NCBI GenBank assembly: GCA_964509455.1
Contig: CAZDXS010000075.1
Coordinates: 7,131-71,130, forward strand
Direction of reading: 5' to 3'
Source of the DNA: an uncultured Enterobacteriaceae bacterium
GTDB taxonomy: Bacteria; Pseudomonadota; Gammaproteobacteria; Eutrophobiales; Eutrophobiaceae
Length of the DNA stretch: 64,000 bases
The position numbers and the translations under genes are program-made. Under the pieces are notes generated by a model, which saw only the letters and a list, made by a program, of their open reading frames with translations, did no database searches and was not told the DNA's origin. Positions 1 through 64,000 of the stretch are shown here, in pieces; the stretch's first letter is position 1, and every line of letters starts with the position of its first letter.

Positions 1-1475
1 ATCACCTGTTCGCGGTGGGCGATGACGACCAGTCCATTTACGGCTTTCGCGGCGCGCGCATGGAGAACATACAGCGCTTCGAAAAGGACTTCCCAGACGC
101 GTCGCTGTTCCGGCTGGAACAGAACTATCGCTCCACGACCAACATCCTGAACGCCGCCAACGCCCTGATTGCCAACAACGCAACGCGCCTGGGCAAGAAC
201 CTGTGGAGCGACGGCGCCGAGGGCGACAAGCTGGAGTTGTACGAGGCCGCCAATGAATACGAGGAGGCCCATTTCGTGGCGGAGCGCATCCGGACGGCGC
301 GGCGCAACGGCGCCGACTACCGCGACAACGCCATCCTCTACCGGGTCGGCGCCGCGTCGCGGGTATTCGAGAACGTGTTGCGCCAGGAAGGAATGCCTTA
401 TCGCGTCTTCGGCGGCCTGCGCTTCTACGACCGCATGGAAATCAAGGACGCGCTGGCGTACCTGCGGCTCGCCGTCTTTCAGTATGACGACGCCGCTTTT
501 GAGCGCATTGTCAACACGCCCGCCCGGGACATCGGACAACGCACGTTGGAGGAGGTTCGCAACCGGGCGCGAGCGGACAACACGTCGTTGTGGCAGGGCG
601 CGGTCAGCCTGGCGGGCGGCGCCGACGGCGACCTGAAACCCCGCGCCCGGGCCGCACTGGGAAAGTTCATCGAGCTCGTGGAGCGCATGGCGCAGGACAT
701 ACAGGATAAATCCTTGGACGAGGCGGTGAGACTGGTAATTAAAAGCAGCGGCCTGGAGAAGCATTACCAAAAGGAAAAAAACGAAAAAGAACTGGACCGC
801 ATTGAGAACCTGAGAGAACTGGAGAACGCCGCCGAGGAGTTTGAAGTGAACGAGGACGTGCACGGCGAGCTGGAGCCCCTGCAGGCGTTCCTGTCTCAGG
901 CCGCCTTGGAGGCCGGCGAGGCCCAGGCCGGCGACCAGGACGATGCAGTCAGCCTGATGACCCTGCACACTTCCAAGGGGCTGGAGTTCCCGCAGGTGTT
1001 CCTGGTGAGCATGGAAGACGGCATGTTTCCGCACCAGCGCAGCCTGGACGAGCCGGCGCAATTAGAAGAGGAGCGGCGGCTGTGCTACGTGGGCATTACC
1101 CGGGCGCAAAAGCAGTTGACCCTGAGTTGCGCCCGCCGCCGGCGCCTGCACGGCAGGGACGTTTACCCGCTGCCCTCCCGCTTCCTGCGCGAGTTGCCGC
1201 AGGACTTGCTCAGCGTGGGATATGCGGCCGTTGCCGCCCTGCCCGTCAGCGCCGCCTCCCTTGGCGATGCCGCGGCAAACGGCAACGGCGCCCTAGCCGG
1301 CGGCGACAAGGACATTCCCTTCGGGCTGGGGCAGCGCGTGCGGCATGCCCGGTTTGGCGAGGGCACCGTGTTGAACATGGAGGGCCGGGGCGAGCACGCT
1401 CGCATCCAGGTCAACTTCAAGGACGCCGGCGCCAAATGGCTGGTGCTGGCGTACGCAAAACTGCAAGCCGCTTAG
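1..1475 (+). CDS. uvrD: DNA helicase II UvrD, C-terminal portion (5' end outside the window)
   Basis: The reading frame is open from base 1. The translation contains UvrD/Rep/PcrA helicase motifs (VGDDDQSIYGFRGA, LEQNYRSTTNILNAAN, TLHTSKGLEFPQVFLV, LCYVGITRA). The stop codon is at 1473-1475. Confidence 0.9.
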   Translation, partial: HLFAVGDDDQSIYGFRGARMENIQRFEKDFPDASLFRLEQNYRSTTNILNAANALIANNATRLGKNLWSDGAEGDKLELYEAANEYEEAHFVAERIRTARRNGADYRDNAILYRVGAASRVFENVLRQEGMPYRVFGGLRFYDRMEIKDALAYLRLAVFQYDDAAFERIVNTPARDIGQRTLEEVRNRARADNTSLWQGAVSLAGGADGDLKPRARAALGKFIELVERMAQDIQDKSLDEAVRLVIKSSGLEKHYQKEKNEKELDRIENLRELENAAEEFEVNEDVHGELEPLQAFLSQAALEAGEAQAGDQDDAVSLMTLHTSKGLEFPQVFLVSMEDGMFPHQRSLDEPAQLEEERRLCYVGITRAQKQLTLSCARRRRLHGRDVYPLPSRFLRELPQDLLSVGYAAVAALPVSAASLGDAAANGNGALAGGDKDIPFGLGQRVRHARFGEGTVLNMEGRGEHARIQVNFKDAGAKWLVLAYAKLQAA

Positions 1476-1557
1476 GGACACGGCGAGGGACACGGCGAAT
1501 GAAAGCGGCGCAGGGTCGGGGAATGACGAGGGGCTTGCCCTTTCTGGGAGGCGGTTC

Positions 1558-2853
1558 ATGAGCGCCGGCGCAACCGCGGCGGTGCCCCACTTGACCACGG
1601 CCTTGACCGGGCCGCTGAACCTCGTGGAGAGCGCCATCCTGGCCCGGCAACCCGCCATCGAGTCCTGGTTCCGTTCGCAGTGGCGGCGCACGCCGGCGCC
1701 GTTCTACGCCTCCGTTGACCTGCGCAACGCCGGCTTCAAGATAGCGCCCATAGACACCAACCTGTTCCCGGGCGGGTTCAACAATCTCAACCCGGCGTTC
1801 GAACCCCTGTGCGTGCAGGCCGTCCAGTCCGCCATAGAGCGCCTGCCGGCGCCGGTGGACCGCATCGCCATCATCCCCGAAAACCACACGCGCAACCGGC
1901 ATTACCTGCAAAATGTGGCGGCCTTGCAACGCATACTGGAAAAAGCCGGCTTTGAAGTGCGGGTAGGCTCCCTGCTGAAAGACCTGGACGCGCCCCTGGC
2001 GCTGGACCTGGACGACGGCCATTCCCTGCAACTGGCGCCGGTGCGCCGGCAGGGCGCCGCCCTGTTCGTCGACGACTTCCGCCCGGACCTGGTGTTGCTG
2101 AACAACGACCTGTCCGCCGGCGCCCCGGAGGTGTTGCGGGACGTAGAGCAACCGGTCCTGCCCGCCCTGGGTCTGGGCTGGTCGGAGCGCCTGAAGTCCG
2201 TGCATTTTGGTTTTTACCGGGACATCGCCCAGGAGTTTGCCCAGGTGCTGGACATTGACCCCTGGCTGATTGACCCCATGTTTCGCAACTGCGGGGAAGT
2301 GGATTTTATGAAGCGGGAAGGCGAGTCCTGCCTGACCCTGAACGTGGGAGCATTGTTAGCCGAGATTCGTAAAAAATACGATGAATACGGCATCAGCGAG
2401 GAGCCGTTCGTCATGATCAAGGCGGATTCGGGCACCTACGGCATGGGCATCATGTCCGTGCACAGCGTGGAGGAGGTGAGCGAGTTGAACCGCCGCCAGA
2501 GAACGAAAATGGCCACCATCAAAGAGGGGCAGAAAGTAACCAAGGCCATCATACAGGAGGGGGTTCACACCAATGAAACCTGGGGGGCGCCGGAGATGGT
2601 GGCGGAGCCGGTGGTGTATCTGGTTGACCAAAACGTGGTGGGCGGTTTTTACCGGGTGCACCCGCAACGGACCACCCGGGAGAACCTGAACTCCCCCGGC
2701 ATGTACTTCGAGCGCCTGGCTTTCGAGGAGTGTTGCAACTCGCCCGACAAGGAGCAGTCGCCGGACGCCCACACGAATCGCTTTTACAGCTACGGCGTCA
2801 TCGCCCGCCTGGCGTTGTTGGCCGCGGCGCGGGAGGCGCACAGCCTGGGCTGA
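1558..2853 (+). CDS. gshA: Glutamate--cysteine ligase, small proteobacterial (Acidithiobacillus-type) GshA family; tentative
   Basis: The 431-aa ORF has a good RBS (GGGAGG 6 nt upstream of the ATG). Motifs FYASVDLRNAGFKIAPIDTNLFPGGFNNL are remembered from the rare GshA family of about 430 aa. The family assignment is from memory and was not checked by search. Confidence 0.6.
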   Translation: MSAGATAAVPHLTTALTGPLNLVESAILARQPAIESWFRSQWRRTPAPFYASVDLRNAGFKIAPIDTNLFPGGFNNLNPAFEPLCVQAVQSAIERLPAPVDRIAIIPENHTRNRHYLQNVAALQRILEKAGFEVRVGSLLKDLDAPLALDLDDGHSLQLAPVRRQGAALFVDDFRPDLVLLNNDLSAGAPEVLRDVEQPVLPALGLGWSERLKSVHFGFYRDIAQEFAQVLDIDPWLIDPMFRNCGEVDFMKREGESCLTLNVGALLAEIRKKYDEYGISEEPFVMIKADSGTYGMGIMSVHSVEEVSELNRRQRTKMATIKEGQKVTKAIIQEGVHTNETWGAPEMVAEPVVYLVDQNVVGGFYRVHPQRTTRENLNSPGMYFERLAFEECCNSPDKEQSPDAHTNRFYSYGVIARLALLAAAREAHSLG

Positions 2854-3720
2854 GGCGGAGCGGCCGGGCGCGGCGGCGTTCACTCCGGGCGCAGTGGCGC
2901 TCACTCGGGCGAGGCTGGGCGTGCGGCGTTCACTCCAGCCGCGGCGAGTCGCACCACGGCCCGCCCGCCACACAACGCAGGAAAGCCTGCTCCAAGTCGG
3001 GGGCGTGGAAGCGGCGGCGACAGTCCGCCGGCGCACTCCCCGAACCGCCACAGCTACGGCGTCATCGCCCGCCTGGCGTTACCGGCCGCGGCGCGGGAGG
3101 CGCACAACTTGGACTGAGGCGGAGCGGCGGCGCTCCTGCCGGGCGCGGCGGCGTTCACTCCAGCCGCGGCGAGTCGCGCCACGGCCCGCCCGCAACGCAA
3201 CGCAGGAAAGCCTGCTCCAAGTCGGGGGCGTGGAAGCGGCGGCGACAGTCCGCCAGCGTCCCCAGGCAACGGATTTTTCCCTGGTGCAACAGCGCCGCCC
3301 GGCGTTCATGCCGGACGCGGCGCGGGTTGCACACAGACTGAACCGAGAGGCGCGGCGGCGTTCACTCCAGCCGCGGCGGTTCGCGCCGTGGCCCGCCCCC
3401 AACGCAACGCAGGAAAGCCTGCTCCAAGTCGGGGGCGTTGAAACGGCGGCGACATTCCGCCGGCGTCCCCAGGCAACGGATTTCCCCCTGGCGCAACAGC
3501 GCTCACGGCAGGACGCGGCAGCGCACTCCTGCCGGGCGTAGCGGGGCGCGGCGGCGTTCAGGCCGGGCGGTAGCGCCGCCCGGCGTTCATGCCGAGCGCA
3601 GCGGTTCGCGCCGTTACCCGCCCGCCACGCAACGCAGGAAAGCCTGCTCCAAGCCGGGGGCGTTGAAGCGGCGGCGACAATCCGCCGGCGTCCCCAGGCA
3701 ACGGATTTTCCCCTGGTGCA
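2790..3720. repeat. Diverged tandem duplication of a convergent gene junction: 2 copies of the gshA 3' end and 4 copies of the ABC-ATPase 3' end (unit about 215-222 bp)
   Basis: The string acgcaggaaagcctgctccaag recurs at about 2976, 3195, 3409 and 3632. The gshA C-terminus YSYGVIARLALLAAAREAHSLG* is repeated as HSYGVIARLALPAAAREAHNLD* at about 3048-3117. On the minus strand each unit re-encodes QGKIRCLGT.ADCRRRF.AP.LEQAFLRCVAGG of the ABC ATPase. Confidence 0.85.
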
Positions 3721-4336
3721 AAAACGCCGCCCGGTCGCACAACTGCTCGGCGTCCGCCGCCAGGTGGGTGCTGAACAGGCAGGTATGCCCCTGTCGTTTC
3801 AGACGCAACAGGCAATGGCGCAGGGACAAGCGCGCCGCGGGGTCCAGCCCGCTCAGCGGCTCGTCCAGGACCAGCAACTTCTTGCCGCTCAACAGGCAAG
3901 CGGCCAACCCCAGTTTCTGCGCCGTTCCCTTGGACAAAAGCCCGGCGGGCTTGTCCAGCGCGGCGGCGTCCAAGCGCAGGCTGCGCAACACCGACGCGGC
4001 CGCCGCGGCATCGAAGCCGGCGCCGTGCAACGCCCCCATGTAACCCAGAAAGTCGCGGCCGCTGAGACAGCCGGGCGGCGCAAACTTCTCCGGCAAGTAC
4101 GCAACCTGCGCCCGGGCGGCGGGCGCGCCGTGGTCCCGCCCGAAGAGGGCAATGTCGCCGGAGGTTACGGCGTCCAGGTCCAGCAGGCACTTCAGCAGGG
4201 TGGTCTTGCCGGCGCCGTTCTCCCCCAACAACCCCAGGAACTCGCCGGCGAACACGTCCAGGTCAAGTCCCGCCAGCACCGCCCGGCCGCCGCGGCACCG
4301 GGTTACCTGCCGCAGGCGGACGGCCGGCGGCGGCAC
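3614..4336 (-). CDS. ABC transporter ATP-binding protein (ABC-2/PilH-like)
   Basis: Walker A GENGAGKTTLLK, ABC signature LSKGTAQKL and Walker B LLVLDEP are present. The start is uncertain. The ORF track extends to 4495, but that overlaps the upstream pilin gene. A GTG at 4336 lies 8 nt after the pilin stop, and an ATG at 4411 is the alternative. Confidence 0.7.
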   Translation of the reverse strand: MPPPAVRLRQVTRCRGGRAVLAGLDLDVFAGEFLGLLGENGAGKTTLLKCLLDLDAVTSGDIALFGRDHGAPAARAQVAYLPEKFAPPGCLSGRDFLGYMGALHGAGFDAAAAASVLRSLRLDAAALDKPAGLLSKGTAQKLGLAACLLSGKKLLVLDEPLSGLDPAARLSLRHCLLRLKRQGHTCLFSTHLAADAEQLCDRAAFLHQGKIRCLGTPADCRRRFNAPGLEQAFLRCVAGG

Positions 4337-4343
4337 GGCGGCG

Positions 4344-5141
4344 TCAGTACAGGAACAGGGCGTTGCAGCGCGTGTTGTCACTGTCGACGTTCCAGGAAGA
4401 ACCCGCCGCATCGGCGTTGTTGATGCAAGGGGCGCCGCCGGCTGCGGACCACAGGATGACCTCGTTGCCGGGTGCGCCGCCGGCGCCAAAATCATCGCCG
4501 CCCACCGCCCTTTCGCCGGACTTTGCCGCGCTCACGGCGCCGCGCACGATGCCGCGCCCCGGGTCGCCGTCATCCAGCTTCACGTCCAGTTCCCGCAACA
4601 GGGCCGGCGTAGCGCCGGCGCCGAACGCATAGGCAAGGCGCACGACGGAACCGGCGCCGCCGCCGTCATAATCGTCGGTGAGCCCCAGCAACACCGGTTG
4701 CTGAAAAGCGTTGCCCGGCACCTGCCCGGTCAATACCCCCGCCGCGTATTGCGCGGCGCCGGCCGTGTTGCCGGCGTAAGCGCCGTTCAGCAACCGCGCC
4801 TGGGACAGGTGCGCCCAGACCGCGCCGGCCTCCTCCCAGCGGTCGATGCGGCCGTTCTGGTTGCCACCGGTGGTAGGGGCGCCGCCGCAGTCGGGGTCCA
4901 CTTCCGAGCCGATGGCGCGGCACGCCAGCGCCGCCGGCATATCGCCCGGCGCCTGGCGAAAACGATCAATGAAGCTGTAATAGGCGGCTTGCACGCCGGA
5001 GCTCTGCTCTGCCATGTTGCGCACCCGGGCGCCGTTGACCAGCTGTTGCCCTTTCAAGACGCCGCCCAACAACAGGCCCACCAGGACCAGGACGACGGCG
5101 ATTTCCACCAGGGTAAAACCCGGCTGCTTGCGTGTTTTCAT
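4344..5141 (-). CDS. Prepilin-type N-terminal cleavage/methylation domain protein (type IV pilin or minor pilin, 265 aa)
   Basis: The N-terminus MKTRKQPG|FTLVEIAVVLVLVGLLLGG is a class-III signal peptide with Gly-Phe at the cleavage site, Glu+5 and a hydrophobic helix. Confidence 0.8.
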   Translation of the reverse strand: MKTRKQPGFTLVEIAVVLVLVGLLLGGVLKGQQLVNGARVRNMAEQSSGVQAAYYSFIDRFRQAPGDMPAALACRAIGSEVDPDCGGAPTTGGNQNGRIDRWEEAGAVWAHLSQARLLNGAYAGNTAGAAQYAAGVLTGQVPGNAFQQPVLLGLTDDYDGGGAGSVVRLAYAFGAGATPALLRELDVKLDDGDPGRGIVRGAVSAAKSGERAVGGDDFGAGGAPGNEVILWSAAGGAPCINNADAAGSSWNVDSDNTRCNALFLY

Positions 5142-5220
5142 ACATTACTCCTTATACGGGGTTGAGGATTGTTATATGCCGACGACGGGCGGCGCCCGGC
5201 GCCGACGGTGTTGACTCCGG

Positions 5221-5907
5221 TCAGCGCATGCCGGCGGCCGGAACCTGCGCCGGCGCGGCGGCGCCGACGCGACTGCGGTTGCCCATGTCGGGCGGCGCAC
5301 CCGGATGCACCGCGGCATACGGAGGCAAGCGGGTCGCCCAAGGCGGCGCCGCGCCGCGGGCCAGGCGCAACGCGGCGGCGTAGCGCGCCGCCAGTTGCGG
5401 GTCTTGCAGGCGATGCCGGGCGATGTGAACCCCGTGCAACATCCAGGGCCAGCGGCCGGCCGGGTCGTCGAGAAAGCGCTGGTGAATGAACCTCAGCATC
5501 TGCCGGGTGCGAGCGCGGTCCGGCACGGCCGCGTACAGGCGGGCGGCGGACAACAGCGGGTACTGGAATCCTTCGTCCAGCGCCAGCACGGCGCTCAGCC
5601 AGTCCGCGACCCGGTCATAATCCAGCCGGGCGAACGGAATGTTAAGCCCCCGCTGATTGTCAAAGGACTGCAACCACAGCATCAAGGTCCGTGCCAGGGC
5701 GGCCGACTCCCCCAGGCTGAGCAGGCGCAACAGCGGCTCGGGCGGTGCCGGCGGCAGAGCCGCCGCCGTTGCCGGCGGCGGCGGCCGTGCGCAACTCCAG
5801 GCAACTTGGGCCAGCAAGGCGGCGACCAACAACGCCCGCACCAGGGGCGGAACTCGCGCCAAGGGTCTTTCTTCACGAGCGCCGAGTGCTGTTTTCAGGG
5901 ACAACAT
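5221..5907 (-). CDS. Hypothetical secreted/membrane protein
   Basis: The ORF sits between the permease and pilin genes. The N-terminus has a hydrophobic stretch (LVRALLVAALLAQVAWSCA). The start was taken at the first Met after the upstream stop. No recognisable family. Confidence 0.4.
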   Translation of the reverse strand: MLSLKTALGAREERPLARVPPLVRALLVAALLAQVAWSCARPPPPATAAALPPAPPEPLLRLLSLGESAALARTLMLWLQSFDNQRGLNIPFARLDYDRVADWLSAVLALDEGFQYPLLSAARLYAAVPDRARTRQMLRFIHQRFLDDPAGRWPWMLHGVHIARHRLQDPQLAARYAAALRLARGAAPPWATRLPPYAAVHPGAPPDMGNRSRVGAAAPAQVPAAGMR

Positions 5908-5917
5908 CACGGGTGCG

Positions 5918-6673
5918 CTATACGTTTTTCCGGTACAGGTCAAACATGCCCACCGCCGCCAGGACCGCCAGGTAGAGCGCGGTCTGGACCAACACCGTCC
6001 CCAGGGCGGCGGCCGGGACGCCGTGCGCCAGCCAGCCGCTGCGGGTGAACGCCGCCAGGTCCGGCAACAGCAACGCCAGCGCGGTTACCGCCAGGCGGAT
6101 GAAATCCAGGAACGGTGCGCCGGATTCCAGCAACGGGCTGACGCTCAACAGCCGCAGCGTCTCCAGGCTGCGCGCCAGCAGGTAGAACATCATGGCGGCG
6201 GCGAACGCCGGCGTCGCATCACGGAACGTGAACAGGCACGCCAGGCTGAGGGCGACGACCAGCAACAGCTCGCACGCCAGGGACAGGGCCCAGCAGGCAA
6301 CGGCGAACGGCGGCGCGTACAGGAACAACGGCAGACTGAACGCCGCCGCCAGGGCCAGGGCCAGGAACCCGTGGCCGCACAGCTTGCCCAGCAAGTAGTG
6401 ATGCCGGGGCATGGGCATGGCTAGGAGGAGCTCTAGGCTCTTGTCGTGCAACTCCCTCAAGCCGCTGGTAATCACAAACAGGCAGACGCCGACTACTGCG
6501 AACAGGCGCAACAGGGCGGCGGCGATGGGCGCTTGCACCTGCTCGGACTCGGCAAGGCTCAGGGCGCCGCTGAACTCCGCCAGGCCGCACAGCCCGGCGC
6601 CAACCGCCGCCGCCGGCAACCACAGGCGCCGGCGCCAGGCCTCGATCACGGTGAAACGTGCGATGGCGAACAT
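5918..6673 (-). CDS. ABC-2 family transporter permease (NosY/PilI-like)
   Basis: It has 6 predicted TM helices. The N-terminus MFAIARFTVIEAWRRRLW and the motif SGLRELHDKSLELLLAMPMPRHHYLLGK are typical of ABC-2 permeases. Confidence 0.65.
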   Translation of the reverse strand: MFAIARFTVIEAWRRRLWLPAAAVGAGLCGLAEFSGALSLAESEQVQAPIAAALLRLFAVVGVCLFVITSGLRELHDKSLELLLAMPMPRHHYLLGKLCGHGFLALALAAAFSLPLFLYAPPFAVACWALSLACELLLVVALSLACLFTFRDATPAFAAAMMFYLLARSLETLRLLSVSPLLESGAPFLDFIRLAVTALALLLPDLAAFTRSGWLAHGVPAAALGTVLVQTALYLAVLAAVGMFDLYRKNV

Positions 6674-7700
6674 GGATCAGGGCAAGCGGCCGGCGGTGAC
6701 CATTCCGTAATACAAGCGCGGGCGCGACAGCCATACCACGATGTCGTCAAACGGCGCCGCCGCGAGATTGTTAGGCGCACCGCCCTGGTACAGGGGCTCG
6801 CCGTCGGGGCAGGCCGTGCCGCCCGGGTTGTAGCCGGTGGCGTTGCCGCAGGGAGCGCCTTCAAAGTCGGCGTTGGCGCCGTCCGGCCGCAGGTTGGCGC
6901 CGGTGGAGTAAATGACGGCCGCGGGCGACTCCGTGGGCGCGGTCAACAACCCGCCCCGCTCATTTTGCGCCGGCAGCCACAGGCGCCGGCGCCAAGCCTC
7001 GATCACGGTGAAACGTGCGATGGCGAACATGGATCAGGGCAGGCGGCCGGCGGCGACCATTCCGTAATACAAGCGCGGGCGCGACAGCCATACCACGAGG
7101 TCGTCAAACGGCGCCGCCGCGAGATTGTTAGGCGCACCGCCCTGGTACAGGGGCTCGCCGTCGAGACAGGCCGTGCCGCCGCCCGGGTTGTAGCCGGCGG
7201 CGTTGGCGCCGTCCGGGCGCAGGTTGGCGCCGGTGGAGTAAATGACGGCCGCGGGCGGCTCCGTGGGCGCGGTCAGCAGCCCGCCCCGCTCATCTTGCAC
7301 CGGCAGCCACAGGCGCCGGCGCCAGGCCTCGATCACGGTGAAACGGGCGATGGCGAACATGGCTCAGGGCAACCGTCCGGCGGTGACCATTCCGTAGTAC
7401 AGGCGCGGGCGCGACAGCCATACTACGATGTCGTCAAACGGCGCCGCCGCGAGATTGCTGGGCATACCGCCCTGGTACAGGGGCTCGCCGTCGGGACATG
7501 CCGTGCCGCCGCCCGGGTTGTAGCCCGTGGCGTTGCCGCAGGGAGCGCTTTCAAAATCGGCGTTGGCGCCGTCCGGCCGCAGGTTGGCGCCGGTGGAGTA
7601 AATGACGGCCGCGGGCGGCTCCGTGGGCGCGGTCAACAGCCCGCCCCGTTCATCCCGTACCGTCAGGTTGTCCGTTGCCGCCCGGCTCAGAGTGAACGGA
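6614..7700. repeat. 3 diverged tandem copies (about 330-357 bp) of the pilin 3' end fused to the permease 5' end. They generate two chimeric ORFs (7034-7360 and 6677-7030).
   Basis: ORFs 7034..7360 and 6677..7030 both begin with the permease N-terminus MFAIARFTVIEAWRRRLWLP. Both then continue as variants of the pilin C-terminus (.QDERGGLLTAPTE.PAAVIYSTGANLRPDGANA...GYNPGG.TAC.DGEPLYQGG.P.NLAAAPFDD.VVWLSRPRLYYGMV.AGRLP*). Confidence 0.85.
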
Positions 7701-8155
7701 TTCGCGGCATCGCTGAAGCTGCGGTCCACCCGGTAGCGCCAGTAGCCGTTGAACGGGTCGGCAGCGGCCTGGCGCGGCGTTCCCCACGGGTCCGCCTCGG
7801 GCAACCCCAAGGTGCGCCAGGGCAGGTATCCCTCCGCCGCCGGCGCGGCAGAGCAGGCGGGCGGCGCCATGCCGTAGTCGGCGGCGCCGGGGTCGGCGGC
7901 GGTGGTCGGGCACGGCAGGTAACCGTGGACCATGGCGAACCCCATCAGGGCTTCCCGGGCGCGCTCCAGCTCCTTCATCGCAGCCGCCCGCTGGCGCCCT
8001 TCCAGGAGCAACCCCAGGGGATTGATCATGCCGCCCAGCGCCAGGGAGGCGATGAGCAACACCAGCGTCAACTCCAGCAGGGAAAATCCCGCTTGACGCG
8101 GTCGGCCGGCCGGCGCGGTGCGCCGCTCAGGGAGAAACAACCACCAACTGGTCAT
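7364..8155 (-). CDS. Prepilin-type protein (type IV pilin-like, with a C-terminal disulfide-loop region)
   Basis: It contains ...RPRQAG|FSLLELTLVLLIASLALGG (Gly-Phe cleavage site, Glu+5). The C-terminus has a Cys...Cys loop (SAPCGNATGYNPGGGTACPDG). The start is uncertain. The ORF track extends to 8236, overlapping the upstream gene. Confidence 0.7.
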   Translation of the reverse strand: MTSWWLFLPERRTAPAGRPRQAGFSLLELTLVLLIASLALGGMINPLGLLLEGRQRAAAMKELERAREALMGFAMVHGYLPCPTTAADPGAADYGMAPPACSAAPAAEGYLPWRTLGLPEADPWGTPRQAAADPFNGYWRYRVDRSFSDAANPFTLSRAATDNLTVRDERGGLLTAPTEPPAAVIYSTGANLRPDGANADFESAPCGNATGYNPGGGTACPDGEPLYQGGMPSNLAAAPFDDIVVWLSRPRLYYGMVTAGRLP

Positions 8156-11093
8156 TGAATGTGTCCGTGCGTTCGCCGGCGGTGAACAGGTCATCGGCAT
8201 ACAGGGTCGCGTTGTCTTCCTCGTAATAATCGGCAAGCAGGCCGGAGGAGCGCCGTTGCCCCGGCAGAGCCATGCCGGCGGCGGCCGCCAGCGCCGGCCG
8301 GTCGTCCATCACAACCGCCGGCCCGCGCACGCCTAGGCAATCGATGCCGGCCGCGCAGGCGCCGCGGCCGCCGGGCGCGAAACCGGCGGCGTAGGCGACG
8401 TAGAGCAACTGGCGCCAGCGGTTTTTTACGAACCAGTGCGGCAAATCGCCGGAGGTCTCGGCCGGGTAATAATCAATGGCGTCCGCGCGCACCGCGCCGC
8501 GAGCGCCGCGCGGCGGCACGGTCAATGCCAGCCGCGCCGCCGGGACGTCATCGTCCAGGAGTTCCAGGAGCGCCAGGGGTCTGCCGACCCGGTAAGCGTC
8601 CCCGGGCTGAAAGTCATTGTTCGCGCCGCCGTCCAGGGCCGCCACGCCCAGGGAGCGGGAGGCGACCGTCGTCACCATGCCCGCCGAGCCGTCGGCCAAG
8701 TTAAACACCGTGTCGCCCGGCAACACGCCGCGGCGCAGGAAGTCCCCGGCGGCGTCTTCCAGGACGACGGCGCTGCCGGCGCCGCCGGCCGTGCCGCCGC
8801 CGACGTCATAATGCGGCAGGGGGACGGCCGCCGGGGCGCTCGCGCAGGCGGCGCCGTACCCCAGGCAGACACTGCGTTGTCGCCGCCCGGCCGCGACCCC
8901 GACGACCTCGTTGCCCTGGTAGCGCAGGTTGAGCCGGTAACGGCGGCGGTTCACGTAACCGTGGTAAACCGCGTAATCGTCCCCCGCCCGGTAGCGGTTG
9001 GTCGCGCCGCCGTGCAACGCGGCGCTGAGCCGGGAGCCAGAGACGGCAGTCACCAGCCCGAAAGAACCATCTGTTGTGTTTTCCACCAAGTCGCCCACCC
9101 GCACGCCGGCCCGGGCGAAATCCCGGGTCGAGTCATGCAAGCGGTCGCCGCTCGCGGCGTCCGTCCTGCCGTCCAGGCGGCGCAGGGCGGCCTTGATGCG
9201 ATAACGACCGGCGGCCGCCGGGTCCGGCAACAGCGGCGCCAGCCCTTGCATGGTCAGCGCCGCGGCACCGGCGAGTCCCGTGACGACCGCGACATACGGC
9301 TCGTAGATGAGGTCGCCGCGAGCAATGCCGGCGCGGGTAAAATCCTGCGCCGGGTCCAGCAACAGGACGCTCGTGGAACCGGGCGCCGCCGTGCCTTCCA
9401 GATACGGGGCGACGGCGCTACGGCCGGCGCAATCCGCCGTGCGCGCATTGAGCCAGGCGCACCGGCCCTGGGCAGCGGCGATGCCGACCCCCCCAACGGG
9501 GGACTGGCGCACCGCCGCGGCGAGGGCGGGACGCAGGCCGGGCACGGAGCCGGTGACCACGCCGCCGGAGCGCAGACGCCAGGTCGCGGTAAAACCCGTG
9601 GGAAACACCGCGCCCGGCGTGTGTATGGCCAACATGCCCTTGCGCGCGCCGGCGCGGCCGTTGGTGCGGGGCAAGCGGTAGCCGTCGCCGGGGCGGAACG
9701 CATTGTTCCTGCCGAAATCAAGCCCGGCGACCGTCAGGGCGGCGGGGCCGGCGACGACGCCGACATGCCCCGATGAGCCGTCCGCCAGGTTTTCCACTAG
9801 GTCGCCGGGCAGCACGCCGCGAGCGATGAAGTCCCCGTGGGGGTCCGCCAGGATCAAGCCGCGGCTGCCGGCGCCGGCCGTGCCGGTGTTGCCGCGCAGG
9901 CGCCAGGATTCCCCGACGTCAAAATCGTTTTCCACGCCGCCGTGAAGGGCGGCGACCGTCAGCGACGTCCTGGTCACCGCCGCAACCGAGCCCCGCGACC
10001 CGTCGTCCAGGTTTTCCACCACGTCGCCGGCCGTCACGCCCAGCTTGCGGAAGTCCCGGGAAACGTCTTTCAGCACCCGGCCGCGGCTGCCGGCGCCGGC
10101 CGTGCCCGCCAGTGCGCGGGCCGGGTCGCGCCGCTCAATGAAATAAACGTCGCCCCGGTCAAAATCGTTTTCCAGTCCGGCGGACGGCGCGCTCAGGCGC
10201 AACGTCTTGGGGGTTACCGCCGTTACCTGCGCCACGGAACCGTCGGTGATGTTGCGCACCACGTCGTGAACGGCAATCCCCCAGTCGCCAAAGTCCGCGC
10301 CCTTGTCCGTGAGTTGCGCCGCGTTGTCGCCGCCGCTGTGGCGGCCGCGCACGATGCGGCCGGCGGCGCGCGGGTCGGCGAACGGCGTCAGCGGGGGATA
10401 GACCCCGTGGGCGGCGTAGTGGCGGGCCAGCAGGGCCCGCACCTCGTGCAACGCCCGCCGCTCCACCACCGCCATCAACTCCGCCCGGCTGACGGCCGCG
10501 ACCTGGTCGTTGCCCGCCGTGGTGGAGAACTTGCCGGCGCCCGCATCGGCGTTGCCGCCTTCCAGGTAGGCGGCGGGGTCATTGCCGGGACGCGCGTGCT
10601 GGGCGCCCACGGGCGCCCCGGGGGCGATGATCACCGCGACCATGTCGCCCACCCCGTCCAGGCTCAGCTCGCCCGGGGTCTCGCTGTTGATAATCGCATC
10701 GTTGGACTGCGCATTTTTGAAGTTGGCGGACAGGGCGTACCATAATCTCTCGCCGGCGGCGTCCCTGGGGTCGTCCAGCCCCAGGATGGTGAACGGCAGG
10801 CGCCCCAGGGTGGTGCCGGCGCCCGCCGAGCAGTTGGTTTCCGGCCTGCCGTCGTTGTTGCGGTCGGGACAGGGCAGAAAACCCGGCCCCTTCTCCTGGT
10901 TGTCGCGCAGGTCGGCGTAGTTCATCGCATAGTGCAACAGGGCGCGCCGGGCCTGGTTCAACGCCTCCTTGCTAACGGCGCGACGAGCATAGGAGCGGGC
11001 ATGCTCGTTCAGGCCGGACAGCAACGTCCAGCCGGCGCCCACCACCAGCGCCAACATGAGCGTCAGCAACGCCGCGCCGCGAGCGCGCCTCAC
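8127..11093 (-). CDS. Large pilus-associated repeat protein (MshQ-like by size and position; about 988 aa) with an N-terminal signal/anchor
   Basis: A likely GTG start at 11093 overlaps the upstream stop as GTGA. The N-terminus is VRRARGAALLTLMLALVVGAGWTLLSG. There are six internal repeats of about 60 aa with consensus DF.R.GV..GD.V.NL.DGS.G.V..V....L.V.AL.GG..N.F..GD.YR. Confidence 0.65.
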   Translation of the reverse strand: MRRARGAALLTLMLALVVGAGWTLLSGLNEHARSYARRAVSKEALNQARRALLHYAMNYADLRDNQEKGPGFLPCPDRNNDGRPETNCSAGAGTTLGRLPFTILGLDDPRDAAGERLWYALSANFKNAQSNDAIINSETPGELSLDGVGDMVAVIIAPGAPVGAQHARPGNDPAAYLEGGNADAGAGKFSTTAGNDQVAAVSRAELMAVVERRALHEVRALLARHYAAHGVYPPLTPFADPRAAGRIVRGRHSGGDNAAQLTDKGADFGDWGIAVHDVVRNITDGSVAQVTAVTPKTLRLSAPSAGLENDFDRGDVYFIERRDPARALAGTAGAGSRGRVLKDVSRDFRKLGVTAGDVVENLDDGSRGSVAAVTRTSLTVAALHGGVENDFDVGESWRLRGNTGTAGAGSRGLILADPHGDFIARGVLPGDLVENLADGSSGHVGVVAGPAALTVAGLDFGRNNAFRPGDGYRLPRTNGRAGARKGMLAIHTPGAVFPTGFTATWRLRSGGVVTGSVPGLRPALAAAVRQSPVGGVGIAAAQGRCAWLNARTADCAGRSAVAPYLEGTAAPGSTSVLLLDPAQDFTRAGIARGDLIYEPYVAVVTGLAGAAALTMQGLAPLLPDPAAAGRYRIKAALRRLDGRTDAASGDRLHDSTRDFARAGVRVGDLVENTTDGSFGLVTAVSGSRLSAALHGGATNRYRAGDDYAVYHGYVNRRRYRLNLRYQGNEVVGVAAGRRQRSVCLGYGAACASAPAAVPLPHYDVGGGTAGGAGSAVVLEDAAGDFLRRGVLPGDTVFNLADGSAGMVTTVASRSLGVAALDGGANNDFQPGDAYRVGRPLALLELLDDDVPAARLALTVPPRGARGAVRADAIDYYPAETSGDLPHWFVKNRWRQLLYVAYAAGFAPGGRGACAAGIDCLGVRGPAVVMDDRPALAAAAGMALPGQRRSSGLLADYYEEDNATLYADDLFTAGERTDTFNDQLVVVSP

Positions 11094-11880
11094 GGGACCG
11101 CTCCCGTTGCGTCCAGCACGGCGCCGCGACGCGGATCGTAGGACTGGCCGGAGCGCAGCCTCACCACCACGCCGCCGGGCAATCGGACAGCCGCCTGGTC
11201 GGCCGGGGCGCCGGTCGCCGCCGGGCACCGCGCCAGGGCCTCGCCGCCGCCGCTGAGCCAAGCGGCCGTGCGCCCGTTGCGCCCCTGGATGAAACCCCTG
11301 AACGTGATAACCGGCGCGGGTTGCGCCGTGGGCGCGGCAACGCTCGCGGCGGCGGAGCGGGCGGGGGGCGAGGCGCCGTGTTGTCCGGCGCGGCGGCGCT
11401 CGTCCAGGTATTGCCGCTCGGCGGGCATGGTGAACAGCCGTCCGGACAGCAACGTCCAGCCGGCGCCCACCACCAGCGCCAACATGAGCGCCGGCAACGT
11501 TGCGCCGCGAGCGCGCCTCACGGGACTGCTCCCGTTGCGTCCAGCACGGCGCCGCGGCGCGGGTCGTAGGACTGGCCGGGGCGCAACCTCACCACCGCGC
11601 CGCTGGGCAACTTGACAGCCATCTGGTCGGCCGGGGCACCGGGCGTCGCCGGGCGCCGCGCCAGTGCCTCGCCGCCGCTGAGCCAAGCGGCCGTGCGCCC
11701 GTTGCGCCCCTGGATGAAACCCCTGAACGTGATGACGTTCGCGGGCGCGGCCGCGGGTTGCGCCGTGGGCGCGACCAGGGGTGCGGCGGCGGAGCGGGCG
11801 GGGGGCGAGGCGCCGTGTTGCCCGGCGCGGCGGCGCTCGTCCAGATATTGCCGCTCGGCGGGCGTGGTGAACAGCCGTCC
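11030..11880. repeat. 2 diverged tandem copies (about 425 bp) spanning the lipoprotein-gene 3' end and the large-protein 5' end
   Basis: The string ccaccagcgccaacatgagcg.c.gcaacg..gcgccgcgagcgcgcctcacggga occurs at about 11041 and 11468. The C-terminus ...SYDPRRGAVLDATGAVP* is encoded twice, ending at 11518 and at 11090. Confidence 0.85.
11090..11521 (-). pseudogene. Chimeric duplicate ORF: the N-terminal signal/anchor of the large protein fused to the body of the small lipoprotein
   Basis: The translation is VRRARGATLPALMLALVVGAGWTLLSG|RLFTMPAERQYLDERRR...DATGAVP*. Its start overlaps the upstream stop as GTGA. Whether it is expressed is unknown. Confidence 0.4.
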
Positions 11881-11970
11881 GAACGGCAACGGCTCCGCGT
11901 GGGAGCAACAGGCGCACAGGGCCAGGGCCGCCAGGGCCAGGCAGCGCCGGCGGCCGCGCCCGGCACTCAT
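11518..11970 (-). CDS. Small secreted/lipoprotein-like pilus-operon protein (PilP/MshK-like by position)
   Basis: The N-terminus MSAGRGRRRCLALAALALCACCSHA is a signal peptide. The RBS GGAGAG lies 8 nt upstream. The start overlaps the upstream stop as ATGA. Confidence 0.55.
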   Translation of the reverse strand: MSAGRGRRRCLALAALALCACCSHAEPLPFGRLFTTPAERQYLDERRRAGQHGASPPARSAAAPLVAPTAQPAAAPANVITFRGFIQGRNGRTAAWLSGGEALARRPATPGAPADQMAVKLPSGAVVRLRPGQSYDPRRGAVLDATGAVP

Positions 11971-12560
11971 GCGCCGCTCTCCGGTTGAAGGGAAAACCAC
12001 TGCAGGGTGCAAGTCGCCGCCAGGTTGCCGACGGCGGGGTCGGCCGCCGGCCGTGCGACGCTGCGGATCAGTTCGCATGCGGACACGGTGTGCAGTCCCC
12101 TGCCCCGTTCATCCAGCAACGCCAGCAATGCAAACAGGTCGCCTTCGTGCAACAGTTGCAGGTCCAGGTTCATTTCGCTGGCGAAGACCCCGTAGTTCCC
12201 CGCCGGCAGGGGAAGCCCGGACTGGTAGGGACGCCGGGCGCTGATCTCGTAAGCCAGGGACGGCAACCCCAGGCCGGCGCCGGCTTCTTGCAGGACTTCC
12301 ACCCAATTCAACCGCTGTTCTTCTCCCAGCAGGCCCGTATCTCCCAGGGCGGTGAATGCCGGCAGGTAGTCCTGCACCAGTTGCTCCTCCTCGTCCAGCG
12401 CCCGGTAGCGCTCGCCGGCGGCGCGCAAGCGCTCGCCGGCATGCTGGAACTCTTGCTCCATGCGCCGCTCGTACAGGAAGGCGCCGGCCACCAAGACGGC
12501 GGCAACCGCCGCAGCGGCGACAAAAAACGCCACGGCGCCGCGCACATAATCCCAGTCCAT
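11967..12560 (-). CDS. PilO/MshJ-like inner-membrane pilus assembly protein (single N-terminal TM plus coiled-coil)
   Basis: The sequence is MDWDYVRGAVAFFVAAAAVAAVLVAGAFLYERRMEQEFQHAGERLRAAGERYRALDEEEQ. The architecture and operon position fit PilO/MshJ. The start was chosen as the first Met after the upstream stop. Confidence 0.5.
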   Translation of the reverse strand: MDWDYVRGAVAFFVAAAAVAAVLVAGAFLYERRMEQEFQHAGERLRAAGERYRALDEEEQLVQDYLPAFTALGDTGLLGEEQRLNWVEVLQEAGAGLGLPSLAYEISARRPYQSGLPLPAGNYGVFASEMNLDLQLLHEGDLFALLALLDERGRGLHTVSACELIRSVARPAADPAVGNLAATCTLQWFSLQPESGA

Positions 12561-12564
12561 GCCG

Positions 12565-14193
12565 TTACGTTCCCAGGTCATGGGCGGTCGCCAGGCGCAG
12601 GGCGAACTGCGCCTGGTCCGGGGCGGCGCGGGAATCGCCTTGCAAGGCGGCGCCGGAGCCCAGGTCCAGGGGCAGGCTGAGGATCTCGACGCGGGGCGCC
12701 GGCGTCTGCTTCCGCAAGACGTCGGCGAAGCGCTTGACCAGGGCGATGGCTGCCCTGAAATCGCCGTCAAAAGGATCAATGACGCCTTCCAACAAGGCCA
12801 CGTGGGAAACCGCCCAGCCGCGGCCTGGGGATACGGCGGCGGCTGGACCGGCGGCGGGAGATGCGGCGGCGCGGCCGGGCGCGGCGGCCGTAGCCGGCGC
12901 CGCAACTCTGGCTGGGTCGGCGGCGACGCTCCAGGTCAATCGGTTCACCCGAATGTTGGGGAAACGCTCCAGCCCCTTGCTGAGCAACTGCGCCGCGGCC
13001 AGGGGAGACGACTTGTAACGCGCCAGCAACCCGGCAATATCCACCGCCGCTTTCAGGTCCGCCGGCGCCGCCGGCAGGTCCGGCAACTGTTCCCGGGCCT
13101 GCTCAATCCTGGCGGCGTAATGCTGCGCCTGGGCGGCGGCCGCGGCGGCCTGCCGTTTCAAGCTCAACCCCCGCCACAGCTCCGCGCCGCTCCAGCCCGC
13201 ACTGCCCAGCAGGGCCAGGACGCCGGCGCCTGCCGCCAAGCCGCGCAGGCGGCGCATGGAAAAATAGCGCATTTCCGCCGCGCCGGCGTAGCAGTTCACC
13301 GGGCGCCGCGCCAGCAGTTGCTGAATGAAGAACAGGTCGCTGAACGGCGCGGGAGTCGCAGGGGTAAAACCGAGCCGCGCCGCCGTCTCATCCAGGTCGC
13401 AGAAATGGCAGATGATGCTTTCCTGGCGCTGGTATTCATTACGCAACTCCCGTTGCAACTCGCCGCCCAGCAGGAAATAGACGTGCAGGGGCGCCTGCGG
13501 AGTGACCAGGCGCAACTCGTCCAGGCCGCGGCAGGTTTTTTCCAGGGCGGAATGGATGTGCGGAGCGTACGACTCGCTCCCGTAAACAGGCATCCGCGCC
13601 AGGCGGCTCAGGCGCAGCCTGCCGTTGTGGAAAAAAGACTGGCGCAGGCCGCTGACGCTTTGCAGGCTGAGCACCAACTGGTGCGCGGCGGGTGCGCCCA
13701 GCAGTTTCAGCAGGGCGCCCGTGAACAGCGGCAGTGAGTAAATGCACGCCAGCGGCGTCTTCGTCTCCTCCAGGATGCTGGTCCAGCGCCTGACCACGTC
13801 CGGCCGGGTTATCGCGGTCAGCAACACTTGGTCTTCCGTGCGCCCGGTGCGTCCGAGCAACTGGTGAAAATAATACGGCGTGTTTCTGAACAGGCGCCGG
13901 GCGCGGCGTTGCAACACGGCGCGGCGGTCGCGGCGGGATACTCGCGGAACGGCTTCCAGCCGATACTCCTCCTCGAACACGTCAACCAAGATGTAACACG
14001 GGGACGCGCCAGTCTCCTCCAGGCAACGCCGAAAATCCTCGCGGCCTGCGTCGGTCGCCTCGAACCCGCGAGCGGGCGCCAGGGCGCCGCCGCGCCAGTG
14101 GTACAGGTCCGCCCGCTGGGCGCCGATGAACAGGGCCAGACGCTCCCGCAACCCCTGCCAGGGCTCATATATCGATGCCGGCAACGAGATCAT
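12565..14193 (-). CDS. MshI-like (PilM-like domain fused to a PilN-like TM/coiled-coil domain) pilus assembly protein
   Basis: The ORF is 542 aa with an internal TM segment (LAAGAGVLALLGSAGWSGAELW) at about residue 330, followed by a coiled-coil. Operon context supports the call. Confidence 0.55.
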   Translation of the reverse strand: MISLPASIYEPWQGLRERLALFIGAQRADLYHWRGGALAPARGFEATDAGREDFRRCLEETGASPCYILVDVFEEEYRLEAVPRVSRRDRRAVLQRRARRLFRNTPYYFHQLLGRTGRTEDQVLLTAITRPDVVRRWTSILEETKTPLACIYSLPLFTGALLKLLGAPAAHQLVLSLQSVSGLRQSFFHNGRLRLSRLARMPVYGSESYAPHIHSALEKTCRGLDELRLVTPQAPLHVYFLLGGELQRELRNEYQRQESIICHFCDLDETAARLGFTPATPAPFSDLFFIQQLLARRPVNCYAGAAEMRYFSMRRLRGLAAGAGVLALLGSAGWSGAELWRGLSLKRQAAAAAAQAQHYAARIEQAREQLPDLPAAPADLKAAVDIAGLLARYKSSPLAAAQLLSKGLERFPNIRVNRLTWSVAADPARVAAPATAAAPGRAAASPAAGPAAAVSPGRGWAVSHVALLEGVIDPFDGDFRAAIALVKRFADVLRKQTPAPRVEILSLPLDLGSGAALQGDSRAAPDQAQFALRLATAHDLGT

Positions 14194-14600
14194 AAACAGG
14201 TCCCAGCACGGAGAACACGACCCAGCCGCTGAGGCCGCCCAGCACCAGGGTCAGCAACGGCTCCATGAGTGATTGCAGGTGCGCCACGGCCGCGCGGGCG
14301 GGGCGCGTGTAGAAATAGGCGACATTTTCCAGGGCGGGCGCCAAAGCGCCGTCGCGCGTGTAGAAATAGGCGACGTTTTCCAGGGCGGGCGCCAAAGCGA
14401 CGCCGCGCCTGTGGTACAGGTCCGCCCGCCGGGCGCCGATGAACGACGCCGGACGCCCCCGACACTCCGGTCGGGGCGGGCGCCAGGGCGCCGCCGCGCC
14501 AGTGGTACAGGTCCGCCCGCTGGGCGCCGATGAACAGGGCGCGGCGCTCCCGCAACCCTTGCCAAGGATCATATATCGATGCCGGCAACGAGATCATAAA
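14165..14600. repeat. Tandem duplication (about 404 bp) of the platform-gene 3' end joined to the MshI-like 5' end
   Basis: MISLPASIY.PWQGLRER.ALFIGAQRADLYHWRGGALAPA is encoded at 14193 (real) and again at 14597. ...AVA.LQSLMEPLLTLVLGGL.GWVVFSVLGPVYDLVAGIDI* ends at 14569 (real) and again at 14165. The join falls at the shared GALAPA microhomology. Confidence 0.85.
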
Positions 14601-15771
14601 CAGGTCCCAACACGGAGAACACGACCCAGCCGATGAGGCCGCCCAGCACCAGGGTCAGCAACGGCTCCATGAGTGATTGCAAGCGCGCCACGGCCTCGCG
14701 GGCGTCGCGCGTGTAGAAATAGGCGACGTTTTCCAGGGCGGGCGCCAGGGCGCCGGTGGTCTCGCCCACCCGCAACATGCGTTGCGCCAGGGGCGGAAAC
14801 AGGCCGCCGTCCGCAAAACCGTCCGCCAGGGTGCTGCCGGCCGCCACCGCCCTGCCGACGTTTTGCAAGGCCTGCTCAACGGCGCGGTTGCCGGCGATGC
14901 GCTCGCAGGCCTCCAGGCAGTCAATGACGGTGATGCCGGACGAGTACATCATGGCGAAGCAGGCGGAGACGCGCGCCAGGATGAGTTTCTCCAGCACCGG
15001 CCCCAGCACCGGCGTCTTTAGTTTCAACCGGTCCAGGGCCCGCCGGAGGCCGGGGCTGAGCCGGGCGGCGCCGGCGACCATGCCGACAAGCAACGGCGGC
15101 GCCGCTAACATCGCGTGCCAGTACTGCGTAACCCACCCCGAGACGCGGATCAACAGCCGGGTATGGACCGGCAACGTTGACCCGGTATTCTTGACGAACG
15201 TCAACAGCTCCGGCGCCAGGTAGATCATCAAGAAGAACACCGTGCCGATAACGGCGACGCCGGCGACCAGCGGGTAGATCATCAGCTTCCGAAAAGAGGA
15301 CGCTTGCTCGTCCTGCCACTTCAGGTTCTTGCCCAGCCGCTCCAGCACCCGGTCCAGCTCCCCGGCCTGCTCCCCGGCGCGCACCAGGTTGACGAACACG
15401 TCGGAAAAAACGCCCGGAAAAGCGCCCAGGGACTGGGACAGGGTCTTGCCGCCCTCTATGGCTTCCGACATGGCCGTTACGATTTCGCGCAGGCGCGGAT
15501 TGTCGGCGGCGGTGCGCAGGTCCCGCAGGCCTTCCAGCAGCGGCACGCCGGCGCGCGCCGTCTGCTCCAAGTGAAAGCAAAACAGGGCCAGGTCGCGGCG
15601 CCCCACGCGCGCGGCGCGGCGCCAGGCCGGGGCGAGCCGCAACCGGCAACTGACCAGCTCCAGCCCCATGCCGCGCAGGCGCAACTCCAAGTCGGCCTCG
15701 TTGGCGGCGTCCATGCGGCCGGTGGTCGCCCTGCCGGCCGCGCTGATCCCCTTGTAACGATAAGACGCCAT
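14569..15771 (-). CDS. Type II secretion/type IV pilus platform protein (GspF/PilC/MshG family)
   Basis: The 400-aa ORF has duplicated GspF domains and 3 TM regions. Motifs include GETTGALAPALENVAYFY. Confidence 0.9.
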   Translation of the reverse strand: MASYRYKGISAAGRATTGRMDAANEADLELRLRGMGLELVSCRLRLAPAWRRAARVGRRDLALFCFHLEQTARAGVPLLEGLRDLRTAADNPRLREIVTAMSEAIEGGKTLSQSLGAFPGVFSDVFVNLVRAGEQAGELDRVLERLGKNLKWQDEQASSFRKLMIYPLVAGVAVIGTVFFLMIYLAPELLTFVKNTGSTLPVHTRLLIRVSGWVTQYWHAMLAAPPLLVGMVAGAARLSPGLRRALDRLKLKTPVLGPVLEKLILARVSACFAMMYSSGITVIDCLEACERIAGNRAVEQALQNVGRAVAAGSTLADGFADGGLFPPLAQRMLRVGETTGALAPALENVAYFYTRDAREAVARLQSLMEPLLTLVLGGLIGWVVFSVLGPVYDLVAGIDI

Positions 15772-15777
15772 TTCGCC

Positions 15778-17493
15778 TTACTCGCGGCGCAGGCCGCCGC
15801 CCAGGTCCACGACGCGGGCAATCTCTTCGAGGCTGGTGACGCCCTCCAGGACCTTGGCGACGCCCATGTCCGCCAGCGGCTGAAAGCCTTTTTCCAGGGC
15901 CGCCCGCGCCAGTTCCCGGGGCGTTGCCCGGCGGGCGACCAGCTCGTCCAGGTCCGGGTCGAAAGGCAGGATCTCCATCAGCGCCAGGCGCCCCCGGTAG
16001 CCCTGCCCGGCGCAGGCGCGACAACCCCTGGCGCGGTACAGGACCGGCGGCTCCGCCGCCTGCGGCCGCCCCGCCAGGGCGCACTCCGCCGCGGCGGCCG
16101 GCGCCGGTTCCCGACACTCCTCGCAAAGCCGCCGCACCAGCCGTTGCGCCGCTGCGCCGCTGACGTTGCCCGCCAGCACGTCCGACTTGATGCCCAGGTC
16201 CAGCAACCGGGGAACGGCGCCCACCGCCGAGTTGGCGTGCAACGTGGAAAACACCTGGTGGCCGGTCATGGCGGCGCGCAACGCCATGGAGGCGGTGTCT
16301 TCGTCGCGAATTTCGCCCACCAGGATAATGTCCGGGTCCTGGCGCATCATGGAGCGAATGCCGTTGGCGAATCCCAGCCGGGACTTCTCGCTGACCGCGG
16401 TCTGCCGAATCATGGCAGCGGGGTATTCCACCGGGTCCTCCAGGGTCATAATGTTGACGGACTCGGAGTTCAAGTGGTGCAAAATCGAGTACAAGGTGGT
16501 GGTTTTGCCGCTGCCGGTGGGGCCGGTCACCAGCACCAGTCCTTCCGGGCGCGCCATGATGCGCTTCAATGCCGCCAGCTCAGCGGCCGCCAGCCCCAGC
16601 TGCTCTAAGGCGAGAATGCCGCGATGGCGGTCCAGGATGCGCAGGACAATGTTCTCGCCGTGCAAGGTGGGCAGCGTCGACACGCGAAAATCCACCTGGC
16701 GGCCCGCCAGCGACAGGGAAATGCGCCCGTCCTGCGGTGCGCGGGTCTCGGCAATATCCAGACCCGCCATTACTTTCAGGCGCACCGCCAGGGCGGACCA
16801 GTAGTTGCGGTGCAGGCTGCGCACCTGCCGCAACACGCCGTCAATGCGGTAACGGAAACGCAGGAACCCCGCCTCCGGCTCGAAGTGCACATCGGAGGCG
16901 GAGCGCTTGACCGCATCCGCCAACAGCGCGTTGACCAGGCGCACCACCGGCTGGCTGTACTCGTCGCTCTCGGCGGACAGGCTCTGGTGATCTACTTCGC
17001 CCGTCTCTATTTCGTGCAAGATGCCGTCAACGGACAGTTCGAAGCCGTAGAAGCGGTCAATGGACTTTTCGATTTCGGCCTCGCCGGCCAGCACCGGCGC
17101 CAGCTCCGCCGCGCCCGCCAAGTGGGCGTTGAGCTGGTCCAGGACCACGATGTTGAACGTGTCCGCCATGGCCACCGTCAGCACGCCGGCGGCGGGGTCG
17201 TGGGTGACCGGCGCCACCCGCAGGCGCCGCGCCAGCTCCTCGGGAATCATGGCGATGGCCTCGCTGTCCGCCACGACGCGATTCAGATCAACGCGCGGCC
17301 GCCCCGCCACGCCGCTGATGACGTCGTGAATGACGGCCTCCGTGGCGAACCCCAGGCGCACCAGGATCTTGCCCAGCAACTCCCGGGTGCGCCGTTGCTC
17401 CGTCAAGGCGATTTCCACCTGGTCGGAGGTGACAATGCCCTTGCGGAGCAGCATCTCCCCCAGGCGCAGCGGTTGCCCGGCGGCGCCGCTCAC
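15778..17493 (-). CDS. GspE/PilB/MshE-family secretion ATPase
   Basis: Walker A GPTGSGKTTTLYS, the Asp box, the His box and the C-terminal tetracysteine CRAC....C..C motif are present. A GTG start overlaps the upstream stop as GTGA. Confidence 0.9.
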   Translation of the reverse strand: MSGAAGQPLRLGEMLLRKGIVTSDQVEIALTEQRRTRELLGKILVRLGFATEAVIHDVISGVAGRPRVDLNRVVADSEAIAMIPEELARRLRVAPVTHDPAAGVLTVAMADTFNIVVLDQLNAHLAGAAELAPVLAGEAEIEKSIDRFYGFELSVDGILHEIETGEVDHQSLSAESDEYSQPVVRLVNALLADAVKRSASDVHFEPEAGFLRFRYRIDGVLRQVRSLHRNYWSALAVRLKVMAGLDIAETRAPQDGRISLSLAGRQVDFRVSTLPTLHGENIVLRILDRHRGILALEQLGLAAAELAALKRIMARPEGLVLVTGPTGSGKTTTLYSILHHLNSESVNIMTLEDPVEYPAAMIRQTAVSEKSRLGFANGIRSMMRQDPDIILVGEIRDEDTASMALRAAMTGHQVFSTLHANSAVGAVPRLLDLGIKSDVLAGNVSGAAAQRLVRRLCEECREPAPAAAAECALAGRPQAAEPPVLYRARGCRACAGQGYRGRLALMEILPFDPDLDELVARRATPRELARAALEKGFQPLADMGVAKVLEGVTSLEEIARVVDLGGGLRRE

Positions 17494-17680
17494 GGCCGCT
17501 GCGCTCCGCCCCAGTCAACGCGGCAATGCGCCGGGCGACCTGCCGCCTGTTGATGCGCCGCTGCCCCGTCAGGGCGCCCAACCTGGCGGTCAGCGACCAT
17601 GCCCTTGCGGAGCAACATCTCCCCTAGGCGCAACGGTTGCCCGGCGGCGCCGCTCACGGCCGCTGCCCTCCGGACAAGGC
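17437..17680. repeat. 2 diverged tandem copies (about 162 bp) spanning the TPR-gene 3' end and the ATPase 5' end
   Basis: gtgagcggcgccgccgggcaaccg.tgcgcct.ggggagatg.tgctccgcaagggcat occurs twice on the minus strand, at 17493 and 17657. The upstream copy makes a 56-aa chimeric ORF. Confidence 0.8.
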
Positions 17681-18403
17681 GGCAATGCGCCGCAGAACCT
17701 GTTCCATGTTGGCAGGCCGGGCGGACTGCCCCGCCAGGGCGACGGCATGGCGATAATAACCCAGCGCCGCCGCGCCGTAGCCCAACCGGTCCAGGCTGAC
17801 GGCCAGGTTCAGGGCGTGGGCGGGGTTGGCGGGGTCCAGCCGGTAGGCGTCGAAAAAGGACTGTTGCGCCTGGGGCCAGTGCGCTTGCGCCGCCTGGATG
17901 CGACCCAGGGTGAAATGCAAAAAGGAGTCATTCGGATGCTGTTGCAACAGCCCCTTGATGAGGTCTTCCTCGCGCCGTCCCGGCCGGGCGCGCCCAATGC
18001 TGATCAATGCCGCACGGGGCAGTGCGTCCTGCGGATCCCGCAGCGCCAGGCGGCGGTACAGGGCGGCGGCCGTGTCCACGTCGTTGGCCGCCAGGGCGCA
18101 GGCCGCCAGCCCCAACATCGCGTCGCGGTTGTGCGGGGCGACCCGCAGGGCCGCGGCGTAGGCGCGGGCGGCGGCGGCCGGGTCGCCGGCCTGGTAGGTC
18201 TGGTACGCCGCGGCAATCATGTCGTCTGCCTCTGCCGGCGCTTGGGTGCGGGTGATTGCGAGCGCGGCGTCCGCCGCCCCGGGCGCGGCAAGCGGGGCGG
18301 CGCCCGGCAACAAGACGGCCGCCAGCAACGCCAGGGGCGCACGGCAACGCAACGCCCGGCGTCTGCCCGCCGCCCATGCCGTGCCCAGGTTGCCGACGCT
18401 CAT
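17654..18403 (-). CDS. TPR-repeat protein (MshN-like pilus biogenesis protein) with a signal peptide
   Basis: TPR-like helices are visible (AYQTYQAGDPAAAARAYAAALRVAPHN...). It sits between the secretin and the ATPase. Confidence 0.65.
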   Translation of the reverse strand: MSVGNLGTAWAAGRRRALRCRAPLALLAAVLLPGAAPLAAPGAADAALAITRTQAPAEADDMIAAAYQTYQAGDPAAAARAYAAALRVAPHNRDAMLGLAACALAANDVDTAAALYRRLALRDPQDALPRAALISIGRARPGRREEDLIKGLLQQHPNDSFLHFTLGRIQAAQAHWPQAQQSFFDAYRLDPANPAHALNLAVSLDRLGYGAAALGYYRHAVALAGQSARPANMEQVLRRIAALSGGQRP

Positions 18404-20079
18404 CGCTTCTCTCCGGGGAAAAACGCCTTGTAGGCGCTAAAGTCCCCGTCCAGGCCGGGGTTGCGGATGATGAGGGGGCGCAGGAAAACGACCAGCTCGG
18501 TTTTCTCGCGCTCGCGCTGTTGCGTGCGGAACGCGGCCCCTAAGAGCGGAATGCGGGAAAGCCCGGGGATCGCGTTGTTGCGGCCGCGGTCTTCATTTTG
18601 CATTAGCCCGCCCATGACCGCCACCTGGCCGTCGTTCAGTTGCAGCACGGATTCCATTTCCCGCACGCGGATTTCCGGCACCGGGCTGGCGATGGTCAAG
18701 GCCGGGTTGGGGTCGTTGACGAAACGGTTAATGCGGGAGATGCTGGGACGCACATTGAGGATGACGGAATCATCGGCGTTGATTCGCGGCGTGATGGTCA
18801 TCACGATGCCCACCGGCACGGTTTTTACAACGGTTTCGAAAGCGTTGGTGGCCACGCCCTGGGTGGTACTGGTCTCCTGCTCTATTTCAAAATAAACCAC
18901 GTTGTCGACCACTTTCAGGATGGCGGACTGGTTGTTCAGCGCCATGATTTGCGGACTGGACAACACGTTCACGTCGCCGAACTCCTCTAACAGCCGGAGC
19001 GCGGCGCTGAGGGCGCGGCCGCGTCCCGGGTCGTTGTCGTCGTAGCGCAGGGAGAAAAAGGAGGCGGTGTTGACCGGCGGCGACGTGATGGTGCTGGAAA
19101 CCGCGCTCAACCCCTCCAGCCCGGCCTGGTTCAGGACCTGCCAGTCAATGCCGGCCTGGTGCTGGTTCGACAGCCCCACTTCCACGATGGTCGCCTGTAT
19201 CAGCACCTGGCGGGCGGCGCTGCGCCGGGTCTCCGCCAGCAATTGTTGCACCAGCTCGTGTTGGGCCGCGGTCGCTTTCACGACCAGCACGCCCGATTCG
19301 GGATGGGGGATGACGGCATGGCTGACGCCCGACCCGTCGGTTTCGGACGCACCGGGTGCGCCGTGCGGTTCCAGGACGGCGGAGACGCTCGCGACCAGGT
19401 TGGCCCAAAAGTGGTTGGTCAGGGCGCTGGCAATGGTGGTGGCGGAGTTGTTGGCGGCGGCGCCGGCCGCCGCGCCGCCGGTTGCACCGGCGCTGGCGAT
19501 TTGCGACCCCACTTGCACCACGTGGGACGTGTCCCGCTTCATGTCCAGGTAGTCAACCCGGTACGTGTGGAAATACGGCTCGTCGGGGGTGATGAGCACG
19601 TTGGCGCCGTCCAGCGTGTAGCGCAGGCTGAGTTGCGCCGCTATGCGCCGCAACAGTTGCGGCAGGGTCTGCTCCACCGCGTTCATGGTGACGGCGCCGG
19701 CAACGCCCGGGGCGATGTCCACGTTCACCCGCGCGTCCCGCGCCAGGGCGAACAACAGCTCCCGCACGGGGACTTCGTTGACCACCACCGTGTATTTTTC
19801 TTGGGGGCGCGGCGGCGCCGGCGGCGGCACGGGCGGCGTCTGCCCGACAATGGCGGGAATGGCGGCGGGCGCGGGCGCGGCAACGGCGGGTGCGGCGATA
19901 TGACCCGCAGAGGGCGTTATCGGGCTTGGGGCGAACGGGGCGCAGGCGGCGCCGGCCAGGCAACAAGCAAGGAGTGGGAAAAAACGGCGGCCAGCGGCCC
20001 TGCCCCTCCCGGCTCCAAAAAACGATCCATACGCAAACGCGCCGATCCGATGCGGTAATCCACAATACAGAGATCCCAT
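18400..20079 (-). CDS. Secretin (PilQ/GspD/MshL family), lipoprotein-type N-terminus
   Basis: The secretin C-domain is present (VLSSPQIMALNNQSAILKVVDNVVYFEIEQ..., GLSRIPLLG). A lipobox-like LLACCLAGAAC lies at the N-terminus. The exact start is uncertain. Confidence 0.85.
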   Translation of the reverse strand: MGSLYCGLPHRIGAFAYGSFFGAGRGRAAGRRFFPLLACCLAGAACAPFAPSPITPSAGHIAAPAVAAPAPAAIPAIVGQTPPVPPPAPPRPQEKYTVVVNEVPVRELLFALARDARVNVDIAPGVAGAVTMNAVEQTLPQLLRRIAAQLSLRYTLDGANVLITPDEPYFHTYRVDYLDMKRDTSHVVQVGSQIASAGATGGAAAGAAANNSATTIASALTNHFWANLVASVSAVLEPHGAPGASETDGSGVSHAVIPHPESGVLVVKATAAQHELVQQLLAETRRSAARQVLIQATIVEVGLSNQHQAGIDWQVLNQAGLEGLSAVSSTITSPPVNTASFFSLRYDDNDPGRGRALSAALRLLEEFGDVNVLSSPQIMALNNQSAILKVVDNVVYFEIEQETSTTQGVATNAFETVVKTVPVGIVMTITPRINADDSVILNVRPSISRINRFVNDPNPALTIASPVPEIRVREMESVLQLNDGQVAVMGGLMQNEDRGRNNAIPGLSRIPLLGAAFRTQQREREKTELVVFLRPLIIRNPGLDGDFSAYKAFFPGEKR

Positions 20080-20199
20080 GGGGCTCCCTTGTCTTCCTCA
20101 TGCGGCGGACCAAAGGTCGCGCCAACCCTACGAATGGGGGGCAGTATACACGGGGCTTTTGCGCATTGCAAGTAAAATTTTCGGCGGGGCGGGATGTAG

Positions 20200-20440
20200 C
20201 GGGCGGCGCTCGCCGGAGGCGGAAACGGTGCTACGGCACACGGCTCAACCCGATGCCGGGGCCGGGAACGGCGGCGGGCGGCGCTCGCCGGGGGCGGAAA
20301 CGGTGCTACGGCACATGGCTCAACCCGATGCCGGGGCCGGGAACGGCGGCGGCGCAACGGGTCGCTCCGGGCGGCCGGGAGCGGGCCGGCGGCGGCCGGC
20401 GGCCGGGCGCGGCAGCGCGCGGCTCAGCCCGATGCCGGGC
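20200..20440. repeat. About 71-bp direct repeat (2 full copies and 1 partial) derived from the 3' end of the EamA gene
   Basis: gcggcgctcgccgg.ggcggaaacggtgctacggcaca.ggctcaacccgatgccggggccgggaacggcgg occurs twice. The copies resemble the EamA stop region tcagcccgatgccgggcgcag. Confidence 0.75.
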
Positions 20441-21368
20441 GCAGTGCCAGGAATATGCCGGCGGCAATCAGCGCCGCACAGATGACGTGATAGACGTACA
20501 GGCGCTCGCCCAGGAGCGTCACCGCCAACAATGTTGCGAAAACGGGCACCAGGTTAATGAACAGGGCGGCGCGGCCGGGGCCAACGGCCCGGTTGCCGTA
20601 GTTCCACGCCAGCATGCCCAGCACGGAGGTCGCCAGCGCCAGGACGGCGATGGCGGATACGGCCGCGGCGGTGAACGGCACAGGCTTGTAAAACAGCGTT
20701 TCAGCAACATACGCGGGCGCCAGCGCCAGGCAACCCGTTACGATGATGGCGAACAGGGTTTCCGCGGCCGTCAGCCCCGCTGGTATTTTTCGCAGGTTGA
20801 GCGCATACAGCGCGGCGCTGACGGCGGCCAGCAACACCAGCAGGTCGCCGCCGTTGAACTGCAGGCCCAGCAAGCGCCCGGGGTCCATTGCCGTGATCAT
20901 CGCCGTAACGCCGACCAGCCCCAGCGCAACCCCGACCAGTTGCATCGGGCGCGACCGGTCGCGCAACCACAGCGCCGCCAGCAACACGGTGAACACGGGT
21001 TGCGTGGCGTTGATGATGGACGAGTTGATGGCCGTGGTGAAACGCACGCCCACCAGCATCAACGTGGTGCTGAACAGCATCAGGCAACCCAGCAGGGCGA
21101 AAGAGCGGAGATGGGCGAGGATGAGCGGCGCACTGACCCGCAACCGGGGATAAATCACCGGAAGCAGGAGCAAGGCGCCCCCCAGCCAGCGCCAGAAAGA
21201 CAGGCCCACGGGCGGCACTTCCGCCCGTGCGCCGCGCCCCACCACGTGGGAGACGGCAAAAGAAAACGCGGCAAAAGCCAGCGCCAGGCAGGCAAGCGCC
21301 GCCGCGCCGGGCGAACGAACATCGCCGGTGGTTGCCCCAGGCGGGGCGGAAGAGTCGTTGCCTCGCAT
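20424..21368 (-). CDS. EamA/DMT-family transporter (10 TM helices)
   Basis: Duplicated EamA domains are present. The start was taken at MRGNDSS..., because the ORF-track N-terminal extension overlaps the tRNA. Confidence 0.7.
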   Translation of the reverse strand: MRGNDSSAPPGATTGDVRSPGAAALACLALAFAAFSFAVSHVVGRGARAEVPPVGLSFWRWLGGALLLLPVIYPRLRVSAPLILAHLRSFALLGCLMLFSTTLMLVGVRFTTAINSSIINATQPVFTVLLAALWLRDRSRPMQLVGVALGLVGVTAMITAMDPGRLLGLQFNGGDLLVLLAAVSAALYALNLRKIPAGLTAAETLFAIIVTGCLALAPAYVAETLFYKPVPFTAAAVSAIAVLALATSVLGMLAWNYGNRAVGPGRAALFINLVPVFATLLAVTLLGERLYVYHVICAALIAAGIFLALRPASG

Positions 21369-21377
21369 TGCAGTGAA

Positions 21378-21464
21378 TGGTGCCGGGAGAGAGAATCGAA
21401 CTCTCACTCTGTTGCCAGAACCGGATTTTGAGTCCGGCGCGTCTACCAGTTCCGCCACCCCGGC
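21378..21464 (-). tRNA. tRNA-Leu (anticodon CAA), type II with a long variable arm and encoded CCA
   Basis: The reverse complement reads GCCGGGGTGGCGGAACTGGTAGACGCGCCGGACTCAAAATCCGG(TTCTGGCAACAGAGTGAGAG)TTCGATTCTCTCTCCCGGCACCA. It folds as a cloverleaf. Confidence 0.85.
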
Positions 21465-21791
21465 TGCCGAAAAAACAGGATGGACGGTGGATTATAAGGA
21501 AACCCGGGGAATTGTTAAAGGGAATTATGAACTGCGGCGGCCGGGCGGCCGGATGCCGCTCACAAAACGCCGGGCGGGCGCGGCCGGGCGGCAAGAACAG
21601 CGGCAGGCGGCTGGGCGGGCATTGGAAACACTACGGGGACGGGGGCATCCCTGCAGTCCGACAGGGGAAGCTCTGTGCGGCACGCACCCTGGGAAGCGTC
21701 CGCCAAGCGTTTACATCGCACGCGGGGGCGCGTCTCCCGCACGGATGAAAACCCGACGCCCGAACCAGCGCCGGGCGGTACGGGGTATCGG

Positions 21792-24700
21792 TCAGGCGGT
21801 AACCAGAGCTACGTCCGGATCCACGATGAAACTGCCGGCGGCGCCGGCGTACTGCTCGTAGTTCTCGCCGGCCACGGCGACATCGTCGCCCCGGGTGAAG
21901 TCGTCCAGGTCAAAACGCAGGGTGTCGTCGCCATCGCCGTCGATGCGAAGCTGATAGTTGCCGTCGCCGGCCGCCAGGACTGCCAGCGCTTCGGCGGAAA
22001 TGGTCAGGTCCGTGCTGCCGGCGCCTGCGCCCGCTAAGTCGATGTGCGCAACGCCCGCCAGGAGAGTGGCATCCACGGGAAGAAGCGCGGCGGCGGAGCC
22101 TGCCGATGCCGCGGTCTGCAACTCGGACACGACATCGAGGCCCGCAGAGTACGTAAAGCCGTCCAAGGCGCCGGGGCCGGCATTGCTCCAGCCGGACGCC
22201 AACAGCAAACCGTCCCCATCGTGAAAAGCCACCGTGTAGGCGGGGCCGGCGCCCAACAACGTTATCGTGTGCACCACCGGGTTGCCGGCGGCGCCCCACT
22301 GCCCGTGGAACTCCAGCCGCTCCAGCATGCCGTCGTTGTCGCTGTCGTAACCCACCCAGTCCGGCTTGCCGTTGGCGTCGTGGTCATAGCGGTGTTCGTC
22401 GATGGCGCCGTCCCCGTCCTCATCAACACTGGAGCGTTCCACGATGCCGTCATCGCCCTCATCGTAATCGGTGCGCACCACGGCGCCGGCCGCATTGCGC
22501 GTGTAGATCTCGGAGCGAATGACGGCGCCCTCTCCCATGTCATCCAACATGGCCTCAAACAGAGTGCGCACGACGGCCTCGTCAGCGGCAATGGTTTCCT
22601 GGCCGGCAACGCCCCGCGCACCGGGGCCGCCAGCGGCAGAGCGCCCCAGGCTGCCGCCGCCCGCTTCTCCGGATGCGGGGCCCTCGTCCTCGGCAGGCTC
22701 GCCGCTGAATACCATCACTTTCTTGGTCAGCCGCCCCTGGGCGTCGTAGGTATAGGTCTCGATGCGGTCCAGCGTGCCGTCGCCCTCATCATCGAACGTT
22801 GCTCGGTCCGTGGTCCCGTCCGCATCGTCATCGTAATCGGTCTGGATGACGTCCCCGGCGGCGTTCCGCACGTAGGACTCGGTGCGGTCCACCGTGCCGT
22901 CGCCCTCATCATCGAACGCGGCTCGGTCCGTGGTCCCGTCCGCGTCGTCATCAAAATCGGTCTGAATGACGTCCCCGGCGGCGTTCCGCGCGTAGGACTC
23001 GGTGCGGTCAACGCCGCCGTTCGCATCGTCATCAAAGTCCGTGCGAGTGATGTTGCCCTCGGCATCCCGCGCGTAGGCATCAATGCGGTCCGCCGTGCCG
23101 TCCCCATCGTCATCAAAGCGGGTGCGGATTATCTCGCCATTGGCGCCCCGCCGCACATAGTGCTCGATACTGGTGCGGATTATCTCGCCATTGGCGTCCC
23201 GCGTGAACGTCTCGGCGCGATAAGTATAGATATCCTGGTCCCGCAAACGGGGCATGGCGCCAAAAAAGGAAGAACTCTCATAACGGGCAAACTCGGTGCG
23301 GATGACATGGCCGGCGGCATCCCGCGTGTGGGTCTCAAGGGAGTATCTCGTATCCCCCACCCACGATGTCCGATAGAGGTCCCGATCAATATAGCCGTCC
23401 GCATCATCATCGTACTCGGCACGGACTAAAATGCGACCGCCCAACCACCTCCTGTAGGTCTCAATTCGGTCAACAACGCCGTCCGCATTCGGGTCGAAGT
23501 GGGCGCGATCCGCCGTGCGGTCCGCATCGTCATAGAAATCCGTGCGAGTGACGTCGCCCTCGGCATTTCGCGTATAGGACTCCCTACGGTCAGCGACGCC
23601 GTCCCCATCGTCATCGTAACTGGCGTGGATGATACGGCCATTGGCATCCCGCACGAAAGTCTCGAAGCGGTCAGTATCGTAGTCCGCATCATCATCGTGG
23701 TGAACGCGGTCAATACGGCCGTCATCATCGTCATCAAAATCGGAGCGGATGCCAACCCGCTTGCCGGCGCCGTCCCGCGCGTAGGATTCAATGCGCTCAG
23801 CGGTGCCGTCCCCATCCTTATCGTGACTGGCGCGGGCAACCCTGCCATTGGCGTCTCGCTCGTATGTCACGACGCGCTCAGCAGTACCATCCCCATTATC
23901 ATCGTAGCTTTCGCGGATTATTTCGCCATTGGCGTCCCGCGTGAACGTCGCGATGCGGTCCGCGACGCCGTCCGCACCGTTGTCAGTCTTGGTCCGGATG
24001 ATACGACCGGCGGCGTCCCGCTCATGAGTTATGATGCGAAAAGGGTCGACATCCCGCAAAAACACAGAGGGCAGGGTGCCATACGCGAATAGGTCGGGCC
24101 CATAACGAGCAAGTTCGGTGCGGATGATATGACCGTCGGCATCCCGCGCGTAGGTACTAAGGAGACTCCCATGGAGTTCCCGGTCAACATAGCCGTCCGC
24201 ATCATCATCGTACTCGGCGCGGTGTAATCCGCGACGACCATTGGCTCCCCACACGTAGGTCTCAATACGGTCAACAACGCCGTCCGCATTCGGGTCGAAG
24301 TGGGAGCGATCATAATAGCCGTGCGCACCGTCATAGAAATCCGTGCGAGTGACGTTGCCATCGACATTCCGCGTATAGGCCTCCCTGCGGTCAATGACGC
24401 CGTTTGCATCGTCATCGAAATCGATGCGAACCAACCAGCCTTTGCTGTCCCGCGTGAACGTCTCGGTGCGGTCCGCGTTGCCGTCCGCGTCCAGGTCGAT
24501 GCCAGCACGGTCCATGAGGCCGTCCCCATCCTCATCAAAGTCGGTGCGAGTTATCCCGCCATTGGCGTCCCGCGTGTATGTCGAGGTCACGACGCGATCA
24601 ACAGTGCCGTCCCCATTATCGTCGTGGCGGACGCGGTCGCGGTCGGCACGGCCGTCATTATCGTCATCGAAAACGGCGCGGATTACTTCGCCGTTGGCGT

Positions 24701-27700
24701 CCCGGGTGTATGTCGCGACGCGATCAGCGGCGCCGTCCCCATCCTCATCGTAACTGGTGCGGACTATTGCGCCGTTGGCGTCCCGCGCGTATGTGACGAC
24801 GCGGTCAGCAGTACCGTCCCCATCCTCATCGTAACTGGCGCGGATTATTGCGCCGTTGGCGTCCCGCGTGAACGTCTCGGTACGGTCCACGGAGCCGTCG
24901 GCGTCATCATCAAAATCGGTGCGAGTCACGCGGCCGTCATTGTCCCGCACGTAGAACCCGATGCGGTCCGCCGTGCCGTCGGCATTCGGGTCGAAATGGT
25001 CGCGGTCAACACGGCCGTCCGCATCATCATCGAAGCCGGTGCGGATTATCCCGCCATTGGCGTCCCGCGTAAACGTCTCGGCACGGTCCACGGCGCCGTC
25101 CGCGTCATCATCAAAATCGGTGCGAATTATGCGGTTGTGGCTGTCCCGCGTGTGGGTCTCGATGCGGTCCGCCGTGCCGTCGGCATTCGGGTCGAAATGG
25201 TCGCGGTCAACCTGCCAGTCCGCATCATCATCGAAGCCGGTGCGGATGATTTCTTTACCATCGTTTCGTTGGTAGGTCTCACCGCGGTCAAAAATGCCGT
25301 CGCCATCCAGATCAAAGAAAATCCAATCGATATGACCATCCAGATCCACATCGGTTCCGTATGTGAGTGCGGGCGGAATGTGCGGCAACCCAGTTTGTCT
25401 CGGCGCCTCGGTGCGGTCCGCCGTGCCGTCGGCATCGTCATCAAAATCGGTCCGTATCACGGCCCCGGCCTCATTCAGCGTATACGTCTCGGTGCGGTCC
25501 GCCGTGCCGTCGACATCGTCATCGAAGTCCGTCCGTATTACGGCCCCGGCCTCATTCCGCGCATACGTCTCGGCGCGGTCCGCCGTGCCGTCGACATCGT
25601 CATCGAAGTCCGTCCGCATTACGGCCCCGGCCTCATTCCGCGCATACGTCTCGGCGCGGTCCGCCGTGCCGTCGACATCGTCATCGAAGTCCGTCCGTAT
25701 TACGGCCCCGGCTTCATTCCGCGCATACGTCTCGGCGCGGTCCGTCGTGCCGTCCGCATCGTCATCGAAGTCCGTCCGTATTACGGCCCCGACTTCGTTC
25801 CGCACGTAGGTCTCGGTGCGCTCCGCCGGCGCCTGGTAGCGCAGGATGCCTCTCTTATCCGCGCCGAATACAAGTTCCGGCGCCTGGTCTCCGTCCAGGT
25901 CCGCAAATGTCGGCGCGGTGTCTCTAAAGCGACCAGCCTCGTCATAAACAGGGATGGAAGCAACGCCCAGCATCGGCGTAAACGCCGGCGCCTCAGCGTT
26001 GCCGGTGTTCTCAAAGTAGTCGAAGCCGCCTTTTCTCCCGCCCACCACCAGATCCAGGTCGCCATCGCCGTCCAGATCTGCGAACGCCGGCGTGGAATCA
26101 CGCCCGCCGCCAATGTCATGGAAAGGGTTGGCGCCGGCGCTCGTACGCTCCACAAACGTCGGAGTCGACGCGCTCCCCGTGTTCTCATAATAGCCGATGC
26201 CGCCGTCTCCCTTGCCCACTGCCAGGTCCAGGTCGCCGTCGCCGTCCAAGTCTGCGAATGTCGGGGCGGAACGACGCTCCTCAATGCCATGAAAAGGATT
26301 GTCGGCGGCGCCCGTTCGCTCTACAAACGTCGGGGCCGAGGCGTCGCCCGTGTTCTCATAATAGTCGATGGCGCGATCATGTATGCCCACCACCAGGTCC
26401 AGGTCCCCATCGCCGTCCAGGTCTGCGAGGGCCGGCGCGGCATTGTTAGAGTCGTACTCCCCCTCCGCATCTATGCCGTAAAAGGGATTGTTCGCGCCCT
26501 CCAGCGCCGTGAGCGTCAAGGCGCCGGCAAGGCCGCCGGTCTCATCATAGACGCTGTCGTTGCGGTAGTAATGCAAGGCATCGGAGTCGTCCTCGCCCAC
26601 CGCCAGGTCCAGGTCCCCATCACCGTCCAGGTCCGCGAATGTCGGCTTGACAGACCAATAGATACCGCCGAGTATGTTGTCGGCAACGGGTAGATTGGCG
26701 CCGACAACGGGTATAGTGTTGCCGAGGGTGAAGAGGCGGCTCCGGTCGGCATGATCATCGCCGTTGTCATCGAAGTCGATGCGATACAACTCGCCGTTGT
26801 CATTCCGCACGTAGGTCTCGGAGCGGTCCACCGCGCCGTCTGCGTCCGGGTCGAAGCGAACGCGATCAACGAGGCCGTCCAAATCGTCATCGAAATCTGT
26901 GCGGACTATGCCGCCATTGCTGTCCCGCGTGAACGACTCGATGCGGCCACCGTGGTAAACATGGTCGATATGGCCGTCCGCATCGTCATCGTATCCGGTG
27001 CGGACGATACGGCCGTTGGCGTCCCGCGTGAATGTCTTGATGCGGTCACCGTAGTTGACACGGTCGATATGGCCGTCCGCATCGTCATCGTAATCGGTGC
27101 GGACGATATGTCCATTGGCGTCCCGTGCAAACGTCTCGGTGCGGTCCACCGCGCCGTCGGCGCCGTCATCGAAATCGATGCGGATAATGTTCTCGGCACG
27201 GTTTCGCACGTAGGACTCAACGCGGTCCACCGTGCCGTCCGCGTCCGGGTCGAAGCGGACGCGGTCGCTGTAGCCATCCAAATCGTCATCGAAATCAGTG
27301 CGGACTATGCCGCCATTGCTGTCCCGCGTAAAAGTTTCGGTGCGGTCAACGACGCCATTACCATCGTCATCGTGGCGGGCGCGGTCGATATGGCCGTCAT
27401 CATCGTCATCGAAGTCGATGCGGACGCCAACCAGATCGCCATTGGCGTCCCGCACGTAAGACTCAATGCGATCAACAGTACCGTCCCCATCATCATCAAA
27501 ACTGGTGCGCTCGATCGCGCCATTGGCGTCCCGAACGTAAGACTCAATGCGCTCAGCAACGCCGTCTCCGTCATCATCAAAATTGGTGCGCGCGATCGCG
27601 CCATTGGCGTCCCGCACGTAAGCCTCAATGCGGTCAGCAACGCCGTCTCCGTCATCGTCAAAATTGGTGCGAGCGATCGCGCCATTGGCGTCCCGCACGT

Positions 27701-29954
27701 AAGCCTCAATGCGGTCAGCAGTACCGTCCCCATCGTCATCGTGACGGGCGCGGTCGATACGGCCATCCGCATCGTTATCGTAATCGGTGCGGATGATATG
27801 GCCGTTGGCGTCCCGCGTGAACGTCTCGATGCGGTCCCCGGTCCCGTCCGCATCGTCATCGTAATCGGTGCGGGAAATGCGGCCGTTGGCATCCCGCGTG
27901 AACGTCTCGATGCGGTCCCCGGCCCCGTCCGCATCGTCATCGTAATCGGTGCGGGAAATGCGGCCGTTGGCGTCCCGCGTGAACGTCTCGATGCGGTCCC
28001 CGGTCCCGTCCGCATCGTCATCGTAGTCGGTGCGGGAAATGCGGCCGTTGGCGTCCCGCGTGAACGACTCGGTGCGGTCCACGGCGCCGTCCGCATCGTC
28101 ATCGTAATCGGTGCGGACGATACGGCCGTTGGCGTCCCGTGTGAACGTCTCGATGCGGTCCACGGCCCCGTCCGCATCGTCATCGTAATCGGTGCGGACG
28201 GTACGGCCGTTGGCGTCCCGCGTGAACGTCTCGATGCGGTCCACAAGATCAACCAGGCGAGCGATGCCGTCAAAGCCCGTACGGCGGTAACCGAGGAAAC
28301 CGGCAATGCCGTCGTCATTGTAGTGGGCGCGGTCGACGCGGCCGTCATCATCGTCATCGAAATCTGTGCGGACGCCGACGAACGACATTTTATTAACGGC
28401 GGTATACCGCGCGTATGTCTCAATGCGATTAGCAACGCCGTCTCTATCATCGTCGAAAAAGTGAGTGCGGATGATGATACGACCGGTGGCGTCCCGCTCG
28501 TAGGTCTCGATGCGGTCCACGACGCCGTCCGCATCGTCATCATAATCGGTGCGGATGATACGGCCGTTGGCGTCCCGCTCGTAGGCATCGATGCGGTCCG
28601 CCGTGTCGTCCCCATTGTCATCGTAGTAAACACGGTCGATATGGCCATCCGCGCCATAATCGTGACTAGTGCGACTGATGCCGCCGTCGCCGTGCCGCCG
28701 CGTGAGAATAATGCGGTCATTGGCGCCGTCCCCATTCAAGTCGAAGTCAGAGTGGACGCGGCGGTCAATGACGCCGTCCGCATCGTCATCGTAATCGGTG
28801 TAGATAATATTGTTGCCCGCCCCGCCGTCACTGGCGGCGCGAAGGCGCACGGGATTGGCGTCCCACGCGTAGGTCTCAATTCGGTCCACGGCGCCGTCCG
28901 CATCGTCATCAAAATCCGTGCGAATGACATTGCCATGGATGTCCCGCGCATAGTGCTCGACGCGGTCCACGGCGCCGTCCCGGTCGTCGTCAAACTCGGC
29001 GCGGAATATAAAACGGTTTACAACGCCGTCATTGTCCCCCGCATAGTCCTCAATGCGGTCCAGCGTGCCGTCTGCATCGTCGTCAAACCCGGTGCGATCA
29101 ATGGAACCGTCCTGGTCGTCATCAAAATCGACGCGAACGATGTCGCCGTCGCCGTCGTACGTGTGGAATTCGACGCGATCAACGGCGCCGTCCCCATTGT
29201 CGTCATGCGCGGTGCGCCGGATGGAAAGCGCATTACGAGTCGGCGAAGGGCGATATCCAACATAGATGCGCTCCGCGATGCCGTCTGCGTCATCATCCCT
29301 GGCGAGCTGGAGTGTGGCCCGCTGAGAGGAGGGGGTCGGGGGGGGTCTGACGTCCAGCGTATAGTGCTCGACGCGGGAATTACCAAATTCGGTGCGAATT
29401 ATCCTGCCGTCAAAGCTCCGCGTATGGACTTGAGTTTCGTCAATGGCGCCGTCGCCGTTCCTGTCGTGTTCGAAACGAATTACATTGCCGTTGGCGTCCC
29501 GCGTGTAGATCTCGCTGCGATGAATGACGCCGTGGACGTTCTCATAATAGTCGGTGCGAACAACTCGGTCAGAGGCGTCCAGCGTGCGGACTATGACGCG
29601 GTTGGCAATGCCGTCCGTCCCTCTGGAAATCAGCCCGGAGCTAGATCGGACAGGGTGGTCGTAATAGTCGTAGTACGTGATCTCGCGCACAGCGCCGTCA
29701 GCATCCGTCTTCCTTACGGTGAACCATGCGGGGAACCCCCCCCATTGCGGATCGAACCTGCCCCACGAACCGTCCACGAAACTGTACCTGCCCTCCAGCA
29801 ACGGACCGGTTGCGGATATGCCGAAAAATTCGCGGCCAACGGGCCGGGCGCCTGCGCCCGGCGCGACCTGAGGCTCTATCGCCCCCGGGTCGTGAGGGTC
29901 TAGCGCCTCCGGGTCGTGATACTCTATTGCCGTCGGTTCAGCAACCATGATCAT
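21792..29954 (-). CDS. Giant repeat protein (2720 aa): FG-GAP-like propeller repeats, dozens of 24-aa Asp-rich YD-like repeats, a conserved C-terminal domain of about 150 aa, no signal peptide
   Basis: The 8.2-kb ORF has an RBS GGGGGAGAG upstream. Repeats of the form D.DDDADG.vDRiEtYtRDANGrIiRTd occur more than 40 times. FADLDGDGDLDLVVG....YYENTG units are present. The C-terminus ...HIDLAGAGAGSTDLTISAEALAVLAAGDGNYQLRIDGDGDDTLRFDLDDF..GDDVAVAGENYEQYAGAAGSFIVDPDVALVTA* is shared with the two plus-strand paralogs. Confidence 0.85.
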   Translation of the reverse strand: MIMVAEPTAIEYHDPEALDPHDPGAIEPQVAPGAGARPVGREFFGISATGPLLEGRYSFVDGSWGRFDPQWGGFPAWFTVRKTDADGAVREITYYDYYDHPVRSSSGLISRGTDGIANRVIVRTLDASDRVVRTDYYENVHGVIHRSEIYTRDANGNVIRFEHDRNGDGAIDETQVHTRSFDGRIIRTEFGNSRVEHYTLDVRPPPTPSSQRATLQLARDDDADGIAERIYVGYRPSPTRNALSIRRTAHDDNGDGAVDRVEFHTYDGDGDIVRVDFDDDQDGSIDRTGFDDDADGTLDRIEDYAGDNDGVVNRFIFRAEFDDDRDGAVDRVEHYARDIHGNVIRTDFDDDADGAVDRIETYAWDANPVRLRAASDGGAGNNIIYTDYDDDADGVIDRRVHSDFDLNGDGANDRIILTRRHGDGGISRTSHDYGADGHIDRVYYDDNGDDTADRIDAYERDANGRIIRTDYDDDADGVVDRIETYERDATGRIIIRTHFFDDDRDGVANRIETYARYTAVNKMSFVGVRTDFDDDDDGRVDRAHYNDDGIAGFLGYRRTGFDGIARLVDLVDRIETFTRDANGRTVRTDYDDDADGAVDRIETFTRDANGRIVRTDYDDDADGAVDRTESFTRDANGRISRTDYDDDADGTGDRIETFTRDANGRISRTDYDDDADGAGDRIETFTRDANGRISRTDYDDDADGTGDRIETFTRDANGHIIRTDYDNDADGRIDRARHDDDGDGTADRIEAYVRDANGAIARTNFDDDGDGVADRIEAYVRDANGAIARTNFDDDGDGVAERIESYVRDANGAIERTSFDDDGDGTVDRIESYVRDANGDLVGVRIDFDDDDDGHIDRARHDDDGNGVVDRTETFTRDSNGGIVRTDFDDDLDGYSDRVRFDPDADGTVDRVESYVRNRAENIIRIDFDDGADGAVDRTETFARDANGHIVRTDYDDDADGHIDRVNYGDRIKTFTRDANGRIVRTGYDDDADGHIDHVYHGGRIESFTRDSNGGIVRTDFDDDLDGLVDRVRFDPDADGAVDRSETYVRNDNGELYRIDFDDNGDDHADRSRLFTLGNTIPVVGANLPVADNILGGIYWSVKPTFADLDGDGDLDLAVGEDDSDALHYYRNDSVYDETGGLAGALTLTALEGANNPFYGIDAEGEYDSNNAAPALADLDGDGDLDLVVGIHDRAIDYYENTGDASAPTFVERTGAADNPFHGIEERRSAPTFADLDGDGDLDLAVGKGDGGIGYYENTGSASTPTFVERTSAGANPFHDIGGGRDSTPAFADLDGDGDLDLVVGGRKGGFDYFENTGNAEAPAFTPMLGVASIPVYDEAGRFRDTAPTFADLDGDQAPELVFGADKRGILRYQAPAERTETYVRNEVGAVIRTDFDDDADGTTDRAETYARNEAGAVIRTDFDDDVDGTADRAETYARNEAGAVMRTDFDDDVDGTADRAETYARNEAGAVIRTDFDDDVDGTADRTETYTLNEAGAVIRTDFDDDADGTADRTEAPRQTGLPHIPPALTYGTDVDLDGHIDWIFFDLDGDGIFDRGETYQRNDGKEIIRTGFDDDADWQVDRDHFDPNADGTADRIETHTRDSHNRIIRTDFDDDADGAVDRAETFTRDANGGIIRTGFDDDADGRVDRDHFDPNADGTADRIGFYVRDNDGRVTRTDFDDDADGSVDRTETFTRDANGAIIRASYDEDGDGTADRVVTYARDANGAIVRTSYDEDGDGAADRVATYTRDANGEVIRAVFDDDNDGRADRDRVRHDDNGDGTVDRVVTSTYTRDANGGITRTDFDEDGDGLMDRAGIDLDADGNADRTETFTRDSKGWLVRIDFDDDANGVIDRREAYTRNVDGNVTRTDFYDGAHGYYDRSHFDPNADGVVDRIETYVWGANGRRGLHRAEYDDDADGYVDRELHGSLLSTYARDADGHIIRTELARYGPDLFAYGTLPSVFLRDVDPFRIITHERDAAGRIIRTKTDNGADGVADRIATFTRDANGEIIRESYDDNGDGTAERVVTYERDANGRVARASHDKDGDGTAERIESYARDGAGKRVGIRSDFDDDDDGRIDRVHHDDDADYDTDRFETFVRDANGRIIHASYDDDGDGVADRRESYTRNAEGDVTRTDFYDDADRTADRAHFDPNADGVVDRIETYRRWLGGRILVRAEYDDDADGYIDRDLYRTSWVGDTRYSLETHTRDAAGHVIRTEFARYESSSFFGAMPRLRDQDIYTYRAETFTRDANGEIIRTSIEHYVRRGANGEIIRTRFDDDGDGTADRIDAYARDAEGNITRTDFDDDANGGVDRTESYARNAAGDVIQTDFDDDADGTTDRAAFDDEGDGTVDRTESYVRNAAGDVIQTDYDDDADGTTDRATFDDEGDGTLDRIETYTYDAQGRLTKKVMVFSGEPAEDEGPASGEAGGGSLGRSAAGGPGARGVAGQETIAADEAVVRTLFEAMLDDMGEGAVIRSEIYTRNAAGAVVRTDYDEGDDGIVERSSVDEDGDGAIDEHRYDHDANGKPDWVGYDSDNDGMLERLEFHGQWGAAGNPVVHTITLLGAGPAYTVAFHDGDGLLLASGWSNAGPGALDGFTYSAGLDVVSELQTAASAGSAAALLPVDATLLAGVAHIDLAGAGAGSTDLTISAEALAVLAAGDGNYQLRIDGDGDDTLRFDLDDFTRGDDVAVAGENYEQYAGAAGSFIVDPDVALVTA

Positions 29955-30094
29955 CTACTCTCCCCCGCGAGTTACAAAAAGGTCCGCGGACGCCTGCCAG
30001 TATAGTACTGTTTGTCAATATGTCAACTCACTCACACAAGCCTGTCCGCGCAACACCCACTGATATCGCCCAGCATGGGCATCGTTACGCAGAA

Positions 30095-30152
30095 ATCGGG
30101 GGCACGACATCCGGATCCATGATGAAGCTACCGGTGCCGGCACCGGGGGCTC
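30095..30152 (-). pseudogene. Relic of a giant-protein C-terminus (..APGAGTGSFIMDPDVVPPISA*) lying upstream of the giant gene
   Basis: On the minus strand gcccccggtgccggcaccggtagcttcatcatggatccggatgtcgtgcccccgatttctgcgtaa translates to a variant of the conserved ...G.TGSFIVDPDV.LVTA* terminus. An in-frame TAG lies about 35 codons upstream. Confidence 0.5.
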
Positions 30153-30390
30153 CCGGCATTGTGCGGTGCCGGGACGGGGTGATTCCGCACCTAGGTTGCG
30201 AGCTGGGCGCAACGACTACTTTGTCAAGGAGAAGATCAAGCGGCGGATTTGATGCGTCTGCGACAAGCCCCGGTGAACGGCGCGTCGGCCCCGGTCGTTG
30301 GCATCGATGCGAGGTTGCTTAAATAAAAATCGGCGATCATGTTATACTTCGGCCAACTCCGACAACCAAGAGTAGTGAAAGAGGATCGAT

Positions 30391-30804
30391 ATGGCCGACG
30401 GCAAACCAGACATTGCCCCGTATGAACGGGCGATCGAGCGGCTGAAAGAAACGCTGGCGCGGTACCAGGCCGACATCTCGGATACCGATGTGCGCGACAG
30501 CTTGGTGCATCGATTCGAATTCACCTACGAACTCAGCCCCCAGATGCTGAAACGCTATCTTGAATACGCGGTGGGCTCCTCCGAGAAGTTTAATACGATG
30601 GCGTTCCCAGACCTGATACGCACCGCAAACGAACATGGGCTGTTGCTGGGCGACTGGTTGAGTTGGAAAGAGTTCCGCAAGATGCGCGGCAAGACCAGCC
30701 ATTCTTACGACGAGAAGACCGCGCTGGAAGTGGTTGCGGAGATTCCGCAGTTTTTAGAAGAAGCTGCTTACCTGCGCGACCGGTTGCGGGAGCGGCTGGC
30801 ATGA
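30391..30804 (+). CDS. HEPN-domain protein, HI0074 family (nucleotidyltransferase substrate-binding protein); partner of MNT in a type II/VII TA pair
   Basis: Motifs RFEFTYELSPQMLKRYLEY and R.GKTSHSYDE (the R..xHxY motif) are present. The ORF is 137 aa. Confidence 0.8.
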   Translation: MADGKPDIAPYERAIERLKETLARYQADISDTDVRDSLVHRFEFTYELSPQMLKRYLEYAVGSSEKFNTMAFPDLIRTANEHGLLLGDWLSWKEFRKMRGKTSHSYDEKTALEVVAEIPQFLEEAAYLRDRLRERLA

Positions 30805-31148
30805 GCGCGGCGCCGCCCGTGGACCTGCAACCTGAGCAGCTGACAATTGTCCGCGACATCCTGCGCCGCCGCGTACCAGGGCGGGAAGTGGCCGCATTCG
30901 GATCGCGCGCCACCCGAACGGCGCGTAAGTACTCTGACCTGGATCTTGCCGTCCTGGGCGAAGTTCCCATGCCGCTGTTCGTATCCGCGGCTCTAACAGA
31001 CGACTTCACCGAATCCGACCTGCCGTTCAAGGTCGATGTCATCGACTGGGCGCAACTGGAAGAATCTTTCCGCGACATCATCCGCCGCGACCTGGTGGTG
31101 GTACAAGAGCATCCCGGCCGTTCTGCGGGCGGGCGCCGCGGCGGCTAA
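30801..31148 (+). CDS. Minimal nucleotidyltransferase (MNT, HI0073 family)
   Basis: The start overlaps the HEPN stop as ATGA. The motif AFGSRATRTARKYSDLDLAVL (GS...SDxD) is present. The ORF-track N-terminal extension was rejected. Confidence 0.8.
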   Translation: MSAAPPVDLQPEQLTIVRDILRRRVPGREVAAFGSRATRTARKYSDLDLAVLGEVPMPLFVSAALTDDFTESDLPFKVDVIDWAQLEESFRDIIRRDLVVVQEHPGRSAGGRRGG

Positions 31149-31255
31149 GTTGCGGCGGATGGGGCCTGGCGATTGTGCGGGGGGCAACGCCGCGTTCGCC
31201 CCCGGCGGGCGACCTGTCGTGAGCCCGCGCGCCCACCGCTGGTTTTTACTGTATA

Positions 31256-31783
31256 ATGGCGCCCGTGAAACGAAGTTACCCGATTATTATGCTGGCGTGC
31301 TTGTGGAGTGCGCCGGCGCCCGCCGATTTCAACAACGGGGTCTATGCCTACTCCAGGGGTGAATACGCCAGGGCCTACCACACCATGCGCTCGCTGGCGG
31401 AAGCCTCCGACCATGCGCTGGCGCAGTACTATCTCGCCATGATGTACCTGAGAGGGCAGGGCGTGGAGCAAAACTACGAAGAAGCGGCCAAGTGGTTTCG
31501 GCAGGCGGCGGAACAACGCATCAAGCAGGCGCAGTACCAGTTGGCCAAGTTGTACATGGCCGGCCGGGGCGTCCCCCGGGATTACGAGTACGCTTACGCC
31601 TGGTATCGGGCGGGCGCAGAACACCGGCACCAGGGGGCGATGGCGGAGTTGCAAAAAGCGCGCGACAGCCTGGCGCCGGAAGAATTGGAGGAGGCCGAAA
31701 AACTCTCGCGGCAGTTCCTCAGAAAGTACGGACCGTTGCCGGCGGACCAGCAGCCGGGCAACGCGCCGAACCAGCCGCAGTAA
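31256..31783 (+). CDS. Sel1-repeat (TPR-like) secreted protein
   Basis: The signal peptide is MLACLWSAPAPA. Sel1 motifs include AQYYLAMMYLRGQGVEQNYEEAAKWFRQAAEQ and AQYQLAKLYMAGRGVPRDYEYAYAWYRAGAE. The start may be the internal Met at 31289. Confidence 0.7.
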   Translation: MAPVKRSYPIIMLACLWSAPAPADFNNGVYAYSRGEYARAYHTMRSLAEASDHALAQYYLAMMYLRGQGVEQNYEEAAKWFRQAAEQRIKQAQYQLAKLYMAGRGVPRDYEYAYAWYRAGAEHRHQGAMAELQKARDSLAPEELEEAEKLSRQFLRKYGPLPADQQPGNAPNQPQ

Positions 31784-31849
31784 GGCGCCGGCGGGCAACC
31801 GGCATCCTCCCCAAGCGCCCCGTACGAACGCACGGCCAGGGCAAGCACC

Positions 31850-32035
31850 GCCGGACAAGACGCACCCGACTCTGGGGCAGGTCCCGGGGACGGTCGATGT
31901 CGCGCCGCCGGATAGCCGGCGCCGTTCCTAATGCGCTCCGTGCGGGTGCGCGGCCGGACAAGATACGCCTGACCCTGGGGCAGTCCTCCGGGAGCAGACG
32001 CTGTTGGCCGTCGGGCTACGGCGTCTGCCGCCCCT
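31850..32035. repeat. Degenerate duplicate(s) of the DUF2064-transferase 3' end downstream of the real stop
   Basis: On the minus strand ...RRRDIDRPRDL.. is encoded at 32034-32120 (real) and again at about 31873-31925. Confidence 0.6.
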
Positions 32036-32672
32036 ACCCGTTGCGGCTCCAGGCGGGCGGCCGCCAGGCCAGATGCGCCAGGTCCCGGGGGCGATCAATG
32101 TCGCGCCGCCGCGGCAACTCGCACACTTTCAACTGCAACCGCGCCGCCCGCGCCCGGGTGCGCCGCAGCACCGTGCCGCTCCCCCAGTCAATGCCGCTGA
32201 ACAGCGGTTCGTGCAGTCGGCTCATGCCCGCCAGGTAATAACCGCCGTCCCGGGTCGGCCCCAGCACGAGGTCGCAACCGCCGCGCAGTTGCGCCAGCGC
32301 CAGGTCAAGGTCGGCGGCGGCCAGGTCGGCGCAGTCGCTGCCCACCAGCACCGCGTGGCGATACTTGCCCAGGGCCTGCCGCAGGGCGATGCGCATGCGC
32401 TCGCCCAGGTCGCCGCCCCGTTGGCGCACCGGCGTCAGGGCGAAGCGGCGGGCATATTCAGACAGCGCACGATGCCGGGCGGTGGGGGCGCACCACAACT
32501 CTATATCCGTCAGCGCGGAGCGCCGCGCCGTCTCCAGGGTGCGCCGCAACAGGTAGTTGTGGAGCGCGGCGGCGCGCGCCGCGCCCAGAACGGGAACCAG
32601 GCGGGTCTTGACCCGGCCCGGCACGGGTGCGCGGGTGAAGACCAGCAACACCGCATCTTGCTCAGCCGTCAT
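32034..32672 (-). CDS. DUF2064 nucleotidyl/glycosyl-transferase-like protein (radical-SAM/selenodomain-associated 'transferase 1' family)
   Basis: The start is taken as MTAEQDAVLLVFTRAPVPGRVKTRLVP. It lies two genes downstream of the rSAM/Cys-rich protein, beyond the GT2 gene. Confidence 0.65.
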   Translation of the reverse strand: MTAEQDAVLLVFTRAPVPGRVKTRLVPVLGAARAAALHNYLLRRTLETARRSALTDIELWCAPTARHRALSEYARRFALTPVRQRGGDLGERMRIALRQALGKYRHAVLVGSDCADLAAADLDLALAQLRGGCDLVLGPTRDGGYYLAGMSRLHEPLFSGIDWGSGTVLRRTRARAARLQLKVCELPRRRDIDRPRDLAHLAWRPPAWSRNG

Positions 32673-33415
32673 GCAGCACGCACGGGGACGGCGCAGGACG
32701 CGGGGCGGGCGCCGCGGCGCAATGGGGACCGCTGCCGTGACGCCGGGCGCGCAACAGCGGCGCAACACGGCCGCCGCCGGGCAACGGAAACAGGCCGCGG
32801 GCGGAAGTCCCGGATTGTCGCCGTGGACGTCGCGCCGCGGCGCGAACGACGACCGCCGCCGCCCGCCCCGACTCAGTCATACTGCCGCGCCAGGGCGGCG
32901 GGGTTCGCCCCCAGGGCGTACCAGCCGCGCAGCTTCCACCTCAGCAGGATGGTCCTGATGACGCCGTGCGTCATGCAGCACGCACGGGGACGGCGCAGGA
33001 CGCGGGGCGGGCACCGCGGCGCAATGGGAGCCGCTGCCGTAACGCCGGGTGCGCAACAGCGGCGCAACACGGCCGCCGCCGGGCAACGGAAACAGGCCAT
33101 AGGTGGAAGCACCGGGCCGGCGCGCCCAGGGCGGGAACCAGGCGGGTCTTGACCCGGCCCGGCACGGGTGCGCGGGTGAAGACCAGCAACACCGCATCTT
33201 GCTCAGCCGTCATGCAACACGCACGGGGACGGCGCAGGAACGCGGGGCGGGCGCCGCGGCGCAATGGGGACCGCTACCGTGACGCCGGGCGCGCAACAGC
33301 GGCGCAACACGGCCGCCGCCGGGCAACGGAAACAAGCCGCGGGCGGGCGCCCCGGATTGTCGCCGTGGACGTCGCGCCGCGGCGCGAACAACGACCGCCG
33401 CCGCCCGCCCCGACT
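32673..33415. repeat. 3 diverged copies (about 240-300 bp) of the GT2-3'/intergenic/DUF2064-5' junction
   Basis: ILL.WKLR.WYALGANPAALARQYD* is encoded ending at 33415 and again at 32873. MTAEQDAVLLVFTRAPVPGRVKTRLVP is encoded starting at 32672 and again at about 33212. The motif gcagcacgcacggggacggcgcagga... occurs three times. Confidence 0.85.
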
Positions 33416-34089
33416 CAGTCATACTGCCGCGCCAGGGCGGCGGGGTTCGCCCCCAGGGCGTACCAGCAACGCAGCTTCCACATCAGCAGGATGGTCCTGG
33501 CGACGCCGTGCGTCTCCCAGCGGCGCGCGGAACTCAACGCCGGCTGCTCCATGCGCACCGGCGGCGCCAGCCGCCGGAGCCGGGCGCACAGCTCGATGTC
33601 TTCCATCAACGGCAGATCCGCGTAACCGCCCAGCCGCTGAAACAACCGCCTGCCCACAAAAATCGCCTGGTCGCCGGTGGCGATGCGGGTGAGGCGGGAA
33701 CGCAGGTTCATCAGCGTTTCAATGCACCGGAACACCGGGCGCTCACTCGCCAGGCGGGCGGTGAACCAGCCCCAGTTCTCTGCGCCAACCCGGCGCTGGT
33801 TCAGTGCCAAGTCAAAATCCCCAGGCAACAGGGTGTCCGCATGCAGAAACACCAGGACGGCGCCGGCGGCGCGGGCGGCGCCCCGGTTCATCTGCCGGGC
33901 GCGGCCCGGCGCACATTCCAGCACCTGGTCCGCCTGGTTCGCGGCCGCCGCGACAGTGCCGTCGACGCTGCCGCCGTCCGCCAGCAACACCTCGCAACCC
34001 CGCCGCCGGGCGGCTTGCAGGCGCTCTAAGGTCGCTCCCAAGCAACCAGCCTCGTTGCGTGCTGGGATGATGACCGAGTACCGCGGCAT
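33415..34089 (-). CDS. Family-2 glycosyltransferase (radical-SAM/selenodomain-associated 'transferase 2' family)
   Basis: The sequence begins MPRYSVIIPARNE and contains the DXD-type region LADGGSVDGT. The start overlaps the rSAM stop. Confidence 0.75.
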   Translation of the reverse strand: MPRYSVIIPARNEAGCLGATLERLQAARRRGCEVLLADGGSVDGTVAAAANQADQVLECAPGRARQMNRGAARAAGAVLVFLHADTLLPGDFDLALNQRRVGAENWGWFTARLASERPVFRCIETLMNLRSRLTRIATGDQAIFVGRRLFQRLGGYADLPLMEDIELCARLRRLAPPVRMEQPALSSARRWETHGVARTILLMWKLRCWYALGANPAALARQYD

Positions 34090-35051
34090 CAGGACAGGGC
34101 CCCGCCGCAGCTGCTGCCCTGCCCCGCCGTGCAACCGTAGCAATGGTCGCGCACGGTCACCGGCATGCCGGCAATGTCCGTGGTCAACAGGTCCCGCAAG
34201 TGCAACCGCCGCCCTGCGGCGCCGCCCAGCCCCAGTCCCAGCATCTGGTTGAAGTCACAATCGAACAGGCGGCCGCGCCAGTCCACGCTCACCAGGGTGC
34301 GACACATGACCGCCGACAGGTTCTCCGCCCGGTGCGCATCGCAGAGCAACGCCAGGTAATCCTGCAACCGTCCCTGGGAAACCAGCTCCTTGCCGAAGCG
34401 GTTGATGGGCATGTTGGCCAGGGTGAACAACTGGTTGAAGACGATGCCGTGCCGCTCGCGCAACTCCTGCTTGTAGCGCGCCTCCAGCTCCGCTTGCGGC
34501 GGCGGCAGGGCGGGCCCTTGCGGGTTATAGACCAGGTGCAACACCAGGCCCCGGTCCGGGTCGCCGTAGCCCAGCCGATTCAGCGTCTGCAAGGCGCGAA
34601 TGCTGGCCGCAAATACGCCCGCGCCCCGTTGCCCGTCCACGTTTTCCTCGCTGTAGCAGGGCAGCGAGGCGATGATTTCCACTTGTTGCGCCGCCAGGAA
34701 CGCCGCCAGGTCTTCGTAGCCGGGTTGTTCCAATATGGTCAGGTTGCAACGGTCGATGACCCGCGCGCCCAGTTCCCTGGCCGCCTGGACCAACCGGCGA
34801 AAGTCCTCGTGCATTTCCGGCGCGCCGCCGGTGACGTCCAGCGTTCCCAGCCCCAGCCGCTCCAGCACGGCAATGACCAGTTCGATGGTCTCCCGCGTCA
34901 TTTTCTCCCGCCGCCGGGGGTTGCTGTTGGTGTGACAGTGCAGGCAGGCCTGGTTGCACCTAAGCCCGATGTTGACTTGCAAGGTCTCTAAACGGGCGCG
35001 GCGCAACGGGGGGAAATCCGCGGGCGCCGGGCGAGACGGACTATTGTGCAT
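34089..35051 (-). CDS. Radical SAM protein with a C-terminal Cys-rich ('selenodomain'-type) domain, all-Cys version
   Basis: The CNQACLHC (CxxxCxxC) motif is present. The C-terminus is ...DHCYGCTAGQGSSCGGALS. The ORF is 320 aa. Confidence 0.75.
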   Translation of the reverse strand: MHNSPSRPAPADFPPLRRARLETLQVNIGLRCNQACLHCHTNSNPRRREKMTRETIELVIAVLERLGLGTLDVTGGAPEMHEDFRRLVQAARELGARVIDRCNLTILEQPGYEDLAAFLAAQQVEIIASLPCYSEENVDGQRGAGVFAASIRALQTLNRLGYGDPDRGLVLHLVYNPQGPALPPPQAELEARYKQELRERHGIVFNQLFTLANMPINRFGKELVSQGRLQDYLALLCDAHRAENLSAVMCRTLVSVDWRGRLFDCDFNQMLGLGLGGAAGRRLHLRDLLTTDIAGMPVTVRDHCYGCTAGQGSSCGGALS

Positions 35052-35127
35052 GCTTAATGCCTCAGGTTTTTCGATAAGCGAACGCCGCTACGGGTTATAA
35101 TACGCGCAACGCGGTTTTTTCGGCAAC

Positions 35128-35204
35128 GCCCCGGTAGCTCAGCAGGATAGAGCGTCCGCCTCCTAAGCGGAAGGTCAGAGGTTCGAATCCTCTCCGGGGC
35201 GCCA
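35128..35204 (+). tRNA. tRNA-Arg (anticodon CCT)
   Basis: GCCCCGGTAGCTCAGCAGGATAGAGCGTCCGCCTCCTAAGCGGAAGGTCAGAGGTTCGAATCCTCTCCGGGGCGCCA folds as a cloverleaf with anticodon loop CTCCTAA. Confidence 0.85.
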
Positions 35205-35288
35205 GTTCACGGCGCTGAACAGGACCGGGCGCGGCGGCGCCGGGGGCGGCCGGGCCGCCCGGGCCCGAAAACAGCCCGAGCCCGACAC

Positions 35289-36902
35289 GTGCATCAACCC
35301 ATGGTTACACGAGACGACACCCCGCTGGTCAAGACCCGCGCCTGGCGCAGGCTGGAAAAGCACCGGCGGCGGGCGGGCGAATTATGCTTGCGCGAGGCGT
35401 TCAGACAAGATCCGGACCGCGCCCGCCGGTTTTCCCTGGACCTTGGCGCCCTGTTCATCGATTACTCCCGCAATCTCATTACCGCAGAAACCCTGTCCCT
35501 GTTGTTGCAACTGGCGGAAGAACGCGCCCTGGGGGAAAAAATCCAGGGGCTGTTCAACGGCGAGCGGCTGAACGTCACGGAACGGCGTCCGGCCCTGCAC
35601 ACGCTGTTGCGGGCCCCGGAGGGCGCTTCCCTGGAGGCGGACGGAGTCGACCTGGCGCGACAAGCCAGGGCGGGGTTGCAACGAATGTTGCGGCTGGCCG
35701 CCGACCTGCGCGGCGGGCGGGTCCAGGGGGCTTCCGGAGAGACCATTGACCGGGTGGTGAACATCGGCATCGGCGGTGCGGACTTAGGCCCGCGCCTGCT
35801 CGCAGACGCCTTGGGCGAATTCTGTGCCGGCGCCCCGGCGCTGGATTTTGTCGCCAACGTGGACCCCGTCGAGTTGGAGCGCGTCCTGGCGCGCGCCAAT
35901 CCGCACACGACGCTGTTCGTGGTCTCTTCCAAGTCGTTCGCCACGGCGGAGACGCTGGCCAACGCCGCCCGCGCCCGGGACTGGTTGCAAAGCCATGGTT
36001 GCACCGCGACCGACAAGCACTTCATAGCGGTCTCGGGCAATACCGCCGCCGTCGCCCGCAGCGGGCTGGAGGCGCGCGCCCGTTTTGACGTTCCGGAATG
36101 GGTGGGCGGGCGCTACTCGGTGTGGTCGTGCGCCGGCCTGACCGCCGCGGTCGGCATGGGGGAGGAGAACTTTCGGCGCTTCCTGGCCGGCGGCCATGCG
36201 GTTGACCAGCATTTTCGCAGCGCCGCGTTCAGCGCAAACGCGCCGGTCGTCCTGGGCTTGCTGAGCGTCTGGCACAACAACTTCCTTGGCGTCGGCGCCC
36301 ATGCCGTCGTGCCGTACGAACAACGGTTGCGGCTCCTGCCGGCCTACCTGGGGCAACTGGTCATGGAGAGCAACGGCAAGTCGGTCACCGCGGACGGGTC
36401 GCCGACGGCAACGCCCACGGCGCAGGTTACCTGGGGCGGCACGGGCAGCAATGCGCAACATGCTTTTTTTCAGTTCCTGCACCAAGGCGCCCGCCGCTCT
36501 TCCGTCGACCTGCTGTTGCCCCTGGGCGGCCCTCATGACGACCGGCGGCGCGAGATGCTGGCGGCGGCTTGCCTGGCCCAGGGCGAGGCCCTGATGCGCG
36601 GCTGCGAGGACCCGGAGCCGGCGCGGCGCCTGGAGGGCAATCGCCCCGCCGTCACCATCCTGTACGATGCGCTGAGCCCCAGGACCCTGGGCATGTTGCT
36701 GGCCCTCTACGAGCATAAGACGTTCGTGGAAGCCGCCGTCTGGGGCATCAATCCCTTTGACCAGTGGGGCGTTGAGCTGGGAAAACAGCTGGCGGGGCGC
36801 ATCGCCGAAGAGCTGGAGCAAGGAGAGATCGACCCAGGCCACGACGCCTCCACCCGCTTGTTGATGGAGAAATACCTAACGGCCAGGGGGAGGCGCCGAT
36901 GA
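35289..36902 (+). CDS. pgi: Glucose-6-phosphate isomerase
   Basis: Motifs VVNIGIGGADLGPRL, FVVSSKSFATAETLANA and the pattern of conserved residues typical of PGI are present. The ORF is 537 aa. Confidence 0.9.
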   Translation: MHQPMVTRDDTPLVKTRAWRRLEKHRRRAGELCLREAFRQDPDRARRFSLDLGALFIDYSRNLITAETLSLLLQLAEERALGEKIQGLFNGERLNVTERRPALHTLLRAPEGASLEADGVDLARQARAGLQRMLRLAADLRGGRVQGASGETIDRVVNIGIGGADLGPRLLADALGEFCAGAPALDFVANVDPVELERVLARANPHTTLFVVSSKSFATAETLANAARARDWLQSHGCTATDKHFIAVSGNTAAVARSGLEARARFDVPEWVGGRYSVWSCAGLTAAVGMGEENFRRFLAGGHAVDQHFRSAAFSANAPVVLGLLSVWHNNFLGVGAHAVVPYEQRLRLLPAYLGQLVMESNGKSVTADGSPTATPTAQVTWGGTGSNAQHAFFQFLHQGARRSSVDLLLPLGGPHDDRRREMLAAACLAQGEALMRGCEDPEPARRLEGNRPAVTILYDALSPRTLGMLLALYEHKTFVEAAVWGINPFDQWGVELGKQLAGRIAEELEQGEIDPGHDASTRLLMEKYLTARGRRR

Positions 36903-37215
36903 CGGCGGCCGCCGCACCGGCGCCCGCGGCATGAAAGCCGTCATCCTGGCGGCCGGCGTCGGGCGACGCCTGGGGACCGCCGGCGGCGGCCAAGGGGAGG
37001 CGCCCATGACGGCGGCGGCGGCCGCACCGGACGCCGCGGCATGAAAGCCGTCATCCTGGCGGCCGGTGTCGGGCAACGCCTGGGGACCGCCGGCGGCGGC
37101 CAGGGGAAGGCGCCGATGACGGCGGCGGCCGCCGCGCCGGCGCCCGCGGCATGAAGGCCGTCATCCTGGCGGCCGGCGTCGGGCGGCGCCTGGGGACCGC
37201 CGGCGGCGGCGCACC
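36884..37215. repeat. 3 tandem copies (110-bp period) of the pgi-3'/nucleotidyltransferase-5' junction, with chained ATGA overlaps
   Basis: gcggcATGAA.GCCGTCATCCTGGCGGCCGG.GTCGGGC..CGCCTGGGGACCGCCGGCGGCGGC occurs with its ATG at 36931, 37041 and 37151. Only the last continues into the full gene. The first two make 39-aa chimeric ORFs (MKAVILAAGVGRRLGTAGGGQGEAPMTAAAA...). Confidence 0.85.
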
Positions 37216-37891
37216 CAAGTGCTTGTTGCGGTTCGGCGGCAAGTCCCTGTTGCAACGCCACTTGGAAAACCTGCGGCGCCTGGGCGTGCGGCGGGTCGTC
37301 GTGGTAACAGGCTACCGGCAGGACGCCGTGGCGGCCGCGTTGCGCGACCTGGCGCCGGCGATGCCGGTCGTTGCCCTGTTCAATCCGGACTACCGCCAGG
37401 GCAGCCTGCTGAGCTTGCACCGCGCCCGCGACCACCTGCAAGACGGCGCGGACGTCCTGCTGATGGACGCCGACGTGTTGTATGAACCGCGCCTGCTGGC
37501 CCGCCTGCTGGACACGAAGAAAGCCAACTGCTTCTTGCTGGACCGCGACTTTGAACCGGGCGATGAGCCGGTGAAACTGTGCGTGGCGGGCGGGGCCCTG
37601 GTGGAATTCAGCAAGAAAATAGCGCAAAATCAGCACTATGATTACCAGGGCGAATCCGTGGGTTTTTTTCGCTTCGACGCGGCGGTTGCGGCGCGTCTCG
37701 CCGTGCGCGCCGCCGCGTACATCGCCGCCGGACAACGGCAGGCGCCTTACGAGGAGGCAATCCGCGACCTGCTCCTGGAAACGCCGGAGGCGTTCGGCTT
37801 CGAGGATGTCACCGGGTGCGCCTGGATCGAGATTGATTTTCCCGCCGACGTGGCCCGTGCGCAAGCGCTCGTAGGCGGGATTGACGCCTGA
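37151..37891 (+). CDS. Sugar-phosphate/phosphonate nucleotidyltransferase (NTP-transferase domain, LicC/CMP-AEP-synthase-like)
   Basis: The N-terminus MKAVILAAGVGRRLG is a GXGXR motif. It is adjacent to PEP mutase. Confidence 0.7.
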   Translation: MKAVILAAGVGRRLGTAGGGAPKCLLRFGGKSLLQRHLENLRRLGVRRVVVVTGYRQDAVAAALRDLAPAMPVVALFNPDYRQGSLLSLHRARDHLQDGADVLLMDADVLYEPRLLARLLDTKKANCFLLDRDFEPGDEPVKLCVAGGALVEFSKKIAQNQHYDYQGESVGFFRFDAAVAARLAVRAAAYIAAGQRQAPYEEAIRDLLLETPEAFGFEDVTGCAWIEIDFPADVARAQALVGGIDA

Positions 37892-37894
37892 GCC

Positions 37895-39544
37895 ATGACC
37901 GCGGCGACCGGCGCGACAACCCCAGGGGACAGCAAGGCCCGGCAACTGCGGCGCCTGGTGGAATCGCCGCAACTGGAATTCATCATGGAGGCCCACAACG
38001 GCATTTCGGCGCGCCTGGCGCAACAGGCCGGCTTCAAGGGAATATGGGCCGGCGGCTTGGCCCTGTCCGCCCAGTTCGGCGTGCGGGACAGCAACGAGGC
38101 CAGCTGGACCCAGGTGGTGGACATGCTGGAGTTCATGTCGGACGCCGCCGACATTCCCATCTTGCTGGACGGCGACACCGGTTACGGCAATTTCAACAAC
38201 ATGCGGCGGCTGGTCAGGAAGCTGGAGCAACGCGACATTGCCGGCGTCTGCATAGAAGACAAGCAGTTCCCCAAGACCAACAGCTTCATCGCCGGCGAGC
38301 GCCAGGCGCTGGCCGACCCGGAAGAGTTCTGCGGCAAGATCAAGGCGGGGAAAGACAGCCAGTCCGATCCGGACTTTTGCATCATCGCGCGGGTGGAGGC
38401 GCTGATCGCCGGCCGCGGCATGGACGAGGCGCTGGAGCGAGCGGCGGCCTACGCCGCGGCCGGCGCCGACGCCGTCCTGGTTCACAGCAAGCGGGCGCGC
38501 CCCGACGAAATCCTCGCCTTCGCCAGGGACTGGGACGGCGCCGCGCCCCTGGTCATCGTGCCCACGAAATACTACAGCACGCCCGCCGACGTGTTCAGGG
38601 AAGCCGGCGTCAGCCTGGTGATCTGGGCCAACCACCTGATTCGCGCCGCTGTCGCGGCCATGGAAAACGTCAGCCGCCAGATCTTCGAGCAGGAATCGCT
38701 CACCGGCGTGGAAGACCGCATTGCCGGCATCGAGCGGATTTTCGAGTTGCAAGGCGCTGCGGAGCTGTTGCGGGCGGAAGAGCGCTACCTGGAAAAGCCG
38801 CGGGATTGTCGCGCCGTCGTGCTGGCGGCCAGTCGCGGCAACAACCTGTACGAGCTGACCGAAGACCGCCCCAAGACCATGCTGCGCATCGGCGGCAAGC
38901 CCCTGTTGCAGAGGCTGGCGGACGAGTTCCGGCGCCAATCCGTCCATCGCGTAACAGTGGCGGCCGGTTACCGGGCGGAGGCGCTGACCGTTGACGGCAT
39001 AGACGTCTGCCTCAACCCGGATTACGCGACCACGGGCGAGTTGCGCTCCTTGGTCTGCGCCCGGGAACGGTTCAGCGATGAGATGGTGATCGTCTATGGC
39101 GACTTGCTGTTCCGTTCCTACATCCTGCGGGACCTGCTGGAATGTGCGGCGGAAATCGTCATCGTCGTCGATTCCCTGGCCGCCGCGACGCCGCCCAGCG
39201 GCACGCCGGATTACGTCTATTGCGACCGCCCCGACGACCGCGCCATGTTCATGCGCCCCGTTGCGTTGCAGCGGGTCGAGTCGGGGCAGGTCCCGGACCA
39301 GGGCCGGCCGGCGGGGCGCTGGGTCGGGATGATGAAAGTCAGCGGCGGCGGCCGGGCGCAACTGGAGGAGGCGCTGACGGCGCTGGAGCAACAGGATGAC
39401 TTTGACCAGCTGGCGATGCCCGACCTGCTCAACTGCCTGGTGCGCCAGGGCAGGGTCGTGACCGTCCTCTATGTGACCGGGCACTGGCTGGACGTGAACT
39501 CCATCGATGATCTGTCCCTGGCCGGCGATTTTACCGCCGCCTGA
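37895..39544 (+). CDS. Phosphoenolpyruvate phosphomutase fused to a C-terminal nucleotidyltransferase domain
   Basis: The N-terminal half carries PEP-mutase motifs ([36 protein letters not shown]). The C-terminal roughly 230 aa is an NTP-transferase-like fold. Confidence 0.8.
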
Positions 39545-39619
39545 GACGGGCGCGGGGCCGCGCGGGCGCGGCGGCGAGCGCAGGCACGGCGAGCGCCGCC
39601 GCGAACCTGTAACGCACTC

Positions 39620-40777
39620 ATGATCGAGGCACGGACTTTCGTGGAAGCCGCGGCGGAGCGCGGGTTCAGCCGTTACGTCGGCGTTCCCTGTTCCTACCTT
39701 ACGCCTTTCATCAACTACGTCATCAACGACCCCGGGCTGGACTACGTCTCATCCGCCAACGAGGGGGACGCGGCGGCGACGGCGGCGGGACTGGCTACGG
39801 GCGGCGAACGCGCCATCGTGATGTTGCAGAACTCCGGCCTGGGCAACGCGGTGAACCCCCTGACCTCCCTGGCGATGGTGTTCGACGTTCCCATGTTGCT
39901 CATCGTCACCCACCGGGGCAAGCCGGACCAAAAGGATGAGCCGCAACACCAGTTGATGGGACGCATCACCACGAACCTGTTCGAGCTGATGGAGATCCCC
40001 TGGGCGCCGTTTCCCGCCAGGGCGCAGGAAGTCCCCGCGGCGCTGGACCGGGCCGACCGGTTCCTGCGGGAGCGGCAACAACCTTACGCCCTGCTCATGG
40101 AGCGAGACACGGTGTCTCCCCACCCCCTGGAGGGGGAAGCCGTTCCCAGCCGCGCCGGCGCCGCCTGCCGGCGGCAACGCTTTCCGGGCGGGGAAGACGC
40201 CGAGCTGGTCTCCAGGCAAGCGGCCCTGCGGGAGATCGTGCGTTGCGCGCCCCTGGAAAACGCCGTGGTGATAGCCACCACCGGCTACACCGGGCGGGCA
40301 CTGTACGCGCTGGAAGACCGCAACAACCAGCTGTACCTGGCGGGCTCCATGGGTTGCGCCTCGGCGTTCGCCCTGGGGCTGGCCCGGGCGCACCCGGACC
40401 TGGCGACGGTGGTCATCGACGGCGACGGCGCCGCGCTCATGCGCCTGGGCAATTTCGCCACTCTCGGCAGTTACGGAGCGGACAACCTGGCGCACATACT
40501 GCTGGACAACGAGATGCACGAATCGACCGGCGGCCAGGCCACAACGGCCGCCAACGTGGAGTTTGCCGACCTGGCGGCGGCCTGCGGTTACGGGCTGGCT
40601 TTCAGCGGCCGCAACCCGGCATTGATCGGGGCGGCCTGCACTGCTGACGGGGTGAACGGGGCCCGTTTTGCGCACCTGAAAACAGCGCCGGGAACGCCCG
40701 CCGACCTGCCGCGCCCGCAAATAGCGCCGCGAGACGCGTTGCGGCGGCTGATGGCGCACATCGGCGCCGCTTTTTAG
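39620..40777 (+). CDS. Phosphonopyruvate decarboxylase (TPP-dependent, sulfopyruvate-decarboxylase-like)
   Basis: The ORF is 385 aa. The N-terminal TPP-Pyr region reads GVPCSYLTPFINY. The C-terminal TPP-PP region contains GDGAALM. It lies immediately downstream of PEP mutase. Confidence 0.75.
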   Translation: MIEARTFVEAAAERGFSRYVGVPCSYLTPFINYVINDPGLDYVSSANEGDAAATAAGLATGGERAIVMLQNSGLGNAVNPLTSLAMVFDVPMLLIVTHRGKPDQKDEPQHQLMGRITTNLFELMEIPWAPFPARAQEVPAALDRADRFLRERQQPYALLMERDTVSPHPLEGEAVPSRAGAACRRQRFPGGEDAELVSRQAALREIVRCAPLENAVVIATTGYTGRALYALEDRNNQLYLAGSMGCASAFALGLARAHPDLATVVIDGDGAALMRLGNFATLGSYGADNLAHILLDNEMHESTGGQATTAANVEFADLAAACGYGLAFSGRNPALIGAACTADGVNGARFAHLKTAPGTPADLPRPQIAPRDALRRLMAHIGAAF

Positions 40778-40950
40778 CGCTGGCCAGCGCCAGCTCCCGA
40801 ATAAACCGCAACAGCGCCGGGAACGCCCGCCGACCTGCCGCGTCCGCAGGTAGCGCCGCGAGACGTGTTGCGACGGCAGACGGCGCACAGCGGCACCGCA
40901 CTTAGCGCCGCCCGGCGCCGGGGCTTGCGCAACCGGTCGGCAGCTCTCGA
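40660..40950. repeat. 2 diverged copies (about 145 bp) of a convergent junction (decarboxylase 3' end plus dxs 3' end)
   Basis: agcgccgggaacgcccgccgacctgccgcg.ccgca..tagcgccgcgagacg.gttgcg.cggc and ctc.cgaataaaccgcaaca.cgcc each occur twice. Confidence 0.8.
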
Positions 40951-42788
40951 ATAAACCGCAACAACGCCGCGGCGGTGAGTTGTGCGTCCTCCAACATGTC
41001 CTGTTGTGAGCCGTGGGGGATCAGGCGGTCCGGCAAACCGTAGTTGACGATGCGGCAGGTGCGGCCCGCCGCCGCCAGACATTCATTGACTGCGCTGCCG
41101 GCGCCGCCCTGCACTGCATTCTCCTCCACGGTGACCAGCAACTCATACTCCGCCGCCAGTTGCAGAACCAGATCCTGGTCCAGGGGCTTGACGAAACGCA
41201 TGTTGGCCACGGCGGCGTCCAGCTCCTCGGCCGCTTCCAGCGCCGCCGCCAGCGGGGAGCCAAACGCCAGCAAGGCGATCTTGCTGCCCGAGCGGCGCAT
41301 CTCTCCCTTGCCCAGGGGCAGGGCCGTCATCTCTTCTTGCACTGGAACGCCCGGCCCGGCGCCGCGCGGGTAGCGCACCGCCGCGGGCTGGTCCAGCAAA
41401 AACCCGGTGTACAACATCTGCCGACATTCGTTTTCATCCGCCGGCGCCATGATCGCCATGTTGGGCAGGCAACGCAGGAAACTGAGGTCGTAGGCGCCGT
41501 TGTGCGTGGGGCCGTCGGCGCCCACCAGGCCGGCGCGGTCAATGGCGAACAGCACCGGCAGGTTCTGGTTCACCACGTCATGCACCACCTGGTCGTAGGC
41601 CCGTTGCAAGAAAGTGGAATAGATGGCGACCACGGGCTTTAGGCCGCCGCATGCCATGCCCGCGGCGACGGCAACGCTGTGTTGCTCGGCAATGGCCACG
41701 TCAAAATAGCGCTCCGGATATTCCTGCTCGAACCGCACCAGCCCGGAGCCTTCCCGCATCGCCGGCGTGATGGCGACCAGGCGCGGGTCCCGAGCCGCCA
41801 TGTCGCAGAGCCAATCGCCGAAGACCTTGCTGTACGTGGGCCCGGCGCCGCCGGAGGACTTCTCCATGCCGATTTCCGGGTCGAACGGGCTTACCGCGTG
41901 GTACTTGACCGGGTCGGCTTCCGCCGGCGCATAACCCTTGCCCTTGCGGGTGATTACGTGCAGGAACTGCGGCCCCTCCAGCCGGCGGATGTTGCGTATG
42001 GTCTCCAGCAACGTGGGCAGGTGGTGGCCGTCAATGGGGCCGATGTAGTTGAAGCCGAACTCCTCGAACAGCACGCCCGGCACGATCAACCCCTTGATGT
42101 GCTCCTCGGCGCGGCGGGCGACCTCCCATGCGGGCGGCATGCGGGACAGCACTTTCTTGCCCGTTTTGCGGACGGTGGTATACAACTTGCCGGACAGCAC
42201 CTGGGCGAAGCGGTTGGCCAGGGCGCCCACGTTGGGCGAGATGGACATGTTGTTGTCGTTGAGCACCACCAGCAGGTCGGCGTCCACGGCGCCGGCGTGG
42301 TTCAGCGCTTCAAACGCCATGCCCGCCGTCAGCCCGCCGTCGCCGATGACGGCAACGGCCCGGTGCGCGGCGCCGGTGTTGCGGGCCGCCAGGGCCATCC
42401 CCAGGGCGGCGCTGATGGAAGTGCTGGAATGTCCCACCCCGAACGTGTCGTAAGGGCTTTCGTCCCGCTTGGGAAACGGCGCCAGCCCGCCGCGCTTGCG
42501 GATGGTATGCAACCGGTCGCGGCGCCCGGTGAGAATCTTGTGGCCGTAGGCCTGGTGTCCCACGTCCCACACCAGCTGGTCATCCGGCGTATTGAATACG
42601 TAATGCAAGGCGATGGTGAGCTCCACCGCGCCCAGGCTGGCGGCAAAGTGCCCGCTGTTGCGACTGGCCCAGTGCAACAACACCGCGCGCAACTCCTGCG
42701 CCAGCGGCTCTAAGCGCTCCTCCGGCAACCGCCGCAGGTCGGCGGGCGAGTTGATGTTGTCCAGTATGGGGGTGCTTGGTTCTGACAT
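40902..42788 (-). CDS. dxs: 1-deoxy-D-xylulose-5-phosphate synthase
   Basis: The TPP motif [18 protein letters not shown] is present. Motifs [12 protein letters not shown] and [13 protein letters not shown] are present. The start was chosen at [21 protein letters not shown]. The ORF-track N-terminal extension was rejected. The C-terminal tail runs into the repeat. Confidence 0.9.
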
Positions 42789-43266
42789 TACGGTTCTATT
42801 ATACCGTTGCCCGGCTCCTGGCTGGTTATTTTCCGCGATAACTTTGTTGGCGCACTCCCTCACTGCGGTCGATGTATTGGATATACACCTCCCTTGTTCA
42901 GTCGTGCGCCGCCGCGTTCTCACGCAAAATTCCTGCGCTAGGGTCGACCTCGTCATTCAGCCGGGTCTCCGCAAAGCAGGCAACGCCGGAATTTCGCTGT
43001 TGCCTGAGCAAAACGCGGTTGCCCGGCTCCCGGCTGGTTGTTTTCCGCGATAACTGCGTTGGCGCTGCTCTCTTGCGACCGAACGAGGCAGGCCGGCGAT
43101 GCATAACGGAAAACAGGCAAGCCAGGTTCCTGGCGCAGGATATTTTCTGGAAGGCGAGCCGGGCAACGAGTGAGGGAGAGAGATGTACACGTAGTACATT
43201 GACCGACCGAACGAGGCAGGCCGGCGATGCATAACGGAAAATAGACGCGCCAGGCAAGCCAGGAGA
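42789..43266. promoter_or_regulatory. Lower-GC intergenic region upstream of dxs with two pairs of direct repeats and one inverted repeat
   Basis: gttgcccggctcc.ggctggtt.ttttccgcgataact occurs at about 42816 and 43019. cgaccgaacgaggcaggccggcgatgcataacggaaaa occurs at about 43075 and 43203. gagccgggcaac at about 43153 is the inverted partner. Confidence 0.4.
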
Positions 43267-44538
43267 TTAGAAACTGTACGTCAGGCTCATTTCAATGAAG
43301 CTGTCGCGGCGCGTGGGATAATGAACGTCCCGCCGGTCAATGCCCAGCAGCAACAACGCTTCCAGTCCCAGGGACCAGCGGTCCGAGAGCCGCCGGTCCA
43401 GCCCCAGCGCCAGGGAGCGGGTGGAGCGCCCCAGGTCGCCCAGGAAGCTGACGGTCAGCTCGGTGCTTTGCACGTCGTTGAGCGCCAAGCGGGCGGCCGT
43501 GAAGAGCTCGTTTTCAAACGCGCCGGGCGTGCGTCCCGGGGTCGCGTTGCGCCCCCGGTCGTCATAATGCCACTCGGCGAACAAGGTGAGGTCGGCGGCG
43601 GAGCCCAGCAGGGAGTGGAACGCGTACTCGCCGCCCAGCACGGCGGCCAGGTAGTTCTCCCGGCGCCCTTGCAGGTTCAAGGCCCCGGTGCGCCGGATGG
43701 CCTCCAGCTTGAGCAGCCAGGCGCCCAGCGTCAACTGCGCTTCCAGCCCCAGCTGGCGGATTTTGGAATAGTACTGGAGCAGGCGCGTCTCCCCGCCCGG
43801 GGTCGCCTCCAGTTGCGCGAACGGCTCCCGGGCGGCGCCGTCAAACACGCTCAATCCCAGGTCCAGGGGCCCTAAGTTGCGGCTGTAGCGCGCGGCCAGG
43901 TCCAGGCGCCATTCCTCCGCCTTGCCTTCATAGCGAATCTCGTCATCGTCTATGACCAGCGGCAGGCGCAGGCGCCCGCGGCGGCCTGGGAAAGTGCGGG
44001 CGCGATGGTACGGCAAGCCAAACAGCTCCAGTGCGCCCCAGCCGCCGGACAGGGTGACGTGGGCCATGGGTTGCCCCAGTTTCGCGGTGCCGTCGGGATG
44101 TTCGACCAGGTCCACCTGGTTGATGACGTCCACCAGGCGTTGCGACTCGACCACCCCCCAGAACACCCGGTCCACGCCCAGGCGCAACTCCCACTCGTGG
44201 GCGCCCATCCCGCCGAACAGGAGCAGGAAAGCCTCCCGCAAGTCAACATGGGTGCGCCGGGAGTCCGCGGCGTCGTAGCGAAAGAACGGGGCCAGGGTGA
44301 AACTCCTGCCGCGCTCGTCTTCCAGATACAACTCCGGCTCCAGTACAAAACCGCCGGCGTGGTCGCGTTGGCCGGCGTGCAGAGCAGACTGCGGATGCCA
44401 GCGGCTTTCGAAAGACAGGGAACCGGAAAAGTCGCGGACGGCGAGGGCCGCGGCGGCGCCCCCCGGCCACAAGGACGCAAGCAACAACCCGGCGGCGCCG
44501 GCAAGCGCCCGGCAAGCCGTTGCGCCGCCCGCCATCAA
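43267..44538 (-). CDS. Outer-membrane beta-barrel protein (DUF1302-like)
   Basis: A signal peptide is present. The C-terminus ends in Phe (SLTYSF). Alternating amphipathic strands are visible. It is adjacent to LolA-like and RND genes. Confidence 0.55.
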   Translation of the reverse strand: MMAGGATACRALAGAAGLLLASLWPGGAAAALAVRDFSGSLSFESRWHPQSALHAGQRDHAGGFVLEPELYLEDERGRSFTLAPFFRYDAADSRRTHVDLREAFLLLFGGMGAHEWELRLGVDRVFWGVVESQRLVDVINQVDLVEHPDGTAKLGQPMAHVTLSGGWGALELFGLPYHRARTFPGRRGRLRLPLVIDDDEIRYEGKAEEWRLDLAARYSRNLGPLDLGLSVFDGAAREPFAQLEATPGGETRLLQYYSKIRQLGLEAQLTLGAWLLKLEAIRRTGALNLQGRRENYLAAVLGGEYAFHSLLGSAADLTLFAEWHYDDRGRNATPGRTPGAFENELFTAARLALNDVQSTELTVSFLGDLGRSTRSLALGLDRRLSDRWSLGLEALLLLGIDRRDVHYPTRRDSFIEMSLTYSF

Positions 44539-45359
44539 CGGGCCCGCTTCAATCCCGTGGGGGTGAAGTCCCGGTCAGCCAGGTTGGTGCGGAAGCGATA
44601 GTCCGACCAGGTCAACACGGTGCTTTTGCCGGTCAGGTGGTTCTCCATGGTCAGGACGCCGGCGTACCAGTATTTTCCCAGGTACTGCGCATAGTCGCTC
44701 ACGGTGAGCGTCTTGAGCAACTCGTTGCGGCGGTCGTAGTATTCCACTTTCCAGGTGCGCAACTGGTCCCGGTCCTGCCACGCCAGCTGGCGGCTGTAGC
44801 CGGAGCGGCGGTCGGCGGGAATGCGCTCGGTGACGGCGCAGGTCAGCGCCCCGCAGGGCTCGTCGCGCAGGTAGCGGTAGGAGTACTTCTCCACCTCCTG
44901 GGCGGCCATGTCTTCGTAGGAAAACTCGCTGCCCATGAAAGAACCAGAGCGGTTGGCGGAGCTGATGCGCTTGACTCGCTTCAGGGCGGGCAGGTACAGC
45001 CACTGGTCGTCCGCTTCCGTCTTGTGCGTGTGCACCAGGAAGGCCGTGCCTTCCACGTCGCGCGGCTCGTCAAATACGAACAGGATCTTGTTGCCGTCGT
45101 CTGCCGTCTCCAGGGTCTTCACCCGGAGTGCGCGGCGGCTTTCCTGGCCTCTCTTGTTGCGCAACACCATGACCTGGCGGGCGGTGAAATCGCCGAAGCC
45201 CTGGGCCCGCTGGTCGGCTTCCCGGGCGATGGCCAAACCCAGCGCCGCCGCGTCGGCGCCGCCCGCCGCGGCCTCGGCGCCGCCCGCCGCGGCGGCATCG
45301 GCGCCCAGCGCCGCCGGCGCCCCGCCCCAGCACGTCGCCGCGATGAAAAACGCACCCAT
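44535..45359 (-). CDS. LolA-like outer-membrane lipoprotein-sorting family protein (DUF1329-like)
   Basis: The ORF is about 275 aa with the signal peptide MGAFFIAATCWGGAPAALG. It is in a conserved trio with the RND gene. A GADAAAAGG x2 low-complexity repeat lies near the N-terminus. Confidence 0.5.
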   Translation of the reverse strand: MGAFFIAATCWGGAPAALGADAAAAGGAEAAAGGADAAALGLAIAREADQRAQGFGDFTARQVMVLRNKRGQESRRALRVKTLETADDGNKILFVFDEPRDVEGTAFLVHTHKTEADDQWLYLPALKRVKRISSANRSGSFMGSEFSYEDMAAQEVEKYSYRYLRDEPCGALTCAVTERIPADRRSGYSRQLAWQDRDQLRTWKVEYYDRRNELLKTLTVSDYAQYLGKYWYAGVLTMENHLTGKSTVLTWSDYRFRTNLADRDFTPTGLKRAR

Positions 45360-45406
45360 GCCCTGGACGCCGCGCCGCCCGCGACGGGCGAATGAACGAA
45401 AGGAGC

Positions 45407-47758
45407 TCATAGCTTCCCCCGGTCCACGGTCAGCAACAGCGGCGGCAACAGCAGAAAATCAGCAAGCAACGCAAACACGATGGCGCCGCTCACCATCAAC
45501 CCCAGGGACCAGCTGACCTCGAACCCCGACAAGGTGAAGACCAAAAAGCCCGCGGCCAGCATCAGGGTGGTGGTCCACAGGGCCGGCCCCACGGTGCGGA
45601 ACGTGTAGCGCACCGCCTCCGCTGCCGGGTTTCCCGCGCGCCGCGACGCCAGGTACTTGCTGAGAAAATGCGTCGTGTCGTCGACGATGACGCCGAACGC
45701 GATGGCGGTCATCACGGACCCGGCCAGCCCCACCTTGCCCACCAGGTAGCCCCAGGCGCCGGAGCTCATGGCCGCGGGAATGAGATTGGGCGCCAGGCTG
45801 AGCAACCCCAGGCGCGCGCTTCGGAACGCCAGGACAAACACGAAAGAGATGACGACCATGGCGATGATCGTGGCGCGCAGCATGCTCTCGATGTTGCGTT
45901 GCGACAAGTGGGCAAAGGTGATGCTGAGGCCGGTAGCGGGCGTTGCAAGGTCGGGCTCGTTGGTGCGCAACCAGGCCTGGGCGCGCGCGTCCAGTTCGCG
46001 CAACTGTTGCGAGGACACGTGGCCGCGCACCGTTGCGGTCAGGCGGGCGGCGGACCGGGCCGTGTCCAGTCGGTGGTTGAGATCCATGCCGAAAGGCAAC
46101 GACAACTCGTACAGCAACAGGTACTGGGCGGCGAGTTCCGCGGCGCCGGGCAGACGATAAAAGGCCGGGTCATCGCCGTGCATGTTGCGGTTGAGGCGCT
46201 TCATCACGTCCGTGAAAGCCTGGACGTGGGAGACCTCCGGTTGCTCACGCAACCAGGCGGCGAACTCATCGACGGCGCGCAGGTAGTCGGGCTCGGTAAT
46301 GCCGCCGGCGCGCCCGGCTTCCAGGGAGTATTCCAGCGTCTCCATGCCGGTCAGGTTTGCCAGCACGAAGTCCGTATCGCGCCGAAACCGGTACTTCTCG
46401 TCGAAGTACTGCGTCCAGTTGTCGGTCAGCTCGTTGCGGGGAATGCCCGCCAGCAACGCCAGCACCAGCAGGGAAACCGACCAGAGCAACGCCCGGCGGC
46501 GGGCGATGACAAACTCGGCGAGGCGTTCAGCGATGCGCGGCCGGCGGGCGCGTCGCGGCCGCAACGGCAACACGCACAGCAGGGCCGGCAACAAGGTCAT
46601 GGAATAGACCAAGGCGCACAACACGCCGCACGCCACCAGGTTGCCCAGCACGTGAAACGGCGGCGAATCCGAAGAGTTCAGGGTGAGAAACCCGCCGGCG
46701 GTGGTGACCGAGGTGAGCAACACCGGCCAGGCGTTGCTGCGCAGCGAGGCGCGCACCGCCGCCCTTTTCTCCAGCCCGGCGGCCATGCCGGCCAGCACGG
46801 TGGCGATGATGTGAATGGAATCCGCCACGGCAATGGTCATGATGATGAGCGGCACGCCGGCGTTGACGGGATTGAACACCGTGCCGATCCAGCCGGCGAA
46901 TCCCATGGCGGTGTTCACGGTGAACATCACCACGAGGAGGGTCGCTATGACGCCCGGCACGGAACGCAGCAACAGGGCGCCCGCCAACAGGATGACCAGC
47001 AACACGACCGGCGCCAGGTTTTCCATGTCGTCCCTGGCGGCGTCCGCAAAAGCGCGGTTCAACGGCACGTCGCCGGTGAGATAACAGCGGATTGCCGGGC
47101 GGGACGCACACTCTTGTTCCAGCAATGCATCCAGGTAGTCGGTGATCTCCAGCACCGCCGCGTCCTGGTTTTCCGGCAGGGCGAAGCTGATGACGACACC
47201 CGCCGCGCGTCCGTCCCGGGCGACCAGGCGCCCGACCAGCTCGGTCGAACCCAGGGCAATCTCCGCCGCGCGCGCCAGGCCGGCGTCATCCAGGGAAGCC
47301 CCCCCGGTGACCAGGGGTTGCACTACCAGGTCGTCCCCCTGCGCTTCGCTGTGGTTGTAGTTGGTGAGGGAGTCGACCCGGGCGGCGTACGGCGCGCGCC
47401 AGGCCGCCTCGGTCACGGCCTCCACCGCGCCCAGGGCCTGGCGGGTGAACACCGTGCCGGACTGCGGCGCCACGGCGATGAGCGCCGCGTTGGATCGGGC
47501 ATAGGTTGCTTCCATGGCGTCGAACGCCGCCAGGTGCGGGTTGTCCGCCGCGAACAGGCTGCGGTAATCATTGGTTGTGCCGATGAAGCGGGCGCCGCCG
47601 GTCATGCCCAACATGAACAGGGTCGCCAGCGCGAGGACCGGCCAGGGGCGCCGCAGGATGAAATCAAGGCAGGTCTCCAACAGCGCCGGCAACCGGGTGA
47701 CGACCATGACGGACGATAAGGAAACAGCGCGACGGGAGCCGGCGACCCTTCTGGTCAC
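45407..47758 (-). CDS. RND-superfamily (MMPL/HpnN-like) exporter
   Basis: The ORF is 783 aa with 12 TM helices in two 6-TM bundles and periplasmic loops. It is adjacent to LolA-like and beta-barrel genes. Confidence 0.8.
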   Translation of the reverse strand: MTRRVAGSRRAVSLSSVMVVTRLPALLETCLDFILRRPWPVLALATLFMLGMTGGARFIGTTNDYRSLFAADNPHLAAFDAMEATYARSNAALIAVAPQSGTVFTRQALGAVEAVTEAAWRAPYAARVDSLTNYNHSEAQGDDLVVQPLVTGGASLDDAGLARAAEIALGSTELVGRLVARDGRAAGVVISFALPENQDAAVLEITDYLDALLEQECASRPAIRCYLTGDVPLNRAFADAARDDMENLAPVVLLVILLAGALLLRSVPGVIATLLVVMFTVNTAMGFAGWIGTVFNPVNAGVPLIIMTIAVADSIHIIATVLAGMAAGLEKRAAVRASLRSNAWPVLLTSVTTAGGFLTLNSSDSPPFHVLGNLVACGVLCALVYSMTLLPALLCVLPLRPRRARRPRIAERLAEFVIARRRALLWSVSLLVLALLAGIPRNELTDNWTQYFDEKYRFRRDTDFVLANLTGMETLEYSLEAGRAGGITEPDYLRAVDEFAAWLREQPEVSHVQAFTDVMKRLNRNMHGDDPAFYRLPGAAELAAQYLLLYELSLPFGMDLNHRLDTARSAARLTATVRGHVSSQQLRELDARAQAWLRTNEPDLATPATGLSITFAHLSQRNIESMLRATIIAMVVISFVFVLAFRSARLGLLSLAPNLIPAAMSSGAWGYLVGKVGLAGSVMTAIAFGVIVDDTTHFLSKYLASRRAGNPAAEAVRYTFRTVGPALWTTTLMLAAGFLVFTLSGFEVSWSLGLMVSGAIVFALLADFLLLPPLLLTVDRGKL

Positions 47759-48921
47759 CAGTCGCGGGTGCGCTCCGCCGCCGCGGCGTCCGGCAACACG
47801 TAGCTGATGCCATGCCGTTCATAGTGGGAGATGTGCGCTATCATCTCGAAGCTGTGGGAAATGCGGCTGGAAATCCAGCGGTTGGCGAAAGCGGTCGCCC
47901 GTTGCTCTAGGGCGAAAAAGAGCAGACTCCCCCAGGTGTTCAGCTTGGGGTATTGCAACGCGTCCGCCAGTTCATCGCCGATGAGCGCGCGGGACAGGCG
48001 GAACACCCGGCGCACCAGCCGCTGGGCGACGCGCCCGTCGACGCCCACCAGTTCCGGCACCGAGTTGATCAGGGTGTTCGCCATCACCACCGACTCCAGG
48101 GAAGGCGGGGGCTCGCACAACAGGGCCAGGTCGAACAGGGTTTTCGCTCTTTCCTCGTCGTCGGTGAGCAACGCTTCCGGCACGCCCATGAGGTAGCCCA
48201 CGTAACGCCAGATCAGCATGAAGCTTTGCCGCTCCTCGGCGGTGGGGCGCAGATACAGCAGGCGCTGAATGTGCTTCAACACCCGCGCGGAAAACACCGT
48301 GTTGGCCAGAGCCATGTGGGCGGCGCTGGCGGGAATGCCCCAGGCGTCGGTTTCCCAGTCCGTCTGGGCGCTTACCAGGCGCCGGATCTGCGCATGCACC
48401 AAGCGAATGCGTATGGACAGCTTCCAGCCCTCGTTGTACGGCTCCAGTCCGTGGGGCAGGAAAATCTCCATCTGGTGCCGGTTGTTCTGCTTCAGCCGGC
48501 GCTTGCCCTGGTCGCCGGTCAACAACCGCCCGGTGTACATGAACGTCTTGGCGATGCCGCTGGTGAAGCCCTCCACCAGGCCGGCGCCGGCCAGGGCGGC
48601 GGTGAACACGTAAGGATAGCGATAGAATAGCCTTGAGCCGGGCAGGGTCGCCGCCGGGTCGAACCAGTCGGGCCGGGTCTCCAGCTCCTCGAACAAGGCG
48701 ATAAGGGACGCCGGCGCGTCTTGCAGGCCTTTCTTGTCCCGCGCCATGGCCGCCTCGATGAAACGGGCGGATTTTTCCCGCCCCAGCGGCGCTAGGTCTT
48801 CAATGACCGCGTCCGCCGCCGGGTCGCCGATAAACAGGTGCTCGAGGTACGAAGCCGCCAGCTCGGGGTTCACGGCCCGGGCTTTTTCGTAGCCGTCGGC
48901 GTAATCTGATGGTATGCGCAT
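47755..48921 (-). CDS. DUF2236/MpaB-family oxygenase-like protein
   Basis: The ORF is 388 aa. The family assignment is tentative and rests on the overall motif pattern (YTGRLL, HAQIRRL). Confidence 0.45.
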   Translation of the reverse strand: MRIPSDYADGYEKARAVNPELAASYLEHLFIGDPAADAVIEDLAPLGREKSARFIEAAMARDKKGLQDAPASLIALFEELETRPDWFDPAATLPGSRLFYRYPYVFTAALAGAGLVEGFTSGIAKTFMYTGRLLTGDQGKRRLKQNNRHQMEIFLPHGLEPYNEGWKLSIRIRLVHAQIRRLVSAQTDWETDAWGIPASAAHMALANTVFSARVLKHIQRLLYLRPTAEERQSFMLIWRYVGYLMGVPEALLTDDEERAKTLFDLALLCEPPPSLESVVMANTLINSVPELVGVDGRVAQRLVRRVFRLSRALIGDELADALQYPKLNTWGSLLFFALEQRATAFANRWISSRISHSFEMIAHISHYERHGISYVLPDAAAAERTRDW

Positions 48922-49474
48922 TGCTTGCTGTCAGTCGTGTTTGTGTGCGCGTACGGAACCGGGCACGCATTGCGTCAACAGGAGAACCAGCCCTGCAAAT
49001 CCGCCATGCGGGACGCCGCGCAACAGGGGTTTGCCGCGTTGCCGCCCCAGGACCCGCTTTGCGGTCCTGGGCGCACACGACGCCCCGCAGTATACCGCTT
49101 TGAGCGGCGGGCTGTCCACCTGTTTTGCCTTGCCCCGCCGGCGCAAATTCTGGCTGGCCTCCGTTCTCAAGGTCAAGATATCGTTCCCGGTCGCTGTGCA
49201 AGAGTAGCAGAACCGGGTTGCGTTTGCCGGTTTTTGTGCCGGCGGCTCGCATGTCTGGCGCGATTCCGGACAAAACATTGCAATTTTTACGGCGGTGTAC
49301 TATGCTCCGGAGCAGGACGTGGTTGAACTGACTTGTATGTTGCACTGTGAGGGCTATGAGAAAAGACATCGCTGTTCGTTTCCGGGCATGCCCGCGGCCT
49401 GTTCCGGCACGGCCGTGTGCGCCTGGTGCACAGGAACAATCGTCTGATTTACTGCCTGGGAGGGGGTTTTGAGT

Positions 49475-52400
49475 ATGAAGCAGATAACCAGAGTGCTGGA
49501 TGAACACGGCAGGGAGATCCTTGCCCGCCTTGATTTTAACGGCGACGGGACGGTCGAACGCGTGGTGCGCTACGTGCGGAATGACGACGGCAACATAATC
49601 CGCACCGATTACGACAACAACGCAGACAGCTGGATTGAGCGCATCGTTTTTGACCATGATGCGGATGGCGTCGCGGATCGTACCGAATACTGGCGAAACT
49701 ATGCGGATTCGATTCATGTCGATGTCAGCGGCGACAGTTTCAGCGGCATACCTTGGGCTGATTCTGGCAGGGACAGGGACGGCGCCGTGGATTCGGTCAA
49801 GTATTCCACGCGGGATGAGAGTCGTAACTTGGCTTACTATGACCATGATGAGGGGGCGGACGGCATCCTGGATAGGACTGTCGTGCAGACGCTGAATGAG
49901 GCCGGTCGCCTCAAGGAGTCCAGATGGTATGACCCGCCGTTTTCCTACAGGGTGGCGACCGATAATGGGAGTGCTGTTTTTTCTGCCGACATAGGTCGCA
50001 ACGCGGCGCCGGCGTTAGCGGACCTGGACGGCGACGGCGATCCGGACCTGGTGGTTGGCTCCAGGTCCGGCGAAATTCATTACTTTGAGAACACCGGCAA
50101 CGCCGCGGCGTCGACGTTCACGCAGCGGACGGGCGCAGAAGCTGACGATAATCCCAACCCCAACCCGTTCCATGACATTGACGTGGGACCTGACGATGAG
50201 GAAGACCTCATTGTCAACGCCATGCCGGTGCTGGCGGACCTGGACGGGGACGGCGACCTGGACCTGGCGGTGGGCAGGGACGATGGGACCATCGAGTATT
50301 ATGAAAACACAGGCAACGCGACATCCCCGGTGTTCACGGACCGAACGGGTGAAGATGCCGACCCTTTCCGCAATCTTGACGGAATCGGCGACCGCCCGGC
50401 GCCGACGTTCGAGGACTTAGACGGCGATGACGACCTGGACCTGGTGGTAGGCAAAAACGACGGCAGCATCGGCTATTACGAGAACACGGGCGGCGCCGCG
50501 GTGCCGACGTTCACAAAACGGACGGGCGCCGGCGTCAATCCTTTTCATGGCGTTGTCGGCGCGAGCTCCGGTGCCGCGCCGGCTTTCGTGGATGTAGACC
50601 GGGACAGCGACCCGGACCTGGTGGTGGGCCGCAGCGACGGCGGCTTCGCCTACTATGAGAACACCAGCAACCGTAGCGTTTCGGGGAACGCCGGTAGTGT
50701 TGCGGCGCTGACATTCACCAGGCGGGAGGGCGACGCCAACCCTTTCAACGACCTGGTCACAGAGAGATGGTCGGCGCCGGCTTTCGCGGTCTGGGGCATT
50801 GCTCCGGTGCCGGAACTCGTGGTTGGAGACCAAGAGGGAACGCTCACCTATTATGAGCCGACGCTTTCCTCCTATAGCTTGTTCGTGCGGGGTGCGGGAG
50901 GGCCCGACGCACGGATAATGCGGGTGGGCAGCGATGAGGATGGGGACGGCGCCCTGGACCGGATTGCACACATCACGCACGGTCCTTTCAGCAATATTGC
51001 CAGCAGCAGAATCCGCACGGATGTTGTCGAAGGTGCGGGGCTGGACATCAACGACGACCTTGACGTCAACCGGATTGATCATACCTACTTTTACCCCAAT
51101 GCGAACGGCGCCACGGCTCGTCGAGAGCACTACACGCGCGATGCCGCCGGCAACAAAATCCGCACGGAAGTTGACAAGGAGGCGGACGGCGTCCTGGACT
51201 GGGTTGAAGCATACACCCTGAATGCCGCCGGTCATCGCACCAAGGTTGCCCGGTATGACTTTCCCCTGTCCTACGAGACCGGGGGCGCCAACCTCCTTGC
51301 TTTCGACGATGCCACCGTGGACGTGGGTGATTATTCTGCGCCGGTATTCGAGGACCTGGACGGCGACGGAGACCTTGACTTGATAGTAGGCGAAGGCCTC
51401 GGCAACATTAAGTACTTTGAGAACACCGGCAATGCCGCGGCGCCGGCGTTCGAGGAACGGACGGGCAACACGGGCAACAATCCCAATCCTTTTGACGGCA
51501 TTGACGTGGATGATCGTTCGACTCCGACGTTCGCGGACCTGAACGACGACGGCGACCTGGACCTGGTATTGGGCAGGGACGACGGGACCCTCGTCTATTA
51601 CGAGAACACGGGCGGTGCCACGGCACCGGCGTTCACCAAACGGACGGGCGCCAAGGGCAACGACAACCCCAACCACGATCCTTTCCATGGTTTTGACGTG
51701 GGCGACCGTTCGGCGCCGACATTCGTGGACCTGGACGACGACGGCGACCTGGATCTGGTGGTGGGCAAAAACGACGGCGCCATCAAGTATTACGAGAACA
51801 CGGGGGATGCGGCGGCGCCGGAATTTACGGAACGGACGGGCGCCGGGAGCGCCGAAAACCCAGACCACAACCCTTTCGAGGGCATTGACGCGGGGTCCAA
51901 CGCCGCGCCGACGTTCACGGACTGGGATAGGGACGGCGACCTGGACCTAGTGGTGGGCGAGCGTGACGGCACATTAGAGTATTACGAGAACACCGGCAGC
52001 GAATCGGCGCCGGCGTTCGAGGAGCGGACGGGCGACACGGGCGATCATCCCAATCCTTTCCATGGCTTCGACGCAGGTTCCAGGTCAACGCCGGTTTTTG
52101 CGGATCTGAACGGCGACAGCGTATCGGAGCTTATGGTCGGCGCCTCTTCCGGCAAAATCAAGCGCCATGAGCCAATGCTTTCCCGGGTTGAAACCTACAC
52201 TCTGGATGGAAACGGGGATGTGGTGCGGACTGCTTTCGATGACGACGCGGACGGAACCGTGGACCGGGTGGAGCATTACACCTTGGACGCCGGCCGCCGG
52301 ACGCAAGCCAGGATAGACAACGACGCGGACGGAACCGTGGACCGGATAGAGCATTACGCCCTGAACGACGCCGGCCACCGGACGCACGCAAGAATGGACA

Positions 52401-54685
52401 ACGATGCGAACGGCGTCGTGGAGCAGCTTGAGGTCTACGTTTTGGACGCGAACGGGGACCGCACGAAGACCACTACCCATGATCTGCCCCTGTCCTACGA
52501 AGCCGGGGGAGGAACTCTCTTCGACCTGATCGACGTGGGTGATCTGGCAACGCCGAAATTCGTTGACTTGGACGACGACGGCGACCTGGACCTGGTGATT
52601 GGCGAGTCGGACGGCAACATCCGTTATTTTAAAAATATCGGTAGTGCGTTGGCGCCAAGTTTCGAGATGCAACCGGATGATAGCTCCAACCCTTTTAACG
52701 GCATTGCCGTGGATGATAATTCAGCGCCGGCGTTTGCAGACCTGGACGACGACGGCGACCTGGACCTGGTAATTGGCGAGAGAGATAGTGGAATTCTTTA
52801 CTTCGAAAATACCGGCGATGCCGAGGAGGCGGAGTTCACAAAGCGGCAGGAAAGCACAGATGCTAATCCTCTCCCGGACGCCTCCGCTACTCGTCGCCCC
52901 GCGCCGGTATTCGTGGATTTGGACGGCGACGGCGACCTGGACCTGGTGGTGGGGAACAGCTCCGGCAGCGTCAATTATTTTGAGAATATCGGTAGCGCCT
53001 CAGCGCCGAACTTTACGCCGCGGACGAGTGAAAATTCCAACCCGTTCCACGGCATCCGTGCGTTATCGAGCTCGACTCCGACATTCGTGGACCTGAACGG
53101 GGACTCGGTGCCGGAACTTGTGGTCGGCAACAAGGCCGGAGGGCTCGCATACTACCAGCTTGTGTCTTCCCGGGTTGAGACTTACGTGCTTCACGCCGCC
53201 GGGCCGGTAACGCAGACCCATATCGACGCCGATGGGAACGGCACTATCGACCAAATAGAGTTTGACTATGACGCGGACGGACGCATCGACGTTGTCAAGC
53301 ATTACACGTTTGCCCAGAGCGGAGCGGCATCCTCCGCGCGAACCGAGTATTTTGGCAACGACAGCGATAGCGTGGCGGTTAAAACCGAATACGACAGCAA
53401 CGCGGACGGCACGGTGGACCGAATTGAACTGGACGAAGATGCGGACGGCACGGTGGACTGGATCGAGCGCCTCAGGGAATGGAACGCCGCCGGCGCGGCG
53501 ACGCGGCGCGATATTGACCGGGACGGCGACGGCACGATTGACGTTATCGAATGCTACAAGCTTAATGTTAACGGCGTTGCCCTCCAGAAAACGTACAAGC
53601 GCCCTGCCCCGCCCAACTCCTACGAGAAGATCGAGTTCTTTGATGGGCAGGAGCGCTTGTTGGCCGAGGTCAAGGATACTGACGGAGACGCAACCCTGGA
53701 CACTCTGAACTATGAGTCCGGGGTTGAGGTTACGTCCCGGCTGGTGGTTGCCGCGACCGCCGGTCCGGTAGTGGGTCATATTGACGCCAATGATCTGGCG
53801 GGCGTAAACCGGATCAACCTGGCGGGCGCCGGCGACGGCAACACGGACCTGACCATTTCCACCGAGGCGCTGAATATTTTTGTGCCGGCTAACGACAACA
53901 GCAGTTACCAATTGCGGATTGACGGCGATGGCGGTGACACCCTGCGGTTCGTTGCGAGTGACTTCACCAAGGGGGCTGATGTTACCGTTGACGACGTGCG
54001 CTACGAGAAATACAGCTGGGCGACCCGCAGTTTTATCGTTGCCTCGACCGTGGAGATTGAAGCGGTCAGAACAGTCCGCACTGATTTTTATGACGATGAC
54101 GGCAGCCATATTGACCGTTCCGAGTTCGACGCCGACGGGGACGGCGCCAGGGACCGGGGCGAGCGCTACGATCGGAACGCCGCCGGCGCCGTTGTTCAGA
54201 AAACGCACACGGGCGCTGACGGCTCTACCGAGCGCGTCGAGTTCCTTGATGAGGATGGGCGCCGGTTGGCCGAGTTCATAGATACTGACGATGAAGACGC
54301 TTCCCTGGACCGCCTCAGCTACAGCGAGGAGATTGGTGTTGTTTCCGAGATATTGGCCATGGCGGCCGGGCCGCCGGCGGCAGGCCGCATTGATGCGAAC
54401 GATCTGGTTGGCGTAACGCACATCGACCTGGCGGGCGCGGGCGCCGGCAACACGGACCTGACCATATCCGCCGATGCCCTGCGCGTGCTGGCGAAAAACA
54501 ACAACGATTACCAGCTGCAAATTAACGGCGACGGCGATGACACACTGCGCTTCGACTTGAATGAGTTCATCCAGGGAGACGACGTTGATGTCGGCGGTGA
54601 GAACTACGAGCAATATACCGCCGCCGGCGACTTCACCGGCAGTTTCATCGTGGATGCGGCCGTGATGACCCCGGTTGCCGCGTAA
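49475..54685 (+). CDS. Giant repeat protein paralog (about 1736 aa): FG-GAP-like propeller repeats, Asp-rich YD-like repeats, shared C-terminal domain, no signal peptide
   Basis: The RBS GGGAGGGGG lies 8 nt upstream of the ATG. More than 14 FG-GAP-like units (FADLDGDGDLDLVVG...YYENTG) are present. The C-terminus is ...NTDLTISADALRVLAKNNNDYQLQINGDGDDTLRFDLNEF...GSFIVDAAVMTPVAA*. Confidence 0.85.
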   Translation: MKQITRVLDEHGREILARLDFNGDGTVERVVRYVRNDDGNIIRTDYDNNADSWIERIVFDHDADGVADRTEYWRNYADSIHVDVSGDSFSGIPWADSGRDRDGAVDSVKYSTRDESRNLAYYDHDEGADGILDRTVVQTLNEAGRLKESRWYDPPFSYRVATDNGSAVFSADIGRNAAPALADLDGDGDPDLVVGSRSGEIHYFENTGNAAASTFTQRTGAEADDNPNPNPFHDIDVGPDDEEDLIVNAMPVLADLDGDGDLDLAVGRDDGTIEYYENTGNATSPVFTDRTGEDADPFRNLDGIGDRPAPTFEDLDGDDDLDLVVGKNDGSIGYYENTGGAAVPTFTKRTGAGVNPFHGVVGASSGAAPAFVDVDRDSDPDLVVGRSDGGFAYYENTSNRSVSGNAGSVAALTFTRREGDANPFNDLVTERWSAPAFAVWGIAPVPELVVGDQEGTLTYYEPTLSSYSLFVRGAGGPDARIMRVGSDEDGDGALDRIAHITHGPFSNIASSRIRTDVVEGAGLDINDDLDVNRIDHTYFYPNANGATARREHYTRDAAGNKIRTEVDKEADGVLDWVEAYTLNAAGHRTKVARYDFPLSYETGGANLLAFDDATVDVGDYSAPVFEDLDGDGDLDLIVGEGLGNIKYFENTGNAAAPAFEERTGNTGNNPNPFDGIDVDDRSTPTFADLNDDGDLDLVLGRDDGTLVYYENTGGATAPAFTKRTGAKGNDNPNHDPFHGFDVGDRSAPTFVDLDDDGDLDLVVGKNDGAIKYYENTGDAAAPEFTERTGAGSAENPDHNPFEGIDAGSNAAPTFTDWDRDGDLDLVVGERDGTLEYYENTGSESAPAFEERTGDTGDHPNPFHGFDAGSRSTPVFADLNGDSVSELMVGASSGKIKRHEPMLSRVETYTLDGNGDVVRTAFDDDADGTVDRVEHYTLDAGRRTQARIDNDADGTVDRIEHYALNDAGHRTHARMDNDANGVVEQLEVYVLDANGDRTKTTTHDLPLSYEAGGGTLFDLIDVGDLATPKFVDLDDDGDLDLVIGESDGNIRYFKNIGSALAPSFEMQPDDSSNPFNGIAVDDNSAPAFADLDDDGDLDLVIGERDSGILYFENTGDAEEAEFTKRQESTDANPLPDASATRRPAPVFVDLDGDGDLDLVVGNSSGSVNYFENIGSASAPNFTPRTSENSNPFHGIRALSSSTPTFVDLNGDSVPELVVGNKAGGLAYYQLVSSRVETYVLHAAGPVTQTHIDADGNGTIDQIEFDYDADGRIDVVKHYTFAQSGAASSARTEYFGNDSDSVAVKTEYDSNADGTVDRIELDEDADGTVDWIERLREWNAAGAATRRDIDRDGDGTIDVIECYKLNVNGVALQKTYKRPAPPNSYEKIEFFDGQERLLAEVKDTDGDATLDTLNYESGVEVTSRLVVAATAGPVVGHIDANDLAGVNRINLAGAGDGNTDLTISTEALNIFVPANDNSSYQLRIDGDGGDTLRFVASDFTKGADVTVDDVRYEKYSWATRSFIVASTVEIEAVRTVRTDFYDDDGSHIDRSEFDADGDGARDRGERYDRNAAGAVVQKTHTGADGSTERVEFLDEDGRRLAEFIDTDDEDASLDRLSYSEEIGVVSEILAMAAGPPAAGRIDANDLVGVTHIDLAGAGAGNTDLTISADALRVLAKNNNDYQLQINGDGDDTLRFDLNEFIQGDDVDVGGENYEQYTAAGDFTGSFIVDAAVMTPVAA

Positions 54686-54802
54686 CAATGCCCCTGCCTG
54701 GCAATATCAGCGGGTATTGCGTGTGCAAGATTGTGCCGACAGTGCTATGCTTGCAGATATCCGCGGACTTGTGTTCCCGACCCGCGGGGAGGGTAAGTGA
54801 AA

Positions 54803-57800
54803 ATGACGACTGAAACGACGATAATAGGGCATCCTGAGTATTATCCCCTGCCGGATGGGGGTTATTATTATTATGACTACCTGCCGGGCGTGGGTCATTT
54901 TATAGATTACCTACCGGAATTTCCGGTCGAAAACACCCGTCCCGTTGGTACGGCGGATACCGGTGGACGCGGGGCCCGCATCGATAGTAATGGGGACGGC
55001 ACCGTTGACCGCATTGAGCTCTACGCGCGAGACGCCAATGGGCGCATCATTCGCACCGACATCGATGATGGTGCGGATGGTACCGTTGACCGCGTTGAGG
55101 TCTATACGCGGAATGCCGAGGGCAATATCATTCGCACGGATTTTTATGACGATGCGCACGGCGCCGCCGATCGCGTCGAGTTCTACACGCGGGACGCTCA
55201 GGGCAATATTATCCGCACCGACTTCGATGACGATGCGAACGGCACGGTGGATCGCACCGTGTCGCATCCACAGGATCCTGGGAATACCGCACCGCCGCCT
55301 GCGGTCTCCCCACCGCAACCGCCCGAGGATTCCTCTCCGGAACAGGACGGGGTTAACACGCAGTCCGGCGCCATCGAAGTCGATGCGGACCGGGATGGGC
55401 ACGTCGACTGGATTGCTTTCGACACGGACGGAGACGGCGCGTTTGACCGCGTCGAAACCTACCAGCGCAACGACAACGGCGACATCATCTTCACCGGCTT
55501 CGATGACGATGCGGACGGCGCCGTCGACCGCACCGAGACCTACGCGCGGAACGACAATAGCGGATTGGCCCGCATCGACTTCGATGACGACGCGGATGGG
55601 CATGTCGACCGGAGCATGTTCTTCGACGGCGGCAGTTTTCTCGCCGTTGATGCGGGGCGGGCCTCCAAGCCGGCGTTCGCAGACCTGGACGGCGACGGCG
55701 ACCTGGACCTGGCGGTGGGAGACCGCTACGGCGCCCTGCATTACTATCGCAACGACAGCGTTTATGACGGGGCCGGCGGCCTTGTCGACGCCCCGGCGTT
55801 CACGGCGCTGGAGGGCGCGGACAATCCTTTTGACGGCATAAACGATAACGTGAACTGGGCGGACGCCCATAGCCGCCAGGCCGCGCCGACCCTGGCGGAC
55901 CTGGACGGCGACGGCGACCTGGACCTGGCAGTGGGCAGAAAAACCGGCGGCGTCAGCTACTACGAGAATGTGGGCAATACCGCCGCCGCGGCGTTTGTGG
56001 AACGGACGGGCGCCGGCGACAATCCTTTCCATGGCCTTGCGGTGGGGAGCAGGACCTTGCCGACGCTGGCGGATCTGGACGGAGACGGCGACTTGGACCT
56101 GGTAGCGGGCAAGAAAAAAGGCGTCATCAACTATTTTGAGAATACGGGGAGCGCTTCGGCGCCGGCGTTCGTAAAACGGAAAGGGGCGGATAATCCGTTC
56201 AGCGGCTTCGAGGCGGATGTTCGTTCCGCGCCGGCGCTCGCAGACCTGGACGGGGACGGCGACCTGGACCTGGTAGCGGGCAGAAGAAACGGCGGCGTCA
56301 AATACTATGAGAATGTCGGCACTGCCGCGGCGCCGACGTTCGTGGAAAGGGCGAGCGATGCGGGCGCCGGCGCCAATCCTTTTCACGGCATCAATGTAGG
56401 CTGGCTCGCCGCGCCCGCCGTTGCGGACCTGGACGGGGACCAGGCGCCTGAGTTCGTTTTCGGCATGCTCACGGGGAAACTCCTCTACTACCAGTCCTTG
56501 CAGTCTTTGCAACCCCGCATTGAATCCTACGCACGGGACGCCCAAGGCAATATTATTCGCACCGATTTTGATGACGATGGGGACGGCACGACGGATCGCA
56601 CCGTGACGCACCCGCAGGATTCCGGGAATGCCGCCCCGCCGCCTGCGGTCGCCCCGCCGCAGCCGCCTGATGACTCCTCTCTGGAACAGACCGGGGTTAC
56701 CATGCAGTCCGGCGCCATCGAAGTCGATGCGGACCGGGACGGCCGCGTCGACTGGATTTTCTTTGACCCGGACGGAGACGGCGCGTTTGACCGCGTCGAG
56801 GTATATGTGCGCAACGACAACGGCGACGTCATTCTCACCGGCTACGATGACGATGCGGACGGCCATGTTGACCGCGACCATTTCGACCCGAACGCCGACG
56901 GCGCAGTAGATCGCATCGAGACCCATACCTGGGACGGCAACGGCCGCATCGCCCGCACCGCTTTCGATGACAATGCGGACGGGTCGGCGGACCGCATCGA
57001 GACATACGTGCGGAACAGCGACGGGGACGTCATCCAGACCGACTTCGATAGCGACGCCGACGGCATCGTCAATCGCCGCGAGTTTGATGCGGACGCCGAC
57101 GGCGCCCCGGAGCGCACCGCAACGGATGGGGACGATGACGGCACGATGGACCGAGTCGCATTTGACGCCAATGAGGACGGCACGGCGAACCGCATCGAGC
57201 ACGACGATGACGGCGATGGGCATGCCGACCGGGTGGAGTTTGACGCGAACGATGACGGCGTGGTGGACCGCATCGAGTCCCACGAGCGGGACGGCGCCGG
57301 GCGCATCATCCGCATCGAGTCCCACGAGCGGGACGGCGCCGGGCGCATCGAGTCCTACGGGCGGGACGGCGCCGGTCGCATCATCCGCATCGTCTTTGAC
57401 GATGACGCCGACGGTACGGCAGAGCGCATCGAGTCCTACACCCGGGACGGCGCCGGGCGCATCGCCCGCACCGCCTTTGACGACAATGCGGACAGCACGC
57501 TGGATCGCATCGAGACCTATGTACGCAACGGCGCCGGGGGCGTTATCCAGACCGATGTTGACAGCGACGCCGACGGCATCGTCAATCGCCGCGAGTTTGA
57601 CGCGGACGGCGACGGCGCCCCGGAGCGCACCGCAGTGGATGGGGACGATGACGGCACGATGGACCGGGTGGCATTTGACGCGAACGAGAACGGCACGGCC
57701 GAGCGCATCGAGTACGATGACGACGGCGATGGGACTGCCGACCGGGCCGGGTTTGACGCCGATGAAGACGGCACGGCCGAGCGCACCGAGACGTATGTGC

Positions 57801-59641
57801 GGAACGGCGCCGGCGGCATCATCCAGATCGACATCGATGACGATGCGGACGGGCGGACCGACCGCACCCACTTTGACGCCAATGCGGACGGCGCCCCGGA
57901 GCGCACCGAGGCCTACGCGCGGCTCCCCAATGGTCATATTCAGCGCACCGACTTCGATGACGACGCCGACGGCGCAGTAGATCGTATCGAGACCTACCTG
58001 CGCTACCCCAACGGCAATGTTCTGCGCACTGATTTTGACGATGATGCGGACGGGACAACAGACCGCATTGAAGTCTATGTGCGCAACGGCGCCGGCGAGG
58101 TCATTCGCATGGACGCCGACGACGATGCGGACAACCATATTGACCGCACCATCTTCGACGCCAATGCGGACGGCGCCCCGGAGCGCACCATTTCCTACGC
58201 GCGAAACAGCGACGGCGACATCATTCGCACCGACTACGACGACAACGGCGACGGCCGGGTGGACCGCAGCCACATTGATCCGAACGGGGACGGCGTTCTG
58301 GACCGCATCGAAACCTATTACGAGCGGGACGACCAAGGCAACAGCCGCCGCACCGGGTTTGACGACGATGCGGACAACACCGTGGACCGCATTGAGTCCT
58401 ACGCGCGGGACGTCAACGGCCGCATCATCCGCGCGGATTTTGACGACGATGCGGACGGCACGGCGGACCGCGTGGAGGTCTATGCGTGGAACACCGCCGG
58501 CGCCGTTATTGGCACGTACTACGATGACAACGTGGACGGGGTCATCGACCGGGCCGCGTTCGATGACGAGGGCGACGGCACGGTGGACCGCATTGAGACT
58601 TACTCCTACGACGCCCACGGGAACCTGATCAAAAAAGTGATGGCGGTGGGCGGCGAGGGGGATGCCGGGGACGCCCCCGCCGCGGAGCCCGAGGGCGCCG
58701 GCCTGGGGCGCTCTGCCGCGGGCGCTCCTGATGCGCGGGGCGTTGCCGGCAAGGAAACCGTGGCCGCCGGCGCGGCGGTCGCGCGCACTCCGTTCGAGTC
58801 CATGCTGGATGATCTGGGAGACGGCGCCGTCATTCGCTCCGAGACCTACACGCGCAATGCGGCCGGGGACGTGGTGCGCACCGATTACGATGAGGGCGAT
58901 GACGGCATCGTGGAGCGTTCCAGTTTTGATGAGGCCGGAGACGGCATCGTGGACCGCTCCGAGACCTACGCGCACAATGCCGCCGGGGGCGTGGTGCGGG
59001 CCGAGGTGGAGCAGGACGGCGATGCTCTCGTGGATGAATACCGCTACGACCACGACGCCAACGGCCGGGTTGACTGGGTGGGCCGCGACGGCGACAACGA
59101 CGGCATGATGGAGCGGCTGGAGTTTCACGGGCAGTGGGGCGCCGCCGGCAATACGGTCGTACACACGATAACGTTGTTGGGCGCCGGCCCCGCCTACACG
59201 GTCGCTTTCCACGATGGCGACGGTTTGCTGTTGGCGTCCGGCTGGAGCAATGCCGGCCCCGGCGCCCTGGACGGCTTTGCGTACTCCGCCGGCCTTGATG
59301 TCGTGTCCGAGTTGCAGCCCGCGGCAACGCCAGGCGTTGCTAACGCGACTCTCCCTATTGATGCCACCCTCCTGGCGGGCGTTGCGCACATCGACCTGGC
59401 GGGTGCAGGCGCCGGCAGCACGGACCTGACCCTATCCGCCGCGGCGCTGGCGGTGCTGGCGGACGGCGACGGCAACTACCAGCTTCGCATTGACGGCGAC
59501 GGCGACGACACGCTGCGCTTCGACTTGGACGACTTCGCCCGGGGCGACGACATCGCCGTGGCCGGCGAGAACTACGAGCAGTACGCCGGCACAACCGGCA
59601 GCTTCATCGTGGATCCGGACGTAACCCTGGTCACCGCATAA
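54803..59641 (+). CDS. Giant repeat protein paralog (about 1612 aa), same architecture
   Basis: The RBS GGGGAGGG is present. Long runs of the 24-aa D.DDDADG..DR.E.Y.R...G.I.RTD repeat occur. FG-GAP-like units are present. The C-terminus ...GSFIVDPDVTLVTA* is nearly identical to that of the 2720-aa paralog. Confidence 0.85.
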   Translation: MTTETTIIGHPEYYPLPDGGYYYYDYLPGVGHFIDYLPEFPVENTRPVGTADTGGRGARIDSNGDGTVDRIELYARDANGRIIRTDIDDGADGTVDRVEVYTRNAEGNIIRTDFYDDAHGAADRVEFYTRDAQGNIIRTDFDDDANGTVDRTVSHPQDPGNTAPPPAVSPPQPPEDSSPEQDGVNTQSGAIEVDADRDGHVDWIAFDTDGDGAFDRVETYQRNDNGDIIFTGFDDDADGAVDRTETYARNDNSGLARIDFDDDADGHVDRSMFFDGGSFLAVDAGRASKPAFADLDGDGDLDLAVGDRYGALHYYRNDSVYDGAGGLVDAPAFTALEGADNPFDGINDNVNWADAHSRQAAPTLADLDGDGDLDLAVGRKTGGVSYYENVGNTAAAAFVERTGAGDNPFHGLAVGSRTLPTLADLDGDGDLDLVAGKKKGVINYFENTGSASAPAFVKRKGADNPFSGFEADVRSAPALADLDGDGDLDLVAGRRNGGVKYYENVGTAAAPTFVERASDAGAGANPFHGINVGWLAAPAVADLDGDQAPEFVFGMLTGKLLYYQSLQSLQPRIESYARDAQGNIIRTDFDDDGDGTTDRTVTHPQDSGNAAPPPAVAPPQPPDDSSLEQTGVTMQSGAIEVDADRDGRVDWIFFDPDGDGAFDRVEVYVRNDNGDVILTGYDDDADGHVDRDHFDPNADGAVDRIETHTWDGNGRIARTAFDDNADGSADRIETYVRNSDGDVIQTDFDSDADGIVNRREFDADADGAPERTATDGDDDGTMDRVAFDANEDGTANRIEHDDDGDGHADRVEFDANDDGVVDRIESHERDGAGRIIRIESHERDGAGRIESYGRDGAGRIIRIVFDDDADGTAERIESYTRDGAGRIARTAFDDNADSTLDRIETYVRNGAGGVIQTDVDSDADGIVNRREFDADGDGAPERTAVDGDDDGTMDRVAFDANENGTAERIEYDDDGDGTADRAGFDADEDGTAERTETYVRNGAGGIIQIDIDDDADGRTDRTHFDANADGAPERTEAYARLPNGHIQRTDFDDDADGAVDRIETYLRYPNGNVLRTDFDDDADGTTDRIEVYVRNGAGEVIRMDADDDADNHIDRTIFDANADGAPERTISYARNSDGDIIRTDYDDNGDGRVDRSHIDPNGDGVLDRIETYYERDDQGNSRRTGFDDDADNTVDRIESYARDVNGRIIRADFDDDADGTADRVEVYAWNTAGAVIGTYYDDNVDGVIDRAAFDDEGDGTVDRIETYSYDAHGNLIKKVMAVGGEGDAGDAPAAEPEGAGLGRSAAGAPDARGVAGKETVAAGAAVARTPFESMLDDLGDGAVIRSETYTRNAAGDVVRTDYDEGDDGIVERSSFDEAGDGIVDRSETYAHNAAGGVVRAEVEQDGDALVDEYRYDHDANGRVDWVGRDGDNDGMMERLEFHGQWGAAGNTVVHTITLLGAGPAYTVAFHDGDGLLLASGWSNAGPGALDGFAYSAGLDVVSELQPAATPGVANATLPIDATLLAGVAHIDLAGAGAGSTDLTLSAAALAVLADGDGNYQLRIDGDGDDTLRFDLDDFARGDDIAVAGENYEQYAGTTGSFIVDPDVTLVTA

Positions 59642-59828
59642 CAGCCGATACTCTGCCCGGCAACGCCCGGCCGGTCATTCCCGCCCCCGCCCGCGCCGGT
59701 TCTTCTCCGCCTGCACGGCGCCGCCGCGTTGCCTGCGGCGCACAGGCGCCCTGGCGGGCGCTTCCGCCCCGCCCGTCCTGGCGGGAATTCCACCGCTTGA
59801 CGCCTCCCGCCGGCGTTGCCCCATAAGG

Positions 59829-59857
59829 AAAAAGCCGATCCGAGGACCGGCTTTTTC
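59829..59857. terminator. Bidirectional rho-independent terminator
   Basis: aaaaaGCCGATCcgagGACCGGCttttt is a GC-rich hairpin flanked by an A-run and a T-run. It lies between convergent genes. Confidence 0.7.
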
Positions 59858-59877
59858 GGTTCAGCAAGCCAAGCGAG

Positions 59878-60162
59878 CTACTGCAACAGTTTCCTGTAGG
59901 TCAGCATTGAATCGATGGTCTTGATGGCGCACTCAAGCCCTTCTCGGACCACCGCATCTTCAAGGCTTTCCTTGCTTTTGGCGCGCGAGCTCTTGGAGGC
60001 GTTTTCCCGAACCTTGTCGTACGCACGGTCGACAAGCTCCGGTTTTACCTCCTTGAACGCGCACTTGAGCAACGTCTCCCGCGCCTCGGCCATGAAAGGA
60101 CTGGCGACGGCAGTGCTGCCCAGCACAAAAAGCAGGACAACCAATAACATGTATCTCTTCAT
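59878..60162 (-). CDS. Small secreted hypothetical protein (about 94 aa)
   Basis: The signal peptide is MKRYMLLVVLLFVLGSTAVASP. The remainder is helical and Lys/Glu-rich. Confidence 0.5.
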   Translation of the reverse strand: MKRYMLLVVLLFVLGSTAVASPFMAEARETLLKCAFKEVKPELVDRAYDKVRENASKSSRAKSKESLEDAVVREGLECAIKTIDSMLTYRKLLQ

Positions 60163-60344
60163 CAGGTTTCTCCCGTGGTGTGACCCGCGAGGGATGACTG
60201 ACGCCCAAGGGCGCGTCACCGCCCCTGGGTTGGTTGCTGTGTAACATGTCCATAGAGGACATGATCATCCCGCGTAGCGGGTATGATTCCTGCGGCGCTT
60301 CCGGCCCGACCGAAAACGCCGCGGCGATGCCGCGAAGAAGCGCA

Positions 60345-61484
60345 TCACCAGTATCTCGCACAAAAGTTCCAACCGCCGGGGGTCGAGGTGAACAAGCAAC
60401 ACATGCCGGGCACGGGGTAGTACGGGCGGGTATCCCCGGGGCACCTGTCGGCGCACGGTATCGCGCCGTCGACCACCCGTTCTTCCGTTTCGCAGTTCCT
60501 CAGGGTGCGGGTCTGGGTCAGCGCGAAGCCTTCGCACGCGGTGTCTTGATGCGGACTCCAGTCGGCGGCGGGGCAACTCCGGCACGCTTTTTGTCCCGTC
60601 GTGCGGCGCTGTTGCCTGTCGCAGTTCGCCAGGGTGCGGGACTGGACAAACTCCAGGTCGTTGCACACCTCGGCGGCGACCGGGGACCAGTCGGCGGCGG
60701 GGCAAACGCCGCAGGACTTGGTCCCGGCGATCATGCGCCGCTGAACAGTGCAGTCCGCCATGGTGCGAGTCTGCGCCATGTCCACGTCGGCGCACACGGC
60801 GTTCCGGTCCGGGGACCAATCGCCGGCCTCGCAAGCGGCGCAGGATTTGACGCCGGCGACCACCCGTTGCTCGGTTTCGCAGTTTTCCAGGGTGCGGGTC
60901 TGGGTTATTTCCACGTCGTCGCAGGCGGTGCTGCGGGCCGGGGTCCAGTCGGTAGCGGCGCAGGTCGGCGGCTCGGGTTCGCAGGGGCCGTTGTCGACCC
61001 GGCGGGAGCGGGTTTCCGCAGGCGCCGCGCAGGTGTTGGGACAGGGATTGACGGCGCCGCCCGTGGAACAGGTGCGCCGCTCCGTATATTGATGGACGCC
61101 GCAGGCGCTGGGGACGGGGTCTGTTGCGGCCCACGCCGACCACGGGTTCTCGATGAACTCGCACCAGTTCTTGTCGGCCCGGTTCTTGATGTGGTCCAGG
61201 AAGTTGTCAAACGCCGCCCGGTCTTTCAGCACCACGGGAAAACCGCCGCTGCGGGCCGGGTCCACCCACAGCTTGTAGGGATGGCCGGCGGCGCTGCGGT
61301 AGCGCCGCACGATGTTCATATCGTCCGCCGGCCACAGGATCATGATGTCCGGCTGGCCCGCCTGCCAGTAGCCGTGGTCGCCGGCGGCATTGCGACTCTT
61401 GATGGTGTCGCTGATGGTTTGCGCGGCGGCGGGCAGCCACGCCGCCGCCGGCAACAGGAACAGGAACAGGATGAAAATACGCAT
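60345..61484 (-). CDS. Secreted Cys-rich protein with five tandem repeats of about 35 aa
   Basis: The signal peptide is MRIFILFLFLLPAAAWLPAAA. The repeat consensus is C.aADWSP....C.D.e..QtRTL.NC....R...G.K.C, 5 copies. Confidence 0.6.
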   Translation of the reverse strand: MRIFILFLFLLPAAAWLPAAAQTISDTIKSRNAAGDHGYWQAGQPDIMILWPADDMNIVRRYRSAAGHPYKLWVDPARSGGFPVVLKDRAAFDNFLDHIKNRADKNWCEFIENPWSAWAATDPVPSACGVHQYTERRTCSTGGAVNPCPNTCAAPAETRSRRVDNGPCEPEPPTCAATDWTPARSTACDDVEITQTRTLENCETEQRVVAGVKSCAACEAGDWSPDRNAVCADVDMAQTRTMADCTVQRRMIAGTKSCGVCPAADWSPVAAEVCNDLEFVQSRTLANCDRQQRRTTGQKACRSCPAADWSPHQDTACEGFALTQTRTLRNCETEERVVDGAIPCADRCPGDTRPYYPVPGMCCLFTSTPGGWNFCARYW

Positions 61485-61494
61485 GATTCCGCCC

Positions 61495-62112
61495 TCAGGG
61501 GTTGATGTTGATGTCGTTGAACGTGCCGCTGGAGCCGACGATGATGTCGGCCTCCACGGTGCCGGTAGCCGCGGCGTTGCGGGCCCGGAGACGAAACACG
61601 TCGGTCAAGGAGTTCTGGTTCAGGTCCAGCGCATCGCCGATGCCGGCGGCAAAGCGCAGCTGGCCGGTCATCTCGTCGCCGGCCCGTTGCACGAACTCGT
61701 CCAGCAGGGCCAGGTCGGTGGGGTCGGCGAAACCCACGGTGAGCAGGTTGCCGGCGACCTGGGCGACGGCGCCCAGGCGCGCCGCCGTGCGCGCCGCCTG
61801 GGCGTTGCTCTCCGCCTGGTACTGTATGATCAGCCCCGGCGGGGTGGTGTTGACGAAAGAGAAGTCCGGGTCCGGGTCCCACACCGGCAGGTAACCGGCG
61901 GCGACCAGCGCGGCGATGTCCGCGGCGTAACTGCCGGCGCCCGGGTTGGCGGGGTCGGAGATGAACCGGTGCTGCGCCAGGGCCAGCTGCACGATGGTGT
62001 TTTGCACCCGGTCCGGTTCCAGGGAGCGGGCGCGCTCTTCTATGCGCAGACTCAGCCCCAGGGACATCATGCCGAAAATCAGCATGAAATAGATGGTGGG
62101 AAGCACGTTCAC
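61495..62112 (-). CDS. Membrane-anchored hypothetical protein (single N-terminal TM)
   Basis: The N-terminus is MNVLPTIYFMLIFGMMSLGLSL. It is operonic with the genes below. Confidence 0.45.
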   Translation of the reverse strand: MNVLPTIYFMLIFGMMSLGLSLRIEERARSLEPDRVQNTIVQLALAQHRFISDPANPGAGSYAADIAALVAAGYLPVWDPDPDFSFVNTTPPGLIIQYQAESNAQAARTAARLGAVAQVAGNLLTVGFADPTDLALLDEFVQRAGDEMTGQLRFAAGIGDALDLNQNSLTDVFRLRARNAAATGTVEADIIVGSSGTFNDININP

Positions 62113-62561
62113 AGCGGGTCACAGGAGAAGTCGCGGCCGGCGTAGGCCAACAGGTTGTAGCTGCTGTTGGCCGCCCGAAAGAAGGTGAGGTCCTGCTGCG
62201 GCAGGAAGGTGTAGGAGCCGTCCGCTTCGAACGCGCCCAGGGTGCGGCCGGCCAGGAAGGCCTGGAAGCCGTTGTTGCCGCGCACGTTGATGCTGAGGCC
62301 CGGGTGCGCCGCCAGCCGCCAAGTAATCACCGCGCCTTGGTCGTCGAAGCCGGCAGGCAGGCTGCCCGCCGCCCGCAACTGGGCGGCGTCGGCCACGCCC
62401 GGCAGGGCGGCGCAGTGGTTGCCGACGTAGTGGACGGCGGCTGCTTGCAGGTCCTCCAGCGCCTGCTGGTACCGGCGGTCGCGGCGGTGCGGCTCCATGG
62501 CCAGGACCATGCCCGCGGCGAACAGCGACGACAGGACGAAGTAGTGCAACAGGGCGACCAT
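62109..62561 (-). CDS. Membrane-anchored hypothetical protein
   Basis: The start was taken at MVALLHYFVLSSLFAAGMVLA, after the upstream stop. The ORF-track extension was rejected. Confidence 0.4.
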   Translation of the reverse strand: MVALLHYFVLSSLFAAGMVLAMEPHRRDRRYQQALEDLQAAAVHYVGNHCAALPGVADAAQLRAAGSLPAGFDDQGAVITWRLAAHPGLSINVRGNNGFQAFLAGRTLGAFEADGSYTFLPQQDLTFFRAANSSYNLLAYAGRDFSCDPL

Positions 62562-62563
62562 GA

Positions 62564-63004
62564 TCACTCGATCCGCACGGTCAAGGTGCCGCCGGCGCAT
62601 CGGTGGTCGGCGTCGGCGTCTGTTACGTTCTGCCAGAACTCGTTCCGCGCCCGTTGCAACAGCCAGTTGCAACTTTCCGGGTCGCCGGCGTCGTAGGTGA
62701 CAATGGGGATGCCAGCCAACGGCAAGGCGGTGATGGTGGTCTCGATGATGCTTTCATCGGTGCCGTTGTTGTAGCGCTCGGAGTCCAGGTAGCCGTTGGT
62801 CACCAGGGCGGCGAAATTGTTCCCGACGCCGACGGCGTTGCGGTTGATCCAGGCATACTCCGAGGCGGCGTTGACGATGTTGATGACCTCCGCCTCCATG
62901 TTCTGGTTCTCCACGTTGTTCACCAGGGGCGACAGGGCGTTGTAGGCTCCGGCGCCGACCACGGTAGCGATGATCAATCCAAATACTATGGCGACTTGAT
63001 TCAC
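62564..63004 (-). CDS. Small N-terminally anchored protein, possibly pilin/pseudopilin-like
   Basis: The N-terminus is MNQVAIVFGLIIATVVGAGAY. It lies immediately downstream of a GspF-domain gene. There is no canonical GFTLIE motif. Confidence 0.4.
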   Translation of the reverse strand: MNQVAIVFGLIIATVVGAGAYNALSPLVNNVENQNMEAEVINIVNAASEYAWINRNAVGVGNNFAALVTNGYLDSERYNNGTDESIIETTITALPLAGIPIVTYDAGDPESCNWLLQRARNEFWQNVTDADADHRCAGGTLTVRIE

Positions 63005-63028
63005 GAGATTTCTCCTAATGGATGGTGG

Positions 63029-63988
63029 TTAAAGTTGCATGCCCATCCCCATGGCGGCCAGCGCAAAGGGAATGGTCACGAGCAGGCTGACGCCCAGGGA
63101 CGCCAGCAGGTAAAAAAATCGGTACGCGGCAACGGCCGTATCCAGCTGGATTTGCAACATGCGCGCCGCCGCTTCGCAACCGGACGCCAGCTCTTCCGGC
63201 GTCTCGTTGGGGGCGCAGGACTTGATGTGGGCGCAGGTGCGCGGGGAGAGGACTCCCTCCAGGACCTGCGCCAAGGACGTTTCCGTCAACCGGCGGCGGC
63301 CTTGCTCCAGCCTCTCGACGAACAGGCGGTCGCGCCGGAAAGCCTGTTGCATGACCAGCAGGAACTCGCCGGCCGGCAACCGGGCCCGCACCAGGGGCTG
63401 GGCAATGGCCAGGAACTGCAACTCCAGCAGCATGGCGTACAGGTTGAAACAACCCAGGCGCCGCAACATCCCCCGGGCCGGCTCCCCCAAGCGGTACAAG
63501 GCCCAGCGATACAACAAGGCGATGACGGCGGCCGCCAGGGCCAGGGGCAACCACCAGGTCTGGATGAAGAGCAGGCCGTCGAAGAACCACTGGTAGCCGC
63601 GCGAATAGGCCTGCAGGTACGGCAGGGCGTACAGGGACAACACGATCATGACCAGCGTCAAGAAGAGCCACTGGAAGCAGGGGGCAAGCACCCGCAGGAC
63701 GACGGCGCCGCGGTCAATCCGGTTGTCCAGCAACAGTTGCGCCGCCTGCGCCAGGCAATCGTGGCGCTCGCCCAGGATGAGCAGGGCGGTCTCCGTTTCA
63801 TTGAAGAAGCCGGCCTCGTGGTAGTGGGCGGCGAAAGGCTGGTTGTTGCGAATGGCTTTCTTGCTCAGCCGCGCGATTTCCTGGAAGGCCGGCATGCTTT
63901 CCTGTTGCTGAACGGCGTCGAAGATCTGCAACAGGGCGAAGCGGCTGCGGGTGTATTCGCGCAACGTGGCGTAAAAACAGGCGCGCAC
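63029..63988 (-). CDS. Single-domain T2SS-F family protein (TcpE/BfpE/TadB-like pilus platform); may be truncated by the window end
   Basis: GspF-type motifs LLILGERHDCLAQAAQLL are present, with TM segments on either side and a C-terminal TM. The ORF reaches to within 12 nt of the window end. Confidence 0.5.
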   Translation of the reverse strand: MRACFYATLREYTRSRFALLQIFDAVQQQESMPAFQEIARLSKKAIRNNQPFAAHYHEAGFFNETETALLILGERHDCLAQAAQLLLDNRIDRGAVVLRVLAPCFQWLFLTLVMIVLSLYALPYLQAYSRGYQWFFDGLLFIQTWWLPLALAAAVIALLYRWALYRLGEPARGMLRRLGCFNLYAMLLELQFLAIAQPLVRARLPAGEFLLVMQQAFRRDRLFVERLEQGRRRLTETSLAQVLEGVLSPRTCAHIKSCAPNETPEELASGCEAAARMLQIQLDTAVAAYRFFYLLASLGVSLLVTIPFALAAMGMGMQL

Positions 63989-64000
63989 GCTCTGGTTGAA

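Follow-up and report, generated by a model that had tools for sequence, protein, structure and literature searches.

A Reduced, Putatively Phosphonolipid-Type Cassette between pgi and dxs in an Uncultured Gammaproteobacterium

Introduction

Which phosphonate would be made by a bacterium that carries three phosphonate biosynthesis genes side by side, and to what kind of molecule would it be attached? The question is raised by a 64-kb stretch of DNA from an uncultured gammaproteobacterium, hereafter called the window, in which a nucleotidyltransferase (NT) gene, aepX, and aepY lie between pgi and dxs. The first-pass annotation had placed these three adjacent genes at 37151–40777, and the coordinates proved exact, with all three genes transcribed in the same direction. 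The cassette was compared with 81 related loci, whose gene neighborhoods were inspected over 10 kb on either side.

Organization of the Locus

The NT gene (37151–37891, forward strand) encodes a stand-alone LicC/PntC-like nucleotidyltransferase of 246 aa, a predicted phosphonate cytidylyltransferase. Its stop codon is separated by 3 nt from the start of aepX (37895–39544, forward strand), which encodes a PEP mutase (PepM, Ppm) of 549 aa with an NT domain fused at its C-terminus. After a further 75 nt follows aepY (39620–40777, forward strand), encoding a TPP-dependent phosphonopyruvate decarboxylase (Ppd) of 385 aa. Upstream lies pgi, the gene for glucose-6-phosphate isomerase (35289–36902, forward strand; NF001211, 637.9 bits versus a cut-off of 492). 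A tRNA-Arg (CCT) found by ARAGORN (35128–35204, forward strand; Rfam RF00005, 71.8 bits), 84 nt 5' of pgi, likely marks the start of a co-directional block formed by pgi and the cassette. On the other side, dxs (40902–42956, reverse strand; TIGR00204, 881.8 bits, far over the cut-off) is convergent to the cassette. Its true start is probably near 42788, since the family alignments open at about residue 62 of the 684-aa ORF.

Both borders carry tandem duplications. The upstream one (36880–37227) comprises three copies of a 110-bp unit (TRF: period 110, 3.0 copies, 90% matches; 90% and 84% likeness between copies in the repeat search, D1) and spans the 3' end of pgi, whose terminal ~20 nt are part of the repeat, a 30-nt spacer, and ~63 nt at the start of the NT gene. 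Two ATG codons, at 36933 and 37043, thereby become decoy starts, each opening, as read from the sequence, a short ORF of ~36 codons whose TGA overlaps the following ATG. The repeat was absent at the same position in the relatives, and an independent Logan contig breaks within it. The downstream duplication (40681–40969), with two diverged copies of ~129–150 bp (D2, 90 nt, 90%; D4, 32 nt, 91%), covers the 3' end of aepY and the 3' tail of dxs. It contains a terminator-like hairpin at 40747–40769, and the Logan contig ends at 40710, within its first copy.

These borders, together with mobile insertions found inside the cassettes of relatives and the local lack of four of the seven core genes of the cluster family, could be taken as signs of a formerly complete cluster in decay, from which nothing useful is made. 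Such decay is highly improbable, however. The reading frames are unaffected by the duplications, the three ORFs are intact with a coding-type GC3 of 0.83–0.87 throughout, and the catalytic motifs are preserved. Moreover, over the nine members of the window clade, the cassette proteins are 60–83% identical versus 55–62% for the pgi product, and the cassette genes are therefore under constraint.

Enzymes of the Cassette

The catalytic domain of the PEP mutase occupies residues 18–288 of the aepX product (37946–38758, forward strand), and the crystallized Mytilus enzyme 1M1B matches it end-to-end (residues 14–301, E = 3.5e-125). PEP_mutase PF13714 was detected at residues 18–263 (E = 6.8e-60), and the score against the PEP mutase equivalog TIGR02320 reached 386.9 bits versus a cut-off of 319.55. 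The loss of the catalytic Asp or of the distinguishing insert, which the first-pass annotation had considered as grounds against a PepM assignment, was not observed: the EDKXXXXXNS motif, which is Ppm-specific (PMC6697681), and the catalytic Asp-containing segment are both present, each read in a ten-residue stretch. The same architecture occurs in at least 8000 homologues. Strong homology thus predicts that the enzyme converts PEP to phosphonopyruvate.

PepM-family enzymes include phosphonopyruvate hydrolase, and a secondary match to the model of that enzyme, TIGR02321 (253.1 bits), leads to the idea of phosphonate catabolism, by a PalA-like hydrolase or by the pathway running in reverse. This match stays below its cut-off of 374.4, as does that to the methylisocitrate lyase PrpB (146.6 versus 354.4), whereas the PEP mutase model is passed, outscoring those of the sister families (phosphonopyruvate hydrolase, methylisocitrate lyase, and CPEP mutase), and its motif is present. 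In addition, the Ppd reaction runs irreversibly towards biosynthesis, and no PhnW, PhnX, PhnA, or transporter genes were found near the cassette. Catabolism is effectively refuted by these scores and motifs, and the biosynthetic orientation proposed earlier is upheld.

The aepY product, with TPP_enzyme_N and TPP_enzyme_C domains, passes the phosphonopyruvate decarboxylase equivalog TIGR03297 (405.2 bits versus 312.5), and Ppd holds the same position beside the mutase gene in 72 of the 81 loci. The other enzyme types envisaged for this protein were rejected, since both sulfopyruvate decarboxylase models fall below their cut-offs (beta, 116.5 bits versus 221.5; alpha, 88 versus 148) and acetolactate synthase models give at most 36 bits. 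As the first-pass annotation had claimed, the first two committed steps to phosphonoacetaldehyde are thus predicted to be encoded here, and the enzyme identities of the cassette can be regarded as secure on sequence grounds.

The Two Nucleotidyltransferase Modules

PF12804 enzymes, either stand-alone or fused to the 2-aminoethylphosphonate (AEP) transaminase (AEPT), have been shown to produce CMP-AEP, the precedent being PntC (PMC6697681). The stand-alone NT of the window belongs to this family (NTP_transf_3, E = 2e-21), with 6PD1, the PntC-AEPT of Tde, as the top PDB match (E = 9.3e-9, residues 2–229). The domain fused to the mutase extends over residues ~305–549 (38807–39541, forward strand; PF12804, E = 1.4e-13, residues 307–424). 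Its AF2 model (pLDDT 78) gives 6PD1/6PD2 as the best fold match (E = 2e-14, TM 0.71–0.73), so that a PntC-like fold is predicted for this domain as well. The two modules share 35% identity, and their identities to characterized PntCs are only 18–25%. The presence of two NT modules, from which an NMP-activated phosphonate had been predicted, was confirmed and implies a CMP-activated phosphonate.

The active sites of the two modules differ. Both Arg15 and Lys25 of the PntC consensus GXG(T/S)RX4-8PK are required for the activity of Tde-PntC (Rice et al. 2019, PMC6697681). The stand-alone NT fits this consensus with a canonical P-loop, LAAGVGRRL...PK (GVGRR-x8-PK), a motif kept in 72 of the 77 members of its family. 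The fused domain does not match it: in LAASRGNNL...RPK, Asn stands at the Arg15 position and an Arg is found three residues earlier, with the Lys retained. This variant, which lacks an Arg15 equivalent, is present in all 16 PepM-fused representatives and also family-wide. A second difference concerns Glu104 and Glu196, the acidic contacts of Tde-PntC to the AEP amine (PMC6697681). The stand-alone NT has Asp106, of LicC-like size, at the position of the former and a conserved Glu201 as the equivalent of the latter. In the fused domain, Y-G-D replaces [E/D]-x-D, placing Tyr where PntC and LicC have the amine-contacting acid (E104/D105), as judged by motif register and the LicC alignment.

The fusion named in the first-pass annotation is not unusual: about 33% of all Ppm enzymes carry a fused PF12804 domain (Rice et al. 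2019, PMC6697681), and a stand-alone PntC beside such a fusion defines the largest known Ppm cluster family (PMC8942020). Natural NT-PepM-NT triple fusions also exist (P0077, L065). The literature search found no Ppm-fused PF12804 domain that had been assayed.

Gene Neighborhoods in Related Loci

All 81 loci carry the fusion, 77 of them the NT gene and 72 Ppd, in the same order; the cassette is therefore no chance arrangement. AEPT follows ppd in 48 loci, and a CDP-OH transferase and an oxygenase lie upstream in many of the 81. The recurrent partners are a CDP-alcohol phosphatidyltransferase, an LPG-synthase/HpnL-like protein, hpn genes, MlaA, MMPL transporters, and dxs. Members of the hpn family occur within 10 kb of the cassette in 41 loci, pgi is found upstream in 31, and dxs after the cassette in 33, as well as in Mycetohabitans. 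The oxygenase and both phospholipid-type genes are present in the relatives L063, L064, and L078, in Nostoc loci, and in Mycetohabitans.

The window contrasts with these loci. No 2OG-Fe(II) oxygenase, CDP-alcohol phosphatidyltransferase, LPG-synthase/HpnL-like protein, or hopanoid (hpn) gene was found in its 64 kb, nor any reductase or phosphonate transferase. The absence of an aminotransferase from the cassette, already noted in the first pass, extends to the whole window, including a tblastn search with AEPT from four loci. AEPT is also absent from the cluster in the eight closest relatives, and the AEPT-less set comprises every member of the window clade as well as L017 and L020, on contigs with room for the gene. 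The missing AEPT is a clade-level trait and no oddity of this locus. Sister lineages still have AEPT but no longer carry the transferase genes within 10 kb on either side of the cassette, which indicates that splitting of the cluster is usual in this group.

The pilus-type genes of the window had raised the question whether the phosphonate decorates pili or giant surface proteins. A cluster of T2SS/MSHA-pilus type (secretin, T2SSE with MshEN, T2SSF) is indeed present at 14.5–20 kb, about 17 kb from the cassette. This cluster is within 10–20 kb, as are three giant repeat proteins, and CMP-AEP logic is common to Lic-type glycan tailoring (PMC6697681), which would fit decoration of a glycan or of a surface protein (pili, giant FG-GAP/repeat proteins), as in LicD-type phosphonoglycan pathways. 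Nevertheless, no link to either was found. The window contains no LicD, sulfatase/EptA-type transferase, or glycosyltransferase partner, the ~20 most recurrent neighbor gene clusters annotated in the 81 loci include no pilus, adhesin, or glycan-transferase family, and it is lipid and hopanoid genes that recur beside the cassette. Since the Ppm sequence also falls in the phosphonolipid-type family, a glycan or protein target is very unlikely.

Another possibility is that the AEPT-less clade makes a non-amino phosphonate, e.g., 2-hydroxyethylphosphonate, through an unlinked or atypical enzyme that reduces phosphonoacetaldehyde or modifies it in another way, one NT module activating the product. 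The loss of AEPT from the cluster throughout the clade and the Tyr and altered P-loop of the fused domain are consistent with this, and neighborhoods with Ppm and Ppd and without a known branch enzyme (~13%) have been classed as possible new chemistry (Li and Horsman, PMC8942020). A precedent is provided by Fom1 of the fosfomycin pathway, a PEP mutase fused to a cytidylyltransferase (CyTase) that acts on hydroxyethylphosphonate (HEP), i.e., on a downstream phosphonate intermediate (PMC6697681). The CyTase of Fom1 is an N-terminal PF01467 domain, whereas aepX has only PF12804/PF00483, at its C-terminus. Against a non-amino product, the identical fused NT variant is shared by every relative that has AEPT and by Burkholderiales, and thus represents no adaptation to AEPT loss. 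Furthermore, the clade shows no conserved alcohol dehydrogenase, or any other candidate gene, around the cassette, and gene relocation is the simpler explanation. A non-amino product is accordingly unlikely. A bolder form of this idea would make the three genes self-sufficient in the clade, with a product other than CMP-AEP, CMP-activated by the fused NT and placed on a membrane lipid. The SRG P-loop and the Tyr at the amine contact, unlike every characterized PntC, would suit a substrate without an amino group, for instance hydroxyethylphosphonate or a phosphonoacetaldehyde derivative, and the carrier might be a hopanoid because the cassette is recurrently interleaved with hpn genes in relatives. 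This scheme seems decidedly unlikely.

Relation to Known Phosphonate Clusters

The Burkholderiales_CDP-OH or Group 1 phosphonolipid family is defined by a layout with two PntCs, one of them joined to Ppm (Li and Horsman 2022, PMC8942020). It is the largest known Ppm cluster family, with a seven-gene core and a membrane lipid as predicted product, and none of its products has been chemically characterized (PMC8942020). The window cassette combines the Ppm–PntC fusion, a second stand-alone PntC, and Ppd, and its Ppm is assigned by sequence to this phosphonolipid-type family. In the reference cluster of Mycetohabitans rhizoxinica HKI 454 (pBRH01, RBRH_RS14505–RS14470), the order, as in Burkholderia, is CDP-OH transferase, 2OG oxygenase, LPG-synthase-domain protein, NT, aepX, aepY, AEPT, and dxs. 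The window shares NT, aepX with its C-terminal PF12804 domain, and aepY in the same order, with dxs adjacent. The proteins are orthologous (identities of 51% for NT, 61% over 535 aa for aepX, 52% for aepY, and 60% for dxs), and the NT orthologue is annotated as "phosphocholine cytidylyltransferase family protein". The P-loop dichotomy is also shared, with canonical GxGxR in the stand-alone NT and LAASRG in the fused domain. The differences are the lack of AEPT and of the oxygenase, phosphatidyltransferase, and LPG-synthase-domain genes, the inverted dxs, the upstream pgi and tRNA-Arg, and the gammaproteobacterial host.

Both window NT modules share the PF12804 LicC-like fold with the characterized PntCs Tde1415 and Ari1348 (PMC6697681; 6PD1/6PD2). 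The former is AEPT-fused and the latter free; neither is Ppm-fused, unlike the second module of the window. A gammaproteobacterial cassette of the same type is known from the "phosphonate-terpene" neighborhood of Nitrosococcus (GCF 731), where it adjoins squalene synthase, cyclase, and hopanoid genes and where AEPT is encoded (PMC8942020; PMC7285500). The window has neither hpn genes nor AEPT and keeps only dxs. The "phosphonoterpene" idea itself is based only on co-localization and an antiSMASH call (PMC8942020; PMC7285500).

Proposed Pathway

The reading we favor, with somewhat better than even confidence, is that the cassette is the reduced core of a phosphonolipid-type pathway whose remaining genes are presumed to lie elsewhere in the genome. 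PepM would form phosphonopyruvate, and Ppd would convert it to phosphonoacetaldehyde, thereby pulling the unfavorable mutase equilibrium; strong homology argues for both steps. An aminotransferase encoded elsewhere may then yield AEP, which the stand-alone NT with its canonical P-loop could activate with CTP to CMP-AEP, following the PntC precedent. The conserved, rewired P-loop of the fused NT might serve a second nucleotidyl transfer or an accessory role. Its lack of an equivalent of Arg15, a residue necessary for PntC activity (Rice et al., PMC6697681), counts against this pathway. The gene partners of relatives suggest that an enzyme of CDP-alcohol phosphatidyltransferase type, encoded elsewhere, would move the activated phosphonate onto a membrane lipid.

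In the window lineage, the pathway genes would thus be split across the genome, the core alone being kept between pgi and dxs. As far as its genes indicate, the cassette is a pared-down version of the most frequent phosphonate cluster known in bacteria, real and largely ordinary.

Enzymes of the cassette

Three plus-strand ORFs were recovered at 37151-37891, 37895-39544 and 39620-40777, exactly where the first-pass annotation had placed them. They are separated by 3 and 75 nt, and their GC3 of 0.83-0.87 falls where real genes usually lie in a window of this composition (67 % GC). The first encodes a stand-alone nucleotidyltransferase (NT) of 246 aa, a MobA-like NTP transferase (PF12804, 2e-21). 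The second, aepX, encodes a fusion of 549 aa (PepM-NT) scoring 386.9 bits with TIGR02320 (cut-off 319.55), in which a domain scan located the PEP mutase (PepM, or Ppm) at aa 18-288 and a second PF12804 domain at aa 307-424. The third, aepY, encodes a phosphonopyruvate decarboxylase (Ppd) of 385 aa (TIGR03297, 405.2 bits, cut-off 312.5). The cassette is flanked by pgi (35289-36902, plus strand), with a tRNA-Arg(CCT) immediately upstream of it, and by dxs (40902-42956, minus strand). The longest dxs ORF has 684 aa, and about 56 of its N-terminal residues are unmatched in the dxs family models or in relatives (619-660 aa); translation probably begins at the Met near 42788. When the surroundings of the cassette were scanned for Rfam families and promoters, the only informative finds were two tRNAs and, at the ppd stop, a terminator-like hairpin.

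The enzyme identities proposed earlier held when set against related families. In the mutase, the motif EDKXXXXXNS, which is specific to Ppm, reads [10 protein letters not shown], and the segment [10 protein letters not shown] is also present; residues 14-301 align with the crystallised Mytilus PEP mutase (E = 3.5e-125). The phosphonopyruvate hydrolase and methylisocitrate lyase models remain below their own cut-offs on ORF2. Similarly, the decarboxylase passes the Ppd equivalog but neither the acetolactate synthase models nor those for sulfopyruvate decarboxylase. The sulfopyruvate-decarboxylase, Fom1-type and catabolic readings were rejected on model scores and domain type, and a cassette serving phosphonate catabolism is scarcely credible.

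A reduced member of a common cluster family

The cassette is a real phosphonate biosynthesis core. It is a new, reduced member of a cluster family that has been described before and is very common. The fusion is nothing unusual: at least 8000 homologues at E < 1e-20 share the same PepM and PF12804 layout, and about 33 % of all Ppm enzymes carry a fused PF12804 domain (PMC6697681). Among the matches listed, the best non-self ones belong to uncultured Gammaproteobacteria and show 73-74 % identity. Burkholderiales_CDP-OH, the largest of the Ppm cluster families, is equivalent to the phosphonolipids that Yu et al. place in Group 1, and its seven-gene core consists of Ppm, Ppd, a 2-aminoethylphosphonate (AEP) transaminase (AEPT), an alpha-KG oxygenase, two phosphonate-specific cytidylyltransferases (PntCs), one of them fused to Ppm, and two phospholipid genes; no product of this family has been characterised to date (PMC8942020).

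A tblastn search against plasmid and chromid records showed that the aepX products of Burkholderia and Mycetohabitans are about 61 % identical to the window fusion over its full length. The annotated locus of Mycetohabitans rhizoxinica begins with a CDP-alcohol phosphatidyltransferase, a 2OG-Fe(II) oxygenase and an LPG-synthase-domain protein, and continues with a "phosphocholine cytidylyltransferase family protein", aepX, aepY, an AEP aminotransferase and dxs, followed farther on by an MMPL transporter. Identities between the window and this locus are 51 % for the NT, 61 % for aepX, 52 % for aepY and 60 % for dxs, which adjoins the cluster in both. The window cassette is thus orthologous to the first half of a cluster type already known, and even its adjacency to dxs is ancient.

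Absence of linked partner genes

Only the three-gene core is present in the window. In tblastn searches of the 64 kb with representative proteins, no match was obtained for AEPT, CDP-OH transferase, oxygenase, or HpnA/B/G/H/L/M/C-D. Family scans of all other plausible window genes identified UvrD, GshA, a pseudopilin with T2SS/MSHA components, an EamA transporter, giant FG-GAP proteins, an "arsenosugar-type" trio, a DUF1302-like/LolA-like/MMPL-RND trio and several genes without a family match, and no aminotransferase, alcohol dehydrogenase or phosphonate transferase was found among them.

Neighbour-joining analysis of the fusion protein puts the window in one group with eight related loci (L001-L007 and L011). 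These share the order pgi, NT, PepM-NT, Ppd and convergent dxs, without AEPT although their contigs are long enough to include it. AEPT is missing from L017 and L020 as well; sister lineages keep it, with AEPTs 55-65 % identical to one another. The transferase genes are already gone from +/-10 kb in the sister lineages that keep AEPT. Within the window clade, identities reach 61-64 % for the NT, 78-83 % for the PepM domain, 61-63 % for the fused NT and 60-65 % for Ppd, compared with 55-62 % for pgi. A cassette that persists as a relic is very improbable: conservation of its proteins equals or exceeds that of housekeeping genes, so it is being maintained and is not decaying.

The scheme of Li and Horsman (PMC8942020) would class the window as "post-Ppd other". 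The lack of AEPT throughout the clade could mean that its members make a product other than AEP. We consider this rather unlikely. By phylogeny, the window cassette belongs to an AEPT-type family, whose cluster is often split. Two members of the clade carry extra genes, as far as inspection of the sequence can tell: an AAA-ATPase-like pair between ppd and dxs (L002, 13608-15729), and a Dam-type methylase-like gene with a partner between aepX and ppd (L006, 12712-15123). They were considered as substitutes for the aminotransferase or a reductase and set aside, as they resemble mobile ATPase and methylase insertions.

Gene neighborhoods

A single scan of reference genomes yielded 80 related loci, the ORFs of which were called and clustered. 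The PepM-NT fusion occurs in all 81 loci compared, the stand-alone NT in 77, Ppd in 72, AEPT directly 3' of ppd in 48 (TIGR03301, 422 bits), dxs in 33 and pgi in 31. Natural NT-PepM-NT triple fusions also exist, namely the protein P0077 (797 aa) and an ORF of L065 (842 aa).

In more distant Gammaproteobacteria, the cassette is preceded by an HpnC/D-like squalene synthase, HpnG, an RND protein of about 880 aa, a CDP-alcohol phosphatidyltransferase, HpnA, HpnL and a 2OG-oxygenase-like protein, and followed by AEPT, dxs, HpnH, HpnB, HpnM and MlaA. An hpn-family gene lies within 10 kb of the cassette in 41 of the 81 loci. Interleaving with hopanoid genes (HpnA, B, C/D, G, H, L, M and an HpnN-like RND), a CDP-alcohol phosphatidyltransferase and MlaA was observed in L063, L064, L065, L068, L078 and L079. 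The hopanoid linkage extends to the cyanobacterial loci L044, L058, L059 and L061, and hence to two phyla. The only mention of it in the literature is a "possible phosphonoterpene" of Nitrosococcus, which traces to an antiSMASH hybrid-cluster ("phosphonate-terpene") call.

The prediction of a nucleotide-activated phosphonate for envelope decoration was reasonable, and the evidence favours lipids over the pili or giant surface proteins raised as possible acceptors. Decoration of a glycan or protein, pili and adhesins included, is improbable: the approximately 20 most recurrent annotated neighbour gene clusters across the 81 loci include no pilus, giant adhesin, LicD-type or sulfatase-type transferase gene. 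The giant repeat proteins of the window are encoded at 21792-29954 (minus strand; 2720 aa, no Pfam match, 81-nt (27-aa) Asp/Gly-rich repeats), at 49469-54685 (plus strand; FG-GAP/FG-GAP_3 repeats) and at 54797-59641 (plus strand; 1614 aa, FG-GAP/FG-GAP_3 repeats together with 81-nt repeats like those of the 2720-aa protein).

Other neighbors deserve mention. The arsenosugar-type trio (32034-35051, minus strand), directly upstream of pgi, comprises a TIGR04282 CofC-like protein (32034-32768), a TIGR04283 glycosyltransferase (33415-34143) and, within the same interval, an ArsS radical SAM protein (TIGR04167, 447 bits). Two or more of these genes hold the same place relative to the cassette in L001, L002, L006, L007, L055 and L067, and the trio is complete in L055 and L067; a functional link to unusual lipid head groups is possible. 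Downstream of dxs (43267-48921, minus strand) are genes for a weak DUF1302-like protein, a LolA_like/DUF1329 protein, an MMPL/HAE3-type RND protein (783 aa) and an MpaB/Lcp-type oxygenase-domain protein, which may form a lipid or hydrophobe export set. This set stands where the closest relatives have HpnH-HpnB-HpnM-MlaA. Its RND transporter (45407-47758) was rejected as an HpnN orthologue, with 91.9 bits against a cut-off of 751.85 and 29 % identity to the Mycetohabitans MMPL protein. A small "nucleotidyltransferase substrate binding protein like" gene (30391-30804, plus strand; PF08780, 3.9e-30) is unrelated to the cassette, and no cognate minimal nucleotidyltransferase partner was identified for it. 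Sister lineages (L009-L029, L046, L047, L060, L073, L074 and L080) carry beside pgi one or two paralogous Ser/Thr protein kinases of about 430 aa with a C-terminal cNMP-binding domain, on the opposite strand upstream of the cassette. Where two are present, they bracket pgi, one lying between pgi and the NT gene. Such kinases are absent near the cassette in the window clade.

The two nucleotidyltransferase modules

The stand-alone and fused NTs are paralogues, 35 % identical over 131 residues, and both are PntC-like. The best solved-structure match of the stand-alone protein is the Tde PntC-AEPT (6PD1; E = 9e-9, aa 2-229), and the AlphaFold model of the fused domain (pLDDT 78, pTM 0.82) finds its best fold match in 6PD1/6PD2 (E = 2e-14, TM 0.71-0.73). 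Rice et al. characterised stand-alone or AEPT-fused PntCs, defined the motif GXG(T/S)RX4-8PK and showed that Arg15, Lys25 and Lys153 are needed for activity (PMC6697681). A literature search found no report of an assay of any Ppm-fused PF12804 domain.

The P-loop of the stand-alone NT, LAAGVGRRL-x8-PK, is canonical, and of 77 family members 72 keep the motif. In the fused domain, the sequence is LAASRGNNL...RPK, with Asn at the Arg15 position and an Arg three residues earlier in an alignment to LicC. This variant is conserved in the fusion family, in Burkholderiales and in 50 %-identity representatives down to about 30 % identity. Among the representatives P0121-P0270, all 16 PepM-fused proteins have LAA[S/A/G/T][R/K/Q]G, and GxGxR occurs in none of them. 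In this set, only genuine stand-alone proteins of about 260 aa show the canonical motif. A second difference concerns the [E/D]-x-D segment, the first residue of which contacts the AEP amine in PntC (PMC6697681) and the choline amine in LicC. It is D-A-D in the stand-alone NT and Y-G-D in the fused domain. Since many polar residues of the fused domain are invariant, it is probably an active enzyme that grips the nucleotide or substrate differently, and not a dead domain. We hypothesise that the stand-alone NT is the true PntC and that the fused domain does something else.

Duplications at the gene borders

Both borders of the cassette carry diverged tandem duplications across gene junctions. 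At the pgi/NT junction (36880-37227), a 110-bp unit occurs in triplicate, its copies being 90 % and 84 % identical; it is made up of the pgi 3' end, a 30-nt spacer and the initial ~63 nt of the NT gene. This duplication yields two decoy starts, whose short ORFs close in a TGA overlapping the next ATG (ATGA coupling). The ppd/dxs junction (40681-40969) holds two copies, about 90 % identical, of a ~129-150 bp unit made of the ppd 3' end and a piece of the dxs tail. A third duplication, at the TIGR04282/TIGR04283 junction (32577-33521), has two copies of about 541 bp (95-97 %) and an extra 147-bp copy. Smaller intergenic tandem repeats were observed at 14303-14412 and 20199-20352, and a 330-bp repeat in two copies at 6868-7539. 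The genome seems prone to such duplications.

The flanking reading frames are intact despite the border duplications, and no repeats are seen at these positions in relatives. A Logan contig from an independent short-read assembly (L081, 3.6 kb) is 100 % identical to window positions 37145-40710, and each of its ends falls within a border repeat; the raw data therefore also show a branching assembly graph at these points. An assembler artefact is unlikely because the copies differ by 10-16 % and this independent assembly is interrupted at each of the two repeats. As the cause, a recent insertion of the cassette was ruled out by the conserved synteny: the pgi-cassette-dxs order is ancestral (31-33 loci), and the dxs adjacency reaches Burkholderiales.

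Proposed pathway and significance

The reading that we favour, with some reserve, is that AEP is made, CMP-activated and moved to a membrane lipid by partly unlinked genes. PepM would make phosphonopyruvate, and Ppd would decarboxylate it to phosphonoacetaldehyde, pulling the equilibrium. A transaminase encoded elsewhere would then form AEP, and the canonical stand-alone NT would convert it to CMP-AEP, by the precedent of PntC. Finally, as the gene partners of relatives suggest, a CDP-alcohol-phosphatidyltransferase-type enzyme encoded elsewhere would move the phosphonate to the membrane lipid.

Among the phosphonate gene clusters of bacterial genomes, Ppm clusters of the phosphonolipid type are the most abundant. 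The present locus is a natural minimal version of them (NT, PepM-NT and Ppd), conserved across a clade without linked AEPT, and could help to tell which steps are obligatorily coupled. For the organism, it indicates a capacity for reduced-phosphorus compounds, probably membrane components, which bears on phosphorus cycling in its environment.
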